In this document: in pieces, positions 1-64,000 of the stretch
Layout: the number at the start of each line of letters is the position of its first letter
Position numbering within the stretch: position 1 is the stretch's first letter
Assembly (NCBI RefSeq): GCF_963921235.1
Contig: NC_086108.1
Location: 69,380,001 to 69,444,000 of the forward strand
From: Mobula hypostoma
Lineage: Eukaryota
Direction: 5' to 3'
Length of the DNA stretch: 64,000 nucleotides
Made by a program: the position numbers and the translations under genes
The notes under the pieces: model-generated
The model's input: the letters and a program-made list of their open reading frames with translations, nothing else
Told to the model about the DNA's origin: nothing
Database searches by the model: none

Positions 1-1269
1 CACATTGGACACTGCAACTGATAATAAAAAGGTAATGAAAAGTGTGTTATTTGCTCTATTGAAATGCAAGCAGTTTACATCTTTATATTCTTGGGTATCT
101 TTTGGAGGTCAATGAGTGCTATGTGGTAATGCATTTTAATAACTGAAATCTATTTGCATGTGAAATAATGTATTTACATTTTTACAAAGACACTTATTTA
201 GAAATAACATTACCGTAAATTACTAAACCAGTAATTTACTCCCTGAACCAAAGTAAACCAGTTGTGTTTATAATTCCTGAGAACCCAGTTGAAGTTGTTC
301 TCAATCACAAAAGAAGTTCACAAAGATTACCAGTAAATGCAAATGTACCATTCTTCAGAGCAAGGGGGAAAAAATCAATGTGGATTTCATAGGTGTTTTG
401 CCAGGATAATTTAAGCATCTTTTATAAAGAAGGCAGTAATGATTTCTTCCCATTTTGTGTGTGTGATTTCAACTTGAGAAGAGCAGCTTGGATTCGAAAA
501 TGTGTTCTTGACTCCATTGAGTAATTGTTGTAATCTTGCCTAAACAAATAAAAGTAATCTGCTGTAAATTCTCCAGATTATTTGAATAGTCTGAATGCAT
601 TTAGCTAAATAACTACAATTACACGGTAGAACAAATACTGTGACGAAGAGAGACCTATATATTGCAATAACATCCTATGCTCAAGTCATAGCAATGTCTT
701 TTGGCATGTAATATAGCTTATAATTTTAGTAATACAGAATCATTTCATTGTGAAGGTCTGCCCCTCCAAATGATACAACAAAGTGATCTGCAGATGTGAA
801 CAATTCCATTGGCAGTCATGAAAACCTCTAATTATCTCAAAGTCTCTTCTGAAGAAAACAGTTTCTGCTCCTCAGTCTTCATTCACAACCAATTCCTTAC
901 ACTCAAAGTTAATAGCTTTACCTTCTCCTGTATCCAGGACTCAATGACATTCCTTTTGTTTCTTAAAATATAGTACCTAACCATTATATGATCATCTTCC
1001 TCAGTCATATAATTTATTTGCTAATTACATTCAGGTATCTCCATCCAATCAAACAATAAGAAATACTGTATTTATTCTAAATTATTTTTTCACATTGTAT
1101 CAAAGTGCTGGTTGTTAGTTGGAATGGCTTTTACTGAAAGGTCAACATATCAGGAGTGAGAGTGGAAGCTTCTGAAATGTCTGTGAGAGGAGTGGCTCGC
1201 CACACAGTCTCTCTCTCACTCTCTCTCGCTCTGTGCCTTGTAAAAGAGCCATGAAAAATCCATCATCAC

Positions 1270-3715
1270 GGACGTACACATGCAGGCACACGCAAAAAAA
1301 AAGAAAGAATAAGCAGGTAAACAGAGGCTGGAATGGCAAAAAGTGAAATCAAATCCATAGGAAGAGATGACATAGGATTGGAAGATGTAGAATCCTTATG
1401 GGTAGAGAATGCAAAGGTAAAAAGCCCCAAATGGGAGTTATTCAGGCCTCTGAACAGTAGCCAGGATGTGGGATACAAATTACAATGAGAGATAGAAAAA
1501 GCACGTGAAAAGGGCAATGTTACGATAGTCCTGAGGATTTCAAAATACTGGTTGATTGGGAAAATTAGGTTGGTTCTGGATTCCAAGACTGGGAATTTGT
1601 AGAATGCTTCTGAAATGGCTCTTCAGAATAGCTTTTACTTGAGCCCATTAGGGGAAGACAATTCTGGAATGGGTGTTGTGGATTGACCAAGATTTGATTA
1701 GGAAGCTTAAGGTAAAGGTACTCTTAGGAGGCAGTAATTATAATCTAATAGAATTCACCATGCAGTTTGACAGGGAGTAGCTGAAGTCAGATGTTTCAGT
1801 ATTACAATGGAGTAAAGGGAGTTACAGAGGCACGAGAGAAGAGATGACCGAAGTTGATTAGGAGGGGCCATTTCAGGGATGATGGCAGAACAGTAGTGGC
1901 TGGAGTTTCTGGGCGCAACTCAGATCCAAGTACATCCCGAAGTAGTATTCTAAAGGGAGGATGAGACAACTGTGGCTGACAAGGGAAGTCAAAGACAGCA
2001 TACAAGCAAGAGAGCATATAATATAGCAAAAATTATTTAGGTTAGATGATTGGGAAGCTTTTAAAAATCAACAGAAGGCAACTACAAACCCATAAGGAGA
2101 GAAAATATGAAATATGAAGGTAAGCTAGCCAATGATATAAAAGAGGATACAAAAAGTTTGTTCAGATGTTGAGAGCAAAAGAGGCGAGAATGGATATTGG
2201 ACTGCTGGAAAGTTATGCTGGAGAGGTAGTAACAGGGGATAAAGAAATGGTGGATGAACTTAATAAGTATTTTGCATGAGTCTTTGCTGTGGAAGACACT
2301 AGCAGTATTTTAGAAATTCAAGAGGGTCATGGGGCAGGAGTGACGGTAGTTGCTATTACTAATGAGAAGAGTGCTTGGGAAACTGAAAGGTCTGAGTGTA
2401 GATAACTCAACTGGACCAAACGAACTACACTCCAAGGTTCTGAAAAAGGTAGCTGAAGAGATTATGGAGGCATTAGTAATGATCTTTCAAGAATTACAAG
2501 AGTTTGGAATGGTTCCAAAGGACCGTATTATTGCAAATTTCATACCACTCTTTAGGAAGGGAGAGAGGCAGAAAAAATGGAATTACAGGTCAGTTAGCCT
2601 GATTTCAGTGATTGGGAAGATATTGGAGTCTATTATTAAGGATGAGATTTAATTGTACTTGGAGGCACATGATAAAATAGGTCAATGTCAGCATGGTTTC
2701 CTTAAGGGAAATTCTTGCCTGATAAATCCATTGTAATTCCTTGAGAAAATAACAGGCAGGACAGACAAAGGAGAGCATACGAGGCTGCTTATAAAGATAA
2801 GAGCCCATGGTATTACTGGAGAGATACTCGCATGGCTGATTGGCAGGAGGCAAAGAGTGGGAATAAAAGGTGTTTCTGATTGACTGCCCATGACGAGTGC
2901 TTCTTTTCATGTTATATGTATGTCAATGATTTGAAATTGATGGCTTTGAGGCCAAGCTTGTGGACAATAGATACACAAATAGGTGAAGAGACAGGTAGTG
3001 TTGAGGAAACAGAGATGCTGCAGAAGGATTTACATTAAGAGAATGGACAAAGTAGTGGCAGATGAAACACAATGTACAGTAGGGAAGTGTATGGTCATGT
3101 ACTTTGCTAGAAGGAACAAAGGTATAGACTATTTCCTTTATCTGTCAAGGGCACTGAATATGGAAACTGGGCATTATGCTGCAGTTGTGCAAGTTGTTGG
3201 TGAGTCGTGTGTACAGTTTTGGTCACCCTTTTACAGTAAAGACATGGTTAACCTAAAAGGAATGCAGAGAAAATTTACAAGGATGTTGTCAAGACTTGGA
3301 GGCAGGAGTTATGTGGAGAAGTTGGTTTTTATTTCCTTGGAACACAGGAGAATGAAGGACAATATTATAGGAGTGTTTAAAATTATGAGGCATACGTAAA
3401 GTGGATGGTAACAGTCTCTTCCCCAGGGTAGGGTGTCCAAAACTACGGGGTTAGGTTTAACGTGAGAGGGCAAAGATTTAAAAGGCATCTAGAGGGGAAA
3501 CTTTTTCATGTACAGGGTGGCAAGTATACAGAATGAGCTGCCAGAGGAAGTGGTTGAGGCAGGTACAATACTATTATTTAAGAACCATTTGGATAGGTAT
3601 GTGGCGGGCAGGGCCAAACACAGGAAATTGGAACTAGTTGAGTGGGGTGTATGTTGCTGTCACGAATTTGTTGAGCTGAAGGACCTGTCCTGTGCTTTAT
3701 TGTTCTATGACTATT
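1270..3715 (+). mobile_element. Decayed CR1-clade LINE (endonuclease to RT to 3' tail, many stops and frameshifts)
   Basis: Fragments such as GPNELHSKVLK, NYRSVSLISVIGKILE, CVQFWSP and a ttctatga tail, collinear with the intact CR1 at 52.7-55.8 kb; boundaries approximate. Confidence 0.85.
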
Positions 3716-5573
3716 AAATGTAGTTTGATTTTCCACGCGTTTACATTGTTTTAATTAAAGCGATTTTTGCAATATCAGTATACGCATTTCAAATCCTCAA
3801 ATTTTAAATGCAAACTGTATTCACCACACTCTATTTTCTGCCATGTTTCAATAGGTTCAATAGGTACACTTAATGTCAGAGAAATGTATACAACATACAT
3901 CCTGAAATTCTTTTTCTTCACAATCATTCACAAAAGCAGAGGAGTGCAGGAGTGCCCAAAGAATGAATGAAAGTTAGATGTTAGAACCCCAAAAACCCCA
4001 TGTTTTGTACTGGTTTTACAAACAGCATGCGGAAAGGCACCCAGCCTAAAAACTAACATGAAAGTCAGTAAAAAGAGGGAGCTCAAGTATGCGGTTCAGA
4101 TACCCAAGTGGTACACATTGAAAAGTTTCTACTTCTAATGAAATTGCTAACAGTCTCTTTACTGTGGCACAATCTAACTAGAAATTAATTGAGAGCAATA
4201 TTTTTAAAAAATTAATCAGTTTTACCTACCAGTACTGGATTGACAATGGCTTTTAAATGCCTAATTTTTATATATTGACTTTTAATATTGCTTTGTTCTA
4301 AAGAACATTCAAATACCATTCTATGGGCAACTTCCTCGAAAAGCATCAATGTAACTTTAAGAAGAAAGTGCTGCTTGAATCCAAGTAAAGCTAGGTTCAA
4401 TACAAAGTCAACACTGAATAGGTACATTAGTTTTGATATACATGGTGATCTAACATCAAAAAATTCCCTTGGGTAAAGAATTTCAAAAATCATTCCCTGG
4501 GTGAAGAAATTTACTTCTTCTATCCTCAATGGCCAACCTTTATTTTAAGGCAGTGAGCCTTGGTTCCAGATAGGGGAAACAGCAGCCCTACACTAATTGA
4601 CCCAACCTGCCTCAACTCTGTGGTCAATCTGTTGAGGTTTCACTGTACTCACGCTACTGCAAGATCAGTCGTGTACATTATTCAGATGCACTCCCACAAC
4701 ATGTATTTAGAAAAAGATTACCCTAGTAGAACTTATCTGAATTTTACTCATAAAGATAGGATATCAAAGAGTAATGCCATGAAAAATTTCTGATGCTCTC
4801 TGGATGTGTTTCAAAAGTTCTGCCATGCCTTTTCTTTGCCGATGCTCAATTCTGTTAACTTACTTAAAGGTCCTGATACAGACTGAAAGAATGAGCTATG
4901 TAGAGTTGGAGAATTCAACAGAGAGTCTGGAAGGTTGCAAAGTGTCCAGATGCATTTTAGCCTCTGGAGCTCCGGTATCAGAACCAGCCGTTTCTGCCAG
5001 TCATTTTTCTGCCATTACCGCCCAGCTTTTCTTTCTGTATTAGTATAGCTGGGCTTGTTAGGCATGTCCCACAGCCCTGCTATCAGCAACACTAAATACA
5101 TAGGAAGACACTTAGTGCTTCCAACTGCAACGTGGTCTCATCCTATCAGAGATGTACTTTCAGTTCTCCTCCTCTCTGTGAATGAAAACTTAAGTTTTCA
5201 CTCTTCCTCAGTTGTGACCAAAGTGTCTCGGGCATGTTCTTTTATTACCCCAGAAGCAGCCTGACCTACTGAGTGCTTCCAGTATCTTTTGTTTACTAGC
5301 TTCTGCTGTCTTTAATTTTAATTTATCTGATGGTACAGGTTCTATGTCTTCATACAATGAGAACTCGAGATCACACAACAAGCTATGACAACCTCATGGC
5401 AGCATACTGATGTGTTCTATGTATGATAGGCTGTGCTAGAGTATTGAGATAGTTCTCTGCTACCTAGCCCAAGGATTCACATGCAAATATGTACATATAT
5501 TTCAATTATATTTTCTGGATATAGAATAACTTGAATTTTACCTTCATGTTATAAAATAATATTTAGATTCTTA

Positions 5574-5729
<156 letters not shown>

Positions 5730-5978
5730 TTAAAAAAATAATGTGAGATTAAAATAAGACATAAGCTGCAATAATCCTCACAATTCATTCTTTTCCAAGT
5801 TCACAACCATTTTTCTTTGGGCTGATCAGAACAGGCAAGACAGAGACGTCACCCCAAGTCACCACTGTCAGTTTGTAGTGAGTATAAGAATGAACTCTTT
5901 CCTTTGTACAGTTGCTTTCCAGGAAGTGCTGTTCAAATTTTATCAGCCATTTATAGGGCAAAGAGTTTTTATATAATG

Positions 5979-6837
5979 TGTTACGAGAATACACATAAAA
6001 TTAAGATGTTTGCTGGCCTGGGCTAGCATCAGTGGCATCAGCAGTTGGTCTGCCACCTGCCCTCAGGGGAAGGAGAGATAAGGAACAATGGAGCAGCGTC
6101 TGGAGATGTGTAATGAAGGGATGTGGGAGGAAGAGCTGTCTGGAGCGGCTCCCCCCTTTGAAGCCTGAACTGTTTGAAGTGATGGACAGGCGATACCCCA
6201 GCAGGGGGATAAAAAGGGACAGGTTCGCTAAGACAGACACACACGCCACCCGAGGTAACGAGACCCTGGAAGCGGTGCGCTTCTCACGAGTGGGTGAGAA
6301 GTCCCAGACAACGACAAGGGTGGAAAGGTACGATCAGCGGGAACCCGGTGTGTGTCCGCCCTTGCCTGGGTGCCGGGTTCACTGCAGAGGATCGACCGCA
6401 TCTGGAGGAGGGGTCACAGTCGGTGACCTCAGGTGACATCACCAAGGACCCGCCCAAATGCTGTTTGTGAGCCATCTCGCTGGTCTGTGAGTGAAGCTGT
6501 GCTGAATGATGAGTTGTTCCTATTCTATGTCTCTCTTCCCCACCTTGTCCATCGCCATGACAACGATTACTGCGAACTGAACTACTAAACTGGACTGAAC
6601 TTTGAGTCATTTTGAAATTGGTCATTTACCCCTAGACAACGATAGAGCTTGATTGATGCTGTTATCTTAATTCTGTGCACATGTGTGTTTATCATCACTG
6701 AACTGTTGCATTTATTATCCTTTCGATTACTGTGTTGCTTGTTTCTGTAATAAAACTTTCTTAGTTCTAGTACTCCAGACTCCAACTGAGTGATCCATTT
6801 CTGCTGGTTTGGCAACCCAGTTACGGGGTACGTAACA
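5979..6837 (+). repeat. 5' LTR
   Basis: TG...CA ends with 7-bp terminal inverted repeat; AATAAA at 6749-6754; repeated at 9875-10733 (offset 3896). Confidence 0.97.
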
Positions 6838-6841
6838 TAAG

Positions 6842-6860
6842 TGGGGTTCTCGTCCGCGAT
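6842..6860 (+). promoter_or_regulatory. Primer binding site, tRNA-Pro-like (imperfect)
   Basis: TGGGGTTCTCGTCCGCGATTTTGAAC versus the tRNA-Pro 3' complement TGGGGGCTCGTCCGGGATTTGAAC; starts 4 nt after the LTR. Confidence 0.7.
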
Positions 6861-6936
6861 TTTGAACGCTAAATTTGGGACGGAGTAAATTGATTGGGTT
6901 AAAATTCCCGAAAGAAAGAAAAGACAAACAGCAGAA

Positions 6937-9702
6937 ATGGAGGTTGAGGAATTTATAAAGGCGCCGACCTTGGAGGCATTAGAGGATGCCAGGAAATCGG
7001 AATTGATAGCTGTGGCAAAACGGGTGAATCTTGCTAAGGTGAAGTCGACAATGAGGAGAGAGGAGATACACAGAGCTATTGTAGAGCACTATGTATCTAA
7101 AGGTGTGTTTCCCCAAGGTGAGCTGGGGGAGGTGTCTGTTGAAAAACCTGCTGGAGACGCAGTACAGGTACAGCTTGAAAAACTGAGACTCGAGCACGAG
7201 TTCCGGGTACGGCAGTTAGAACACGAAGAGAAAGAGAGGGACAGACAGATGGAGAGAGAGGAGAAACAGAGGGAAAGGGAATTTGAGCTGGAGAAGTTAA
7301 AGATAAGGGCCGAGCAGGGGCTCGTGCCGAACCAAGGTGGAGGGTTCCGGGCGACCCAGGAGGTTAGGCTGGTTCCCCCATTTGACGATACCGATGTGGA
7401 TCGGTACTTTCTCCACTTCGAAAAAGTAGCTATAAGTCAGGACTGGCCGAGGGATAAGTGGGTTGTCTTACTTCAGAGTGTACTGAAAGGGAAAGCCCAA
7501 CAAGCTTACTTCGCTTTATCCGCGGAAGATGCCCAGAAGTATGAGGTGGTGAAGGAGGCCATCCTCAGGATTTATGAGTTGGTCCCGGAGGCATACCGGC
7601 AGAGGTTCCGGAATGCGAGGAAGCGGTGGGACCGCACGTATTTGGAGTTTGCTCGTGAGATGCAGACATATTGTGAGCGTTGGTGCGCCTCGAAGGGGGT
7701 AGAGGGGGATTATGACAGACTGCTACAGCTGATCCTGATTGAGCAGTTTAAAGGTTGTGTCCCTGAGGGTATGAGACCCTACCTCGATGAGAAAGAGGCA
7801 GCCACGTTAGCCGCAACTGCTAAGTTAGCGGATGAGTATGCGTTGACGCATAAAATGAAGTTTGCCCCGAGTAAAGGCTACCAGAAGGGTAGTCAGGACG
7901 GCGGGGAGAGTCCGCCGGAAAAGTCAGAAAGTAAGCCGGGGACTAGTGAAAAGGATAAGGTAGACCGGGAGCAGCCTGGTAGGAAGTCTCCTGGGGTCGT
8001 CTGTTATAATTGTGGGAAAGTCGGACACTTTGCGTCCAGGTGCTTTGCCCCAAGGAAGGAGACGGGGAAAGGAAAAGCGGAAATTTTGAATGGCTGTATC
8101 GAGCTGTTAAGCGAACCGCTAGGGAAGGACAGGTCTGAAAAAGTCCAGGAAGGGCGCGAGAGGTTTATCTCGGCCGGACTGGTGTCAGTGAAGGAGAGGT
8201 TAAAACCAGTTCCAGTGCGGATCTGGAGAGACACGGGAGCGTGTCAGTCACTAATACTGAAGAGTGTATTAGAGTTTAGCTCAGAGACCCAGACTGGGGA
8301 GGTAGAGGTCAAAGGTGTTGGGGAAGGGACAGAGTCAGTCCCTTTGCACCAGATACATTTACAGAGCAACCTGGTCTCTGGACTAGTCACGATCGGGGTG
8401 AGGTCCGAATTACCGATGAAAGACGTGGAAGTCTTGCTCGGTAATGACATCGCCGGAGGAATCGTGTTCCCAGTCGTGAGATTGACGGGTCAGCCTGCCA
8501 GCATGGAGGCCCCGCCCGCGATGGTGAATTTGGCTGAAACATTTCTGCCAACCTTGTATGAGACAGGGTGTAGTGAGATAAGAGGTAGTGAGGGAGCTGG
8601 GACGGACGTAGCAGTAGCCAGGAAAGAATTTGTGCAGACGCAGGAGCGAGACGAGGGGCTGATGGTTTTGGCAGAGACCGCTCTCTCTGACACAGCCTTG
8701 ACAAGCTATTGTGCGGATGAGGAAGTGCTAAGGAAGAAAGGGAAATCAAGTACAGCATCCGCAGATGAGGAGTGGGGGGTGGTGCAAAAGAGTTACGGGG
8801 ATGAGGTTTTTAACATGGCCCACGAGGTACCCCCCGGTGGACATTTTGCGGTGCTGGGGGAAACAGTTGGTGGAATCATGAAAGAGATTTACCGGCTGCC
8901 CAGGGGGAAAAATGTTATTGATCATGACCGACGCGAACTGAGACGGTCACCGGCTTTTGATATGCTAACAAACCTAGTCGGTGTTAGCGTGGAAATCAAT
9001 GAAGCTAGGGGCCCCTTGATAAGAGGAAAAAACCATTTTGAAAAGATTAGGATGGGATCGGTCAGATGGGAGAAGGCTATTGTTTTGGCCAGGTCTACTG
9101 ATAAGGTCTCTCCCTTAATCCCCGAAGGAGTAATTAAACGACTCGCACCCATGTGTTTGATTGTCCCGAGGAAATGCAAAGAACTGGGACGTTGGGTTAT
9201 GTCTGTTAAAATAGGGCAGCCAAGTAAACAACACCCATATTTTTCGAGTAATTCAGTGACTAAAGGGCTGATGAACACAGAGGTGTGTATTGGCAATTTA
9301 ACACGGCTGTCTGAAGCCAGCTTGATAGTGAACCTTGGAAAAAATGAATTCGGCCACACGAATGTCACTTACCTGGGAATTGTGGTGACACAGGGGCAGC
9401 TGGCAGTGATACAAGCTACAGTGCAGGCTATCGCTGACCTCCCAACCCCGACAGACAAGAGGGCCCTCAGAAGGCTTTTGGAGATGGTGGGGTACTGCAG
9501 GAAGTTTTGCAATAACTCTGCGGTCAATACCCGTCCCCCTCCTACTAAGCCCTTGCGAGGGAAAATTGAGTCGGAATGGGACGACCCTTGTTGTTGTGGT
9601 CCGGGACAAAACCAAATGAGAGGTTACATTGGTCGCAATTCATCAGTGTTTTTGGCCACTATGAAGTTTGCTGAGTTGGAGCCTGGTCTAAGGGATTATT
9701 AA
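6937..9702 (+). CDS. Gag (coiled coil, SCAN-like capsid, CCHC knuckle)-aspartic protease polyprotein fused to degenerate IN/RT remnants, 921 aa
   Basis: YELVPEAYRQRFR...LILIEQF (SCAN-like), CYNCGKVGHFASRC (8002), RDTGA...LLGND protease, AHEVPPGGH (IN HH only), RT YxDD position reads CIGN (9286-9297). Confidence 0.9.
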   Translation: MEVEEFIKAPTLEALEDARKSELIAVAKRVNLAKVKSTMRREEIHRAIVEHYVSKGVFPQGELGEVSVEKPAGDAVQVQLEKLRLEHEFRVRQLEHEEKERDRQMEREEKQREREFELEKLKIRAEQGLVPNQGGGFRATQEVRLVPPFDDTDVDRYFLHFEKVAISQDWPRDKWVVLLQSVLKGKAQQAYFALSAEDAQKYEVVKEAILRIYELVPEAYRQRFRNARKRWDRTYLEFAREMQTYCERWCASKGVEGDYDRLLQLILIEQFKGCVPEGMRPYLDEKEAATLAATAKLADEYALTHKMKFAPSKGYQKGSQDGGESPPEKSESKPGTSEKDKVDREQPGRKSPGVVCYNCGKVGHFASRCFAPRKETGKGKAEILNGCIELLSEPLGKDRSEKVQEGRERFISAGLVSVKERLKPVPVRIWRDTGACQSLILKSVLEFSSETQTGEVEVKGVGEGTESVPLHQIHLQSNLVSGLVTIGVRSELPMKDVEVLLGNDIAGGIVFPVVRLTGQPASMEAPPAMVNLAETFLPTLYETGCSEIRGSEGAGTDVAVARKEFVQTQERDEGLMVLAETALSDTALTSYCADEEVLRKKGKSSTASADEEWGVVQKSYGDEVFNMAHEVPPGGHFAVLGETVGGIMKEIYRLPRGKNVIDHDRRELRRSPAFDMLTNLVGVSVEINEARGPLIRGKNHFEKIRMGSVRWEKAIVLARSTDKVSPLIPEGVIKRLAPMCLIVPRKCKELGRWVMSVKIGQPSKQHPYFSSNSVTKGLMNTEVCIGNLTRLSEASLIVNLGKNEFGHTNVTYLGIVVTQGQLAVIQATVQAIADLPTPTDKRALRRLLEMVGYCRKFCNNSAVNTRPPPTKPLRGKIESEWDDPCCCGPGQNQMRGYIGRNSSVFLATMKFAELEPGLRDY

Positions 9703-9862
9703 TAACACGTGTAAAAGGAACAGAAAATGTGATGACTGTCTGTCAAGGTGTTGACAATTTCAAATTCTCTGTATTAGCTAAATAACTGTTAAAGATGTAT
9801 ATTGTGTATGTATCAGATAATGTAGTCATGTTTGTAATTTTTACCTCCCGGTAAAAATCCTT

Positions 9863-9874
9863 AAAGGGGGGAAG
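9863..9874 (+). promoter_or_regulatory. Polypurine tract
   Basis: AAAGGGGGGAAG directly abutting the 3' LTR. Confidence 0.9.
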
Positions 9875-10733
9875 TGTTACGAGAATACACATAAAATTAA
9901 GATGTTTGCTGGCCTGGGCTAGCATCAGTGGCATCAGCAGTTGGTCTGCCACCTGCCCTCAGGGGAAGGAGAGATAAGGAACAATGGAGCAGCGTCTGGA
10001 GATGTGTAATGAAGGGATGTGGGAGGAAGAGCTGTCTGGAGCGGCTCCCCCCTTTGAAGCCTGAACTGTTTGAAGTGATGGACAGGCGATACCCCAGCAG
10101 GGGGATAAAAAGGGACAGGTTCGCTAAGACAGACACACACGCCACCCGAGGTAACGAGACCCTGGAAGCGGTGCGCTTCTCACGAGTGGGTGAGAAGTCC
10201 CAGACAACGACAAGGGTGGAAAGGTACGATCAGCGGGAACCCGGTGTGTGTCCGCCCTTGCCTGGGTGCCGGGTTCACTGCAGAGGATCGACCGCATCTG
10301 GAGGAGGGGTCACAGTCGGTGACCTCAGGTGACATCACCAAGGACCCGCCCAAATGCTGTTTGTGAGCCATCTCGCTGGTCTGTGAGTGAAGCTGTGCTG
10401 AATGATGAGTTGTTCCTATTCTATGTCTCTCTTCCCCACCTTGTCCATCGCCATGACAACGATTACTGCGAACTGAACTACTAAACTGGACTGAACTTTG
10501 AGTCATTTTGAAATTGGTCATTTACCCCTAGACAACGATAGAGCTTGATTGATGCTGTTATCTTAATTCTGTGCACATGTGTGTTTATCATCACTGAACT
10601 GTTGCATTTATTATCCTTTCGATTACTGTGTTGCTTGTTTCTGTAATAAAACTTTCTTAGTTCTAGTACTCCAGACTCCAACTGAGTGATCCATTTCTGC
10701 TGGTTTGGCAACCCAGTTACGGGGTACGTAACA
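9875..10733 (+). repeat. 3' LTR
   Basis: No difference from the 5' LTR seen by eye; ORF-track translations inside the two LTRs are identical. Confidence 0.97.
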
Positions 10734-10869
10734 TAAGGAACTGAAATTTACAATCTTCTGATTTGACTAAAAAGGTTCTACTACACAGATGTTTTCAAAA
10801 TGAGTGTAAATTTTGATGAAAGAACTTGCAGTGTCACAGATCCTTGGCTTTATATACAATAGAAGATGA

Positions 10870-11400
10870 CGGTCGTAGAGCTGCACAACACAGAGGAATG
10901 TCCGCCCAACTGATCCGTGTTGATTGTGATGCCCAACTACACTAATCCCACTTGCCTGCATTCTGGCACTCCACTCCTCTCTGATCTAAGTAATTGTTCA
11001 TATGCTTCTGAAATTGTGTAATTGTTTCTACCTCCACCACTGCATCTGGCAGCTTGTTCCATCCTCTGTGTAAACTTGAAATCCAGATCTCCTTGAAATT
11101 TCTATACTCTCACCTTAAACCTTGGCCCTCTGGTTTTGGATTTCCCTATCTTGGGAAAGAGACTTGCATTCTATCCCCCTCAATCTAATGGTGAAGCATT
11201 GGAGGCTGAACCTCCAGTGCTCTACTGGAATTAATTCCAGCCTGTTCAATCACTCCCCGTATCCAAAGCTTTCAATCTAGGCACCATCCTGGTGAATCTC
11301 TTCTGCATACTTTGTGTAACGTGCTAATTAGAATTATGCACAACACGCCAAGTGTGGACTAACCAGTATTTTGTACATGATGTCGCAATTCTTATACACC
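10870..11400 (-). mobile_element. Old CR1-like 3' fragment
   Basis: Reverse-complement CR1 3' motifs (ctcaccttaaac, catcctggtgaatctcttctgca); boundaries approximate. Confidence 0.55.
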
Positions 11401-11715
11401 ATGATGTAATGTAACTTATCAGCTTTCCATGACTGCATTTTCACATTGTTCTTAGCACAACATTTTCTGGAACCTGGCAAATAATATTGTACTGTTATGT
11501 GTAGAGATATGAAACCGGGGTTTTGTTTAAAAGTATAATAAACTTGGGGTCTAAGTGATTTGTTCTGGCTCCTACTTCCTATTTATAACTAAATTAAACT
11601 AAATTCCTTTCCTTGGTAAGGGAATTTTTAAGGGTAACAATTCCTTTACAAAGTCTGTCAAAGGTTGGAGAAACATGTTTTCAAATGATATTAGATTTTC
11701 AGTTAATTCTACTTA

Positions 11716-11856
<141 letters not shown>

Positions 11857-12648
11857 TTAAAAAAACACACATGTATTTCATCTTGATTGAACATTATTTT
11901 AAACTGAAAAATGTAATCATTATCAAAAGCAAGGTAGATTGGTTGAATACAGGCCATTATCTATAAAATATTAGTTTGCCTGTGTGCACTAAAGACCACT
12001 GTACTCTAAAGAATTCTATTTAGGTTGCATCACATTCTCAGAATGTCAAAAATGAACTGCAGAGAGTGTGGAGTCCAATCTTTGCACAAGGACTCACAAA
12101 TATACTGGTGAGATAAAGTACCAGATAATATGATATTCCTTACTGCTGGCATTTGTTGGGGGACTAATGCTGGCTGGAATATGTTGGATGCTGATGTTTT
12201 TGATCTGAGGTTCTTCAGAAGTCAAGAATGAAGCATAAAACTTGTTGCTTACCATTGTTTATTAAGTGTTAAAGAGAACAAAGGGATTGGGAAAGGAAAG
12301 CAGCAAAAGCAGAGCCTAGTAGCAAGAGAAGGCAAAGGCAGGAAAGAGACAAAGGTAAAAGAGGAAGAGACAAGATACTTTGCTCTTCTTATACCAGTTT
12401 GCTAATTAGCAACAAATTTCATTCAAATTGTGTTGCTTGAGTCAGCCAATATGAGAGCCCCCATGCAATTAATGTGATTGTGCACCTGTAATAAATTGTT
12501 TAAAAAAACAACTACAACCTCTATAAACTGAACAATTACATGTACACAGGTAACTCTACAGAAATACAAACAAGCATTAGTTAAACTACAAGAAAAATAT
12601 CAATTACACAGTCTAATCCAACAAATACTAGAACAACCTTACTGCATT

Positions 12649-12732
12649 CATTCAGATAATTGCCATGGAATCCTCATATCCATTTTAGGGGGCAGAAAAT
12701 GGATATGATATTCCATGGCAATTGTCTGAATG
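12649..12732. repeat. Near-perfect inverted repeat (84-nt hairpin)
   Basis: 38/37-nt arms CATTCAGATAATTGCCATGGAATCCTCATATCCATTTT and AAAATGGATATGATATTCCATGGCAATTGTCTGAATG around a 9-nt loop. Confidence 0.9.
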
Positions 12733-14266
12733 TTTGATATCTTCATAGTCATAAAGTTGCAAGATGGAACCTCTGATTTTGTTATTGCCTGTAAGCAACT
12801 TCTCTTCCCTCTTCCCAATAAAATCTCATTTTGAGGTTCTCAAGGATGGTCACTACAATGCTCCCCATAGCTTTCTACTGTAACCAGAGCCTAAAGTCAG
12901 GATCCAAGCTCATCTCTCAAAACCAACTCTACTTTTGTCAGAAAAAAATGGTGAATTCAGCAGACAGCTTGAGTATGAACAAGTCACGAGAGTCCTTTGA
13001 ATGCATAAAGAAGTTTTGATGACAGCCGCATACTATCTGTAATTCTAGGGAATAACAGCTTTACAATCAATAAAGAGCTTGGGTTAAGATGGAAACAGAT
13101 GTTCATGAATGCAATCCACTACTCTGAACTTTATGCAAAGTTCAGTCTTGGCAAATCCACGTAGTCATGGTACCTTCAGATCTCTATCAGAGAAGAAGAG
13201 GTATTCTCCTCTCTGTTCAGCAAACATCCACAATGTTTTACATACAGTGGTCAGCTACAGCTGGCAACATGTAATGTATTTCACCCATTAATGCATGGAA
13301 TCCAGAGGTGACAGGTTCAGGGTGAGATTTATATTCAGCTCCAAAGAATTGTACAGGGTTGGAACTCTGTTAACAGATGGTCACAGCTCTCAGTCATCAT
13401 TAATTGAGGAAAGACCATTGCTCATCAGAGGAAAGGACTGTAGCTCTCAAACCTCTGGGGCACAGGTAACCCTAGCAGCCTTTCCCTTATCCTTAGGCCT
13501 GCTTTGTGGGAGATTTCTTGATCGTGGCTGCTCTCTCCAGCTTGAGGCCAAGGATATCACAGCCAAAGACCACTGTGCTTTTAGCCAAAAGAAAGGCTTT
13601 ACTTTCAAATTACTTCTGAATGTCCAGAAGCACTGCAGCACCGTGTTCACAAGGTCTGCTCTGACTGACATTCAAAGAACTGATGACTACTTTAAACAGC
13701 ACAGGTGTAGACCTTCCTCCTACTGACCAAACCCGATTTCCTATGTTTGGTTTACTGGATGGTATCTGCATACACATGAATAACTTTCATTAGGGAAGTA
13801 TCAATCGGGCATTAGCTAAGAATTGGCATCACCTCTACTCCTTCAGTCCAAAGTTCTATTTTATTTAAAAGGGCATTAAGGACATAATATAATTCAACCC
13901 TATGCGGCTTAAAATACAAGCACCGCACACTTGAACTTCAAAGCCATATTCTCTGGAGGTTGCATTATTAGTCCAAACCAGTGAATTACGTTAATAGTAT
14001 AACTATAGCACAACAGAGCAGTGAGAGTTAAAACATCACACGCCAGTCTGAGGTAATTTTAAGCTCACTTTACAAAGCTGAATGCCCAGAGATCAGAATT
14101 CTCAACATTATCAAAATCAATAGGAGAAACACAAGATTCAGAAAAATTTTATTAAACTGATGGTCTATTTAAAACCTGCAGGCACATCACTGCCTTACAG
14201 GTCCCCCTCCTTTTTCTGTGTTATCAAATACGTCATTTTACGTGAATTTCTCAAGAATGAACATAC

Positions 14267-14378
14267 CTGGCGCACAATCAAGTCCCCTCTCAGCACTGTT
14301 GAGTGTCTCAAGCATGCCTTCTGTCAGATCTTGATGTTTACCGATTACTGTATAGCCATTCCAAATGTACATCATTTC
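14267..14378 (-). CDS. TTC39A: TTC39A coding exon (EMMYIWNGYTVIGKHQDLTEGMLETLNSAERGLDCAP)
   Basis: tttcag acceptor, gtatgt donor, 112 nt. Confidence 0.95.
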
Positions 14379-14539
14379 CTGAAAAAAGAATGGGTTAAAT
14401 TGTATCTCTTTTGTTATGTGGCAATCCATTATGGTTACAAATCTGAAATCTTATTTCCAGTTAAATTAAGTGACATTTCCCCAAAGAAGGTGGTGGTGTT
14501 AGGTGTCTTGAAAAATGAAAAATATTAAGTAGATGTTTC

Positions 14540-15795
14540 CAGAACCTCGTAGAATCTATTCCAAGACTCTGAGGGAGTCAAAGGAGGAGATTGGTGGGGC
14601 CTTTACAGAGATCTTGATATTCTACTTAGCCAAAGGCAGGTTCCAGAAAACTAGAGAATAGTCATAGTTGTACAATTGTTTAAGAAGGGCAACAGGGATA
14701 ATACAGGAGATTATAGACTATTGGGCATTACATCAGCGGTAGGTAAATTACTGAGGAGTCTTCAGGGCAGATTCAGAAAAGCAGAGACTTATTAGGAAAA
14801 CTCAGCATAGCTTGGTGCAAAGGGTGTCCTGTCTCACAAATATGACTGATTTTTTTCAGGAAGTGACAAAGGTGACCGAAGAGAGTCGGAAAATGGATGT
14901 TGACTATACAGACTTTAGTAAAGCATTTGACCAGCTCCATCTTAGTGGACTGGTCCAGAAGACTAGGTTGCATGGGAACCATGGTGACTTGACAAGTTGG
15001 ATACAACATTGCCTTGGTCGTAGAAGATAGAGATAGCAGTATTTCTCTGACTGGAAGTCTGTGACCAGTGGTGTTTAGCAAGGACTAGTGCTTGAACCTC
15101 TTGTTTGTGATTACATATAAATAATGTGGATGAAAACATAGATAGTCTGATTAGCAAGTTTGAAGATGACACAAGAAGTTGTGAGTGGTGAGGAATGGTG
15201 TCAAAGGATCCAGATCAATTGAAAATTTGGAGAGAGAAATGAAATGGATTTAATGAGAACAAGTATGAACAGGTTATGCATTTTGAGAAGTCAAATTCAA
15301 GAGGGAAGTTTAGAGTAAATGGCAGGGCCCTAGGAACTTTGATGTATAGAGGGATCTTGGGACACAAGTCCTTAGCTATTTGTAAGCAGCAGCACCCATG
15401 AACAGTAGTAAAGAGGTGTATGATGTGCTTGTCTCATTGGTCAGACAAGAATTGGCAAATCAAGATGCAGCTGCATAGTTAGGCCACATTTGGAGTATTG
15501 TGTGCACTTAAGGTCTCCATACTCTTGGAAAGACGTGGAGGCTTTGGAGACCGTGCAGAAGAGGTTCTCCAGGATGTTGCCTGGACCAAAGTGCATTATC
15601 TACAAGCAGAAGCTAAGGAGTGACCTGATGAAAAGATCTCAGATTATGAGAGGTGTTGATAAAGTTCAGTAATCTTCTTCTTAGAGTGGGAAAGTCAAAT
15701 ACTAGAGGGCACAGGTTCAAGGTTAGAGGGAGAAATTTTAAAATAGATGTGTGGAGCAAGTTATTTTTACACAAGCAGTGCTAGGTGCCTGGTTT
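14540..15795 (+). mobile_element. Decayed CR1 LINE RT fragment
   Basis: SCLTNMTDFFQEVT, YTDFSKAFD and LETVQKRFSRMLPG motifs; boundaries approximate. Confidence 0.85.
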
Positions 15796-16376
15796 GTTGA
15801 GCAATAGTTGCATTACTGACATAGTTCAGAGGTTTGAACTAATAATGCAGCTTCCAGAGAACATGGCTTCAAAGTTCAAGAACGTGATGCTTGTATTTTA
15901 AGCAGCACTGGGTTGAATTATAGCATGTCCCCTTTGCCCATTTATACAAGATGGAACTTTTGACTGTCTGGTTCTACATACACCATGCCCATGTGCCCAA
16001 GAAGCAGAAGTGATGCCAATTCTTGGCCGCTGCGTTGTCAGGAGAGGTGGTCAAAGAGGCATTTAGACATATCTGAACAGAAAGGGACTGGACGACACAG
16101 ACTAACATGAAGTAAAATGAAATTAGTTACATTAGCATCATGCTCAGTGCAGACTTGGAGGGCCAAAGGACCTGTTCCTACCCTGTATTGTTCCAAGTTT
16201 TATGTTAAACTCCATAATCTGAAGAGGAATGAATGGTTCACATGCAAAAGTCATACACATGATCAAACTTGCTATCTTTTGGTGTGTTCGGATAATGCAA
16301 AGCAAGAAAGCAAGAAAATTAGTTGTAGTATGTTTATACTGACAAAGAACAGCTTCACCCATAAAATTACATTTTA

Positions 16377-16751
<375 letters not shown>

Positions 16752-17489
16752 CTATGGAGGTGGGTGAAAGGGATGGAAATGTCAACATTTTTGGTCAAGG
16801 AGATTCTGGATTTGGCCTTTGCTGGACTTCAACCTGAAGCATTGCCATTTCACCCCACCACCACTCCCCCACAATTCTGCCCGAAATTCGAGTTTCTCCA
16901 GCAGATTGTTTGCTCCAGATTCCAGAAACTGCAGTATCTTGTGACTCTGTAATAACATTTGATACCTGTGCTTTTCAGCTACTGAACATAAGGATGATAA
17001 GGAATTTTCATTATTCAGAAACATTATAATGTACAGCAGTACCCTGTCGAGGCAGCTCTTCAGTTACTGAAATGGAGACTGAGCTGGCACACGAGGAGTG
17101 CAGCAATCTTTCATATACAACTGCAGCAAGTTCACTGCACTTCATCTACAGCTTCCTTCAATGCTATTATTTATTTGTTATCTCTTAAAATTGGTCTCTG
17201 CCTCAATATCTCTTCATGCCAACAACTACTCCTGCAAGCGATTCAAATGTTACTGTCTCTGGATATAGATTCCACTTAAAACTAACTACTTCAGAAAGAA
17301 CAAATTGTGTTTTTGTCTACAAAATGTAGTTGAGAATTACTATGTAAATAGATGAAGTTGTCAGTGTGTTGATTGTATATATACAGATTGCCCCTTTTGG
17401 AGAGGCAGAGTATCACTGACAACTTCTGATCTTCTAGGTTCAACTTTGCACGTGAACATCAGAAGTCAAAATGCTTCTACTGAAAGTAT

Positions 17490-18520
17490 CCACCTAGTGG
17501 TCACTTTTTTGGGCACACCTGTACACCTGCTCATTAATGCAAATATATAATCAGCCAATCATGTGGCAGCAACTCAATACATAAAATGACATGGACATGG
17601 TCAAGTGGTTCAGTTGTTGTTCAGACCAAATATCAGAGTGGGGAAGAAATGTGATGCAAGTGAGATCATGGCCTGAAACGTTGACTGTACCTCTTCTTAG
17701 AGATGCCGCCTGGCCTGCTGCATTCACCAGCAACTTTGATGTGTGTTGAGTGATTGCTGGTGCTGGATGGGGAGGTTTGAATATCTCAGAAGGGGCTTTT
17801 CTCCTGGGGTTTTCTTGCATCAACTCGGTGAAGGACATTCTTTGGTCGGCTCGAAACTTGATGATCTACCAGCACATGGAGATGTCCGTGGGAGAATGCT
17901 GCCGACTGGCACATTCTCGGCTGCAGGAGTATGTGCTGAGGGACGCACTGAAACTCGGTGCAGCCACTGCAAGGGCCCGGTGGGGAAGGACCACAGTATA
18001 GGTTTCTCCACCCATGGGAGTAGGAGGGGTCGGGTGGCGGGGAGTATACCCCTTAACAATGATGTGGTAAGGTGAACAACTGGAGTGCCACGTGGGTGGC
18101 CATAAGTACGGATATGTACTGACCATAATGGAAACGTATGTAAAGGATGGAAAGTTATTGAATGGTTTATTGTATATAATTTTATTTTTGAATAAAGTAT
18201 ATTTTGAAATTTTAAAAAACGGTCTCTAGAGTTTTCAGAGAATGGTGTGAAAAACTAAAAAACATCTAGAGAGCGGTGATTCTGTGGGAATGGGAATAAA
18301 GCCCCTTGCTAACAAGAGGTCAGAGGAGAGTAACCAGACTGATCAAAGCTGACAGGAAGGTCACTTTAACGCAAATAACATCACATTACAACAGTGGTAT
18401 GCAGAAGAGCATCTCTGAGTGCACATGTTGAACCTTGAAATGGAGGGGTTACAGCAGGAAAAGACCGTGAACATACACTCAGTAGCCTCTTTATTAGGTA
18501 CAGGAGATACAGTGGCCACC
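17490..18520. mobile_element. Tc1/mariner-type non-autonomous DNA element interrupted by Penelope and Tx1 fragments
   Basis: Ends resemble agtggccactttattaggtaca; internal sequence resumes after the inserted Tx1 A-rich tail. Confidence 0.55.
17746..18219 (+). mobile_element. Tx1/L1-like LINE 3' end
   Basis: ORF end SVKDILWSARNL...RLQEYVLRD...ARARWGRTTV*, then 3' UTR, AATAAA and A-rich tail; a second copy of this UTR is reversed at about 34005-34165. Confidence 0.65.
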
Positions 18521-20016
18521 AAAAGTGTACTTTGCCTGTTCTTTTTACTTTCTTAATATAACAGTGCTGGAAGTTTTAGGTGAAAAAGCTCAGTTTCTTG
18601 GCAAAGCCAGTTATATTGATATTTGAGTTGTGGCCTTTAGTTACCATGGGAATAGTGCCACCAGGGGGAGCACATCACTGGGGGATATTAGTTCATCATT
18701 CATTTGACGTTCAGGCCACAGTCTATGCTGGCTCTCAGTACTTTCCCCACCAATCCCATTCTCTCACTTATTTCCCTCCAAGTCTTACCTATCCTCTTCC
18801 ACAAGTCCATCAGCTCCCCTGACTCCCTTGCAATCCACTACAGCTGCATTTTAGAGTAGGTAATTAATTTAACATAATTTTTACTGATAGAATTCTGCAA
18901 TCTATCTAAATGATTACTTATATGATTTTGCTCTGTGTCTTTTATAATTCAAGGGTTTATTTGCAAGTACTTAAATGTTGCAAAGCTTCAATTCTTCATG
19001 TTGTGCTACAAGATCTGGCAGGTTTACTTAATGAAACGTGGGCATTTACAACATATTGAGGAACTAACCTAAGACCTGAAACTCACTCCACATGCCCCTT
19101 CAAAGGTGATAATATCACAATAATCAAGGAAGCACAATCAAATCTTCCTGAAACACTTCTAGAGTTGATAATCCCCAAGATTACTGCAAACATCTCATTT
19201 TATAACTTGCTACAGATGTTCTCAAAATAAATTTCTGATTGCACCTAACAATATAAAGAGGCAGGGAAATGACACTACTTCAATTCTGAAACGCATGACC
19301 AATGTGCAATATACCCTACTGGAAAGATGGTTTTGTTCATTTGTTTTATTCAGATTTGTCAGAGACCCTATACAGTTGAATACCTTGCTTATCTGTAAAG
19401 AGTGGCCAAATCACAAAAAAAAATTGCTAGCCAAGGAAGGAGTTAGTAGAGTTTAGGGAGAAAAAGAAAATATCAACAAAACAGAGCTCCCATGTACTCC
19501 AAATTTGGATGTGATTTCCTTTCCAAGTTTTTATCCATAGATACTCAATTACAACTGAATGGATAAGGGTAATCTTTTTCCAACAATCATTTAAACTCAA
19601 GTTATTAATTGGGAATATTTGAACATATTTTAGCAGTTTCCTGAAGGAATAGATGTGTAAAATGTGGTATCTATTTCACTAAGTAGATCAACAGTCAGCT
19701 AACAGAAAGTTGTTTTTAAGGTAATCAACTAGTCAGCAGGAAGAGCAGTTTCTTCTAGCACGCAGGAACTGCATAATGTATGTCTGAATGCAGTAAAGTA
19801 TTTAATATTCTTTACAAATAATTAATATATTTAAAAACTGATCATATATTTGTATTGTAAGTCAGCAACAGGTCATAAAAACATTGTACAGGATTAAAGG
19901 ATCAACCTTTTTTCACCATATACATTTACACATATTGGGAAATTTCTGTGGTGCTGTATCTAAATATAACGAAGCTATAACTGAAACATATAAAGACAAG
20001 CATGTTAACTCACTTA

Positions 20017-20109
<93 letters not shown>

Positions 20110-22565
20110 CTATGTTGATATGGAAAAATAAAACTTTTAATTAAGTAATATTTTAACGTACTGTTTGTTTCTGCCTCTTTAGTAACTTTTTCCTCCTAGG
20201 TGATTTTATTTTACATTACTGAAATAACAGAACATATTTATTCCAGCATTTGGAAAGGCCATTGAAATACAATTCTAATTTATAATTACAGGTATTATAA
20301 ACAGATCTAATTTATAAAATCATTTAACAATAAGAATGAGTTGCCATGTTACCTTTGTCACAGTGGCACATTTAAAGAATTTTCATTGTTAGTTTATTTC
20401 ATTACAGCCATCTGGATTAGATTCAAATCTGCTTCTACAAGGATACAACATATTTTCCCTGTTGCCTAAAGAAGAAGACATGGATTGATCTTACAGGCGT
20501 CCTGCTAAATTTAAACATTGTGAGGATTGGTGATCAAGGCTGTTCTGATGAACATCATCTATCACCAGATCAAGGTAGATGCCACCCTCCCAGTCTCATT
20601 TGGTGGAGAGTGCTTTTCATTTTGATACATTCTAGATTCTTCAAGCTGATATTTTATCTTCCCCATGGTCCTATGGTTTTCTGTTGGTGAACTCGCAGAA
20701 AGGGGCACTTGGTTTCCCTAGTTCTAAATGTTATAACCATTAGAAGTTGAATAAGAGAGTATCATTGATGAAGGTCTCTTCATTGCAAGTGGTAAATGTG
20801 TGAGGAATAAAATATAAGAACAGTTATAGTTAAAGTCATTGTTTACCCGAAACAGTAACAATCTACAATTGCCACCAGCAACATTCTGCCAGTCATCATT
20901 GATGAGAAACTCCTATAAAATGCTTGGTATTCTGCAGCAGGTGATTCACCTCTTTACACCTCTCCACCATCTACTTGGCACACATCAGGAGCATGACTGC
21001 ATACTGGATGAGCTTTGCTACGGCACAGCACTGAAGCCCAATTGATTGGCACTCCATCTACTATCATAAACAATCATTCACTCCAGAACGCACACTGTCT
21101 TCCAAAATGCACAGCAGTAATTTGCCTAGGCTGCTCTTATAGCACCTCACTAATTTATGACTGGAACCAGATGGACAAGGCAAGGCAGTAGAGGTGTAAA
21201 GGAACTAAAAAGAGGTGGTGTTCCCAAGTCAGATTTGGAAACGTATCCCATTCCTGTATCATTGTTGAAGCTAATCTTGTTCAAGTGCGTGATGGGAGTA
21301 TCTCGTCAGATGGTTGGTGATGGCAGCAAGGGATGGCCAATGAATGCTGGCCTTACCAGCAATGCCTTCACTCCATAAATAAAAGGAAAACATTGACAGA
21401 TTGAAATTGATTAATTACAATTCCTTTTGGAGTTATTAGCAACTTGACAGGCAAATGACAAACAAGAACGAGTAAAAGCAATGTTTTAAGCTGTATTGCT
21501 AAAATGAATAAAAATTAAAACTCAGCCTATGAATCAGTGGCAGTCCTGTGAAGTTTGTCCCCTCAATATGTGGAAATCAGAAAATGGTACAAACTTTAAA
21601 CACAAATTCTGAAATAAAAATGGAAAATTCTGGAAACATTCAGCAGGACAGGCAAATGCTGGCAGAGCTATTGCTGCAAGTTGATAATTAGTAAACTGAA
21701 ATATAAACATCAGTGTGCTAAGAGTCCCGGTCTTTATTTTTTTTTATTCCACCTCTAGAGCAAATTTGCTTCATGATTTATGGATATTATGCAATTTCCC
21801 AAACAATATACTTCAATGCCAGTGCTCCAAGGCAGATTCCACTGGCTGAGCAGCACAAGTTCTGACAGTGGGTCAAGGAATGCTGTGCTCTGCTGGCACG
21901 ATAGCTCACGGCTAATCAGCAATGGCCTACACACTGACAGCAGGAGTCTAAAGAATGGTGCAAGTTCATTTACTAAGGCAGCGTGGTCGGCTTACCATTG
22001 CCAATGTCAGTCTTGAGCAGTTTTTGGTGTGAGCTCGAGGAAATTTGGAAAGGCATTGGCTTCCTTGCTGGATTAATAGATCATTGCAAATGTCATTTTA
22101 CAGATTATTTTATTCAAAATTCTCTCTGCACTGATAATGCTAAACAAAATTAGGATTTGTCACTGGAACCCATGAAAAGGCAAAACCTTTTCTCATAAAA
22201 CATAGAACAGTACAGTACAGGAACAGACCCTTTGGCCCATAACATTGTTCCAAACCAATTAATTAGTAATCAAATGGCTAATTTAACTAATCTCTTCTAA
22301 TTACAAAATGTCCATATCCTTCCCTTTTCCTCACATTCATGTGCCTATCTTCCCTACCACTGACTTAAGACTCACCGGTCTACAGTTCCCAGGATTATCC
22401 TTGCTTCCCTTCTCGAAAAACGAAACAACATTAGCTACTCGCCAGTCCTCCGGGCTGGCGAGCTAAGTTCTAGATGCAACATTTGAACCCAAGCCACAAC
22501 AGTGTTGTATACGCCAAAGCACAAATGTCAAAGTCTGCCCAGTGTCTGAGGGAGCATGCAGATTA

Positions 22566-22892
<327 letters not shown>

Positions 22893-23324
22893 TTATTTCA
22901 TTTGGTTCAAAATTGATAGCTGCTTTTTAAAGAGCCTGGATGTAAATTTGGTAACTAGGGAGAAAGAAAAGCACATAGTTTATACTTAACTAGCTTTTTC
23001 TTATTCTGGGAGAAGTTTGTCAGGAGTAGGGAGGATGTGGGATATCATTATTTTAGGTTGCTTTCAGTCACCAAAGGGAAATATATATGTAACCAAGAGC
23101 AGCAGTGATTCAAATGAACAGACTACGCAAAGCAAAATGGATGTAGAAATAGCTCCACACAATTTTTTGTCAGTTTGTCACCCTAACACTGTTAGTGAAA
23201 CTTGCATAAAGGTTGGAGCTTCACAGAGCAGTGTTGTTAATTTTCTGTGTGTAACACATTCCCCATTGATATGTTGCAAGTTAAATGCGTCACAGCAGGT
23301 GAATTACTTTCAGAGAGGACTCCC

Positions 23325-24070
23325 ACAGGCGGAGAGGGTCAGTAACTTTAAATTTCTGGGTGTCACTATCTCAGAGGACCAGTCCTGGACCCATCATATA
23401 AATATAATTGCAAAGAAAGCACAACAGCAACTCTACTTCCTCAGGAGTCTGTGGAGATTCAGCATGTCATCGAAACTCTTGGCAAACTTCTATGGGTGTG
23501 CAGTGGAAAGTGTGCTGACTGGCTGCATTACAGCCTGGTAATGGGACACCAATGCCTTTGAGCGGAAAATCCTACAAAAGATAGTGGATTCGGCCCAGTA
23601 CATCGCGGGTAAAGCCCTCCCAACCATTGAGCACATCTACATCAAATGTTGTCATAGAAAAGCAGCATCCATCATCAAGGATCCTCACCACCCAGGCCAT
23701 GCTCTTTCCTTGCTGCTGCCAGCAGGTAGAAGGTACAACTGCCTCAGGACTCGCACCACCAGGTTCAAGAACAGTTACTACCCCTCAACCCTCGGTCTCT
23801 TGAACAAAAGAGGATAACTACACCTATTCTGTTTCTGCTGTTCTCACAGTCGATGATCTCACCTCAAGGGCTCTTTATCTTGTTATTTCACGCTCTCATT
23901 ATTTATTGCTACTTACTTATATCTACGTTTGTACAGTTTGTTGTTCATTGATCCTGTTTACCATTACTGTTCTGTAGATTTGCTAAGTATACCCGCAGGA
24001 AAGAGAACCTCAGGGTTGTATGTGGTGACATGTATGTACTCTGATGATATATTTTACTATGAACTTTGAG
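23325..24070 (+). mobile_element. Rex1/Babar-type LINE 3' fragment
   Basis: VSNFKFLGVTISED..W..H...IAKKAQQQLYFLR, FYGCAVESVLTGCITAW, DPHHPGHAL..LLPAGRRY motifs. Confidence 0.8.
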
Positions 24071-24307
24071 ATCAAAGTGTCAGAGTGCAGTAAGCAACAG
24101 CTCCATCTACTGGACACAGTCACCAGTGGTTCAATGGATTCTGCAGTGATGGCAGTGCGGTTGGAGAGTGTTCGTGAAGGGGTCAGAGTGGCCCCAACAT
24201 AAAATCTGCAAAAGAATTGTTTTTTCTGTATGGAGGCCACAGATCATACTGAGAACAACAAATGGAGTATCGCTGTTACACATTTTAATGGTGTGGTTTT
24301 AAGCAGA

Positions 24308-27300
24308 TCTTTCAACATCATACAACCTCCTCCAGGTGACCCAGCCGGGGCTGATCAGACCCCAGCTTGTGTCCAGATGGCTAGCTACTTATGACTCCAT
24401 GGCTCCCCTCTTTTGAGCCACAGCCATCTTGGGGCCCTCTCTGCCGCATCGGTGGTACTGCGGATGGCTCTCCTCTTCCTCTCTCCCTCGATGCCCAAAA
24501 TGCTGAAGGCTCTAACTAAAGAACGGGCTACGAATCCCCTACAACCAACCTCCACTGGGAGACACCTCGCTCCCCATCCAGCCTGCTGACAGTTGCTGAC
24601 CAGTCCTGCGTACTTGGAGAGCTTCCTTTCAAAGGCCTCTTCCAAGCTATCTTCCCATGGGACTGTCAGCTCCAGCAGCACCACTTGCAGACTCAGACAC
24701 TAGGACAATGTCTGGTCGCAGGGTGGTGGCTGCGATATGGTTGGGGAGCTTCCGCTGCCCTTCGAGGTCCACCAACAGTTGCCAGTCCCTTGCAGAGGTC
24801 AGGATGTCTGCAGATGTTCTTTTGGTGGGTATTGGCTGCTCCCCAGCTCTGACAAAGGCAATGGTCTGCTTGGAGGGTCGGGACCGCTTCGCCCACTCAA
24901 CTCCTGCACTGACGGCTTCAGCGATGGTCTTCAGGACCCGATCATGCCTCCACCTGTACCGTCCCTCACCAAGTGCCCTTGCACAGCCGCTGAGGATGTG
25001 CTCCAGGGTTCCTCGCTTGGAGCACAGTGGGCACGCAGATGACTCTGCCTTGCCCCATGTGTGCAGGTTTGATGGGCTTGCAAGCACATCGTACACTGCC
25101 TGGATGAGAAATTGGATGCGGTGTAGTTCGGCTTTCCAAAGATCAGCCCAGGTCACTTTCCTTTCAACTACATTCTCCCATCTTGTCCAAGTTCCCTGTT
25201 GCTTCATTCCCACCGCCTTGCAGGCTCTCATCTCCTCTACTACTGCTCTCACCTCCTCCTGAACTAGACGACGCCTTTCCTTCCCTCTGGTGCCCATTTG
25301 GGGAGTTGGAAAGGATCCTAGCCCAGCTCGGCCTTGTGTGACCACTCCCACCAGCCTCCTGTGACGCAGCCTCGCCTCTGCCTCCTGAACAGCTTCCTCT
25401 GCCCTCCACTTCCTGCCAGTACTTACTTGGATCCCTGCTCTAGCCACCTTCGGGTCACTTGAGTCCCTATACTGTAGCACTTCTCTGGCTCTTGTTACCT
25501 TGAATTCTTCCTCCAAGGATTTGAAGGGCAGTTGCAGTTTGTTGTGGTGTCCATAGAGTGCGATGCTGCTCAGGCTCTTTGGCAGCCCCAGCCATCTCCT
25601 GAGGTGGTTGCTAACCCTCCTCTCTAAGGTTTCGACTGTCGAGATCTGAACTGCATCGACGAGGAGGGGCCACAGGATTCTGGGAAGAATGCCATGCTGA
25701 TATACCCAGGCTTTAAACTTCCCAGGTAGGCCAGACTTGTCCACAGATTTCAGCCAGCCATCCAACTCGGTGCAGGTTGCCTGAATGGATGTTGTGTCCC
25801 TTAAAGAGATGTTAAAAACTTTGCTTAAGCTCTTGACTGGCTTTTCTGTGATGGTTGGGATGGCTGTGCCTGCGATGCTGAACCGGAACTTGTTCTCCAC
25901 TTTCCCTTTCCTCAGCACCTTTGATCTTGATTTGGCAGGTTTGAAACGCATCCGGGCCCACTCCACCAGCTTTTCGAGCCCTTGCAGAATCCTCCGGCAG
26001 CCTGGGACTGATTCTGTGGTGACTGTGAGGTCATCCATGAATGCCCCGATAGGTGGTTGCCGTTGAGTGGAATTCATTCTGGGCCCTCTGCGCTCTGGTT
26101 CAGCAGACTTAGTGAGCATGTTCATGGCTAGGGAGAAGTGTCAGTGAGATAGTGCACCCTGTGATGATACCGATCTCCACCTTGTGCCAGGTTGACGTAA
26201 TTGCTCCTGAAGAGACCTTCATCCTGAAGTTGCTGTACTAATCAGCGATAAGGTCTCTGATTCTGCTGGGGACCTGATATTTGGTCAGTGTGAGCTGCAC
26301 CAGCTTGTGTGGAATGGAGCCATATGCATTTGCCAGGTCGAGCCACAACACTGACAGGTTGCCCTTGTTCTCTCTGGCCTCCCTGATGAGCTGTGTCACC
26401 ACACCGATGTGCTCCAGACAGCCCGGCATCCCTGAAATGCCACCCTTCTGGACTGATGTATCAATATAGGTGTTCTTTGCTAGGTAGGTGCACAGCCGGT
26501 TAGAAACTGCACTGAAGAAGATCTTCGCCTCAACACACAGCAGGGAGATGATGTGAAACTGATCTATCTGGGTGGCATTTTTCTCCTTCGGGATCCACAC
26601 CCCTTCAGCCACTCTCCACTGTTCTGGGATCTTCCCCCTTCTCCAGAAGATTCTCAGGATCTTCCACAGACGCAGCAGGAGTTTGGGGCAATTCTTGTAC
26701 ACTTTGTACGAGGTGTTGCTTGGTCCTGGAGCCGAGCTTGCCCTTGCTTTGCAGACAACCTCTCTGAGTTCCATTAGTTGCAGCTCTGACATGTCGAACT
26801 GCACATCCGGTTCAGGTGGGTCTATTAGGATGTCGCACTCTCCCAACTCCTGATCTCTTTCAGGTTCATTATATATCTTCTTCAGATGTTGGTCTATGTC
26901 TTCCTGCGAACAGGTCAGTTTCCCACTGCGCTTCTCCCCCAGCAACTCCTTGGTGAACTTGAAGGGGTTAGCGATAAAGGCAGCACGTTTTCGGGCCCTT
27001 TCACGACGCTGCCTCCAATGCCACTCTGCCCAGCGGAGGACCCTGATCTTCTTTCGTAGTATGCACATCAGCTGGGCCAAGCCAATGCGCTCCTCTTCTC
27101 CTGCCTCCTTGTATTGGGACTTCAGCGCTTTCATCTCCTGCCTGATGTTGTGGATCCTCAATGCTCTTCAGTTCTTCGAGTAAGATGTTTTGGAGCCTTC
27201 CTTCTCCTCTTCTCCGAACCGTTCAGCTGTGATACTGACAATAATTGTTGTCATGGCTTGCAGCTTCCTATCAACCCCTCCCTTCGCCGTTGCCTCCAGA

Positions 27301-27977
27301 ATTTGGTTAACATCTTCATCAAGCTGCTTCCACAGTGAAGTCATGTTAGCTGCAGGCCATTTGATCCGCCTCCTGTTAGACTTCATGTTAGAGGGATTCG
27401 TTTGCAACACTTGGAGGTTCCAGGCACTCTGGGGTGACTCCGGGCCTGGCCCCTCCTTCGTCTCACCAGGTTGGACACCTGCGCGTTGTGCTGCTCCTGC
27501 TCCCGCCAAACACTTCATCCTTGCTTGGTGGATCTTCAAGCCGCGATCGTTCTTGCAGATTTTGCCACATGCACACTGCTTCCTCATCGTCGTTTGTTCA
27601 TTGCCTGGGTCTGATGTCGTTGTGTCCATCCGACTGGGGTGCTCATCCTCCCCGCCTCTCAGGCACCCCTGGGGGTATCTTTTCCTTAGATTCACTGTAG
27701 CTTTTGTGGGGGTCCTCCTCTCAGAGGACACAGATTGGGTTGCCAGCCCGTTCTGCCCTGGTTGCCGTCTCACCGGGCTGTCACTGTCTCTCCAGTCGTC
27801 ACCACTCTTTTCGCGGTTGTCACCCAGTCTTTCCTGGTTGTCACTGATTAACTCAGGGTGTAAGCTGTGTACATACATCTACTGATGCTTCTGGACACAT
27901 CTTCAGTGACGTTCCTGGAATCATCGGGTGTTTCGGGTCTTTCAACATCATACAGCCTCCTCCAAGTGACCCAGCCG
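24308..27977 (-). mobile_element. HERO-like (RLE-type) non-LTR retrotransposon, near full length but disrupted
   Basis: N-terminal CxCGKxCKNxRGLKIHQARMKC finger, RT (WLDLANAYGSIPH, FMDD), CCHC (CPLC...LEHILSGC), RHD, RPDIV, ELTVPWE, RKLSKY, PVEVG; ORF split into 27168-27878, 26238-27161, 24647-26125 and 24385-24684; 40-bp terminal direct repeats. Confidence 0.85.
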
Positions 27978-29037
27978 TAGTAAATGCTGATTATTCTGTG
28001 AATAAATTACTGCTGTTGAGGTTGAACATTACATTGGAAATTTACTCTTAATGGCATCTGGGACGGTGGAGGGGTGTACCAAAATTAAATTGATGAGGAA
28101 GGTGAAATTCCCACTGCCAAATGCAAAAATAATTCCTGATATTCAATCAGCAGGACAACACCTTTTATCAGACATTGTGTGACTTTTCTAGCCCAAGGTG
28201 GCATAATATCAATTCAACTCCAGGCTGGTGATTCTGCAGGGAACCTCAGAGTTCAGTCTTCCCCAGCTAGTGAAGTGCAGGACCTGCTAAGTGACAGATG
28301 CCAGTCCATACCCACTTCTGCTCTATCACTGAACTCAGTGCACAGTCCAGTAGAATGAAGCTGGGAAATCTGCATCTTCTATCCTTCACAGGAGACCTAC
28401 TGCAGGATCTGTGACCCCATTCATGTGTATGAGGCTTCCTACCATAGAGACTGAATAATGTAAATAAAGTAAAATATATAATTAAATTTGCCTTATTTGT
28501 ATTTCCTAATCCTTTCCATTATTTCTGTAATATGGTTTTAATTATTTTAATTTTTTAATCTGCTTTTTCTTAAGTTACCTAAACAAGTTAATGGTAAGGC
28601 TCCATGGCATAAAAAAGGTCTCTGATTAGCTGTTAAACATTTCTGAACTACTTTTACAAACTGTTATAAAGTGACGTCAGCTCTGGCAGGAGGCAAGGCC
28701 TTGCATCACCAGACCAGCTTTTAAATGGGGTGAGCTGAATCCAACATGGTTCACAAAAATGTTCTAATCAAACATGCTGTAGTCACTCCAATGAGAAACT
28801 GGCATAAGCACCAGCTGATGGGCCACGAGGCTCGGGACAGACTTTGACTTTGAGTCACTCCAATGTTGCAGAAGAGATGGGCATATAATATGTCTTGCAA
28901 ATTAGATAAAAATTGTTACACTTACTTGCGTTGCTCAATCTACTTACCAACTTCATTTGTAAACTAATGGTAAGTTCACTCTTTGCAATACAGAAATAGT
29001 TGATAGCTACATCTCTTTGAAATAAGTCAGTGTGAAT

Positions 29038-29363
29038 CAGTGTTCCCTCTAATTTGTAATGACCAGTGTGCACAAAAATCTTGCGCTGTGCAATGTTTTG
29101 CCCAGGGACAACAACATGTAAACACTGAATTTTTAAGTGGAAGTAACCCTGAAGCTATTTGAAGAATAATAAGCCATTCCGCTTTAAATGGACAGCAGTT
29201 CCTTTGCGCTTCACACCCTTCAGAAACCAGAAAAGGAAATTTGATTGTGAATTATACTTAACATGCCAACGAGGTAGAGGGTGACAACCTTTTGTGCGGA
29301 GTTTAAAATTCCTTTGTGTCCTAGTAGCAAAAGATGTGGGCGTGCACCTTAGCGGGAACATTG
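29038..29363. mobile_element. hAT-type MITE
   Basis: TIRs CAGTGTTCCCTCTAA / TTAGCGGGAACATTG; perfect 8-bp TSD GTGTGAAT at 29030-29037 and 29364-29371. Confidence 0.9.
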
Positions 29364-29484
29364 GTGTGAATTCATTAAATTAAAAAATAAAAATCAACAT
29401 TGCCATCTGGCAATCTGCTCTACCTAACTACTTGGCAGGTAACAGTAGTAAAATTATTTTTTAATCTAACTACTCGCTACTTAC

Positions 29485-29544
29485 TATGTCAATATTGCCT
29501 CTGATTTCTTCAATTCTACCTGCAAAGAACAGGAAGATAGCACC
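29485..29544 (-). CDS. TTC39A: TTC39A coding exon (GAIFLFFAGRIEEIRGNIDI)
   Basis: ctgcag acceptor, gtaagt donor, 60 nt; preceded by a short 102-nt intron. Confidence 0.95.
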
Positions 29545-29646
29545 CTGCAGGAATAGATGAAGAAAAAGATTGCAGATTTGATAATCATATCAATGCCAAA
29601 ATAAATATGTTAAAACAACTATTTCTGCTCTCCTCATAATTCCTAC

Positions 29647-29714
29647 CTTTGGATACCGTTTAAGAAAAGGTAACAGTAAACGTTCTGCATCATCAACATC
29701 GCCTTCACCGGTGC
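29647..29714 (-). CDS. TTC39A: TTC39A coding exon (GTGEGDVDDAERLLLPFLKRYPK)
   Basis: gaacag acceptor, gtagga donor, 68 nt. Confidence 0.92.
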
Positions 29715-29877
29715 CTGTTCAGAATTACAAGTTAAATTCATTTAGGGCATTGTATTATATTAACTGCCACGCTGACAGTTTTAAAAAGGTTTCATTTATT
29801 TTTCACTTGAAATCTCAGTAATAAAATTAAAAGATTTTACAGACTGATAAATACTCAGTGGCTACTTTAGACCTGTA

Positions 29878-31030
29878 CATAGAACATAGAACAGTACAGC
29901 CAAGAACAGGCCATTCGGCCCACAATGTTGTGCCAAACCAAATAAATTAGTAATTAAATGAAAAACTAATCCCTTCTGACTAGATCATATCCCTATACTT
30001 CCATTTTCCTCACATTCATGCGCCTATCTAAACATCTCTTTAAAATGTTTCTACCTCTACCACCACCCCAGACAGTGCATTCCAGTCATCCACACTCTCT
30101 GTGTAAAAATCTTGTCCCTCACATCTCCTTTGTAATTACACCCTCTCATCTGAAATGCATGCCCTCTGGTATTGACACTTTGGAAAAAAATATTGCCTGC
30201 CTATTCTATCTATGCTTCCAATAATCTTATAACCCTCTAATGGATCTCCCCTCAGTCTCCACCACTCCAGAGAAAACTAGTCACGTTTGTACAACCTCTA
30301 GTTACAGCACATTCCCTCTAATCCAGGCAACATCCTGGTAAACCTCATTTGCAGTCTCTCAAAACCCTTGATATTCTTCCTATAATGAGGTGACCAGAAT
30401 TGTGTGCAATACTTCAGCCCAACTACAGTTTTATAAAGCTGCAATATAATTTCCTGATTTATGAACTCAATGCCTCGATTAGTAAAGACAAGCATACCTT
30501 ATGCCTTCTTAACCACCCCACCATACTGTGTAGCCAGAATCTTGCCCTGAACAGTGTAATACTGTCCCTTTGTATTTGACTTACCAAGGTTCAACCTTTC
30601 ACATTTGACCAGGTTAAACTCCATCTGCCATTTTTCCACCCATATCAGTAACTGATCTATATCTCATTGTATTTTTTTTTTGCCAGTCTTCTACGCTATC
30701 AACAACACCAATCTTTATATCATCCACAAACTTACTAACCCACACATCTACATTTTCTTCAAGGTCACTTGTATACATCGGAAACAGCAGCGATCACAGC
30801 ACAGATCCCTGCCGAACACCACTAATCATAGAACAACCACTGTTCTCCAGCTGGAATAACCCTCTGACCAGTATCCTCTGTCTTCTATGGGCAAACCATA
30901 TCTGGGTCCAAGCAGCCATTTCACTATGGATCCCATGCATCCTAATCCACATCTCTACCTTCATTAAAAACCCTCAGCACCTCATCAAAACCTCATTCAA
31001 GTTAGTAAGATACAATTTGTCCTTCACAGA
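29878..31030 (-). mobile_element. Decayed CR1 LINE 3' part
   Basis: Reversed tail (catagaacatagaaca) and ILQLYKTVV..YCTQFWSPHY..RFTRMLPGL. Confidence 0.8.
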
Positions 31031-33710
31031 CCTCCAGATGATGGTGATGTGCTTGGATGCAGTGGCCTCTCTGGGTCCAAATAAAGGTGCAATTTAAGTC
31101 TTTTTTTTAAATATCATCACAAGACACCACGGGATATTAAGAACATCAAGTATGGCAGGTCTATCCCATCAGCGTGTTGCTAATAGCGATGGAGCAGGAC
31201 TTGTTGCATCATGTTGCAGCCTGCTTCAATCTCCCAGGCAAGGACAAGGCCCTCAAGCCTCGGGTCGCCTGATGCAGCTGCTAGCAAAGGAGGTGTCGGA
31301 GCCAGCTGCATGCCACTGGATTCCACACCGGTTTGGAGGCTGGCCGGCAGAAGTGGTAGAAGCTGGTTCAATTGGAACATTTAAGGGAAGATTGAACAGA
31401 TATATGGATGAGACAGATATGGAGGGCATGGTCTGGGTCCAGGTCCAGGTTTATGCAACTAGGCAGAAAACCAGGCCAGCACAAACTAGATGGACCAAAG
31501 GGCCTATTTCTGTGCTGTAGTACTCTATAACTCCAGTAGTCCATAAATATTTCAGAGACATTTATAAATAATTACACTGAAGTAAATAATTAAAAGTAAT
31601 AACCATAACCATAATTAAAAATAGAAATTATTTTAAAAGAGAATTATCTTTCCCTTGATACTCCCAGCACTAAAATCCTTTTTGAAATCAATTGGATCTT
31701 GGGTCCAATGCCAGGTCCAAGCAGGCACAGATCAAAGAAGCGAGATACTAGAGGAACCACAGCAAATGAAGCTTTGAAATCTATGATCCGTGCATTCATT
31801 TTGTAGGGTGGGGGACATAAATTGCTCAGGGAAATTGCAATACCATAGAGATTTTCAAAGATAATGATAATGAATTCAAATTAAACACACTGGGGTAATC
31901 AGCACTTCAGAAAGGATATCACTTCCTGTCAACATGACCTTTCCCAAGTTGAAACAGGTTACACATGATGAAGTATGGAGGACTGTTGTGACTGATGTGG
32001 ATGTGACACACTTGATTTTCGTGCAATAGTACATCCATTTGGATCTCGATGTTTAAAAGTCTTAATCATTGAAACAACCATAAATGCAGAGATGGCTATA
32101 AACATTTGCAATGTGCATAACCCAGCCCAGAGTTGAAAAAACTCCAAGACTGTGTGGAGCATACCTCATTTGAGAGGGTGAGATCAAAAACAATGGCAGA
32201 GGAGGAAATCTCAAAATATTTGCCCATCCTCCTAATATTAAATTATCAATATATTTTCATTTAATTTAAATCTTTTTTTTTCCTAATACCTATTAAATTC
32301 TTCAAAATTAAGTCAAACAAATTTAACCAAAAATACATGAATCAGTTTGTACTTCTTTATTTTGTCAAAGAAATGATTACCTTGTTTCTTCAGATTAATT
32401 TCTCCTCTTAAACTCTGTAGGGCTTTAATCAAAGGATACAGCAAGAAGGTAGGTGTATGGGGTTGAGTGGGCTCCAGGATCAGCCATGATGGAATGGCGG
32501 AGCAGATTCAATGGGCTGAATGGCCTAATTCTGCTGCCATGTCTTATGGTCTAAAAAAACCTGCTTGACCTCTGATCTTATACCCCTCTCTGTGGGAATT
32601 TGCCAAGTTTCTCTACCTATTCTTGAGAGTAATACTCTCATCTTGAGAGAGCTTACTCAGGATTAAATCTTACTATGGAAAATATACTTTCATTACTAAT
32701 ATTTTAAGAATGGATTATTTCTGCGGACAACAAAACAATTCACAATCAGAATGAGCACATTAAATTCCATGATCAGCAAGAGTCACATAGCTATGCTTCC
32801 AAATTCTGTGTCACAAAAGTGTTTTTTGCCAGAAGGAAGATATACAAAATGTTTTCAACAAATACAATAATTTTCTAGGCTCTTATTTTGATATTGGCTA
32901 TTTCCTATTATCTAGCAGTTACAGCACATTGCAGGTAACATAATGGAAAATTTGAAGAGCCATTTATTTATTTCATTTAATTACATATCTAGTGGAAAGT
33001 GATTCCAGTGATCTTAAGACTGCAGTTTTATTTGATTTTGAGATAATGCTTTGCTAAGCACGATGCTTAGATTATTGGTAACCAAATTTCAAGCATCAAA
33101 TTTAAGGCCTCTAATGACAATACATCATTGTAGTATGCATTGAGTAACTTTTCCAAATTTTATCACAATAATAGGATAAAGTTTAGTTTGTTGGCATTGC
33201 TCATGAATTCTCCAACTGCCACCCCTCCCCAACTGCTGCTGTAGTGAAGTATGGAAAAGGAATGGCAAGTGGAAAAAATATATAAGGAGGAATGAATGGA
33301 AAATTGTCATGTGAAAGTTGGGACATTCTGGTGCATTTATTAATCATCATATTATTTATTTATGTGAGATGTGGGCATTAGTGACAAGACTAGCATTTGC
33401 TACCCATCTCTAAATGCCTTGAAGAGGATGGCAATGAATTACATTGTAGAGTCTTTGTGATGTGAAAGATCTACGGCGTATTTTTTGAAAAGTAATAAAC
33501 TTAATGAAAAACTGTTTTATATGAACATCGATTTTGTGAGCTATCTGTAGCTACCCATAATTCTTTGTCAAGTTATTTGTCAGCCTACCGCCGAGGCAGC
33601 TCAAGAAAATCTGTATTTACTCCATTACAAAATAGTTAAGCACTCCTAACCAAAAAGATATTTGCTCTTTCTCCTTTAATAAAGTCTGTGTGGTAAAACA
33701 GACCTGGTCA

Positions 33711-33893
<183 letters not shown>

Positions 33894-36122
33894 CTAAAGA
33901 CAGGAGTCTCTTTAGTACAGTTAACATTCTTGCTATTACTTGTGCTACAAGAGCAATTTTTGATAAACTGTATAGAGTATTAAATCTTTAAACAATTTAT
34001 TTTAAGTTTTTTTTATGATTTCAAAATATACTTTATTCAAAAATAAAATTATATACAATAAACCATTCAATAACTTTCCATCCTTTACATACGTTTCCAT
34101 TATGGTCTGTACATAGCCATACTTACGGCCACCCACGTGGCACTCCAGTTGTTCACCTTACCACATCATTGTTGTAATTGCAGTTTGCTATATCACATAC
34201 ACCCTCAGCTATCTCTTTGTCTTATCAGTGCTTTTCACAGTTCTTTTGGACTCAGATCCAGTGGGTGTGTCAGATAATCCACAGGAAAGCTAATTTCAGC
34301 ACCTGGATGTTAATGTAACATTCTGAACCATTCTTCCATTGTATCAAAAGCCGTTCTCAGTTGCAATAGGATTTTACAGGATTTAATCTTTACCTATCTA
34401 AGATCACGCCTTGTTACAACTCTGACTGAAGTTCAAATGTATTTCACTCTTTGTAAATAATTTTGAGATGCCCTGAAGTGCTAAGGAAATGCAATTTCTT
34501 TTTATCTGAATCTTCTATAATATTATCAAACACAAATGACTGATGATTGTTCAAGATTAGAGCAGTCTTCATTTTTCTTTGTAAAGGATCCCAAAAATCT
34601 TAAACACAAGAGATTCTGCAGATGCTAAATTCCTCCAGCGTTTTGTGTTTGATCCCAAAAACCTGTTTGTTGAGCAAACAGAATATATTGCTGTTAATCA
34701 GTCCCTTCCCTAGTTAAAATTCACATGCTCATGAAGACGACCCACTGTTGAACTCTCACTAAGATAATTTGTGAAATGTGATAGTTTTTCAACATTCCCA
34801 TAAACACGAGGGCTGAACAATGAATCACAGTTCACAGGGCAGTGGTGTACAAAGGCACTTTAAAAAAAGGAGACTCGCAGAAATGAGATGGTGCATCACT
34901 ATGAATTAAATCAAGATCAGCTGACTACAGCAATGAAAATTAAACTGATATGACTTTCATTCAATGCTTAGAAAAGCAGTTTATTGGTTTAATGCAGTGA
35001 GTTTGTTCAAACTTATCTATCACAGTGTGAAAATACTCATCAATTCCAATCTCATCCCATATTGAATACCCCCATCCTATCGAGGGTGGATGAATCTTGA
35101 TGGTACGCCACACCCAGCCATCAGGCAGCAACATGCAGGACAATGACCTAGTCTCAGGCAGCATGTTGAAGGCCCTGTCACGAGAACATCCCTGACAGGG
35201 TTTGAAAGTTATACCAGTGCTGGAGCTGTGTATTGCATCAAAGTTATGAAGTGCTTAACTTTTTAAAAGGGGTTCTGACACTCAGAATCTAAAAATTATT
35301 AAATTTGTTCTAACTAAACTAAAAACAAAAGGCCAGGAAAGCTACAATAAAACACTCAAAGTTAGTACAGTAACTAACTTACCTTCCATATTCTGAGGGT
35401 GCAAATGAATAGGGAGTTCAGTCCAGACTAGAGAGAGAATTCCCCAACAAGATGGTGGGAAAAGCTCAGCGAGCCTAGATGTTATGTTCACTTACTGGGG
35501 GACCACACAAGTCTGGAATCTACTCCCATTCTGGTTGTTCCTTCAGGTTTGCCAGCCACAACCAAGAAAACTCAGCACATTGTGACATGGAGATATGCAA
35601 GTTAATTGCTTGGTCTTACAATTGGAGATCTGCTGTTATTTAATTTCGTGGCACTCACCCACTCATCAAGATCATGCACAAATGAGTTGATAAAATGTTT
35701 TATAAAATCACCATCTATGTTTATAAAGTTTATATATTTTAAATTGTAGTTAGCACTGGTTACAACTTTAAATGTAATTCTTTACCACATGTTATTAGGG
35801 TTGGAGGTCTAGCTGGCTGTCAAATATAGCTTGGCATTCATTACTCCAATGAATGTCCAGTGAGATTATCTGCATGGTGTAAACAACACTATGCCCCACA
35901 GTAAAAGGTGGACAATCTGTCAGGGAGAATTGCAGGAGATGTGAGAAGGCGTATCAGGTTTGATGGTATCATAATCTAGAGCTGCAGCTGGATGTTAACT
36001 TAGCAATCACTCCAGCGATAGCAACCACTGAGTATAGCCATTCAGTCACTAAAACCTGTCACTAACCTTAAAAAGCAGTGTTGCCCTCAAAAAAATACAA
36101 CTATTATATGCTTTTTTCTTAC

Positions 36123-36188
36123 CTTATTTCCAGAAAATCCAACAAATTTTAAAAGTCGGAGAATCCTTGTTGGCAATAGAGATAACGT
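36123..36188 (-). CDS. TTC39A: TTC39A coding exon (TLSLLPTRILRLLKFVGFSGNK)
   Basis: tcctag acceptor, gtaaga donor, 66 nt. Confidence 0.95.
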
Positions 36189-37074
36189 CTAGGAAAAGTA
36201 AGCACAAAAAAGCAAAAATGGGACTTCTATGTTTGCCATTTAATATTACCTTTTACCAAAAACAAAATATCCCAAGGAATCAGGACAAAGTTAAAGCAGG
36301 TAGAAATCCAAAGTTACATTCCAGTTTGGAGGTTTAGTACATGGTCAGAAATTGGCAGCTGGAAGTTTTCTCTTTGGACTTCTCACTGGTTGAAGAAAAG
36401 CTGTCCCAAAGACTAAGAAACAGAAAATGGAATGAATCGCAAGTCATCAAATGACTGCATCCCTCCATTACATGGCAGGTGGTGGCAGCAACACAGGCAA
36501 CAATATAGTAAAAACTCTGATGATGAGCAGTCATACTTAATGATACTGAGAATGTCCAGAAGGGCAAATCTATCTTGAGTTGAAGTTCATTGTTTTGACA
36601 AATCGCAGACACAAACCACTTTGGCTCCATTAAATACCCAGATAGCCTACAGCTGGCTGCACATTAAAGATCCATAGCATTCAGGAGAAGCCAGTCAATA
36701 CACAAGTCCCATAAACATCAGTACGAATAATTACCAATTATTTTGTCAATTTGAGAAAGCTTTCCAGGATAAATCTATGCCTTCAGAGTGGAGAGGAAAA
36801 TAACACATTTAATTTGGTTGTGCATTAAGTTTAAGGCCATTTGCAAAGAAATTCCATTGGGTCAGCAGTTGCTTTGGTTACGGGCCAAAAACATGAAACC
36901 TCAATCGTGACCTGGGCCCCAGACCTGGCTGAGGAAGGCTTTCACAGGAGCAGGAACATTTCATGGGCACATCAGAGCTCTGCATTTGAGAAGGCGAGTC
37001 TGAGAACAGGGACTAGTATATTGTCATTGTTGAATATAATTGGGATCAGTGCCAAAAATGCATGGGGACAAGTT

Positions 37075-37815
37075 TCATGGTGAAGGTCCACGAGTCAATA
37101 CTCATCAGAGGATCCAAGGTGGAGAGGGTTAATAACTTTAAATTCCTTGGCGTTATCATATCAGAGGATCTGTTCTGGGAACAGCACGCAAGTACCATTA
37201 CAAAGAAGGCACAACAGCGTCTCTACTTCTTTAGAAGTTTGCATACATTCAGCATGTCACCAAACACATTGACAAACTTCTACAGATGCACAGTCCTACC
37301 TGGTTGCATCATGACCTGACGTGGAAACACAGTGCCAGGAAATAGAAAAGTCTACAGAAAGAAGTGGATACAGCACAATCTATCACAGGCAAAACCCTCC
37401 CCACCACTGAGTCCATTTACACATAGCATCGCCACAAGAAAGCAGCATCCATCAACAAGGACCTCCACATCCAGGCCATGCTCTCTTCTCGCGACTACTA
37501 TAGGGCAGAAGGTACAGAAGCCTTAAGTCGCACACCAACAGGTTCACGAACGGTCATCAGAGTCCTGAACCGACACGGATAACTTCACTCAGCACAAATT
37601 AACCTACAGGCTCATTCTCAAGGACATTTTACAACTTGTGTTTTCAGTATCATTTTGTTTTAATTACACAATTTGTCTTTATTTGCACATTTGTTGTTTG
37701 TCACTCTTGGTTAATTTATGATTTTTCATAAATTCTGTTGCACTTCGCTATTTTTTTGTGAACGCCAGAAGGAAACGAATCTCAGGGTAACATACAGTAT
37801 AGGTATGCACTTTGC
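37075..37815 (+). mobile_element. Rex1/Babar-type LINE 3' fragment
   Basis: VERVNNFKFLGVIISEDL.W...TKKAQQRLYFFR. Confidence 0.8.
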
Positions 37816-38695
37816 TAGGATGAAACAGGAGAAGTAGCAAATTCAGACAGGATCACAGGGACTGAGTGGCAGCACTCAGTAGGTCAGTAGGCTATTGGGA
37901 GACCCAAGATTGCTGGCAAAGGAGCTAATTTAATGTAGAGCAGATGCAAGAAGGATTATACAATCAAATTACATTGCAGGCCTCCCAGTCTGACCCCACA
38001 GTTTAAGATCATATTGTCCCAAGAGTGCCTTCAGGACATTATGATCGAAAAGAGCTATTACATGGGGATGATGATATTCCATACAAAGACTACCACAAAG
38101 CCCCAGTCAAATTCTTCTAGTGCCATGACGTGATCCAGAAATAGTTATTGTACTTCACATAGGAAATGATGATTTTCAATAGCAGAGCTCTGAAAATAAA
38201 GTTTAATGTAATTAAATTTCTGGGCGATTTTGCACAAGAATAACATGTTTCTTGAGAAGTTTCTTTTAAAGTTGTCTTACATTATTACAATGTCAATTGT
38301 ACTTTCAACTCACAAATGAATGAGTTACATTAGCCTAGAATGTGATTGCATAGAATATGCTTAAGCTCAGATTTTAATTCATATACATTATTGCAAGGAT
38401 ACTACACGGCACGTCTCTAGCTCCAGCCTAATGTCAATACTTCTGCATACAGCATCACATTAGTACTTCTGCATAGAGGTTCATAGAAGCTAGTAGGATG
38501 AAATTGTTCTGTGCCAGGAGCATAAAGTAGTCAATGGAAAAGAAAACTGACTGTGGGGAGACAGTAGGTTGCGGAGATGCTACGAGCTTACTACCAGCGA
38601 TGCATGAGTTCATCCTTGGGTCGATCTTGCAATCCTCACAGTAACTCTACGGCTGCAACAATAGAAGGATGTTGGGAGAAGGCAACCTATGTTTA

Positions 38696-38875
<180 letters not shown>

Positions 38876-39227
38876 TTAAGTATTGAACAAAAACAATTTT
38901 TAAAAACCAAAATTATTTTAACAGAATGCATTGTAATTAAGCTCTTTTCATTGTTAAGTATATACTTAATATTTATATCTAAGCTCTTCTTGTTTAAGTT
39001 TGATGTTGAAGTTTATTCTATTAGAACGGTTCATTTACGTTATGGATATCATGATAAGCATGACTCCAACCTGGAGGTTCCTTCAGCAGAACTGAAAGGG
39101 GGATGGCCAGCCGGAGTTCCAGCGAACCTGGAAGAGTGATGTCCGAGCAGACTACGTAGGGTGAACTAAAGCAGGGAGGGCAGGGTAATTGATAGTGAAT
39201 ATTTTCGTGTGGCTTCTCTTGAAAGTA

Positions 39228-39991
39228 CAGTGGATTCCAGTAATTGGGATACATTGGGAACAGGACTTTTTGGCCCAATTAAGTGACTGCTGCAATTAGC
39301 TGAACTTTCACGGAAAGAGTTTAAAAAAGACCAACTACGTCAAGCTGAGTAATGAATTGTGTATTTAAATGAAATACAGAACAAATTAGAACACCACCAA
39401 TATTACTAAAGTACTATAAAACTGTGCATTAGTTCCTATAGTAATTGGAGGAACCTGTATAGTGAATGCTACTGTTTCTCTTGATTGACTGTAAATAATT
39501 AAAATCAGTGCAGACACTGAGTGCAGATAATGGACTGCATGAAAGTAGCATCAAAAATCACTGCTTTTTAATTCAACATCAGTTGACCCAAATGAATAAC
39601 TTAACACAAGCATACGCAACTGATGCTATTTAAAAACTATTCAGTCTAAGCACAGTATAATGTCTTAACGGCCTCACAACTGCATGCAAAAGGCACTAGT
39701 TAAAAACTGTTACATATTATGAATCTTCAGTTTCATTGTAACATTCAAGTTGATTGTTGATACCTTCAAATTCTACATAGTCCCTAACTTGTTGAAGTAA
39801 TGCAATCATTTCTTTTTCATTCCCAGCCATTTCGCACATCCTAAGCCTGAATGCTTGAAGCTGCAGTAGGCAAAACAGTTCTAAATTGTCTTACTGTTAA
39901 TTTCTCACCAACCATCAGTGACAAAAATCACTACTTTTTGAGCACAGCAGCTGCCCCAATAACTGATGGCTCAATTAACCAGAATCCACTG
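39228..39991. mobile_element. Tc1/pogo (Tigger)-type non-autonomous element
   Basis: TIRs CAGTGGATTCCAGTAATTG / CAATTAACCAGAATCCACTG; left flank TA, right flank CA. Confidence 0.65.
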
Positions 39992-40149
39992 CAATATGAA
40001 AGCTTTAGAAGCCCTGGTTATTTATCTTATTTAGTATAACTAATGGGCAAGGGTGTTTAGAGAGATCACTTTGATTATTTTTTTCTTGTACCTCTGCATC
40101 CTCCACGTTTTGAATTACCTGTACTGATAACTGCAAAACAAACAATTCC

Positions 40150-40757
40150 CTATTAGGAGTTTGAAGAGATTTGGCATGTCAACAAATACACTCAAAAACT
40201 TCTATAGTTGTACCGTGGAGAGCATTCTGACAGGCTGCATCACTGTCTGGTACGGAGGGGCTACTGCACAGGACCGAAAGAAGCTGCAGAAGGTTGTTAA
40301 TCTAGTCAGCTCCATCTTGTGTACTAGCCTACAAAGTACCCAGAACATCTTTAGGGAGCGGCATCTCAGAAAGATAACGCCTATTATTAAGGGCCTCCAG
40401 TACCCAGGGCATGCCCTTTTCTCACTGTTACCATCAGGTAGGAAATACAGAAGCCTGAAGGCACACACTCAGCGCTTCAGGAACAGCTTCTTCCCCTCTG
40501 CCATACAATTCCTGAATGGACATTGAAGCTTTGGACAGTACCTCACTTTTTAAAAAATATACAGTATTTCTGTTTTTGCACATTTTTAAAAAAATCTATT
40601 CAATATACGTAATTGATTTACTTGTTTATTTATTATGTTGTATTTTATTTATTATTTTTTTTCTCTCTCTGCTGGATTATGTATGGCATTGAACTGCTGC
40701 TGCTAAATTAACAAATTTCACGTCACACGCTGGTGATAATAAGCCTGATTTTGATTC
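40150..40757 (+). mobile_element. Rex1/Babar-type LINE 3' fragment
   Basis: FYSCTVESILTGCITVWYG...PGHALFSLLPSGRKY...RFRNSFFPSAI, followed by 3' UTR and tail. Confidence 0.8.
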
Positions 40758-41399
40758 CCTACAAGACAGGTAGAAAAGAATACATCAAAGCCAGGCTGCT
40801 GTTGAGTGATTATTTGTGATTACTAACAACCAGCATTATTGGAGGCCAGGGAACAGAATCCACTTTCCTATGGAGCAGTCATTTATAAGCAAACTGATTG
40901 GGCTCTCGTACCTCAATACAGTCTCCATGCAAACTGCCTGAAATGGAAGCAACAGAGCTCCAATGAGGAATGTTTCAAATATGGTTAGATCCATAATTAA
41001 AGAGCTAGGACAACCAGCTCCTCAAGTCGACTTCCCATTCAATTGGACACAGACATGAAAATATGTTGATCTCTGTTCTAGCAATTCTAAACAATTGAAA
41101 AGTTTTTAGGAGGAATAGTTCCAGGTTCCTGATAGCCTTTATGGGAAGTGTTTCGTGATTGCAGTCCTAATTGGCTTAGTTGTAATATTAAGGCTGGTGA
41201 CTTCACTTCTGATTCCTGCCCACCCAGTAATATTTCAAACTAAATCTCTCAAAAGGTGACCAATGTTGAACTGAAATTCTGAGAGTATAGCTCTTTCCCC
41301 TTTTATCATTTCAATTATTTAATCTTGCATTATGGAACAAAATGACTAAATGCAGCAACAATTATCAGCCTTTACAGCACAGAGCTCTGTCCAACTTAC

Positions 41400-41464
41400 T
41401 TGTACGTCTGGTAACTATTTCTTACTTTGATGCCACCTTTGATGAAGCTAATCATGTTCTCATC
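41400..41464 (-). CDS. TTC39A: TTC39A coding exon (DENMISFIKGGIKVRNSYQTYK)
   Basis: tttcag acceptor, gtaagt donor, 65 nt. Confidence 0.95.
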
Positions 41465-42384
41465 CTGAAATAAACACGTATGTTAAATCAAAACTGGAGT
41501 ACCGTATATAGTTTTTAAAAAACACCAATCTATATGACTACTTATCTAAAAAAATGAAACTGCTTACATTTTCTTTTTGTAGACACTGAGGATGGCATTT
41601 GCTGAGCCAGCAGCAGTCAGCAGGAGTGTTAAAAATTTTAGGTCAAAATTTGTGGTCGGTGGCAACCACTGGGGGGAAAAAAACCTCTCCCAGCTTATTG
41701 ATCCTCCTTAAGGAACCTTCAGAAATGCAGCAATCAGTGAGGAACTGCAGTCACATTACTTTCCCCAGCAGGTTTGGACTAGAAGTGATGGCCTAAGTAA
41801 GCTCCATCCAAAAAAGGAAAATCCTCTTTCAATACCAGTTAACCCATACCTCTTGATTTAGCTGGGATAGTCAAAAACTGCTAAACTAAAATGCATTAAA
41901 TGTTTCTAAGAGATTCAGGAACACTTAAAACCTTAAAAAAAAATCAAAGCCAAAAGTTGAACTTATTTGATTGAAGCACCACCTTAGATAAATTAAGTTA
42001 AAAGCAATGTTCTTTAGTATGGAAAACAGGGCAAAATTTTTTTTAAAGCAAAAGATGATAAAAAAAAGTTATTCAACCTGTTAGAACTTAAATCTTCCTG
42101 CTCTCCCCAGTTTAATAATCTACTAAATTTCAAACTGAACTGAAGTCCCTAACTCTACAAGTGTCAGATTCAAAACACTTACCAACAATGGACAAATATA
42201 ATGAATTGTGGTCAACCTAAAGCAGGTATTTACAGTTGTATATTAATGGTTCTCATTCCTACCATGCCACTACTTTTAGATTTGTTCTACTTCCCTTATT
42301 TATTATTTCATTTCACCAATCAGGATCCACTTTTCCCATGGCTTTTATAGCCTTAGCTCATAGTGCCGTTTTATGATGGAAATG

Positions 42385-42711
42385 CTGGTTGAAACTCTCT
42401 ATTTCAGAATCCCTGGGACCAAACTAGTGCTGGACCACAAAAATATACACCCCAGAAATTTACCCAATCACCTTCCTCTTAGCAGGAGAACCGTCCCTTC
42501 ATAATAGAAACTCATGTATGGGTTCTGAGAACTGCTCATAGCCAGAAGTTTCTGTAAATTGGAGATTGCTGTCAAGCGAGATTGCAGAAGGTGCTATAGA
42601 TTAGTACAGATTTGTTAGAACTAGTTAAGCAGATCTGAACAATAAATTTAAAACATGCTGGATCACAGGAATTGCCAGACCACAGAACACCACACTAGAG
42701 AGTTCCAACCT
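42385..42711. mobile_element. Possible MITE
   Basis: Imperfect TIRs CTGGTTGAAACTCTCT / AGAGAGTTCCAACCTG. Confidence 0.4.
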
Positions 42712-42915
42712 GCATTTCTTACTGAATATCTTTTCATCCCCTTCCAATCTGTGGCATTATATTCTTTTGAGGTTTTGGTAAGGATGGAGGACAGAGATCT
42801 CTATTGACAAATTAAGTAACAATGAAACTATAAAACTTGGAGCAAATATGTAAAGGTAAAATAACGAAGGAGCAAAGCTTGTGTGCACATGTAGTATTAG
42901 TGATCTAAGTTAAAT

Positions 42916-43455
42916 TAGTGTTACAGCTATATAGGACCCTGGTCAGACCCCACTTAGAGTACTGTTCTCAGTTCTGGTCGCCTCACTACAGGAAGAATGC
43001 GGAAACCATAGAAAGGGTGCAGAGGAAATTTACAAGGATGTTGCCTGGATTGGGGAGCATGCCTTATGAGGATAGGTTGAGTGAACTCGGCCTTTTCTCC
43101 TTGGGGCGACAGAGGATGAGAGGCGACCTGATAGAGGTGTACAAGATGATGAGAGGCATTGATCATGTGGATAGTCAGAAGCTTTTCAGGGCTGAAATGG
43201 ATAGCACGAGAGGGCACAGTTTTAAGGTGCTTGGAAGTAGGTACAGAGGAGATGATGGGATGAGTTTTTTCACGCAGACAGTGGTAAGTGCGTGGAATGG
43301 GCTGCCGGTGGCGGTGCTGGAGGCGGAAATGATAGGGTCTTTTAAGAGACTCCTGGATGGCGACATGAAGCTTAGTAAAATAGAGGGCTATGAGTAAAAC
43401 CTAGGTAGTTCTAAGGTAGGGACATGTTCAGCACAGCTTTGTGGGCCGAAGGGCC
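42916..43455 (+). mobile_element. CR1 LINE 3' fragment; its tail resumes at about 45620-45651 after a Penelope insertion
   Basis: LQLYRTLVRPHLEYC..FWSP...LF..RGDLIEVYKMM, then gggccgaagggcc / cctgtttagtgctgtaagttttctatgtttct. Confidence 0.85.
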
Positions 43456-45619
43456 CCACTAAGGAGCATCAGGCCATTGTCTCCCACACCATCACCGACT
43501 TTATCCGCTCAGGGGATCTCCCATCCACCGCTACCAACCTTATAGTTCCCACACCCCGCACTTCCCGTTTCTACCTCTTACCCAAGATCCACAAACCTGC
43601 CTGTCCTGGTTGACCCTTTGTCTCAGCTTGCTCCTGCCCCACCAAACTCATTTCTGCATACCTCAACACTGTTTTATCCCCCCTTGTTCAATCCCTTCCC
43701 ACCTACGTTCGTGACAGCTCTCACACTCTGAATGTTTTTGATGATTTTAAGTTCCCTGGCCCCCACCACTTTATTTTCACCATGGATGTTCAGTCCCTAT
43801 ATACCTCCATCCCCCACCAGGAAGGTCTCAAAGCTCTCCACTTCTTTTTGGATTCCAGACCTAACCAGTTCCCCAGTACCATCACTCTCCTCCATCTAGC
43901 GGAATTAGTCCTTACTCTTAATAATTTCTCCTTTGGCTCCTCCCACTTCCTCCCAACTAAAGGTGTAGCCATGGGCACCCATATGGGTCCCAGCTATGCC
44001 TGCCTTTTTGTTGGCTTTGTGGAACAGTCCATGTTCCAAGCCTATACTGGTACCTGTCCCCCTCTTTTCCTTCGCTACATTGACGACTGCATTGGCGCTG
44101 CTTCCTGCACGCATGCTGAGCTCGTTGACTTCATTAACTTTGCCTCCAACTTTCACCCTGCCCTCAAGTTTATCTGATCCATTTCCAACACCTCCCTCCA
44201 CTTTCTTGATCTTTCTGTCTCGATTTCTGGAGACAGCTTATCCACTGATGTCTACTATAAGCCTACAGACTCTCACTGCTACCTGGACTATTCCTCTTCC
44301 CACCCTGTCTCTTGCAAAAAATGCCATCCCCTTCTCGCAATTCCTCCGTCTCCGCCGCATCTGCTCTCAGGATGAGGCTTTTCATTCCAGGACGAAGAAG
44401 ATGACTTCCTTTTTTTAAAGAAAGAGGCTTCCCTTCCTCCACCATCAACTCTGCTCTCAAATGCATCTCTCCCATTTCACGCACATCTGCTCTCACCCAA
44501 TCCTCCCGCCATCCCACTAGGAATAGGGTTCCCCTTGTCCTAACCTACCACCCCACCAGCCTCCAGGTCCAAAATATAATTTTCCGTAACTTCCGCCACC
44601 TCCAACGGGATCTCACCACCAAGCACGTCTTTCCCTGCCCCCCCCTTTCTGCTTTCCACAGGGATCGCTCCCTACGCGACTCCCTTGTCCACATCCCCCC
44701 ATCCCTTCCCACCAATCTCCCTCCTGGCACTTAGCCTTGTAAGCAGAACAAGTGCTACACATGCCCTTACACTTCCTCACTCACCACCATTCAGGGCCCC
44801 AGACAGTCCTTCCAGGTGAGGCGACACTTCACCTGTGAGTCGGCTGGGGTGATATACTGCATCCGGTGTTCCCGGTGCGGCCTTCTATATATTGGCGAGA
44901 CCCGACGCAGGCTGGGAGACCGTTTCGCTGAACACCTACGCTCTGTCCGCCAGAGAAAACAAGATCTCCCAGTGGCCACACATTTTAATTCCACGTCCCA
45001 CTCCCACTCTGATGTGTCTATCCACGGCCTCCTCTACTGTCAAGATGAAGCCACACTCAGGTTGAAGGAACAACACTTTATATTCCATCTGGGTAGCCTC
45101 CAACCTGATGGCATGAATATTGACTTCTCTAACTTCCGTTAATGCCCCTCCTCCCCTTCACACCCCATCCCTTATTGGTTTATTTAATATATATTTTTTT
45201 AATTATATTTCTTATATTTTCCCCCTTTTTCTCTCTCTCTTTTTTCTCCCTCTATCCCTCTCACTATAACTCCTTGCCTGCTCTCCACCCTCCGGGCTCC
45301 CCTCCCCACTTCTCTTTCTCCCTAGGCCTCCTGTCCCATGATCCTCTCCCTTCTCCAGCCTGGTATCCCTTTTGCCAATCAACTTTCCAGCTCTTAGATC
45401 CACCCCTCCCCTCCTGTCTTCTCCTATCATTTTGGATCTCCCCCTCCCCCTCCCACTTTCAAATCTCTTACTATCTCTTCTTTCAGTTAGTCCTGACGAA
45501 GGGTCCTGGCCCCAAATGTCGACTGTACCTCTTCGTATAGATGCTACCTGGCCTGCTGCATTCACCAGCAATTTTTGTGCATGCTGCTTGAATTTCCAGC
45601 ATCTGCAGATTTCCTCGTA
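43456..45619 (+). mobile_element. Penelope-like element (RT + GIY-YIG endonuclease), 5'-truncated, with stops and frameshifts
   Basis: MDVQSLYTSIPH, GVAMGT..GPSYA, RYIDD; VIYCIRCSRCGLLYIGETRRRLGDRFAEH; pyrimidine-rich 3' region and hammerhead motif. Confidence 0.92.
45489..45524 (+). ncRNA. Minimal hammerhead ribozyme motif of the Penelope element (core mutated)
   Basis: AGTC-CTGACGA-A-GGGTC-CT-GGCCC-CAAA-TG-TC-GACT; the GAAA box reads CAAA. Confidence 0.7.
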
Positions 45620-46100
45620 CCTGTTTAGTGCTGTAAGTTTTCTATGTTTCTCCCCCTACTTCTTACAGAAATGCAGGCTACGGTGAGATGCGAATGAAGT
45701 TGTTAGAAAACAAAAGAAGATTTGGGTTCAGTTTTTTTTTACACAGGTTAGTTGCAATGGGCAGTGGTGGAAGGACAAATTGAAAAAATTGATGGGCAAA
45801 GAATTATGTCAGGCATTTCAGAATATTATGCCGAGAACTTCCTTTGTTCTCAAGAAGAAACAAAAGGAAAACAAGCAACTTCCTAAAGCATGTTTGCTCG
45901 TTTCTAATGAACAGAAAAAGTAGTGATTGACCTGATTATAATGTTTGATATTGTCATTTAATTTGCACAATATCTATAGTTGAAAAATCAGTTATGTTGT
46001 AGGGAATGTGCTGTAAACAAAACAATATCAGCTGAACATTTCAGCAATTACATATAATTTAATACAAAATGATTTGACAAGTAGAAGTGAAAATCTTTCA

Positions 46101-46301
<201 letters not shown>

Positions 46302-48247
46302 TCACATCAACATTCAGGAATTAATCAAGATTTTAATCAAACAAACTCAAATATGTAAGAACCATTCAGTAACTAATTTTTGCTATAATGCTCTTGATAA
46401 TTAGCTTCCACATTGCTTCAACACCCTGCTTAGCTGTTCAACATCCTCTAACTTTATCACCTTCTGAGGACTGTTCTCTCCTCCAAGACTGACCTCTTCA
46501 TCATCCCCAAATGTAGTCATTATACCACCATCAGTATGCTTTCAATGATCAAGGATTGAACTCCAGCATCCCCTCCCTGAACTTCTCGACTGTCCTTGCT
46601 CCTTTCTCCAGTAAAACACTCCTTCAAATCTCTCTCATGAGCGAGGTTGTTGGACAATGCAGCATCATACTTTTAGACACTATGCGTTAGAGGGGCAAAA
46701 TGCACATTTGCCTTCATTTGTATTAGATACTCATTCCTTTAAAAATGCTGGTAGTGATTTGAGGAACGTCTGCTGGTTTGTCTTACTGGCATTTCCTGTC
46801 GGTGTAGGAATTTATGCATATCGGATATAAAACAGGTGTATGCTTTCAATCAGATTGGTATTTTGCTGCAGCTTTTAAAAAGACAGTCCCTAGAACTGTG
46901 CCAAAAATCCAAAGGGGTAAGAGAACAATATTTTATTCATTACTATCATATTCAGTCACTAAACTCCAAACCTACACTGACATAAAGCTCATGTTTGTGC
47001 GAGCGTGATGATGCTTACAGACAGTGGCAGGAATCACTGAATTTACAGTCAACTCTCTGTAAAGTGTTGCACTACTGTGCTGCGTGAGAAATATGGCTCA
47101 TGAGGGGCATTGCATTGATTTTGTTCAACTTTATAACTTGAGTAGGGTCTCAAAAAAAGATTTTGTTCAATTTTTCAGATATTACTAAAGTGCAAAATAC
47201 TGCCAAACTTTGAAGAACAATTAGGAGCTCCTCAGAAGTATTTATAAAATGATGGAATGGGCAATTTAGTTTCAACCTCAATTAATATAAATACTTAGAA
47301 TAGGGAAATAAAACATGGAATGATCTGGAAAGCTGGGGACTTGTAGTTCAGTTTTACAAGATGTTAAAATTAGCAGCATTAGAAGACAGAACTCATCATT
47401 AATGTTCATAATTTAATAATGAGTTTACAGGGAGAGGAGATAAAATAAGTAGGTTTAGATATATCACTAATTAGACGTGTAATCTTAGTAAAACTACAGC
47501 CAGAGTTTGTTTTGTAATATATGCCCTGTGCCAATAAGTACAAAACAGAATTACTAGGTGACCATGGCAAAAGGAAATATAAGAAACAGTGAGTTTAATT
47601 AGAGCAGAGGAGATTACAGAATCATCAGTGAAAATATTCAAACTTGTGCAAGGAGCTGTAGGAACTATTTCCAGTGACTGAGATTCTGAATTGAGGAGAA
47701 ACAGAAACAAGATTAAATGTAACAGTTAGGATGGGGGCCAGGGAAGTTTATCTAATACACAAAGGGATTTATGAAATTTGTATGCACTGCCAGAGTTAAT
47801 GATTAAAGCAATGACCACGGACCAGAGCAGAATGAAATGAAAAGGAAACAATAGGTCAACAGAGCATGTCAAGCAGTACCTGGAGGGGAATAAGCAGTCA
47901 ACATTTCGGGCCAGGTCCTGACGAAGGTTCTGAGCCCAAAATGCCAGCTGTTTATTCCCCTCCATGGATGCTGCCCGACCCGCTGTGTTCCTCCAGCTTT
48001 GTGTGTGTGTTGCTCTGGATTTCCAGCACCTGCAGAATCACACTAGGTGAAGACCATTTCTCCTTTAAGAGAAGATACTCCCTAACAGGCTACAGGGGAA
48101 AATGCTATAACCAGGTCCCGTCCTTCTCCTTCAGATGACAAAAATGACAGAACCATAGAAATGGGGAACAGGGCAAAATTAATGAAGACTTGTGTGAGAC
48201 ATTACTGGTAGAGGATGAAATCTTAAATTATAATACTCTCGACAAAC

Positions 48248-48324
48248 CTTCAGTGAAATGCTCTGCAGATTGCCTGTTCATCAAGTTGTTGATTGAGTCT
48301 GCCACAGTGTTTTTTTTCCTAAAC
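48248..48324 (-). CDS. TTC39A: TTC39A coding exon (FRKKNTVADSINNLMNRQSAEHFTE)
   Basis: tactag acceptor, gtttgt donor, 77 nt, phases match both neighbours. Confidence 0.9.
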
Positions 48325-49014
48325 CTAGTAGAATGAAAGGAAAAATAACCCAGGTTACTGCCCCGTGAAAAAGATGATAACATTAATTTTAATGATCCCT
48401 TCACCCATCGTTTTAAAGGCAATCATTTTTGCCAGTTTACAGTTCCAAATTCTTGGCAGAATGTTAAGTATGAAAGCCAAAGTATACTTATACATAACTT
48501 GACACACCACATACAAAGTTAATTCTTCAGCTAAATTTCTGGTTATAGAGCCGTACAGAGTAATACAGCAAAGAAACAGGCCCTTCAGCCCAATTCATCC
48601 ATGCTGACCACAGCTTCCACCAAAGTAGTCCCATTTGGCCCATATTCCCCTCCTTATCTATGTACTTATACAAATATCTTAACTGTTATTGCAACTGCCT
48701 CAGTCACTTTCTTTGGCAGCCCACTCCATACACCCACCACCAACTGCATGAAGAATTTGACCCTCAGGACCTTAATAACTCTTCCACCTCTCACCTTAAA
48801 CCTAAGCCCTCTAGTTTTTAGTTCCCCTTCTCCTGCAAAGCAAAAACCCATATGAATCTGTACACTTTTTATAAAGTCACCCCTCAATCTCCTATGTTCC
48901 AAGGAATAAAGTCCTAGTCTACACAGATGAGAAAAGCTTGTGCTGTTCTCTGTTGCCCTGCCTAACTGAACTATAGCATATGGAACCAAAGCACGAATTA
49001 AAATAGAATGCATT

Positions 49015-49740
49015 GCTGGGCAGAGAAGTGGCAGATGGAGTTCGATCCAGAACAGTGTGAAGTGATACACTTTGGAAAAATCAAACTTGTCGGTGGAATA
49101 CAACGTTAATGGCAGGATTCTTAGTGATGTTGAAGGGACCAGGATATCTTGGGGTCCAAGTCGATAGGGTGGTGAAGAGGACATATGGTCTGCTTACTTT
49201 CATTTGTCAGGGGATTGAGTTCAAGAGCCGTGAGGTACTGTAATGCCCCTTAAAACACTGGTTAGACCATACTTAAGGGTACTGTGTTCAGGTGGAATGT
49301 GGAAGCTTTAGAGAGGGTTCAGGGGAGATTTACCAGGATGTTGTCTGGATTAAAGGAATTAATCTGTTTTATGAGGAAAAGTTGAGTGAGCTAGGGATCT
49401 TCTCCTTGAAGCAAAGGAGATTAAGAGACTTCTTGAGAAAGGGAGATACTGTAAGATTATGAGACACATGGAGAGAGTGGACAGCCAGCAGCACAATGGC
49501 CAATACGGAGGACATATGTTTAAATTGATTGGATGCAAGTTTACAGAAGATGTTGGAGGTAGTTCATACAGAGAGTGGTAGGTGCCTAGGACACACCTCT
49601 GGGGATGGTGATTGAGGCTGATTACAATCAGAGACTCGTAGATAGGCATATGGGGGGTGATGGAGTAGGAGGGGACGGTTAGGTGGATCATGTAGTAGTT
49701 ATATGGGTTGGTACAACATAGTGGGCCAAACAGTATGTGG
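49015..49740 (+). mobile_element. Decayed CR1 3' fragment, adjacent to an inverted CR1 fragment at about 48550-48925
   Basis: gcagagaagtggcagatggag and tttaccaggatgttg motifs; the minus-strand piece reads LGLYSLEHRRLRGD. Confidence 0.7.
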
Positions 49741-49831
49741 CACCATTTTATGTCTTAAAAACCCTTTTATCTGTATATAATTTAAAAATAGCTTGCTGCT
49801 ATATTGCAATTGCTCAATTCAACTGCAGTTA

Positions 49832-50083
<252 letters not shown>

Positions 50084-50444
50084 CTACCAATACTTATTGG
50101 TTAAAGTACGTTGAATTAAGCCATTAATTGATATGGATGCATTTTCAATTAGAAAGGGTTGTTTAACAATACAGTACTTTAATAAATGTTAAACCATGAA
50201 TTTGGTAAAACCATATGACCATCTTAACAAAAATGTAAATTTTCAATTTTGTTTTCAATTCTAAGCATTTTACGGAATTTTAAGCATTAAAACAATTTTT
50301 TGGCATATGTAAAGTTATTTCTTCAATTAAATTTCTGGTGTTAAATATTTTATTTGACTTCAGATCTGTGTAATACTTAAATACAAATACAACTGTCCAT
50401 CAGAGCTGTGCTCAGGCTGAAAGTAACAAAATTCCTATGATGGC

Positions 50445-51350
50445 TTTGTGTCCAAGTTTGCGGATGAAATGAAGACAGGTGGAGGGGCAGGTAATGTTGA
50501 GGAAGCAGGGAGTCAGAAGAAAGACGTACACAGATTGGGTGAATGAGCAAAGAGGTGCAGCTGGAATATATTGTAGGGAAGTGTATGATCAAGCATTTTG
50601 ATAGAAGGAATAAAGATGTAGACTACTTTCTAAACAGGGAGAAAATTCAAAACTCAAAGGTGCAAGGGGACTTGGGAGTCTTTGTGCAGGATTCCCTAAA
50701 GGTTACGTGCAGGTTGAGTGAGCTGTAAGGCAGGCAAATGCAATGTTAGCATTCATTTCAAGAGGACTGGAGAATAAGAGCAAGGGTGTAATGCTGAAGC
50801 TTTATGAGACATTGGTCAGACTGCATGGAGTATTATGAGCAGCTTTGCGCCCCTTATCGAAGATGTGCTGGCATTGGAGAGAGTCCAGAGGTTTACGGGA
50901 ATGATCCTGGTGATGAAGGGTTAACATAAGAGGAGGATTTAAAGGCCCTGGACCTGCACTTGCTGGAGTTTCGAAGAATGAAGGGGAATCTCATTGAAAC
51001 CTATGAAATATTGAAAGACTGAGAGAGTGGATGTACTGAAGTGGGTGAGTCTATGACTAGAGGGCGCAGCCTCAGAACAGAGGGATGTCCATTTAGAATA
51101 GAGATGAGGATGATTTTTTTTAATCCAGAGGGTGGCGACTATGTGGAATTCATTGCTACAGATGGCTGTGGAGGCCAAGTCATTAGGTATATTTAAAGCA
51201 GAAATTGATAGGTTCCTGATTAGTCAGCGTGTGAAAGGTTACAGGTAGAAGGCAGGAGAATGGGATTGAGAGGGTTAATAAATTAGCCCTGAAGGAATGG
51301 CAGAGCTGTCTCAATGGGCCGAATGACCTGATTCTGCCTCTCTGTCTCAT
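50445..51350 (+). mobile_element. Decayed CR1 3' fragment
   Basis: SKFAD-like start, GKCMIKHF, DYFLN..VQGDLGV and a CR1 3' UTR like that of the 52.7-55.8 kb copy. Confidence 0.8.
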
Positions 51351-52710
51351 CAAAGGTTCAAAGGTCCAATTTTGTTAATATTGCTAATTTAACCTATTTT
51401 ATGGATTGCTTCCGGCACTTTCTCAGCTGTTGCGATGCTGGCCTGTCCATTATCACTTTCAGCATTGGCTCTTCACAAGATGGTGTTAAGGTACCACAAG
51501 TTGCTCAGACAAAATCACTGTGTCTTTCTGTCAAGTCATCTAATGGACGATTGCTTCATAGAATGGTTGTCACACAGAAATACCAGTCACCGTGGTTTAC
51601 AATTCATCTCTATCAATGCTTGGTGAAATCCTTTCCAGTTGGATCATAACTAAGAAAAGACGCTGCTGATTTTCTCAATACAGGGGCAGAATGGATATCC
51701 TGAGACATCCACAATCAAAGTAAAATATACAAAAGGGGTTATAGTATTTAAAATCTCTCTCTATGCCATAAAGGCCAAATTAGAAAACATTTGTAAGTGG
51801 GCTGGGAGTGGAATGAGTGGACCAGGACACGCAAAATTTATGGTTCCATTTATTAGTGTGATCGTATCAACCACCCAGCACTAATGACACTGTTTATTAG
51901 CACAGCTAGCATGAGTTCAGATTTACTGATTAAATCCAGCCTGGCTCTCTTGTGGCGGGAGGCATTTTCACAAGCCTCAGGGACTTGTAGGAAGACTTGA
52001 CTGATCATGGGTAAAGAGAGGTCCCAGGGTCTTTGCAGTTCAATACTGGAGATCAGAGGGAAGAGGATGAGTAACCCTTTACCTAAAGAGAGACAAGTCA
52101 CCAAACCTCCTAGGCAAGCAAGAGCACAGGCAGGAGACAATTCAAGGAGTCACTCCCCCAGAAAGCGGATGCAGGGCAGAACAAGTCTCATGATCTCAGA
52201 AGTGGGGTTAAGGTCACGTGGAACATCTCCCACACATTACATCGCAGGCCTCAGACATCGGTCTCACCTACCAACAATCTCTATCAGGGTTCGGACCAAA
52301 TTTTCTATGCCTCACCAAACCATCACATATTTACCACAACAGCAGGCAGACATCATCATCTGCTGGCACACTTCCCTCTCTCCTGCAAAACAGTACGCTA
52401 AGTAGCAAAAGGTAACAGCCATCTGGCAGGGAACAAGCTAACAGCCCACCTTCCTCGAGGGCAAACCTATCGGCCATTGCAGAGTTACAGCTAGCATTGA
52501 AAATGATGCTGTGCTTTTTCGTCCTCCTTCATCTCACTTTTCATCCCCACCTTATTCCACCATCTGCAGATGCTGGGAGCCTGCATTTTTAATAGCCACT
52601 CTCCCCTCTCCATAGCACTGGCCCCCACCCGATGTCTTTGTCCCTTTAGGTCACTTTGGCAGCAGTGCACTCTAGGGTAGCTTGGGGAGGAATGATAAAA
52701 AAAAAATATT

Positions 52711-55700
52711 TTGGTTAAACAAGCAATAAAAGTTAAACAAGGGGGTGGGAATCAAATTAAAGCGGCTAGGTGTGAGGAGGTTAGTTCACAACAGAGGGAT
52801 GGGAACCAGTGCAGAGAGACAGAGGGGTGTAAAGTGAGCGTAGAAGCAAAAAGTACAAAGGGGAAAAGTAAAAGTGGCAGGCCGACAAATCCAGGGCAAG
52901 CATTAAAAAGGGCTAAGAGAGTTGTAAAAGAGTGCCTGAAGGCTTTATGTGTCAATGCAAGGAGCATTCGTAATAAGGTGGATGAATTGAAAGTGCAGAT
53001 TGTTATTAATGATTATGATATAGTTGGGATCACAGAGACATGGCTCCAGGGTGACCAGGGATGGGAGCTCAACGTTCAGGGATATTCAATATTCAGGAGG
53101 GATAGACACGAAGGAAGGGGAGGTGGGGTGGCGTTGCTGGTTAAAAAAGAGATTAACGCAATAGAAAGGAAGGACATAAGCCGGGAAGATGTGGAATCGA
53201 TATGGGTAGAGCTGCGTAACACTAAGGGGCAGAAGACGCTGGTGGGAGTTGTGTACAGGCCACCTAACAGTAGTAGTGAGGTCGGAGATGGTATTAAACA
53301 GGAAATTAGAAATGTGTGCAATAAAGGAACAGCAGTTATAATGGGTGACTTCAATCTACATGTAGACTGGGTGAACCAAATTGGTAAAGGTGCTGAGGAA
53401 GAGGATTTCTTGGAATGTATGCGGGATGGTTTTTTGAACCAACATGTCGAGGAACCGACTAGAGAGCAGGCTATTCTGGACTGGGTTTTGAGCAATGAGG
53501 AAGGGTTAATTAGCGATCTTGTCGTGAGAGGCCCCTTGGGTAAGAGTGACCATAATATGGTGGAATTCTTCATTAACATGGAGAGTGACGTAGTTAATTC
53601 AGAAACAAAGGTTCTGAACTTAAAGAGGGGTAACTTTGAAGGTATGAGACATGAATTAGCTAAGCTAGACTGGCAAATGACACTTCAAGGATTGACGGTG
53701 GATATGCAATGGCAGGCATTTAAAGGTTGCATGGATGAACTACAACAATTGTTCATCCCAGTTTGGCAAAAGAATAAATCAAGGAAGGTAGTGCACCCGT
53801 GGCTGACAAGAGAAATTAGGGATAGTATCAATTCCAAAGAAGTAGCATACAAATTAGCCAGAGAAAGTGGCTCACCTGAGGACTGGGAGAAATTCAGAGT
53901 TCAGCAGAGGAGGACAAAGGGCTTAATTAGGAAGGGGAAAACAGATTATGAGAGAAAACTGGCGGGGAACATAAAAACAGACTGTAAAAGCTTTTATAGA
54001 TATGTAAAAAGGAAAAGACTGATAAAGACAAATGTAGGTCCCCTGCAAACAGAAACAGGTGAATTGATTATGGGGAGCAAGGACATGGCAGACCAATTGA
54101 ATAATTACTTTGGTTCTGTCTTCACTAAGGAGGACATAAATAATCTTCCAGAAATAGTAAGGGACAGAGGGTCCAGTGAGATGGAGGAACTGAGCGAAAT
54201 ACATGTTAGTAGGGAAGTGGTGTTAGGTAAATTGAAGGGATTGAAGGCAGATAAATCCCCAGGGCCAGATGGTCTGCATCCCAGAGTGCTTAAGGAAGTG
54301 GCCCAAGAAATAGTGGATGCATTAGTGATAATTTTTCAAAACTCGTTAGATTCTGGACTAGTTCCTGAGGATTGGAGGGTGGCTAATGTAACCCCACTTT
54401 TTAAAAAAGGAGGGAGAGAGAAACCGGGGAATTATAGGCCGGTTAGCCTAACGTCGGTGGTGGGGAAACTGCTGGAGTCAGTTATCAAGGATGTGATAAC
54501 AGCACATTTGGAAAGCGGTGAAATGATCGGACAAAGTCAGCATGGATTTGTGAAAGGAAAATCATGTCTGACGAATCTCATAGAATTTTTTGAGGATGTA
54601 ACTAGTAGAGTGGATAGGGGAGAACCAGTGGATGTGGTATATTTGGATTTTCAAAAGGCTTTTGACAAGGTCCCACATAGGAGATTAGTGTGCAAACTTA
54701 AAGCACACGGTATTGGGGGTAAGGTATTGGTGTGGGTGGAGAATTGGTTAGCAGACAGGAAGCAAAGAGTGGGAATAAACGGGACCTTTTCAGAATGGCA
54801 GGCAGTGACTAGTGGGGTACCGCAAGGCTCAGTGCTGGGACCCCAGTTGTTTACAATATATATTAATGACTTGGATGAGGGAATTAAATGCAGCATCTCC
54901 AAGTTTGCGGATGACACGAAGCTGGGTGGCAGTGTTAGCAGTGAGGAGGATGCTAAGAGGATGCAGGGTGACTTGGATAGGTTGGGTGAGTGGGCAAACT
55001 CATGGCAGATGCAATTTAATGTGGATAAATGTGAAGTTATCCACTTTGGTGGCAAAAATAGGAAAACAGATTATTATCTGAATGGTGGCCGATTAGGAAA
55101 AGGGGAGGTGCAACGAGACCTGGGTGTCATTATACACCAGTCATTGAAAGTGGGCATGCAGGTACAGCAGGCGGTGAAAAAGGCGAACGGTATGCTGGCA
55201 TTTATAGCGAGAGGATTCGAGTACAGGAGCAGGGAGGTACTACTGCAGTTGTACAAGGCCTTGGTGAGACCACACCTGGAGTATTGTGTGCAGTTTTGGT
55301 CCCCTAATCTGAGGAAAGACATCTTTGCCATAGAGGGAGTACAAAGAAGGTTCACCAGATTGATTCCTGGGATGGCAGGTCTTTCATATGAAGAAAGACT
55401 GGATGAACTGGGCTTGTACTCGTTGGAATTTAGAAGATTGAGGGGGGATCTGATTGAAACGTATAAGATCCTAAAGGGATTGGACAGGCTAGATGCAGGA
55501 AGATTGTTCCCGATGTTGGGGAGGTCTAGAACGAGGGGTCACAGTTTGAGGATAGAGGGGAAGCCTTTTAGGACCGAGGTTAGGAAAAACTTCTTCACAC
55601 AGAGAGTGGTGAATCTGTGGAATTCTCTGCCACAGCAAACTGTTGAGGCCAGTTCATTAGCTATGTTTAAAAGGAAGTTAGATATGGCCCTTGTGGCTAC

Positions 55701-55737
55701 AGGGGTCAGGGGGTATGGAGGGAAGGCTGGGTTCTGA
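52711..55737 (+). CDS. CR1-clade LINE ORF2 (APE endonuclease + reverse transcriptase), uninterrupted
   Basis: NARSIRNK, GITETW, MGDFN, LDWV, SDH (APE); YLDFQKAFDKV, GVPQGSVLGP, FADD (RT); no stops over 1008 codons; true start uncertain. Confidence 0.93.
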   Translation: MVKQAIKVKQGGGNQIKAARCEEVSSQQRDGNQCRETEGCKVSVEAKSTKGKSKSGRPTNPGQALKRAKRVVKECLKALCVNARSIRNKVDELKVQIVINDYDIVGITETWLQGDQGWELNVQGYSIFRRDRHEGRGGGVALLVKKEINAIERKDISREDVESIWVELRNTKGQKTLVGVVYRPPNSSSEVGDGIKQEIRNVCNKGTAVIMGDFNLHVDWVNQIGKGAEEEDFLECMRDGFLNQHVEEPTREQAILDWVLSNEEGLISDLVVRGPLGKSDHNMVEFFINMESDVVNSETKVLNLKRGNFEGMRHELAKLDWQMTLQGLTVDMQWQAFKGCMDELQQLFIPVWQKNKSRKVVHPWLTREIRDSINSKEVAYKLARESGSPEDWEKFRVQQRRTKGLIRKGKTDYERKLAGNIKTDCKSFYRYVKRKRLIKTNVGPLQTETGELIMGSKDMADQLNNYFGSVFTKEDINNLPEIVRDRGSSEMEELSEIHVSREVVLGKLKGLKADKSPGPDGLHPRVLKEVAQEIVDALVIIFQNSLDSGLVPEDWRVANVTPLFKKGGREKPGNYRPVSLTSVVGKLLESVIKDVITAHLESGEMIGQSQHGFVKGKSCLTNLIEFFEDVTSRVDRGEPVDVVYLDFQKAFDKVPHRRLVCKLKAHGIGGKVLVWVENWLADRKQRVGINGTFSEWQAVTSGVPQGSVLGPQLFTIYINDLDEGIKCSISKFADDTKLGGSVSSEEDAKRMQGDLDRLGEWANSWQMQFNVDKCEVIHFGGKNRKTDYYLNGGRLGKGEVQRDLGVIIHQSLKVGMQVQQAVKKANGMLAFIARGFEYRSREVLLQLYKALVRPHLEYCVQFWSPNLRKDIFAIEGVQRRFTRLIPGMAGLSYEERLDELGLYSLEFRRLRGDLIETYKILKGLDRLDAGRLFPMLGRSRTRGHSLRIEGKPFRTEVRKNFFTQRVVNLWNSLPQQTVEASSLAMFKRKLDMALVATGVRGYGGKAGF

Positions 55738-55812
55738 GTTGGATGATCAGCCATGATCATAATAAATGGCGGTGCAGGCTCGAAGGGCCGAATGGCCTAC
55801 TCCTGCACCTAT

Positions 55813-55836
55813 TTTCTATGTTTCTATGTTTCTATG
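55813..55836 (+). repeat. CR1 3' terminal octamer repeat (TTTCTATG)3
   Basis: Seen directly at the end of the CR1 3' UTR. Confidence 0.9.
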
Positions 55837-56937
55837 TTAATAACATTGAATTAGATTAATATTTTGAAGTTTCAAAACATAAATCAAAGGAAGACACAGA
55901 GAATAAGCGTGTAACTTCATCTTTACTTGAAGTGAGGCGTGTATGTATCACGTGGTAGTGTGATGACGTATGCAATTAATGTATTTCTACATATAACCCA
56001 TAATTTAGTTATTTAAATGAATAATTAATCAAACTATATACAAGATTACTCAAATATTATTGAAATATTAAATAAACAACTGACCCACTCTATACAAACC
56101 TCTTAAACCTACCTTAACTTTTAAAAGGAATTAATGAAACAATATGAAGAATGTTACAACCAACTGACCTCAATTTTCCCTCAAACACAGCATCTGACAT
56201 AAGCCGTCAGATGCCACCCCACTGTATTTATATCTCTGAGGAGCAGTGTACATGACCTATAGTTTCTTGTTACAAACAGTAATTTTTCTTGATTGTCACT
56301 TTGAGGACACTGGAACACTCTCTCTATAGTCTGCTGCACAAGGGCATTAGCACAGTGACAAAACTGCTACTGTTCATTGGGGACTGGTTTTCAACAACCG
56401 CGAGTGTGGAGCAGGAATAAATAACACATTCCCATGATGCCATGTCTTGGAAACAGCTGGAGCGATGCAAAAGAACCCAATTTTGAGGCAAGGGTATAAA
56501 CACAGATTAAGTGATGGATTAATCAAGGCACAAATCTGAAAGGCACAAACGCACTTCATCTCAGAACCTGTTAATTATCTGTCAACTTAGACAGCATTAA
56601 ATGTTGACGAAGGACATTGATACCAAAACAAGATTTGAAAGAACTCTACTAGTTACAATGAACATGAAGGCAGGGGCTACAAAAACTGACATAAACAAAT
56701 CTGTGGAGAACTAGACAGTAGATGTCAGTATTTCTGAATACAAATCTCTAATGCACTACTTGGAATTTCTTATCATTGCATTCCAGCAATGATAGCAATG
56801 AATGACATGGACAATTTGCAACCCCTTCAAAGTGATTAAAAGCAAGGCAGTTAGGGTTCTGAATCAAGAAGGATTAAGATGTACTTTTACAAAACCAAGC
56901 CTTTAAGGAATCGTGTGATGCTATTGGGTTTACTGAC

Positions 56938-57796
56938 TGTTACGTACCCAGTAATTGGGTTGCCAAACCAGCAGAAATGGATCACTCAGTTGGAGTCTGG
57001 ATTACTAGAACTAAGGAAGTTTTATTAAAGAAACAAGCAACACAGTACTCTAATTAAAAGGATAATGAATGCAACAGTTCAGCAATGATAAACATACATG
57101 TACACAGAATTAAGATAGCAGGATCAATCAAGCTCTATCGTTGTCTAGGGGCAAATGACCAGTTTCAAAGTGACACAAAGTTCAGTTCAATTTAGTTCAG
57201 TTGGCAGTAATCGTTGCCATGGCGATGGACAGTGGGGGGGGGAGGAGAGAGAGCAAAACGAATGAATATTCAACACAGCTTCCACACAGAGCTTCGCAGT
57301 CAGCTGTCGGGCGAGTCCTTTGTGATGTCATCTGAGGTCACCGACCGTGACCCCTCAGTTTCCAGATACGATCGTTTCCCTGCGCTGAACCTGGCACCCA
57401 GGCAAGGGTGGACACACACCAGGTTCCCGCCGATCGTGCCTTTCCACCCTGTGCATTTATGGCTTGATCCCGCGATCAGCCGTCCAAAAGCTTCCCACCG
57501 ACTTGTGAGAGGCGCACCGCTTCCAGGGTCTCGTTACCTCGGGTGTCGTGTGTGTCCTGCCTTAGCGAACCTGTCCCTTTATATCCCCCTGCTGGGGTAT
57601 CGTCTGTCCATCACTTCAAACAGTTCAGGGTTCAAAGGGGGAGCCGCTCTTGACAGCTCTCCTTCCCCTTCATTACACATCTCCAAATGCTGCTCCATTG
57701 TTTTCCTTATCTCTCTCTCTCCTGAAGACAGGTGGCAGACCAACTGCTGATTCCACAGGACAGCTAACATCTTAATCTATGTGTATTCCTGTCACA
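56938..57796 (-). mobile_element. Solo LTR of the same family as 5979-10733 (diverged), with 4-bp TSD
   Basis: Reverse complement aligns by eye over its whole length with the 859-bp LTR; TGAC flanks both sides (56934-56937, 57797-57800). Confidence 0.93.
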
Positions 57797-58849
57797 TGAC
57801 CAAAAAACTCTTGAGTTCAAATGAAGACCTAAAGCCCTATCGGATATAAATAGCCTCAAGTGCTCTCACTAAAGGGAGGTTATACTGTAACTACCCAATC
57901 TTCAAAGACCCAATCATCTGATGAAGATGATGCCAGCGAATAATGCGACCAAAAGCAATGTCCTTCAGACAATTCCATTCATGAAACTACTCCGTTAACT
58001 TCTTCATCTTTCAGGTATGATTCTGCTACAATGGAACCTGTAGTTTACATCTTGATGGCGTGTTTTTGGGCCGATTGAGCAATCTGACAGTTGGCTGTCT
58101 CCAAGGGTGTTCAGTGAGGTTTCGAGCAGAGTGTGTGGCCTGAAGACCAAGAAACCCGGAGCCGGAGCTGCGAGCCCACGATCAACTCAACCTCTCGCTG
58201 ATCTCATTGCTTAAAGCATCAAGCAAAATTAAAACCAACGAGGACGAGAATAGAAGGCAAGTGGGTATTCAGCACCATCTGCCTGCATTTGACTGGTCCC
58301 TCTCTCCCTCTCACTCACTGCTGCCAGGTAAAGGTGCCTGCATGTGACTGGTCTCTCTCTCTCAATGCTGCCAGAGGATGATGTGGAGCCTTGAGACTTG
58401 GGCAAAGTTAATCAACACAGAGCATGGACTCGATAGTTCATGTTATGATGTGTTTCTGGTTTCTGGCTACTCTTTTTCTTTATTGCTATTTGGTGATTTT
58501 GATCGGGTCAAACTAGCTCTGCAGCCTGTAGTCAACAAACTAAATTGACAATGCTAAATTGAACTGAACTGACCAAAACTGACAATTCCTAGACTGTATC
58601 AATGACTTTGTGGTTTGATGTATTTTTTCCCAATTGTTTCTCGCTGTTCGCATGACTTATTCTTTTTTTGACGGTTGGGTGTTTGATGTTTTCTTTGAAC
58701 GGGTTCCATGGCGTTTCTTTGTTTCGTGGCTCTTTGCGGGAAGACAAATCTCAGGGTTATATACTGATACATACTTCGATAATCAATGTACTTTGAATCT
58801 TAGTTCACTTCTTTGTTTATTCTCTGTAGAGAGTTTATCTAGGGAGGAG

Positions 58850-60580
58850 GTAAAACCACTCAAGGATAAAGGGGAAGAACATTTGCTTGGTTGCAGTTGA
58901 TGTGGGTGAGTTCCTTAATCAGTACTTTACACTAGTATTTATCAAGGAAAAGGAAGTGGAGGATAAGGAGATCAGTGCCGAGCGTATTGATATGCTAGGA
59001 CAATTCAAAGTAAAGAAGGAGGTAGTGTTGGGTCTCTTAAAGAGCATTAAGATGGATAATTTCCCAGGATATACCCCAGGTTATTGAGAGAGGGAAGGCG
59101 AGAGATTGCTGGGGCCTTGACCAGTATCTTTATGTCCCCTCCAGCCATAGGCGAGGTCCGGGAAGACTGGCAAGTAGCCTTTGTTCCATTATTCAAGAAG
59201 ATAACCAGGGATAATCCTGGAAACTAGAGACTGGTGAGTATCACGTCAGTGGTAGGGAAGTTACTGGAGAGAATTCGTAAGGGTAGGATTTATGAACATT
59301 TGGAAAACCATGGCCTAACTAGGGAGAGTCAACATGGCTTTGTGCGCGGCAACTCAGGTCTTACTAACTTGATTGAGTTTTTTGATGAGGTTACCAGGGT
59401 GATTGATGAAGGTAGAGCTGTAGATGTTGCTTACATGGATATTAGTAAGGCATTTGACAAGTTCCCTAATAGGAAGCTCATCAAGAATATTAAGGTGCAT
59501 GGGATCCATGAAGAATTGGTTTATTTGGATTGAGAAATAGCTTGACAATAGAGGATAGTGGGTAGTGGTCAAAGGGACTTATTCTAGGTGGAGGTCTATG
59601 ATTAGTGGTGTTTCCACAGGGACCTGTACTAGGACCACTGCTGTTTGTGATGTACATAAATGACCTGAATTAAAATGTAGATGGGGTAGGTTAGTAAGTT
59701 TGCAGTTGATACAACAATTAACTGTGTTGCAGATAGTGTAGAAGACTGGCAAAGAATACAGCAGGATATAAATCAGTTGCAGATATGGGCAGAGAAATGG
59801 CAGATGGAGTTTAACCCAGATAAATGTGAGGTGTTGCACCCTGACAGGGCAAATGCAAAGAGACAATGTACTGTTAAGGGCAAGATCTTTTACAATGTTG
59901 ATGAGCAGTGGGATCTCGGGGTCCAAGTTCATAGCTCCCTGAAAGTGGCTGCACAGTTTGATAGGATTGTTAAAAAGGCATATGCCATGCTTGCCTTTAT
60001 TATTTGAGGCATTGAGTTCAAAAGTCAGGAAATTATGTTGCAGCTTTATAGAACTCTAGCTAGACTATATCTGGAGTATTGCATACAGTTCTGTTCATCC
60101 CATTACAGAAAGGATGTCAAGGCTTCGGAGAGGGTGTAGAAGCAGTTTACCATAATGTTGCCTTGATTAGAGGACATGCTAAATTGAAAGGTTGGATAAA
60201 ATTGGGTTGTCTTCTCTGAAGCAGCAGAGACTGAGGGGAGGATTATAAGATTGTGAGAGGCATATACAGAGTAGGCAGACAAAATCTTTCTTCCATTGGT
60301 TGAAGTGTTTTAATATCAGAGGGCATGCATTTAAGGTGAGAATGGGTCATTTCAAAGGAAATGTGGGGCAATTTTTTTTCTTACACAGAATGGTGGGTGT
60401 CTGGGGTTTTGGTAGAGGCAGATTAGAGACTTTTAGATAGGTACATGAATGTGAAAATTTGGAAGGATATGGGTGTTGTATAGGCAGAAGAGATTAGCTT
60501 AATTAGCCATTTGATTACTAATTTTATTGGTGTGGCACACCATGAAGGGCCTGTTCCTCTACTGCACTGTTCTAAATTTT
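58850..60580 (+). mobile_element. Decayed CR1 LINE RT region and 3' tail
   Basis: TSVVGKLLE, LTNLIEFFDEVT, MDISKAFDK, WAEKWQMEFNPDKCEVLH. Confidence 0.88.
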
Positions 60581-61959
60581 ATAATTTTCCAGCATTAGAT
60601 TTTCATGGAGCAAATATAAATGCTAAAAACTCAGTTTACTAAAACATTTACATTTGGCAGTCTGATCAGCATCTGGAGGTGGCGGAGAGGGAAGAATTTG
60701 TTGTTATTTTGGAATGAGGAGTTTATGTATTCAGCTTTTGCAGGGCTTCAACCTGAAGTTTTGGCAATTTAATAGCAAAGGAACAAAGTACTATTTCACT
60801 TTTCTTCACCATCCAACTTCAAGAGGGGGATAAGTCTTGAGTACATGGTGTAAATGCTGCAAGCTTGAATCTTTTCATTGCTAGTTTTGATTCAAGAGCA
60901 AAGGTGGATTTGCATGAGTAACTGAGGCTGAGAAAATGGGTAACAGAAGGGCAATTGATCTCAGGAATGAAATATTAACTCGTAACATTTCTTCCAAAGA
61001 AAAGAACAATACCACGTTCTCAAACGGATATTCTTCAGCAGAGATGTATAACGGACTCAGGACACAGCCAGGTTTGGAGCCAAAAGTGGTGGAATGGCAG
61101 TTAATCACCAAAATACTCACAAGAAGAGGTGCATTCTGCAAGATAGAGTTCGTATACCGAATCTCTGATGGGATCAGAAATGAGAAGACAGGATATTGGG
61201 TACAGTTGTAAAAAATTGTCTTGAGAAGGTCAGCAAGATCTTCAGAAAAAATTCCAGGAACCTCGCATGATTACAGTGCATGATACCTTGTGGAACAGTC
61301 TAGACAACTGTAAGATGGCAGATGTTCCTGAAGTAAAACTGACCATTTCAAGAATAATTGGCACTTAAATATTCTGATGAGAGTCAAGAAAAGATAACAT
61401 TACCATTATCTGGCATGAGAGATTACCAATATCTGGTGAATCTTAGTTAAATAGATGTAACATAAGAACTACTCAAAAATCACAGGGTGGAAATCTGTAA
61501 TGCAGTTGAATCCATTTACGTTATTTTTTAAAAATAGTGGACTGGATGGGTGGGGGGTAAGATGGAGGGAGGAGTGCCATATTGAACCCATGTTGCTTTA
61601 GAGCCATCATCCTTTTAAAAATTGTGTCACACCAACAAATGCTCTCTGATCTGCAGCTGAGAGAGCTCAAGAGCCCACACTGTAAAGAGCTCTTGGATAA
61701 ACCTGGTTTGAGTTCACTGGGTCTCATGTGGTTATACATACTGCAAAAAGACTTTTAGGGATTAAGAACTCATTGAACACAAACAATGCTGGGTTTTTTT
61801 GGGTTGTATTAGGGTTCAGCAAAGTCATGTATTTGCTGCTTGTCAAAAATACATCAGCCAAGATATGGATCAACTTTCAATCTTCATTAAGCTCAACTAA
61901 AATTAAATCAGTATTAATAAAGATACATACATTCAAAGTCATTTTAACATTAACATTTA

Positions 61960-63172
61960 TGACACTACTTGGTCACCAATGCCACAGTAGCATCTGCACC
62001 TGCCACAATCCACCAGGAACTGTAAGGCTGCCCAGACACTTGGTCACACCTGGATGACACTGTTGTAACCAGTAAGGATGACAAGAAACGTCTCAAAATC
62101 TCAAGACAGTGTTAAAAAGATTACAATATTATGGGCTAGAGCACGATGCAACAAGTGTGAACTCTTTAAACCAAGCATCACTTACTGTGATCTCACCATT
62201 GACGCACAAGAATTACACAAATGTGCTGAGGAAATTCAAGCAGGGGTGGATGCTCCAAGGTCAAGCAACATACCACAGTTGCAGTCTTTTTTTTTAAGAG
62301 TTTCTCAATTCCTATAACAGGTTCCGGCCAAACCTGACTACCGTGCTCCACCCTTGAACTCATTACTACAGACTGGGAGGAAATAGCAATGGACAAAGTG
62401 GTGTGAGGTGGCTTTCCAAAAGGTACAAGAAATGGTGGCAACACACACTCTACTCACACATTAAGATCCACAATGTCCAGTGAAGCTTCCCTGTGACATT
62501 TCAGCTAATGGTATAGGTGCAGTTATGTCACATGTTATGAGTGATGGAAGTGAACGCCCCATAGTCTTTGCATCACTTTCCCCTACTGCTGCAGAGAAAA
62601 ATTATGCACAGATTGACAGAGAGGCCTTGAGTCTGGTTTGGGCTGTAAAACTTTTCAATCAGTACTTGCATAGGAGAGAGTTTACCCTCATTATTGATCA
62701 TCAACCACTGGTGTCCATGTTCAATCCACAGAAGGGTGTTCCACTAACAGAGGCAGCACAAGTGCAGAGATGGGCTCTGTTTCTTGGAGGACACAATTAC
62801 AAGACTGAATTAAAGAGGAAAACTAATCATGGAATTGGTCCCAGTTATCCTTGCAAAAGGAAATACTAGAAAAATTAACAAAAAAAGACACTCCTTTTGA
62901 CATACTCTCCCTAATGCAAATCAATGGCAGAAATAATCCAAAGGGAAACCAGAAAAGACCCTGCACTGTCTCAAGCCTGCAGGGTCGCTGAAAATTGCGT
63001 TGGAATGTGCAGCAGAAATTCCAGTTTCCCCATTTTTATTAGCGCTGGGATGAGTTTGCCCTTGACAGAGGTTGCCTTATGTGGGGATTGACAGTCGTTG
63101 TACCATCCAAGCTGAGAGCTAAATTGTTGGAGGAGCTACATGCTGGTCATCTATGTGTGGTCAGAATGAAAG
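61960..63172 (+). mobile_element. Decayed Ty3/gypsy pol fragment (RT end, RNase H, start of integrase)
   Basis: CDISANGIGAVMSH..DGSERPIVFAS..AEKNYAQIDREAL..FTLIIDHQPL..QRWAL; VVVPSKLRAKLLEELHAGH; standard RT-RH-IN order. Confidence 0.85.
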
Positions 63173-63980
63173 CAAGCCAGTTCTGTATCCACAAAGCAAG
63201 GTCCCCTTGGATCTCATGCCTCCTTACTCTCTCAATAAGCCTTGCATGGGGTACCTTATCAAATGCCTTGCTGAAATCTATATACATGTCATCTACTGCT
63301 CTGCCTCCATCAACATGTTTAGTCACATCCTCAAAAAATTCAATCAGGCTCGTAAGGCACGACCTGCCTTTGACAAAGCCATGCTGAATATTCTTAATCA
63401 TATTATGCCTCTCCAAATGTTCATAAATCCTGCCTCTCAGGATCTTTTCCATCAACTTACCAACCACTGAAGTAAGGCTCACTGGTCTATAATTTCCTGG
63501 GCTATCTCTACTCCCTTTCTCGAATAAGGGAATAACATCTGCAACCCTTCAATCCTCCGGAACCTCTCTCATCCCCATTGATGATGCAAAGATTATTGCC
63601 AGAGGCTCAGCAATCTCCTCCCTCACCTCCCACAGCAGCCTGGGGTACATCTTGTCCAGTCCCGGAGACTTATCCAACTTGATGCTTTCCAAAAGCTCCA
63701 GCACATCCTCTTTCTTAATGTCTACATGCTCAAGTTTTTCAGCCTGCTGTAAGTCATCCCTACAATCGTGAAGATCCTTTTCTGTAGTGAATACTGAAGC
63801 AAAGTTTTCATTAAATACCTCTGCTATCTCCTCCGGTTCCATACACATTTTTCCACTGTCACACTTAATTGGTCCTATTCTCTCACATCTTATCCTCTTG
63901 CTCTTCACACACTTGTAGAATGCCTTGGGGTTTTCCTTAATCCTGCTCGCCAAGGCCTTCTCAAGGCCCCTTCTGCTCAT
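63173..63980 (-). mobile_element. CR1 LINE internal fragment abutting the gypsy integrase
   Basis: KSPGLDKMYPRLL, SLTSVVGKLME, SCLTSLIEFFEDVT, DFSKAFDKVPH on the minus strand. Confidence 0.88.
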
Positions 63981-64000
63981 CTGTTTTGTTCATGATGTTT

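Follow-up and report, generated by a model that had tools for sequence, protein, structure and literature searches.

A high-copy Gmr1-like retrotransposon lineage of Mobula hypostoma with a probable intact partner and a dead pol kept in an open frame

The element at positions 5979–10733 of the window (the whole 64,000-nucleotide stretch of contig NC_086108.1 that was analysed) is best explained as a young member of a high-copy, non-autonomous Gmr1-like lineage. With a probability of about 0.65, this lineage makes its own capsid, uses the RT and integrase of a partner and retains a dead pol as in-frame filler, which lets translation end near the native stop. Open frames are routinely taken as a sign of protein function; in this element, about 400 codons remain free of stops while the encoded amino acids are free to drift. 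In the literature searched (subscription journals, Repbase and Dfam lay outside its scope), no description of this element family or of frame-only selection on pol remnants was found.

The twin LTRs, primer-binding site (PBS), PPT and stop-free ORF of the preliminary description were all recovered (Table 1). The two LTRs show 0 differences and end in TGTTACG...CGTAACA. When the whole 921-aa protein and pieces of its tail were searched against Pfam, only SCAN and zf-CCHC matched, without a hit to any family of RT, integrase or RNase H. An intact RT or integrase was therefore not overlooked; such a misreading is also ruled out by alignment to an intact partner in the same genome (L051). That alignment agrees with the earlier reading of the tail as a mosaic of pol remnants with integrase before RT. 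Of the integrase, HH is retained while CC and the entire DDE core are lost; RT is cut down to QHPY, the stretch with CIGN for YIDD and the thumb; RNase H is almost absent, with TRVKGTENV and DCLSR located downstream of the ORF stop in other frames. Judged by the integrase DDE core, the RT YxDD motif and RNase H, the element is not autonomous. The protease region has no Pfam match and was assigned from its DTG motif, which is kept in 95 of 100 sibling copies, and from 90% identity to the protease region of the partner. The Gag coil repeat spans 28–130 residues between its flanking motifs across copies, and the element carries the shortest form.

Table 1 Features of the element, in positions of the window
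Feature	Position	Strand	Remarks
5' LTR	5979–6837	+	859 bp, matches 3' LTR exactly; left flank AATG (5975–5978)
Spacer TAAG (4 nt) and tRNA-Pro-type PBS, common mismatched form	6838–6860	+	PBS proper 6842–6860
Single ORF: Gag, protease, pol-derived filler	6937–9702	+	921 aa
Gag E/R/K-rich coiled-coil-like repeat	7177–7311 (approximate limits)	+	Length highly variable among copies
SCAN-like capsid C-terminal domain	7585–7854	+	PF02023, E=1.6e-12, aa 217–306
CCHC zinc knuckle	7999–8043	+	PF00098 (zf-CCHC), E=4.4e-6, aa 355–369
Aspartic protease region	8167–8496	+	DTG at 8230–8238; 90% aa identity to helper, dS 0.29
Linker and integrase N-terminal remnant (HH, no CC)	8527–8969	+	Ends at net 888-nt in-frame loss, integrase core
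Integrase-RT linker remnant and RT start (QHPY)	8970–9244	+	Ends at 384-nt in-frame loss, RT core
RT remnant: CIGN at YIDD position, 54-nt deletion, thumb	9245–9591	+	66% aa identity to helper, dS 0.44
Short RNase H remnant after 258-nt in-frame deletion	9597–9702	+	Final 12 codons frameshifted into TAA TAA stop
3' untranslated stretch	9703–9874	+	Out-of-frame RNase H end, then ~140 nt at 98% identity to helper; PPT 9863–9874
3' LTR	9875–10733	+	AATAAA at 10645
TAAG where target-site copy is expected	10734–10737	+	Same letters as the element's own LTR-PBS spacer

The newest deletion junction of the element has 846 exact matches in the genome and a tail motif has 1804, and the copy number of the lineage in the ray genome is well over a thousand. 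These matches rule out a lone dead copy, while a domesticated gag/SCAN gene is ruled out by the identity of the two LTRs and by dispersal in hundreds of copies. In a set of 40 copies selected solely by a 24-bp pattern, LTR divergence had a median of 0.23% and 23 copies kept the ORF open as far as the native stop. Where both LTRs of a young copy were resolved, 52 of 59 showed a 4-bp target-site duplication. The recently mobile lineage proposed beforehand is supported; its copies are numerous, recent and dispersed and bear target-site duplications although the enzymes are absent, which marks the lineage as non-autonomous. The element itself is flanked by AATG and TAAG and is without a matching duplication, a point absent from the preliminary description. 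A polishing error is unsupported as its cause: contigs from DNA runs X1–X3, which represent one sample and perhaps the one behind the assembly, show identical letters from 10712 onward. Gene models from this family are present in public annotation, some of them joined to host-gene names.

The partner L051 encodes SCAN, CCHC, H2C2 (686–742), rve (763–858), RVT_1 (1175–1332) and RNase H (1396–1527) in a single ORF of 1548 aa. Its LTRs are 95–97% identical to those of the element, and its PBS and PPT are the same. An autonomous partner with matching LTR termini and PBS, as anticipated for a non-autonomous lineage, was thus found. At least 99% identity in integrase DNA was observed for 10 of 40 scored hits, corresponding to about 10 young helper copies. 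RT and integrase are likely borrowed from this rare intact partner. The domain order, in which integrase precedes RT and RNase H in L051 and the remnants of the element are colinear, together with Gag and Pol in one ORF and a SCAN-related capsid, supports the earlier assignment to Gmr1-like gypsy elements. A homology search also returned proteins that share this set of domains.

Comparison with the helper yielded dS values of 0.05–0.07 for Gag, 0.29 for the protease and 0.44–0.83 for the three longer tail regions. The LTR of the element differs by a median of 2.2% from 7 young helper LTRs and by 6.2% from 25 older defective copies. In the tree of the integrase remnant the helpers form one clade, whereas in the Gag tree they interleave with defective copies (AU p=0.015 and 3e-10), at modest branch support (starred branches force only 2 of 12 label changes). 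Gag and LTRs are thus a pool common to both lineages through recombination, while the tail is old. This exchange is part of the reason why Gag and LTRs look intact and makes the element a mosaic of young shell and old tail; the preliminary description was right about SCAN and CCHC but missed the exchange. Co-packaging with helper Pol followed by template switching would be the route. A first Gag tree hinted at flow from parasite to helper; with mid-age helpers added, interleaving occurs at several levels with weak support. For the protease, the tree is against exchange between the young helper and young defective copies, while the AU test gave no rejection (p=0.075).

Purifying selection, with an omega of about 0.2, acts on capsid variants that defective copies have inherited from one another. 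Those confined to defective copies comprise 13 synonymous and 9 non-synonymous changes (omega 0.23, p=7e-4), a class that could include variants carried by unsampled helper haplotypes. Among protease variants confined to the defective lineage, 6 are synonymous and 10 non-synonymous, with no significant synonymous excess (p=0.41). Of the capsid and protease that the lineage was earlier proposed to make itself, selection is thus evident for the capsid but not for the protease. Amino-acid change in the pol-derived tail is neutral (omega 0.81–0.95). The stem leading to the defective lineage carries 50 synonymous and 125 non-synonymous changes and 0 stops (omega 0.95), compared to 21 and 14 for the same codons on the helper branch (omega 0.25; p=7e-4). 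The homologous codons of the helper and the element's own capsid serve as internal controls for this drift.

The reading frame of the tail, in contrast to its amino acids, is preserved. From the protease end to codon 908, all 13 length changes between L051 and the element are multiples of 3, compared to 16 of 51 private ORF indels outside the coil (Fisher p=5e-6); large deletions were scored as net changes, and 10 of 10 are triplets without three +3 changes that lack a known direction. Indels common to copies downstream of the stop are non-triplet, and the sole lineage-fixed frameshift sits 12 codons ahead of the stop. The stem stops (about 6.7 expected, p about 0.001) are depleted. Private stops number 7 against 13 expected in 40 older copies, which were selected by protein similarity and are biased to open frames, and the unbiased 40 copies alone give little power (0 shared against 1.9 expected). 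The element was picked by the earlier reader for being open, which somewhat inflates the p-values. Since tail amino acids are neutral, inherited length changes are triplets and stops are depleted, the results support selection on the readable frame of the dead pol and not on its amino-acid sequence. The suggestion of selection on the open ORF is supported as regards the frame, although a frame-broken clade exists nonetheless.

This clade is defined by a 2-nt frameshift at codon 818, which places the stop about 90 codons early and was found in 26 copies. Of the 19 carriers that were placed in a tree, 11 group as a single older clade (support 96 for 10 of them) and 8 are scattered recurrences. 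The clade members occupy separate loci, several with target-site duplications, indicating that a frame-broken branch replicated. The benefit of the open frame is graded rather than absolute. Some clade members bear yet earlier frameshifts at codon 631 or 693. A stop at codon 761 (4 copies) was rejected as inherited, since its carriers are not mutual nearest neighbours.

According to the preferred reading, the defective lineage likely provides its own capsid, RT and integrase likely come from the low-copy partner, and survival or packaging of the RNA probably requires that translation run to a point close to the native stop. An early stop would stretch the 3' UTR from about 0.95 kb to about 2.1 kb, and unspliced RSV RNA with early stops is described as subject to NMD (PMC2925335). 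We favour escape from NMD over translation-coupled cis packaging as the reason for the open frame, although both are compatible. A protein-level cis effect, by which the long Gag-protease-filler polyprotein would steer its own RNA into particles or co-assemble with helper Gag-Pol, is clearly less probable but deserves some weight. From the capsid selection within the defective lineage it follows that its Gag is of advantage to the RNA that encodes it, the ratio of defective copies to young helpers is about 85 to 1, and the fusion protein of IAP 1Δ1 acts in cis according to reviews. However, an effect of Gag alone would not require 400 extra codons, and the tail is not only sequence-neutral but steadily shrinking (in young copies it is 78 nt shorter than in older ones).

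It is improbable that the open frame is an unselected by-product of one lucky master lineage, with Gag conserved merely by helper refresh. The exchange with the helper is real, 46 of 77 inherited Gag variants also occur in helpers and the frame-broken clade did replicate; yet the tail, which cannot be refreshed by the helper, is still open after 13 triplet changes and 175 stem substitutions, and capsid variants restricted to defective copies remain biased to synonymous change. The repurposed C-terminal tail of the preliminary description, e.g. a thumb of RT or an N-terminal part of integrase with affinity for helper Pol, is largely refuted and the most doubtful reading: the thumb is 66% identical to the helper and stem omega is slightly below 1 in thumb (0.71) and linker (0.76), but the same thumb codons took 34 replacements on the defective stem against 2 synonymous and 0 non-synonymous changes in the helper, thumb omega is 0.94 in a separate estimate, shared and private tail variants are alike (p=0.55), the tail has no Pfam match, and a side clade that lacks the last 100 residues and most of the thumb was still able to spread.

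More tentatively, the two lineages may form a two-part system that lasts across ray species. An abundant shell-maker and a rare enzyme-maker would draw on one capsid and LTR pool, the parasite would ferry capsid alleles between helper lineages, and roughly a kilobase of dead pol would act as pure translated spacer. If true, the system would be a natural experiment showing that RNA surveillance, not protein function, can keep a frame open. The hundreds of natural copies, some with early stops, make the choice between NMD and packaging approachable by sequencing alone. The data also document, for a vertebrate and over several age classes, that an autonomous lineage and a non-autonomous one exchange capsids and LTRs.

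The exact PBS form of the element was found in 79 of 127 copies and the exact tRNA-Pro complement in 21 of 127; tRNA-Pro genes with a matching 3' end were found in L173. A second tRNA fitting the common PBS form was discarded, being a single pattern match at a place where no tRNA gene was called. A commonest PBS that is mismatched to its tRNA primer, with perfect sites resembling scattered reversions, is likewise described for mouse ETn/MusD and IAP elements (PMC7472051). The ray family differs from these as a tRNA-Pro-primed gypsy element of a cartilaginous fish in which helper and parasite share the mismatch.

Gmr1-like Ty3/gypsy elements are described with a single Gag-Pol ORF (PMC11117352), integrase 5' of RT (PMC8220671) and a SCAN-related capsid (PMC8321522). 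The partner has all three features and the element retains the order; unlike such elements, it is without catalytic integrase, RT and RNase H, and the defective derivative exceeds its intact partner in number. Mouse IAP 1Δ1 (Saito et al. 2008, as covered in PMC6466679 and PMC7411935) is non-autonomous, carries one in-frame fusion ORF created by deletion, needs helper proteins in trans, exceeds its helper in new insertions and is reported to depend on fusion translation in cis. The ray lineage shares the non-autonomous state, the fusion ORF and the numerical excess; its frame retention is seen alongside a frame-broken clade, and a cis effect may apply to it as well. According to the same sources, IAP 1Δ1 is an ERV that has a single 1.9-kb deletion and depends on Gag supplied in trans as well, whereas in the ray gypsy element the capsid is intact and under selection, at least 10 in-frame deletions followed one another and the tail has diverged to dS 0.4–0.8.

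In wheat, RLG_Quinta is described as a Gag-only partner of RLG_Cereba with common LTR motifs, PBS and PPT, a proposed role as Gag contributor and recombination around gag; Sabrina and WHAM are listed as similar (PMC11302176). Quinta Gag is reported as strongly diverged from that of its helper, with a domain of unknown origin, in contrast to the shared Gag pool and recognisable dead pol of the ray element. The lifestyle is thus already known from IAP 1Δ1, Quinta and TR-GAG, which limits the surprise.

Plant TR-GAG elements are LTR elements of Copia or Gypsy origin that code for Gag and protease, lack RT, RNase H and integrase and are not known to retain pol remnants. The ray element likewise encodes Gag and a protease region without RT, RNase H or integrase, but it is an animal element with about 1.2 kb of pol retained in frame. 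The term is discussed in PMC13570524. The comparison made in the preliminary description stands in that the element works like a TR-GAG, but its pol-remnant codons (about 400) place it outside that definition, and IAP 1Δ1 and Quinta are the closer working analogies.

The element is real. On its protein, Pfam recognises a SCAN domain and a CCHC knuckle and finds no match in the pol-derived tail, in agreement with the preliminary description, which had read a SCAN-like Gag followed by a dead pol. The ten closest database proteins are 77–98% identical and are all Mobula hypostoma gene models, followed by proteins of other rays and full-length polyproteins of 1500–1600 aa (SCAN, integrase, RT, RNase H). 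Two public gene models of the family (P0002 and P0009) are named as a MACC1 isoform and a phosphatidylserine decarboxylase isoform, probably through annotation fusion or exonisation. An E/R/K-rich repeat in Gag spans 28–130 residues among near-identical young copies and varies in intact relatives too; its shared length changes are all in frame (12/12).

Features of the element and of other repeats in the window
Feature	Position	Strand	Remarks
Gmr1-like element (window copy)	5979-10733	+	
LTRs	5979-6837, 9875-10733	+	859 bp each, 0 differences between them
TAAG spacer, then PBS	PBS 6842-6860		3' of the 5' LTR
PPT			directly ahead of the 3' LTR
Single ORF	6937-9702	+	921 aa
E/R/K-rich repeat of Gag	7177-7311		
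Right flanking 4-mer	10734-10737		TAAG
Non-LTR element	24647-27885	-	broken; RT and zf-RVT traces spread over several frames; possibly of the restriction-like endonuclease type
LINE ORF2	52699-55737	+	young; stop-free 1012-aa frame, endonuclease and RT domains (Pfam); presumably CR1/L2 type
Solo LTR	56938-57796	-	older subfamily of the element family; ~81% to the LTR of the intact family (BLAST); flanked by a 4-bp target-site duplication

The family is multi-copy: exact patterns for the newest deletion junction and for a tail motif matched 846 and 1804 copies, respectively. With the tail as DNA query, 2589 candidates were found, and all 40 that were scored were 99–100% identical. Three sets were analysed: the 20 closest copies, 40 older copies chosen by protein similarity among 124 hits, and 40 chosen by junction pattern alone on one contig (C1), following the order of its first 60 listed matches. 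LTR pairs differ by a median of 0.23% in the two young sets (19 and 40 copies) and of 2.0% in 37 older copies. A 4-bp target-site duplication flanks 52 of 59 young copies, and the ORF is open to the native stop in 23 of the 40 pattern-chosen copies. Contigs of three other organisms (X9, X13 and X18) bridge the 258-nt deletion junction, and single contigs bridge the 384-nt junction in X9 and the 54-nt junction in X13; thus, the collapsed form predates Mobula hypostoma. Six defective copies form a tandem array with ~4.0 kb spacing (G000:C50:12552267-12572755), and L161 is a tandem pair of young defective copies.

The autonomous Gmr1-like partner predicted earlier was found by an integrase-core search, which yielded open frames of 1551–1580 aa in 4 of 150 scored hits. 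The LTRs of this helper family are 95–97% identical to those of the window copy, PBS and PPT are the same, and 4-bp duplications are present. The reference helper copy L051 carries SCAN, CCHC, H2C2, rve, RVT_1 and RNase H in that order in one 1548-aa ORF. This is the Gmr1 order and agrees with the family description in excerpts of published work (PMC8220671, PMC11117352, PMC8321522). Only 10 of 40 scored helper hits were at least 99% alike in integrase DNA, which puts young defective to young helper copies at about 85:1. Two helper copies, L054 and L055, form a tandem pair with a common LTR.

Selection was compared between domains by scoring variants relative to the window copy, leaving out CpG changes and using private variants as neutral control. 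Among 100 defective copies, Gag aa 131–372 features 46 synonymous and 31 non-synonymous shared variants (omega 0.22) versus 46/130 private ones (0.90, p = 5e-7). The values are 20/23 (0.44) versus 36/66 (0.70, p = 0.26) for the protease and 58/137 (0.81) versus 90/241 (0.91, p = 0.55) for the tail; in Gag aa 1–80, shared and private variants are alike. The 40 pattern-chosen, unbiased copies agree when taken alone (p = 0.021 for Gag, 0.85 for the tail). Since Gag is common to helper and defective copies, variants seen in helpers were removed. The preliminary description had proposed selection on the ORF; domain by domain, this stands for the capsid, where defective-only variants are 13/9 (omega 0.23, p = 7e-4 against neutrality); protease (6/10) and nucleocapsid (2/5) give no significant result, and the residues of the tail are neutral (0.81–0.95). 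On the stem to the defective lineage, the tail gained 50 synonymous and 125 non-synonymous changes (omega 0.95), versus 21 and 14 in the same codons on the helper branch (omega 0.25; p = 7e-4).

These comparisons indicate that selection holds the reading frame, not the residues, of the pol-derived tail, and the earlier claim of selection on the open frame is upheld. None of the 175 stem changes is a stop, versus ~6.7 expected (p about 0.001); within the family, 1 shared stop was seen versus 7.5 expected, a figure inflated by the picking of older copies. From protease end to codon 908, the 13 helper-to-window length changes (-36, -27, -21, -12, -15, +3, -888, -18, +3, -384, -54, +3 and -258 nt) are all triplets; the protein alignment breaks the 888-nt loss into two pieces, both in frame. 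Of 51 private ORF indels outside the coil, by comparison, 16 preserve the frame (Fisher p = 5e-6). The sole fixed frameshift sits 12 codons before the ORF end, and shared indels past the stop are non-triplet.

Two database proteins with the same altered C-terminus led to codon 818, where 26 copies carry a 2-nt frameshift versus 1804 intact ones. Twenty of the 26 were fetched, and 18 complete enough for analysis were placed in a tree with the defective copy L071. Eleven of these 19, at separate loci, fall into a single older clade (support 96 for 10 of them); the other eight are scattered, so codon 818 is also a slippage hotspot. The clade replicated with a stop ~90 codons early and most of the thumb missing. 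Therefore, an open frame is advantageous without being required, and the element can do without the C-terminal remnant, which speaks against the repurposed tail suggested previously. None of the young-subfamily copies sampled descended from this clade.

The window copy combines a young shell with an old tail. Its dS to L051 is 0.05–0.07 in Gag, 0.29 in the protease, 0.44–0.83 in three longer tail regions and 0.16 across a 19-codon piece of RNase H; over the final 140 nt ahead of the 3' LTR, identity is 98%. Median LTR distances are 2.2% to 7 young helpers, 1.7% to 25 young siblings and 6.2% to 25 older defective copies. The integrase-remnant tree groups all 15 helpers in a single clade against 31 defective copies, whereas the Gag tree places young helpers among young defective copies. 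By AU test, monophyly of the helpers is rejected for Gag (p = 0.015), and so, for the tail, is a clade uniting young helpers with young defective copies (p = 3e-10); the protease test gave p = 0.075. With mid-age helpers added, both kinds are interleaved in Gag across several levels of age, with 12 label changes in 58 rows, of which strong branches force only 2. These distances and trees support exchange of Gag and LTRs between the two lineages. Template switching between co-packaged RNAs is the established route of such exchange (PMC6894440, PMC11302176).

Transcription would start from an LTR resembling the helper's, and the element would supply Gag(-protease), its RNA being packaged with helper Pol and reverse transcription probably primed by tRNA-Pro. 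Genes for tRNA-Pro with a matching 3' end exist in the genome. In most copies, helper and defective alike and whatever their age, the PBS does not match tRNA-Pro perfectly: among 127 family copies, 79 carry exactly the common mismatched form and 21 the exact complement. The nearest neighbour of perfect-PBS copies is mismatched in 7 of 11 cases. Mouse ETn/MusD/IAP share this pattern, for which escape from tRNA fragments was proposed (PMC7472051, in part).

Gmr elements encode Gag and Pol in a single ORF, which places the native stop close to the 3' LTR (172 nt away in the window copy, 120 in the helper). A stop just past the protease would stretch the 3' UTR from ~0.95 to ~2.1 kb. In RSV, unspliced RNA with an early stop is destabilised via Upf1, more weakly so nearer the natural stop (excerpts of PMC2925335). 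A similar position effect of NMD would fit both the tolerance near the ORF end and shrinkage by in-frame deletion alone. Alternatively, the frame may be retained because the translated fusion acts in cis, as reported for IAP 1Δ1 in sections of PMC6466679 and PMC7411935.

The window copy lacks a target-site duplication: it is flanked by AATG on the left and on the right by TAAG, the element's own LTR-PBS spacer. TAAG takes the place of the right target-site copy in 4 of 59 young copies (window copy, L132, L162 and L168), with AATG, AGAG, ATAG and ATAG as left 4-mers. These end in G in 4/4 and in AG in 3/4 cases, versus 18/52 and 9/52 at normal sites. One sample's DNA runs gave contigs with the same right junction. 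The window copy appears to reflect a variant of integration repair and not to be an old or rearranged insertion: integrase would trim 4 nt, and the 4-nt flap may sometimes be ligated into the 4-nt gap if pairing occurs at the join.

What the analysis adds is the domain-wise tests of selection, a Gag/LTR pool common to helper and defective copies, a clade with a broken frame, and the patterns at the PBS and at the junctions. Searches of the open-access literature found no paper that describes this family or selection on a pol remnant for its frame alone. The element belongs to the Gmr1-like group as a defective member; it is no domesticated gene. It is not, in the strict sense, one of the TR-GAG elements with which it was compared earlier; it functions like IAP 1Δ1 and wheat Quinta.

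What the first reader, a model, noticed from the sequence alone, without database searches (positions are those of the whole stretch)
24308..27977. RLE-type non-LTR retrotransposon with element-derived terminal direct repeats (circularly permuted ends)
Seen: 24308-24347 and 27938-27977 are a 40-bp direct repeat (38/40 identical). There is no poly(A) or microsatellite tail and no outer TSD. The repeat base-pairs with element sequence inward of both copies (CCCCGGCT with AGCTGGGG at the 3' end; GGGTC with GACCC and CCTGGA with TCCAGG at the 5' end), so it belongs to the element and is not duplicated host DNA. The 3' UTR therefore continues seamlessly into the 5' UTR. Inference: the copy was reverse-transcribed slightly more than once round a circular RNA, or from a head-to-tail tandem transcript, like Penelope pseudo-LTRs but in a HERO/R2-like RLE element.
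Basis: partly seen in the sequence, partly recalled or inferred. Interest (0 to 1): 0.7.

Follow-up and report, generated by a model that had tools for sequence, protein, structure and literature searches.

The report
Rearranged hammerhead ribozyme in HERO retrotransposon
The repeated ends of this broken fish-type jumping gene are part of a conserved RNA fold that looks like a self-cutting hammerhead ribozyme wired in an undescribed way, which would explain how this retrotransposon family makes overlapping ends and tandem copies, probably through a circular or end-joined RNA.

Summary
The 40-bp repeat is real and element-derived. The element is a dead minus-strand HERO/Zebulon-type RLE retrotransposon. 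The 40 bp are a shortened remnant of a family terminal repeat of about 110 nt. The family's 3' end is fixed, 86-91 nt past a predicted cleavage site, so the ends are not freely permuted; this copy's 3' end is about 74 nt short.

The new result is in the RNA. The 3' UTR plus repeat carries the hammerhead core (NUH site, GAAAC, CUGANGA) in the non-circular S-G-C order. Stems I and III covary across fish-type and divergent relatives. The direct stem II is absent (22/70 paired); a perfect four-way junction takes its place. A kink-turn and a palindromic loop are also conserved. Rfam has no match, and I found no paper on it in ten library searches.

Likely mechanism: self-cleavage gives a 3,630-nt monomer that is ligated into a circle or crossed by template jumping. 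Reverse transcription starts at a fixed site and runs more than once round. Cleavage and circles are inferred, not shown. Tandem structure in this family is already known (Bouneau 2003, title seen only).

The parts
24308..27977 (-). Whole HERO-type RLE non-LTR retrotransposon copy, dead (stops and frameshifts), 3'-shortened by about 74 nt
   Evidence: both junctions in run X1
27938..27977 (-). 5' copy of the 40-bp repeat: end of H2, H3 5' strand (27972-27968), H4 and stem III 5' strands, NUH site, stem I 5' strand
27864..27977 (-). Family terminal-repeat segment (about 114 nt) at the 5' end; its far end 27863-27865 equals the family's fixed 3' terminus
   Evidence: loose ends
27950..27953 (-). 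Predicted hammerhead cleavage site in the 5' copy: GUA triplet 27953-27951, cut between 27951 and 27950 (inferred, untested)
27930..27939 (-). H3 3' strand (stem II equivalent, ending in C11.1) and GAAAC block (G12 = 27934)
27900..27906 (-). CUGANGA block (C3-A9), preceded by the stem I 3' strand
27890..27899 (-). H1 3' strand, starting directly after A9; pairs 10/10 with 24377-24368
27875..27888 (-). Small terminal hairpin about 10 nt before the family 3' end; candidate signal for the start of reverse transcription (inferred)
27690..27863 (-). Conserved structured 5' UTR (15 of 39 predicted pairs with a two-sided change, 5 sequences); candidate cap-independent translation element (inferred)
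24391..27713 (-). Broken single ORF: N-terminal C2H2 finger (27575-27510), RT, CCHC knuckle (25033-24983), RHD (24949-24941), PD..E..K nuclease motif; frameshifts near 26136 and 24688, stops at 27168-27170 and 26238-26240
24368..24377 (-). H1 5' strand in the 3' UTR
24343..24367 (-). H2 hairpin with the palindromic UGAUCA loop (24357-24352)
24308..24347 (-). 3' copy of the 40-bp repeat: H3 5' strand, H4 and stem III 5' strands, GUA site (cut between 24321 and 24320), then only 13 nt before host DNA

Best explanation
HERO elements carry, across the end of the 3' UTR and the terminal repeat, a hammerhead ribozyme with its blocks in S-G-C order and stem II replaced by a perfect four-way junction: A9 runs into H1, H1 into H2, H2 into H3, and H3 (G10.1-C11.1) into G12. 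[Shown by comparison: motifs, helices, geometry.] A transcript from a copy with a whole ribozyme at both ends cuts itself twice, giving a unit-length RNA (3,630 nt here) whose two ends stay paired through the ribozyme helices. The ends are then ligated into a circle or crossed by the RT as a nick. [Inferred.] Target-primed reverse transcription starts at a fixed point 86-91 nt past the cut site, just beyond a terminal hairpin. [Fixed end shown; start signal inferred.] It usually stops early, giving 5'-truncated copies; sometimes it runs more than once round, giving terminal repeats and partial tandems that rebuild the upstream half of the ribozyme. This copy ran 27 nt past the cut site at its 5' end, and lost or never copied about 74 nt at its 3' end, leaving 40 bp of overlap.
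For: Core motifs lie at the right spacing in 14 of 14 complete instances. N7 varies (U9, A4, C1) and H17 varies (C7, U4, A3), while the H3 pair next to G12 is G-C in 14/14. Pairing: stem I 67/70, stem III 77/84, H3 69/70, H1 117/126, H2 91/98, H4 68/70, each 0/2000 shuffles; slid registers give 19-30/70 for stem I and 27-43/84 for stem III. On the untouched MAFFT alignment H1-H3 are 89.9% paired, 17 of 23 pairs change on both sides, 0/500 shuffles. An S-G-C descriptor gives 16 hits in 444,726 bases, 15 of them at HERO ends on the sense strand, against 0.45 per shuffled set. 16 of 18 loci with 150+ nt after the ORF end match the RNA model; the two misses are the distant outgroup. The fixed 3' end lies downstream of the cut site, so an active 3' ribozyme would remove it from a plain linear RNA. 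5' ends reach upstream of the cut site: 27 nt in the window and at least 23 nt in L002. L006 and L010 run from 3' UTR into 5' UTR. The window's two halves complement each other: H1 10/10, H3 5/5, stem III 5/6, stem I 5/5. Precedents: type-SGC hammerheads cleave in vitro (PMC10085705); circles were proposed for Penelope elements (PMC4209133).
Against: No cleavage, ligation or circle was observed. A break between A9 and G10.1 is outside the known hammerhead rule: PMC10085705 states that no insertion over 1-2 nt is known there, and in the pseudoknot hammerhead A9 still leads to G10.1-C11.1. G12 is A in 2 of 14 and G8 is U in 1 of 14 instances (probably decayed copies). The CUGA and GAAAC anchors and the NUH rule were built into the searches, and the H1, H3 and H4 registers were optimised per sequence. 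The 14 instances fall into about three lineages, so independent changes are far fewer than cells. Folding z-scores are modest (-3.2, -1.9, -1.4, -1.5), and L001's lowest-energy fold uses the stem I 3' strand in a competing hairpin. L006 and L010 may be assembly loops. L002's and L013's 5' ends are contig ends. 5' ends in the host were not resolved: 24 of 1,248 loose-end rows were shown.
Confidence: 0.55

Rival explanations
1. The ribozyme is real but works like the R2 5' ribozyme: it frees the RNA's 5' end while the 3' copy stays uncut or cuts slowly. The template is linear, and terminal repeats and tandems arise when the RT jumps from the 5' end of one RNA to the 3' region of another, or when long partial-tandem donors are copied uncut. 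The palindromic H2 loop could pair two RNAs.
For: L013's 5' copy starts at +2 from the predicted site (contig end). A competing hairpin could hold the 3' copy inactive. The UGAUCA loop is present in 13 of 14. Template jumping by the R2 RT is established (recalled; a paper title on it appears).
Against: The two copies in one element are 92-99% identical (L013, L002), with nothing seen that would switch only one off. 5' ends upstream of the site (window, L002) need an extra step.
Confidence: 0.25
2. The fold is not catalytic. It is a protein-binding or promoter-bearing 3' structure, perhaps a hammerhead relic. Redundancy comes from read-through transcription of partial tandem arrays, where the upstream copy's 3' end supplies the promoter, followed by random 5' truncation.
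For: Stem II is not canonical (direct pairing 22/70). Rfam finds no hammerhead. Kink-turns and conserved loops often bind proteins (established knowledge). Tandem structure is already reported for the Tetraodon element (title only).
Against: Every catalytic position and both flanking stems sit in exact hammerhead geometry across proteins only about 50% identical, and only the positions that are free in hammerheads vary. Chance rate is 0.45 per data set.
Confidence: 0.17
3. For this copy only: the short 3' end is a later deletion of about 74 nt plus some flank from an ordinary insertion. The alternative is priming inside the repeat at insertion. I rate the two about equal, and either fits the family model.
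For: The family 3' end is fixed elsewhere, and no second pile of unlike flanks at 24308 appears among the rows shown. The copy is old enough to carry stops and frameshifts.
Against: The empty site was not seen, so neither a deletion nor microhomology can be shown. Most loose-end rows were hidden.
Confidence: 0.5
4. The 40-mer is a target-site duplication of host DNA.
For: Only its position at both ends.
Against: The same sequence lies at the 3' end of unrelated HERO loci and is part of their conserved fold.
Confidence: 0.01

Closest known systems
HERO clade of RLE non-LTR retrotransposons: Tetraodon polyprotein AAN12398 and RT BAC82599, Takifugu RT BAC82598 (the names Zebulon, HEROTn and HEROFr for these accessions are recalled, not from a call)
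   Same: One ORF with C2H2 finger, RT, CCHC and PD-(D/E)xK nuclease; 67% and 60% identity over the 497-aa piece; same starred 19-row clade. The C-terminal residues of both proteins align into the window's ribozyme region. Tandem structure is named in the title of Bouneau et al. 2003.
   Different: I found no ribozyme described for the clade in the library. This copy belongs to a subfamily nearest to proteins of Limanda, Conger and Entelurus (83-86%), and its 3' repeat is shortened to 40 bp.
Type-SGC (non-circularly permuted) hammerhead ribozymes, Eckert et al. 2023, PMC10085705
   Same: Block order site - GAAA - CUGAnGA; one side of stem I joined to one side of stem II by a short linker; pseudoknotted stems.
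   Different: There block C is unbroken and the RNAs come from metatranscriptomes, none from genomes of known organisms. Here A9 and G10.1 are on different strands joined by a four-way junction, stem III carries a kink-turn, and the motif sits in animal retrotransposons.
Penelope-like elements and retrozymes with hammerheads in their terminal repeats (PMC4209133; PMC7229834 listing only)
   Same: Hammerhead in direct repeats; proposed circle and more-than-unit-length reverse transcription giving head-to-tail tandems.
   Different: Those are type I or III circular permutations, in GIY-YIG elements or non-coding elements. This is an RLE LINE with another ribozyme topology and a fixed 3' end.
R2 and L1Tc with 5' HDV-like ribozymes (PMC6765202, passages)
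   Same: Related RT-RLE protein (best PDB hits are R2, E 6e-39); a self-cleaving RNA processes the element transcript.
   Different: HDV fold, at the 5' end only, without terminal redundancy; R2 is specific for 28S rDNA.
Pseudoknot-containing hammerhead (PMC11300833)
   Same: Shows that helix II can be replaced by another helix without changing the core.
   Different: A9, G10.1-C11.1 and G12 still close one loop; there is no four-way junction and the block order is ordinary.

Membership tests
HERO clade RLE retrotransposon | Single ORF with RT and C-terminal restriction-like nuclease (CCHC, RHD, PD..E..K) | tested here: met
   the ORF is broken in this copy
HERO clade RLE retrotransposon | RT-RLE phylogeny with named HERO members | tested here: met
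   Starred clade (99/100) with AAN12398, BAC82599 and BAC82598. Their HERO/Zebulon names are recalled; no R2, R4 or NeSL outgroup was in the tree.
HERO clade RLE retrotransposon | Mostly no fixed target sequence (PMC4640811) | tested here: met
   3' flanks of host copies agree only 0.37-0.39
HERO clade RLE retrotransposon | Tandem or terminally redundant copies | tested here: met
   L002 112 nt, L013 90 nt, window 40 nt; L006 and L010 may be assembly loops
Hammerhead ribozyme | CUGANGA, GAAA and NUH core | tested here: met
   G8 13/14, G12 12/14, the rest 14/14; anchors partly built into the search; chance control
Hammerhead ribozyme | Stem I between H17 and C3; stem III opened by A15.1-U16.1 | tested here: met
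   67/70 and 77/84 paired, with two-sided changes
Hammerhead ribozyme | Stem II directly joining A9 to G12 (10.1 follows A9) | tested here: not met
   Direct pairing 22/70, first pair 0/14. H3 supplies G-C 14/14 from another strand. Not filed as a canonical hammerhead; it is predicted to work like one.
Hammerhead ribozyme | Site-specific self-cleavage | not testable with these tools
   needs in vitro transcription
Type-SGC hammerhead (Eckert 2023) | Block order S-G-C with a short stem I to stem II linker | tested here: met
Type-SGC hammerhead (Eckert 2023) | Uninterrupted block C | tested here: not met
Penelope-like element | GIY-YIG nuclease and telomerase-like RT | tested here: not met
   RLE motifs; nearest solved structures are R2
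Circular-RNA-templated retroelement | Covalently closed unit-length RNA | not testable with these tools
   X12 is contigs of a run only guessed to be RNA, and cannot tell circles from tandem DNA

The most novel reading that the evidence does not exclude
HERO retrotransposons across fish and other animals use an active, undescribed hammerhead architecture (S-G-C order, catalytic loop split from stem II by a four-way junction, kink-turned stem III) to cut and circularise their 3.6-kb mRNA. That would make them the first autonomous RLE LINEs to transpose through a ribozyme-made circle with internal, fixed-site priming.
Probability: 0.45. Interest if true: 0.92.

Novelty: new variant of a known kind. 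Interest (0 to 1): 0.8.

Why it matters
It would add a hammerhead topology that breaks the rule used to list all possible permutations, and place a non-circularly permuted hammerhead in animal genomes at high copy number, where Rfam and standard descriptors miss it. It would give a mechanism for the tandem structure reported for this family in 2003. It would also show that Penelope elements and an R2-related LINE converged on a ribozyme-and-circle strategy. R2-type proteins are being developed for gene insertion (PMC13580325, passages), so an RLE enzyme that primes internally on a circular RNA is of practical interest. The key test is one in vitro transcription of about 140 nt.

Tried and rejected
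TSD: rejected. Assembly artefact: rejected. Freely permuted 3' ends: rejected. Canonical stem II: rejected, 22/70 and below its shuffle mean. HDV, twister, pistol and hatchet folds: considered from memory, and no Rfam family reached its gathering score in 12 of the 49 loci or in window 24000-28300. No whole genome is held, so copies could not be aligned end to end and the empty site was not seen. Viral contigs gave no protein relatives. Motif scans gave 1 and 0 matches in viral contigs and 3 in prokaryote genomes; none of the four matched the RNA model, so they are chance. Re-aligning to the RNA model kept MAFFT's misregister of the S block, so stems I, III and H4 were counted by anchored script instead. 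The first parse chose wrong upstream H3 or H1 partners in several loci (clearly L001, L003, L009, L025) and was narrowed; L025's H2/H3 register is still off by one. Left out of the 14-row counts: L012, L038, L041, L046, L047 (deleted or decayed) and the partial 5' copies. Each half of the window's motif alone folds no better than shuffles (z -0.02 and -0.55). Five look-ups of earlier scan findings gave nothing that bears on this. Bouneau 2003 is not held. The host lineage was not tested.
Full report
OBSERVATION. The 40-nt repeat is at the stated coordinates, 38/40 identical, 3,630 nt apart, and is the only self-match of the region in the window. There is no TSD (longest shared flank word 6 nt, away from the junctions) and no tail. 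Run X1 holds both junctions without differences and X5 holds the right one, so the structure is genomic.

THE ELEMENT. It lies on the minus strand and has one ORF, broken by two frameshifts (near 26136 and 24688) and stops at 27168-27170 and 26238-26240. It encodes a C2H2 finger, RT, a CCHC knuckle, RHD and a PD..E..K nuclease. The best solved relatives are R2 proteins. A search with the 497-aa piece gave 298 hits among 7,999 scored candidates; the closest were teleost proteins at 83-86%, with Tetraodon AAN12398 at 67% and Takifugu BAC82598 at 60%. I recall these as Zebulon/HEROTn and HEROFr; no call gave the names. In a 36-row tree the window falls in a starred 19-row clade with them. In runs X1 and X5 summed contig depth is about a thousandfold above the flanks and falls from 3' to 5', as expected for a high-copy, 5'-truncating family; the tool warns that this is no copy number.

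THE REPEAT IS A FAMILY TRAIT AND IS USUALLY LONGER. A metagenome scan gave 49 related loci. In L001, L002, L003, L008, L009, L011, L012 and L021 the 3' UTR continues through the sequence that the window carries at 27977-27866, and then ends in unique flank or at the contig end. L002 has a 112-nt and L013 a 90-nt terminal repeat, both cut by the contig start. L006 and L010 run from 3' UTR into 5' UTR, which may be real tandems or assembly loops. In the host-like runs, loose ends with unlike flanks pile up at 27863-27865: 33+70+62 contigs in X1, 47+53 in X5 (agreement 0.37-0.39), 3+6 in X12 and 7 reads in X21 (24 of 1,248 rows shown). So the family's 3' end is fixed and has no poly(A), and this copy's 3' end is about 74 nt short. 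The host's 5' ends were not resolved.

THE RNA FOLD. Printing the sequence after the ORF end in 22 loci, by position alone, showed a shared motif. Of the 18 loci with 150 nt or more after the ORF end, 16 match a covariance model; 13 of these were in its training set, and the two misses are the distant outgroup L033 and L036. The order of strands is H1a, H2 hairpin, H3a, H4a, stem III 5' strand, NUH, stem I 5' strand, a short linker, H3b, GAAAC, stem III 3' strand, H4b, stem I 3' strand, CUGANGA, H1b, terminal hairpin. In 14 complete instances the pairing is stem I 67/70, stem III 77/84, H3 69/70, H4 68/70, H1 117/126 and H2 91/98, each above all 2,000 shuffles and well above slid registers. 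On the plain MAFFT alignment H1-H3 are 89.9% paired, 17 of 23 pairs change on both sides, and 0/500 shuffles reach that. N7 and H17 vary, as in hammerheads; G8 is kept in 13/14 and G12 in 12/14; the H3 pair next to G12 is G-C in 14/14. A descriptor for the S-G-C core gave 16 hits in 444,726 bases, 15 of them at HERO ends on the sense strand, against 0.45 per dinucleotide-shuffled set. Caveats: the motif anchors and the NUH rule were built into, three helix registers were optimised, the descriptor was written after seeing the data, and the rows fall into about three lineages.

WHAT IS UNUSUAL. The strand after CUGANGA does not pair with the strand before GAAA (22/70; first pair 0/14). Instead A9 leads into H1, H1 into H2, H2 into H3, and H3 into G12, with no unpaired bases: a four-way junction whose fourth arm is the core. 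Stacking H3 on the G12-A9 pair would keep G10.1-C11.1 in place (inference from the known hammerhead fold; core geometry as described in PMC11300833). Both GA steps of a kink-turn between H4 and stem III are present in 11/14, and a palindromic UGAUCA loop on H2 in 13/14 (the kink-turn rule is recalled). Rfam gave no match at family thresholds. Lowest-energy folds recover the nested helices best in L001 (z -3.2); z-scores are -1.4 to -1.9 in the other three, and L001's fold shows a competing hairpin on stem I's 3' strand. The 5' UTR is also conserved and structured, as would suit an uncapped RNA.

MECHANISM. The predicted cuts are after 27951 and after 24321, giving a 3,630-nt unit. The family's 3' end lies 86-91 nt downstream of the cut, so a ribozyme active at the 3' copy would remove that end from a linear RNA. 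The template must then be a religated circle, a nicked pair of ends crossed by the RT, or an uncut RNA. The window's 5' end lies 27 nt upstream of the cut and L002's at least 23 nt upstream, which a simple cut-and-run-off template cannot give. L013's contig starts at +2, which fits run-off at the cut but may be an assembly end. The two ends of a monomer rebuild the whole fold (H1 10/10, H3 5/5, stem III 5/6, stem I 5/5 for the window's halves). My odds: hammerhead-derived fold 0.85; active cleavage about 0.75; the full model with a circle or nick and more-than-unit copying 0.55; 5'-only ribozyme with linear template jumping 0.25; non-catalytic structure with read-through of tandems 0.17. Whether this copy's short 3' end is a later deletion or internal priming is open.

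COMPARISON AND LITERATURE SEEN. PMC10085705: parts 1, 3, 4 and 5 of 8, passages, and a term search of its supplement (no Danio, Branchiostoma, Metazoa or Actinopterygii). It describes type-SGC hammerheads, assumes block C is never broken, and found none of them in genomes of known organisms. PMC11300833: parts 1 and 2 of 6. Passages only: PMC4209133, PMC3088659, PMC6765202, PMC13580325, PMC4640811, PMC9004415, PMC7650587, PMC2684134, PMC7599744, PMC6274825 and bioRxiv 10.64898/2026.07.22.740005 (its supplements are closed). Bouneau et al. 2003: title only, in reference lists; my memory that it proposes transposition as a partial tandem array is recall. Ten library searches found no paper linking HERO to a ribozyme: hammerhead + non-LTR retrotransposon + Hero + ribozyme gave 0, type-SGC gave only the original paper, and none of the 40 listed of 752 papers contains 'R2-Hero'. 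The library lacks most subscription papers and Repbase Reports, so earlier mention cannot be excluded.

VERDICT. Terminal redundancy in HERO is known. The candidate ribozyme, its split-core four-way-junction topology and the link to the fixed 3' end appear undescribed and are cheap to test. New variant of a known kind; interest 0.8.

Noticed in passing
window 5978-10737: LTR retrotransposon with two 864-bp repeats 100% identical around a 937-aa ORF with SCAN and CCHC domains; probably very young. An 81% copy of the repeat lies at 56938-57812 on the other strand.
   Followed up: partly
window 52699-55737: Open 1,012-aa LINE ORF with AP endonuclease and RT; looks CR1-like (recalled).
   Followed up: partly
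window 22990-24070: 3' part of another LINE just left of the insertion (Pfam ALKBH8_N hit); a 70% copy lies at 37117-37554.
   Followed up: no
window 24558-27252: Runs X1 and X5 hold many joints from 24558/24559 to 27216-27252, with raised depth at 27271-27544: probably non-autonomous internal-deletion derivatives of this family.
   Followed up: no
window 24356-24394; L012 3496-3510: Deletions that remove H1a/H2 or neighbouring parts of the fold occur in X5 (skip of 37 nt) and in L012; possibly the RT skipping a hairpin.
   Followed up: no
window 24650-26140: The nearest named proteins are scattered teleosts at 81-86%, and one 90% cluster spans flatfish, hake, mackerel, pipefish and Aldrovandia. 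The window's other repeats look like those of cartilaginous fish (recalled, untested). Horizontal transfer is possible.
   Followed up: partly
window 27690-27863: 5' UTR conserved between fish-type and divergent elements, with covarying hairpins and an invariant 12-nt purine-rich block.
   Followed up: partly
L015 1965-2110: Most divergent version of the fold: same helix order with almost wholly different sequence, no kink-turn and no palindromic loop; nearest to a Danio aesculapii protein. A good test construct.
   Followed up: partly
window 18055-18219 and 34009-34173: 165-bp inverted pair, 96% identical.
   Followed up: no
window 43614-44177: RT fragment that looks Penelope-like (recalled).
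   Followed up: no
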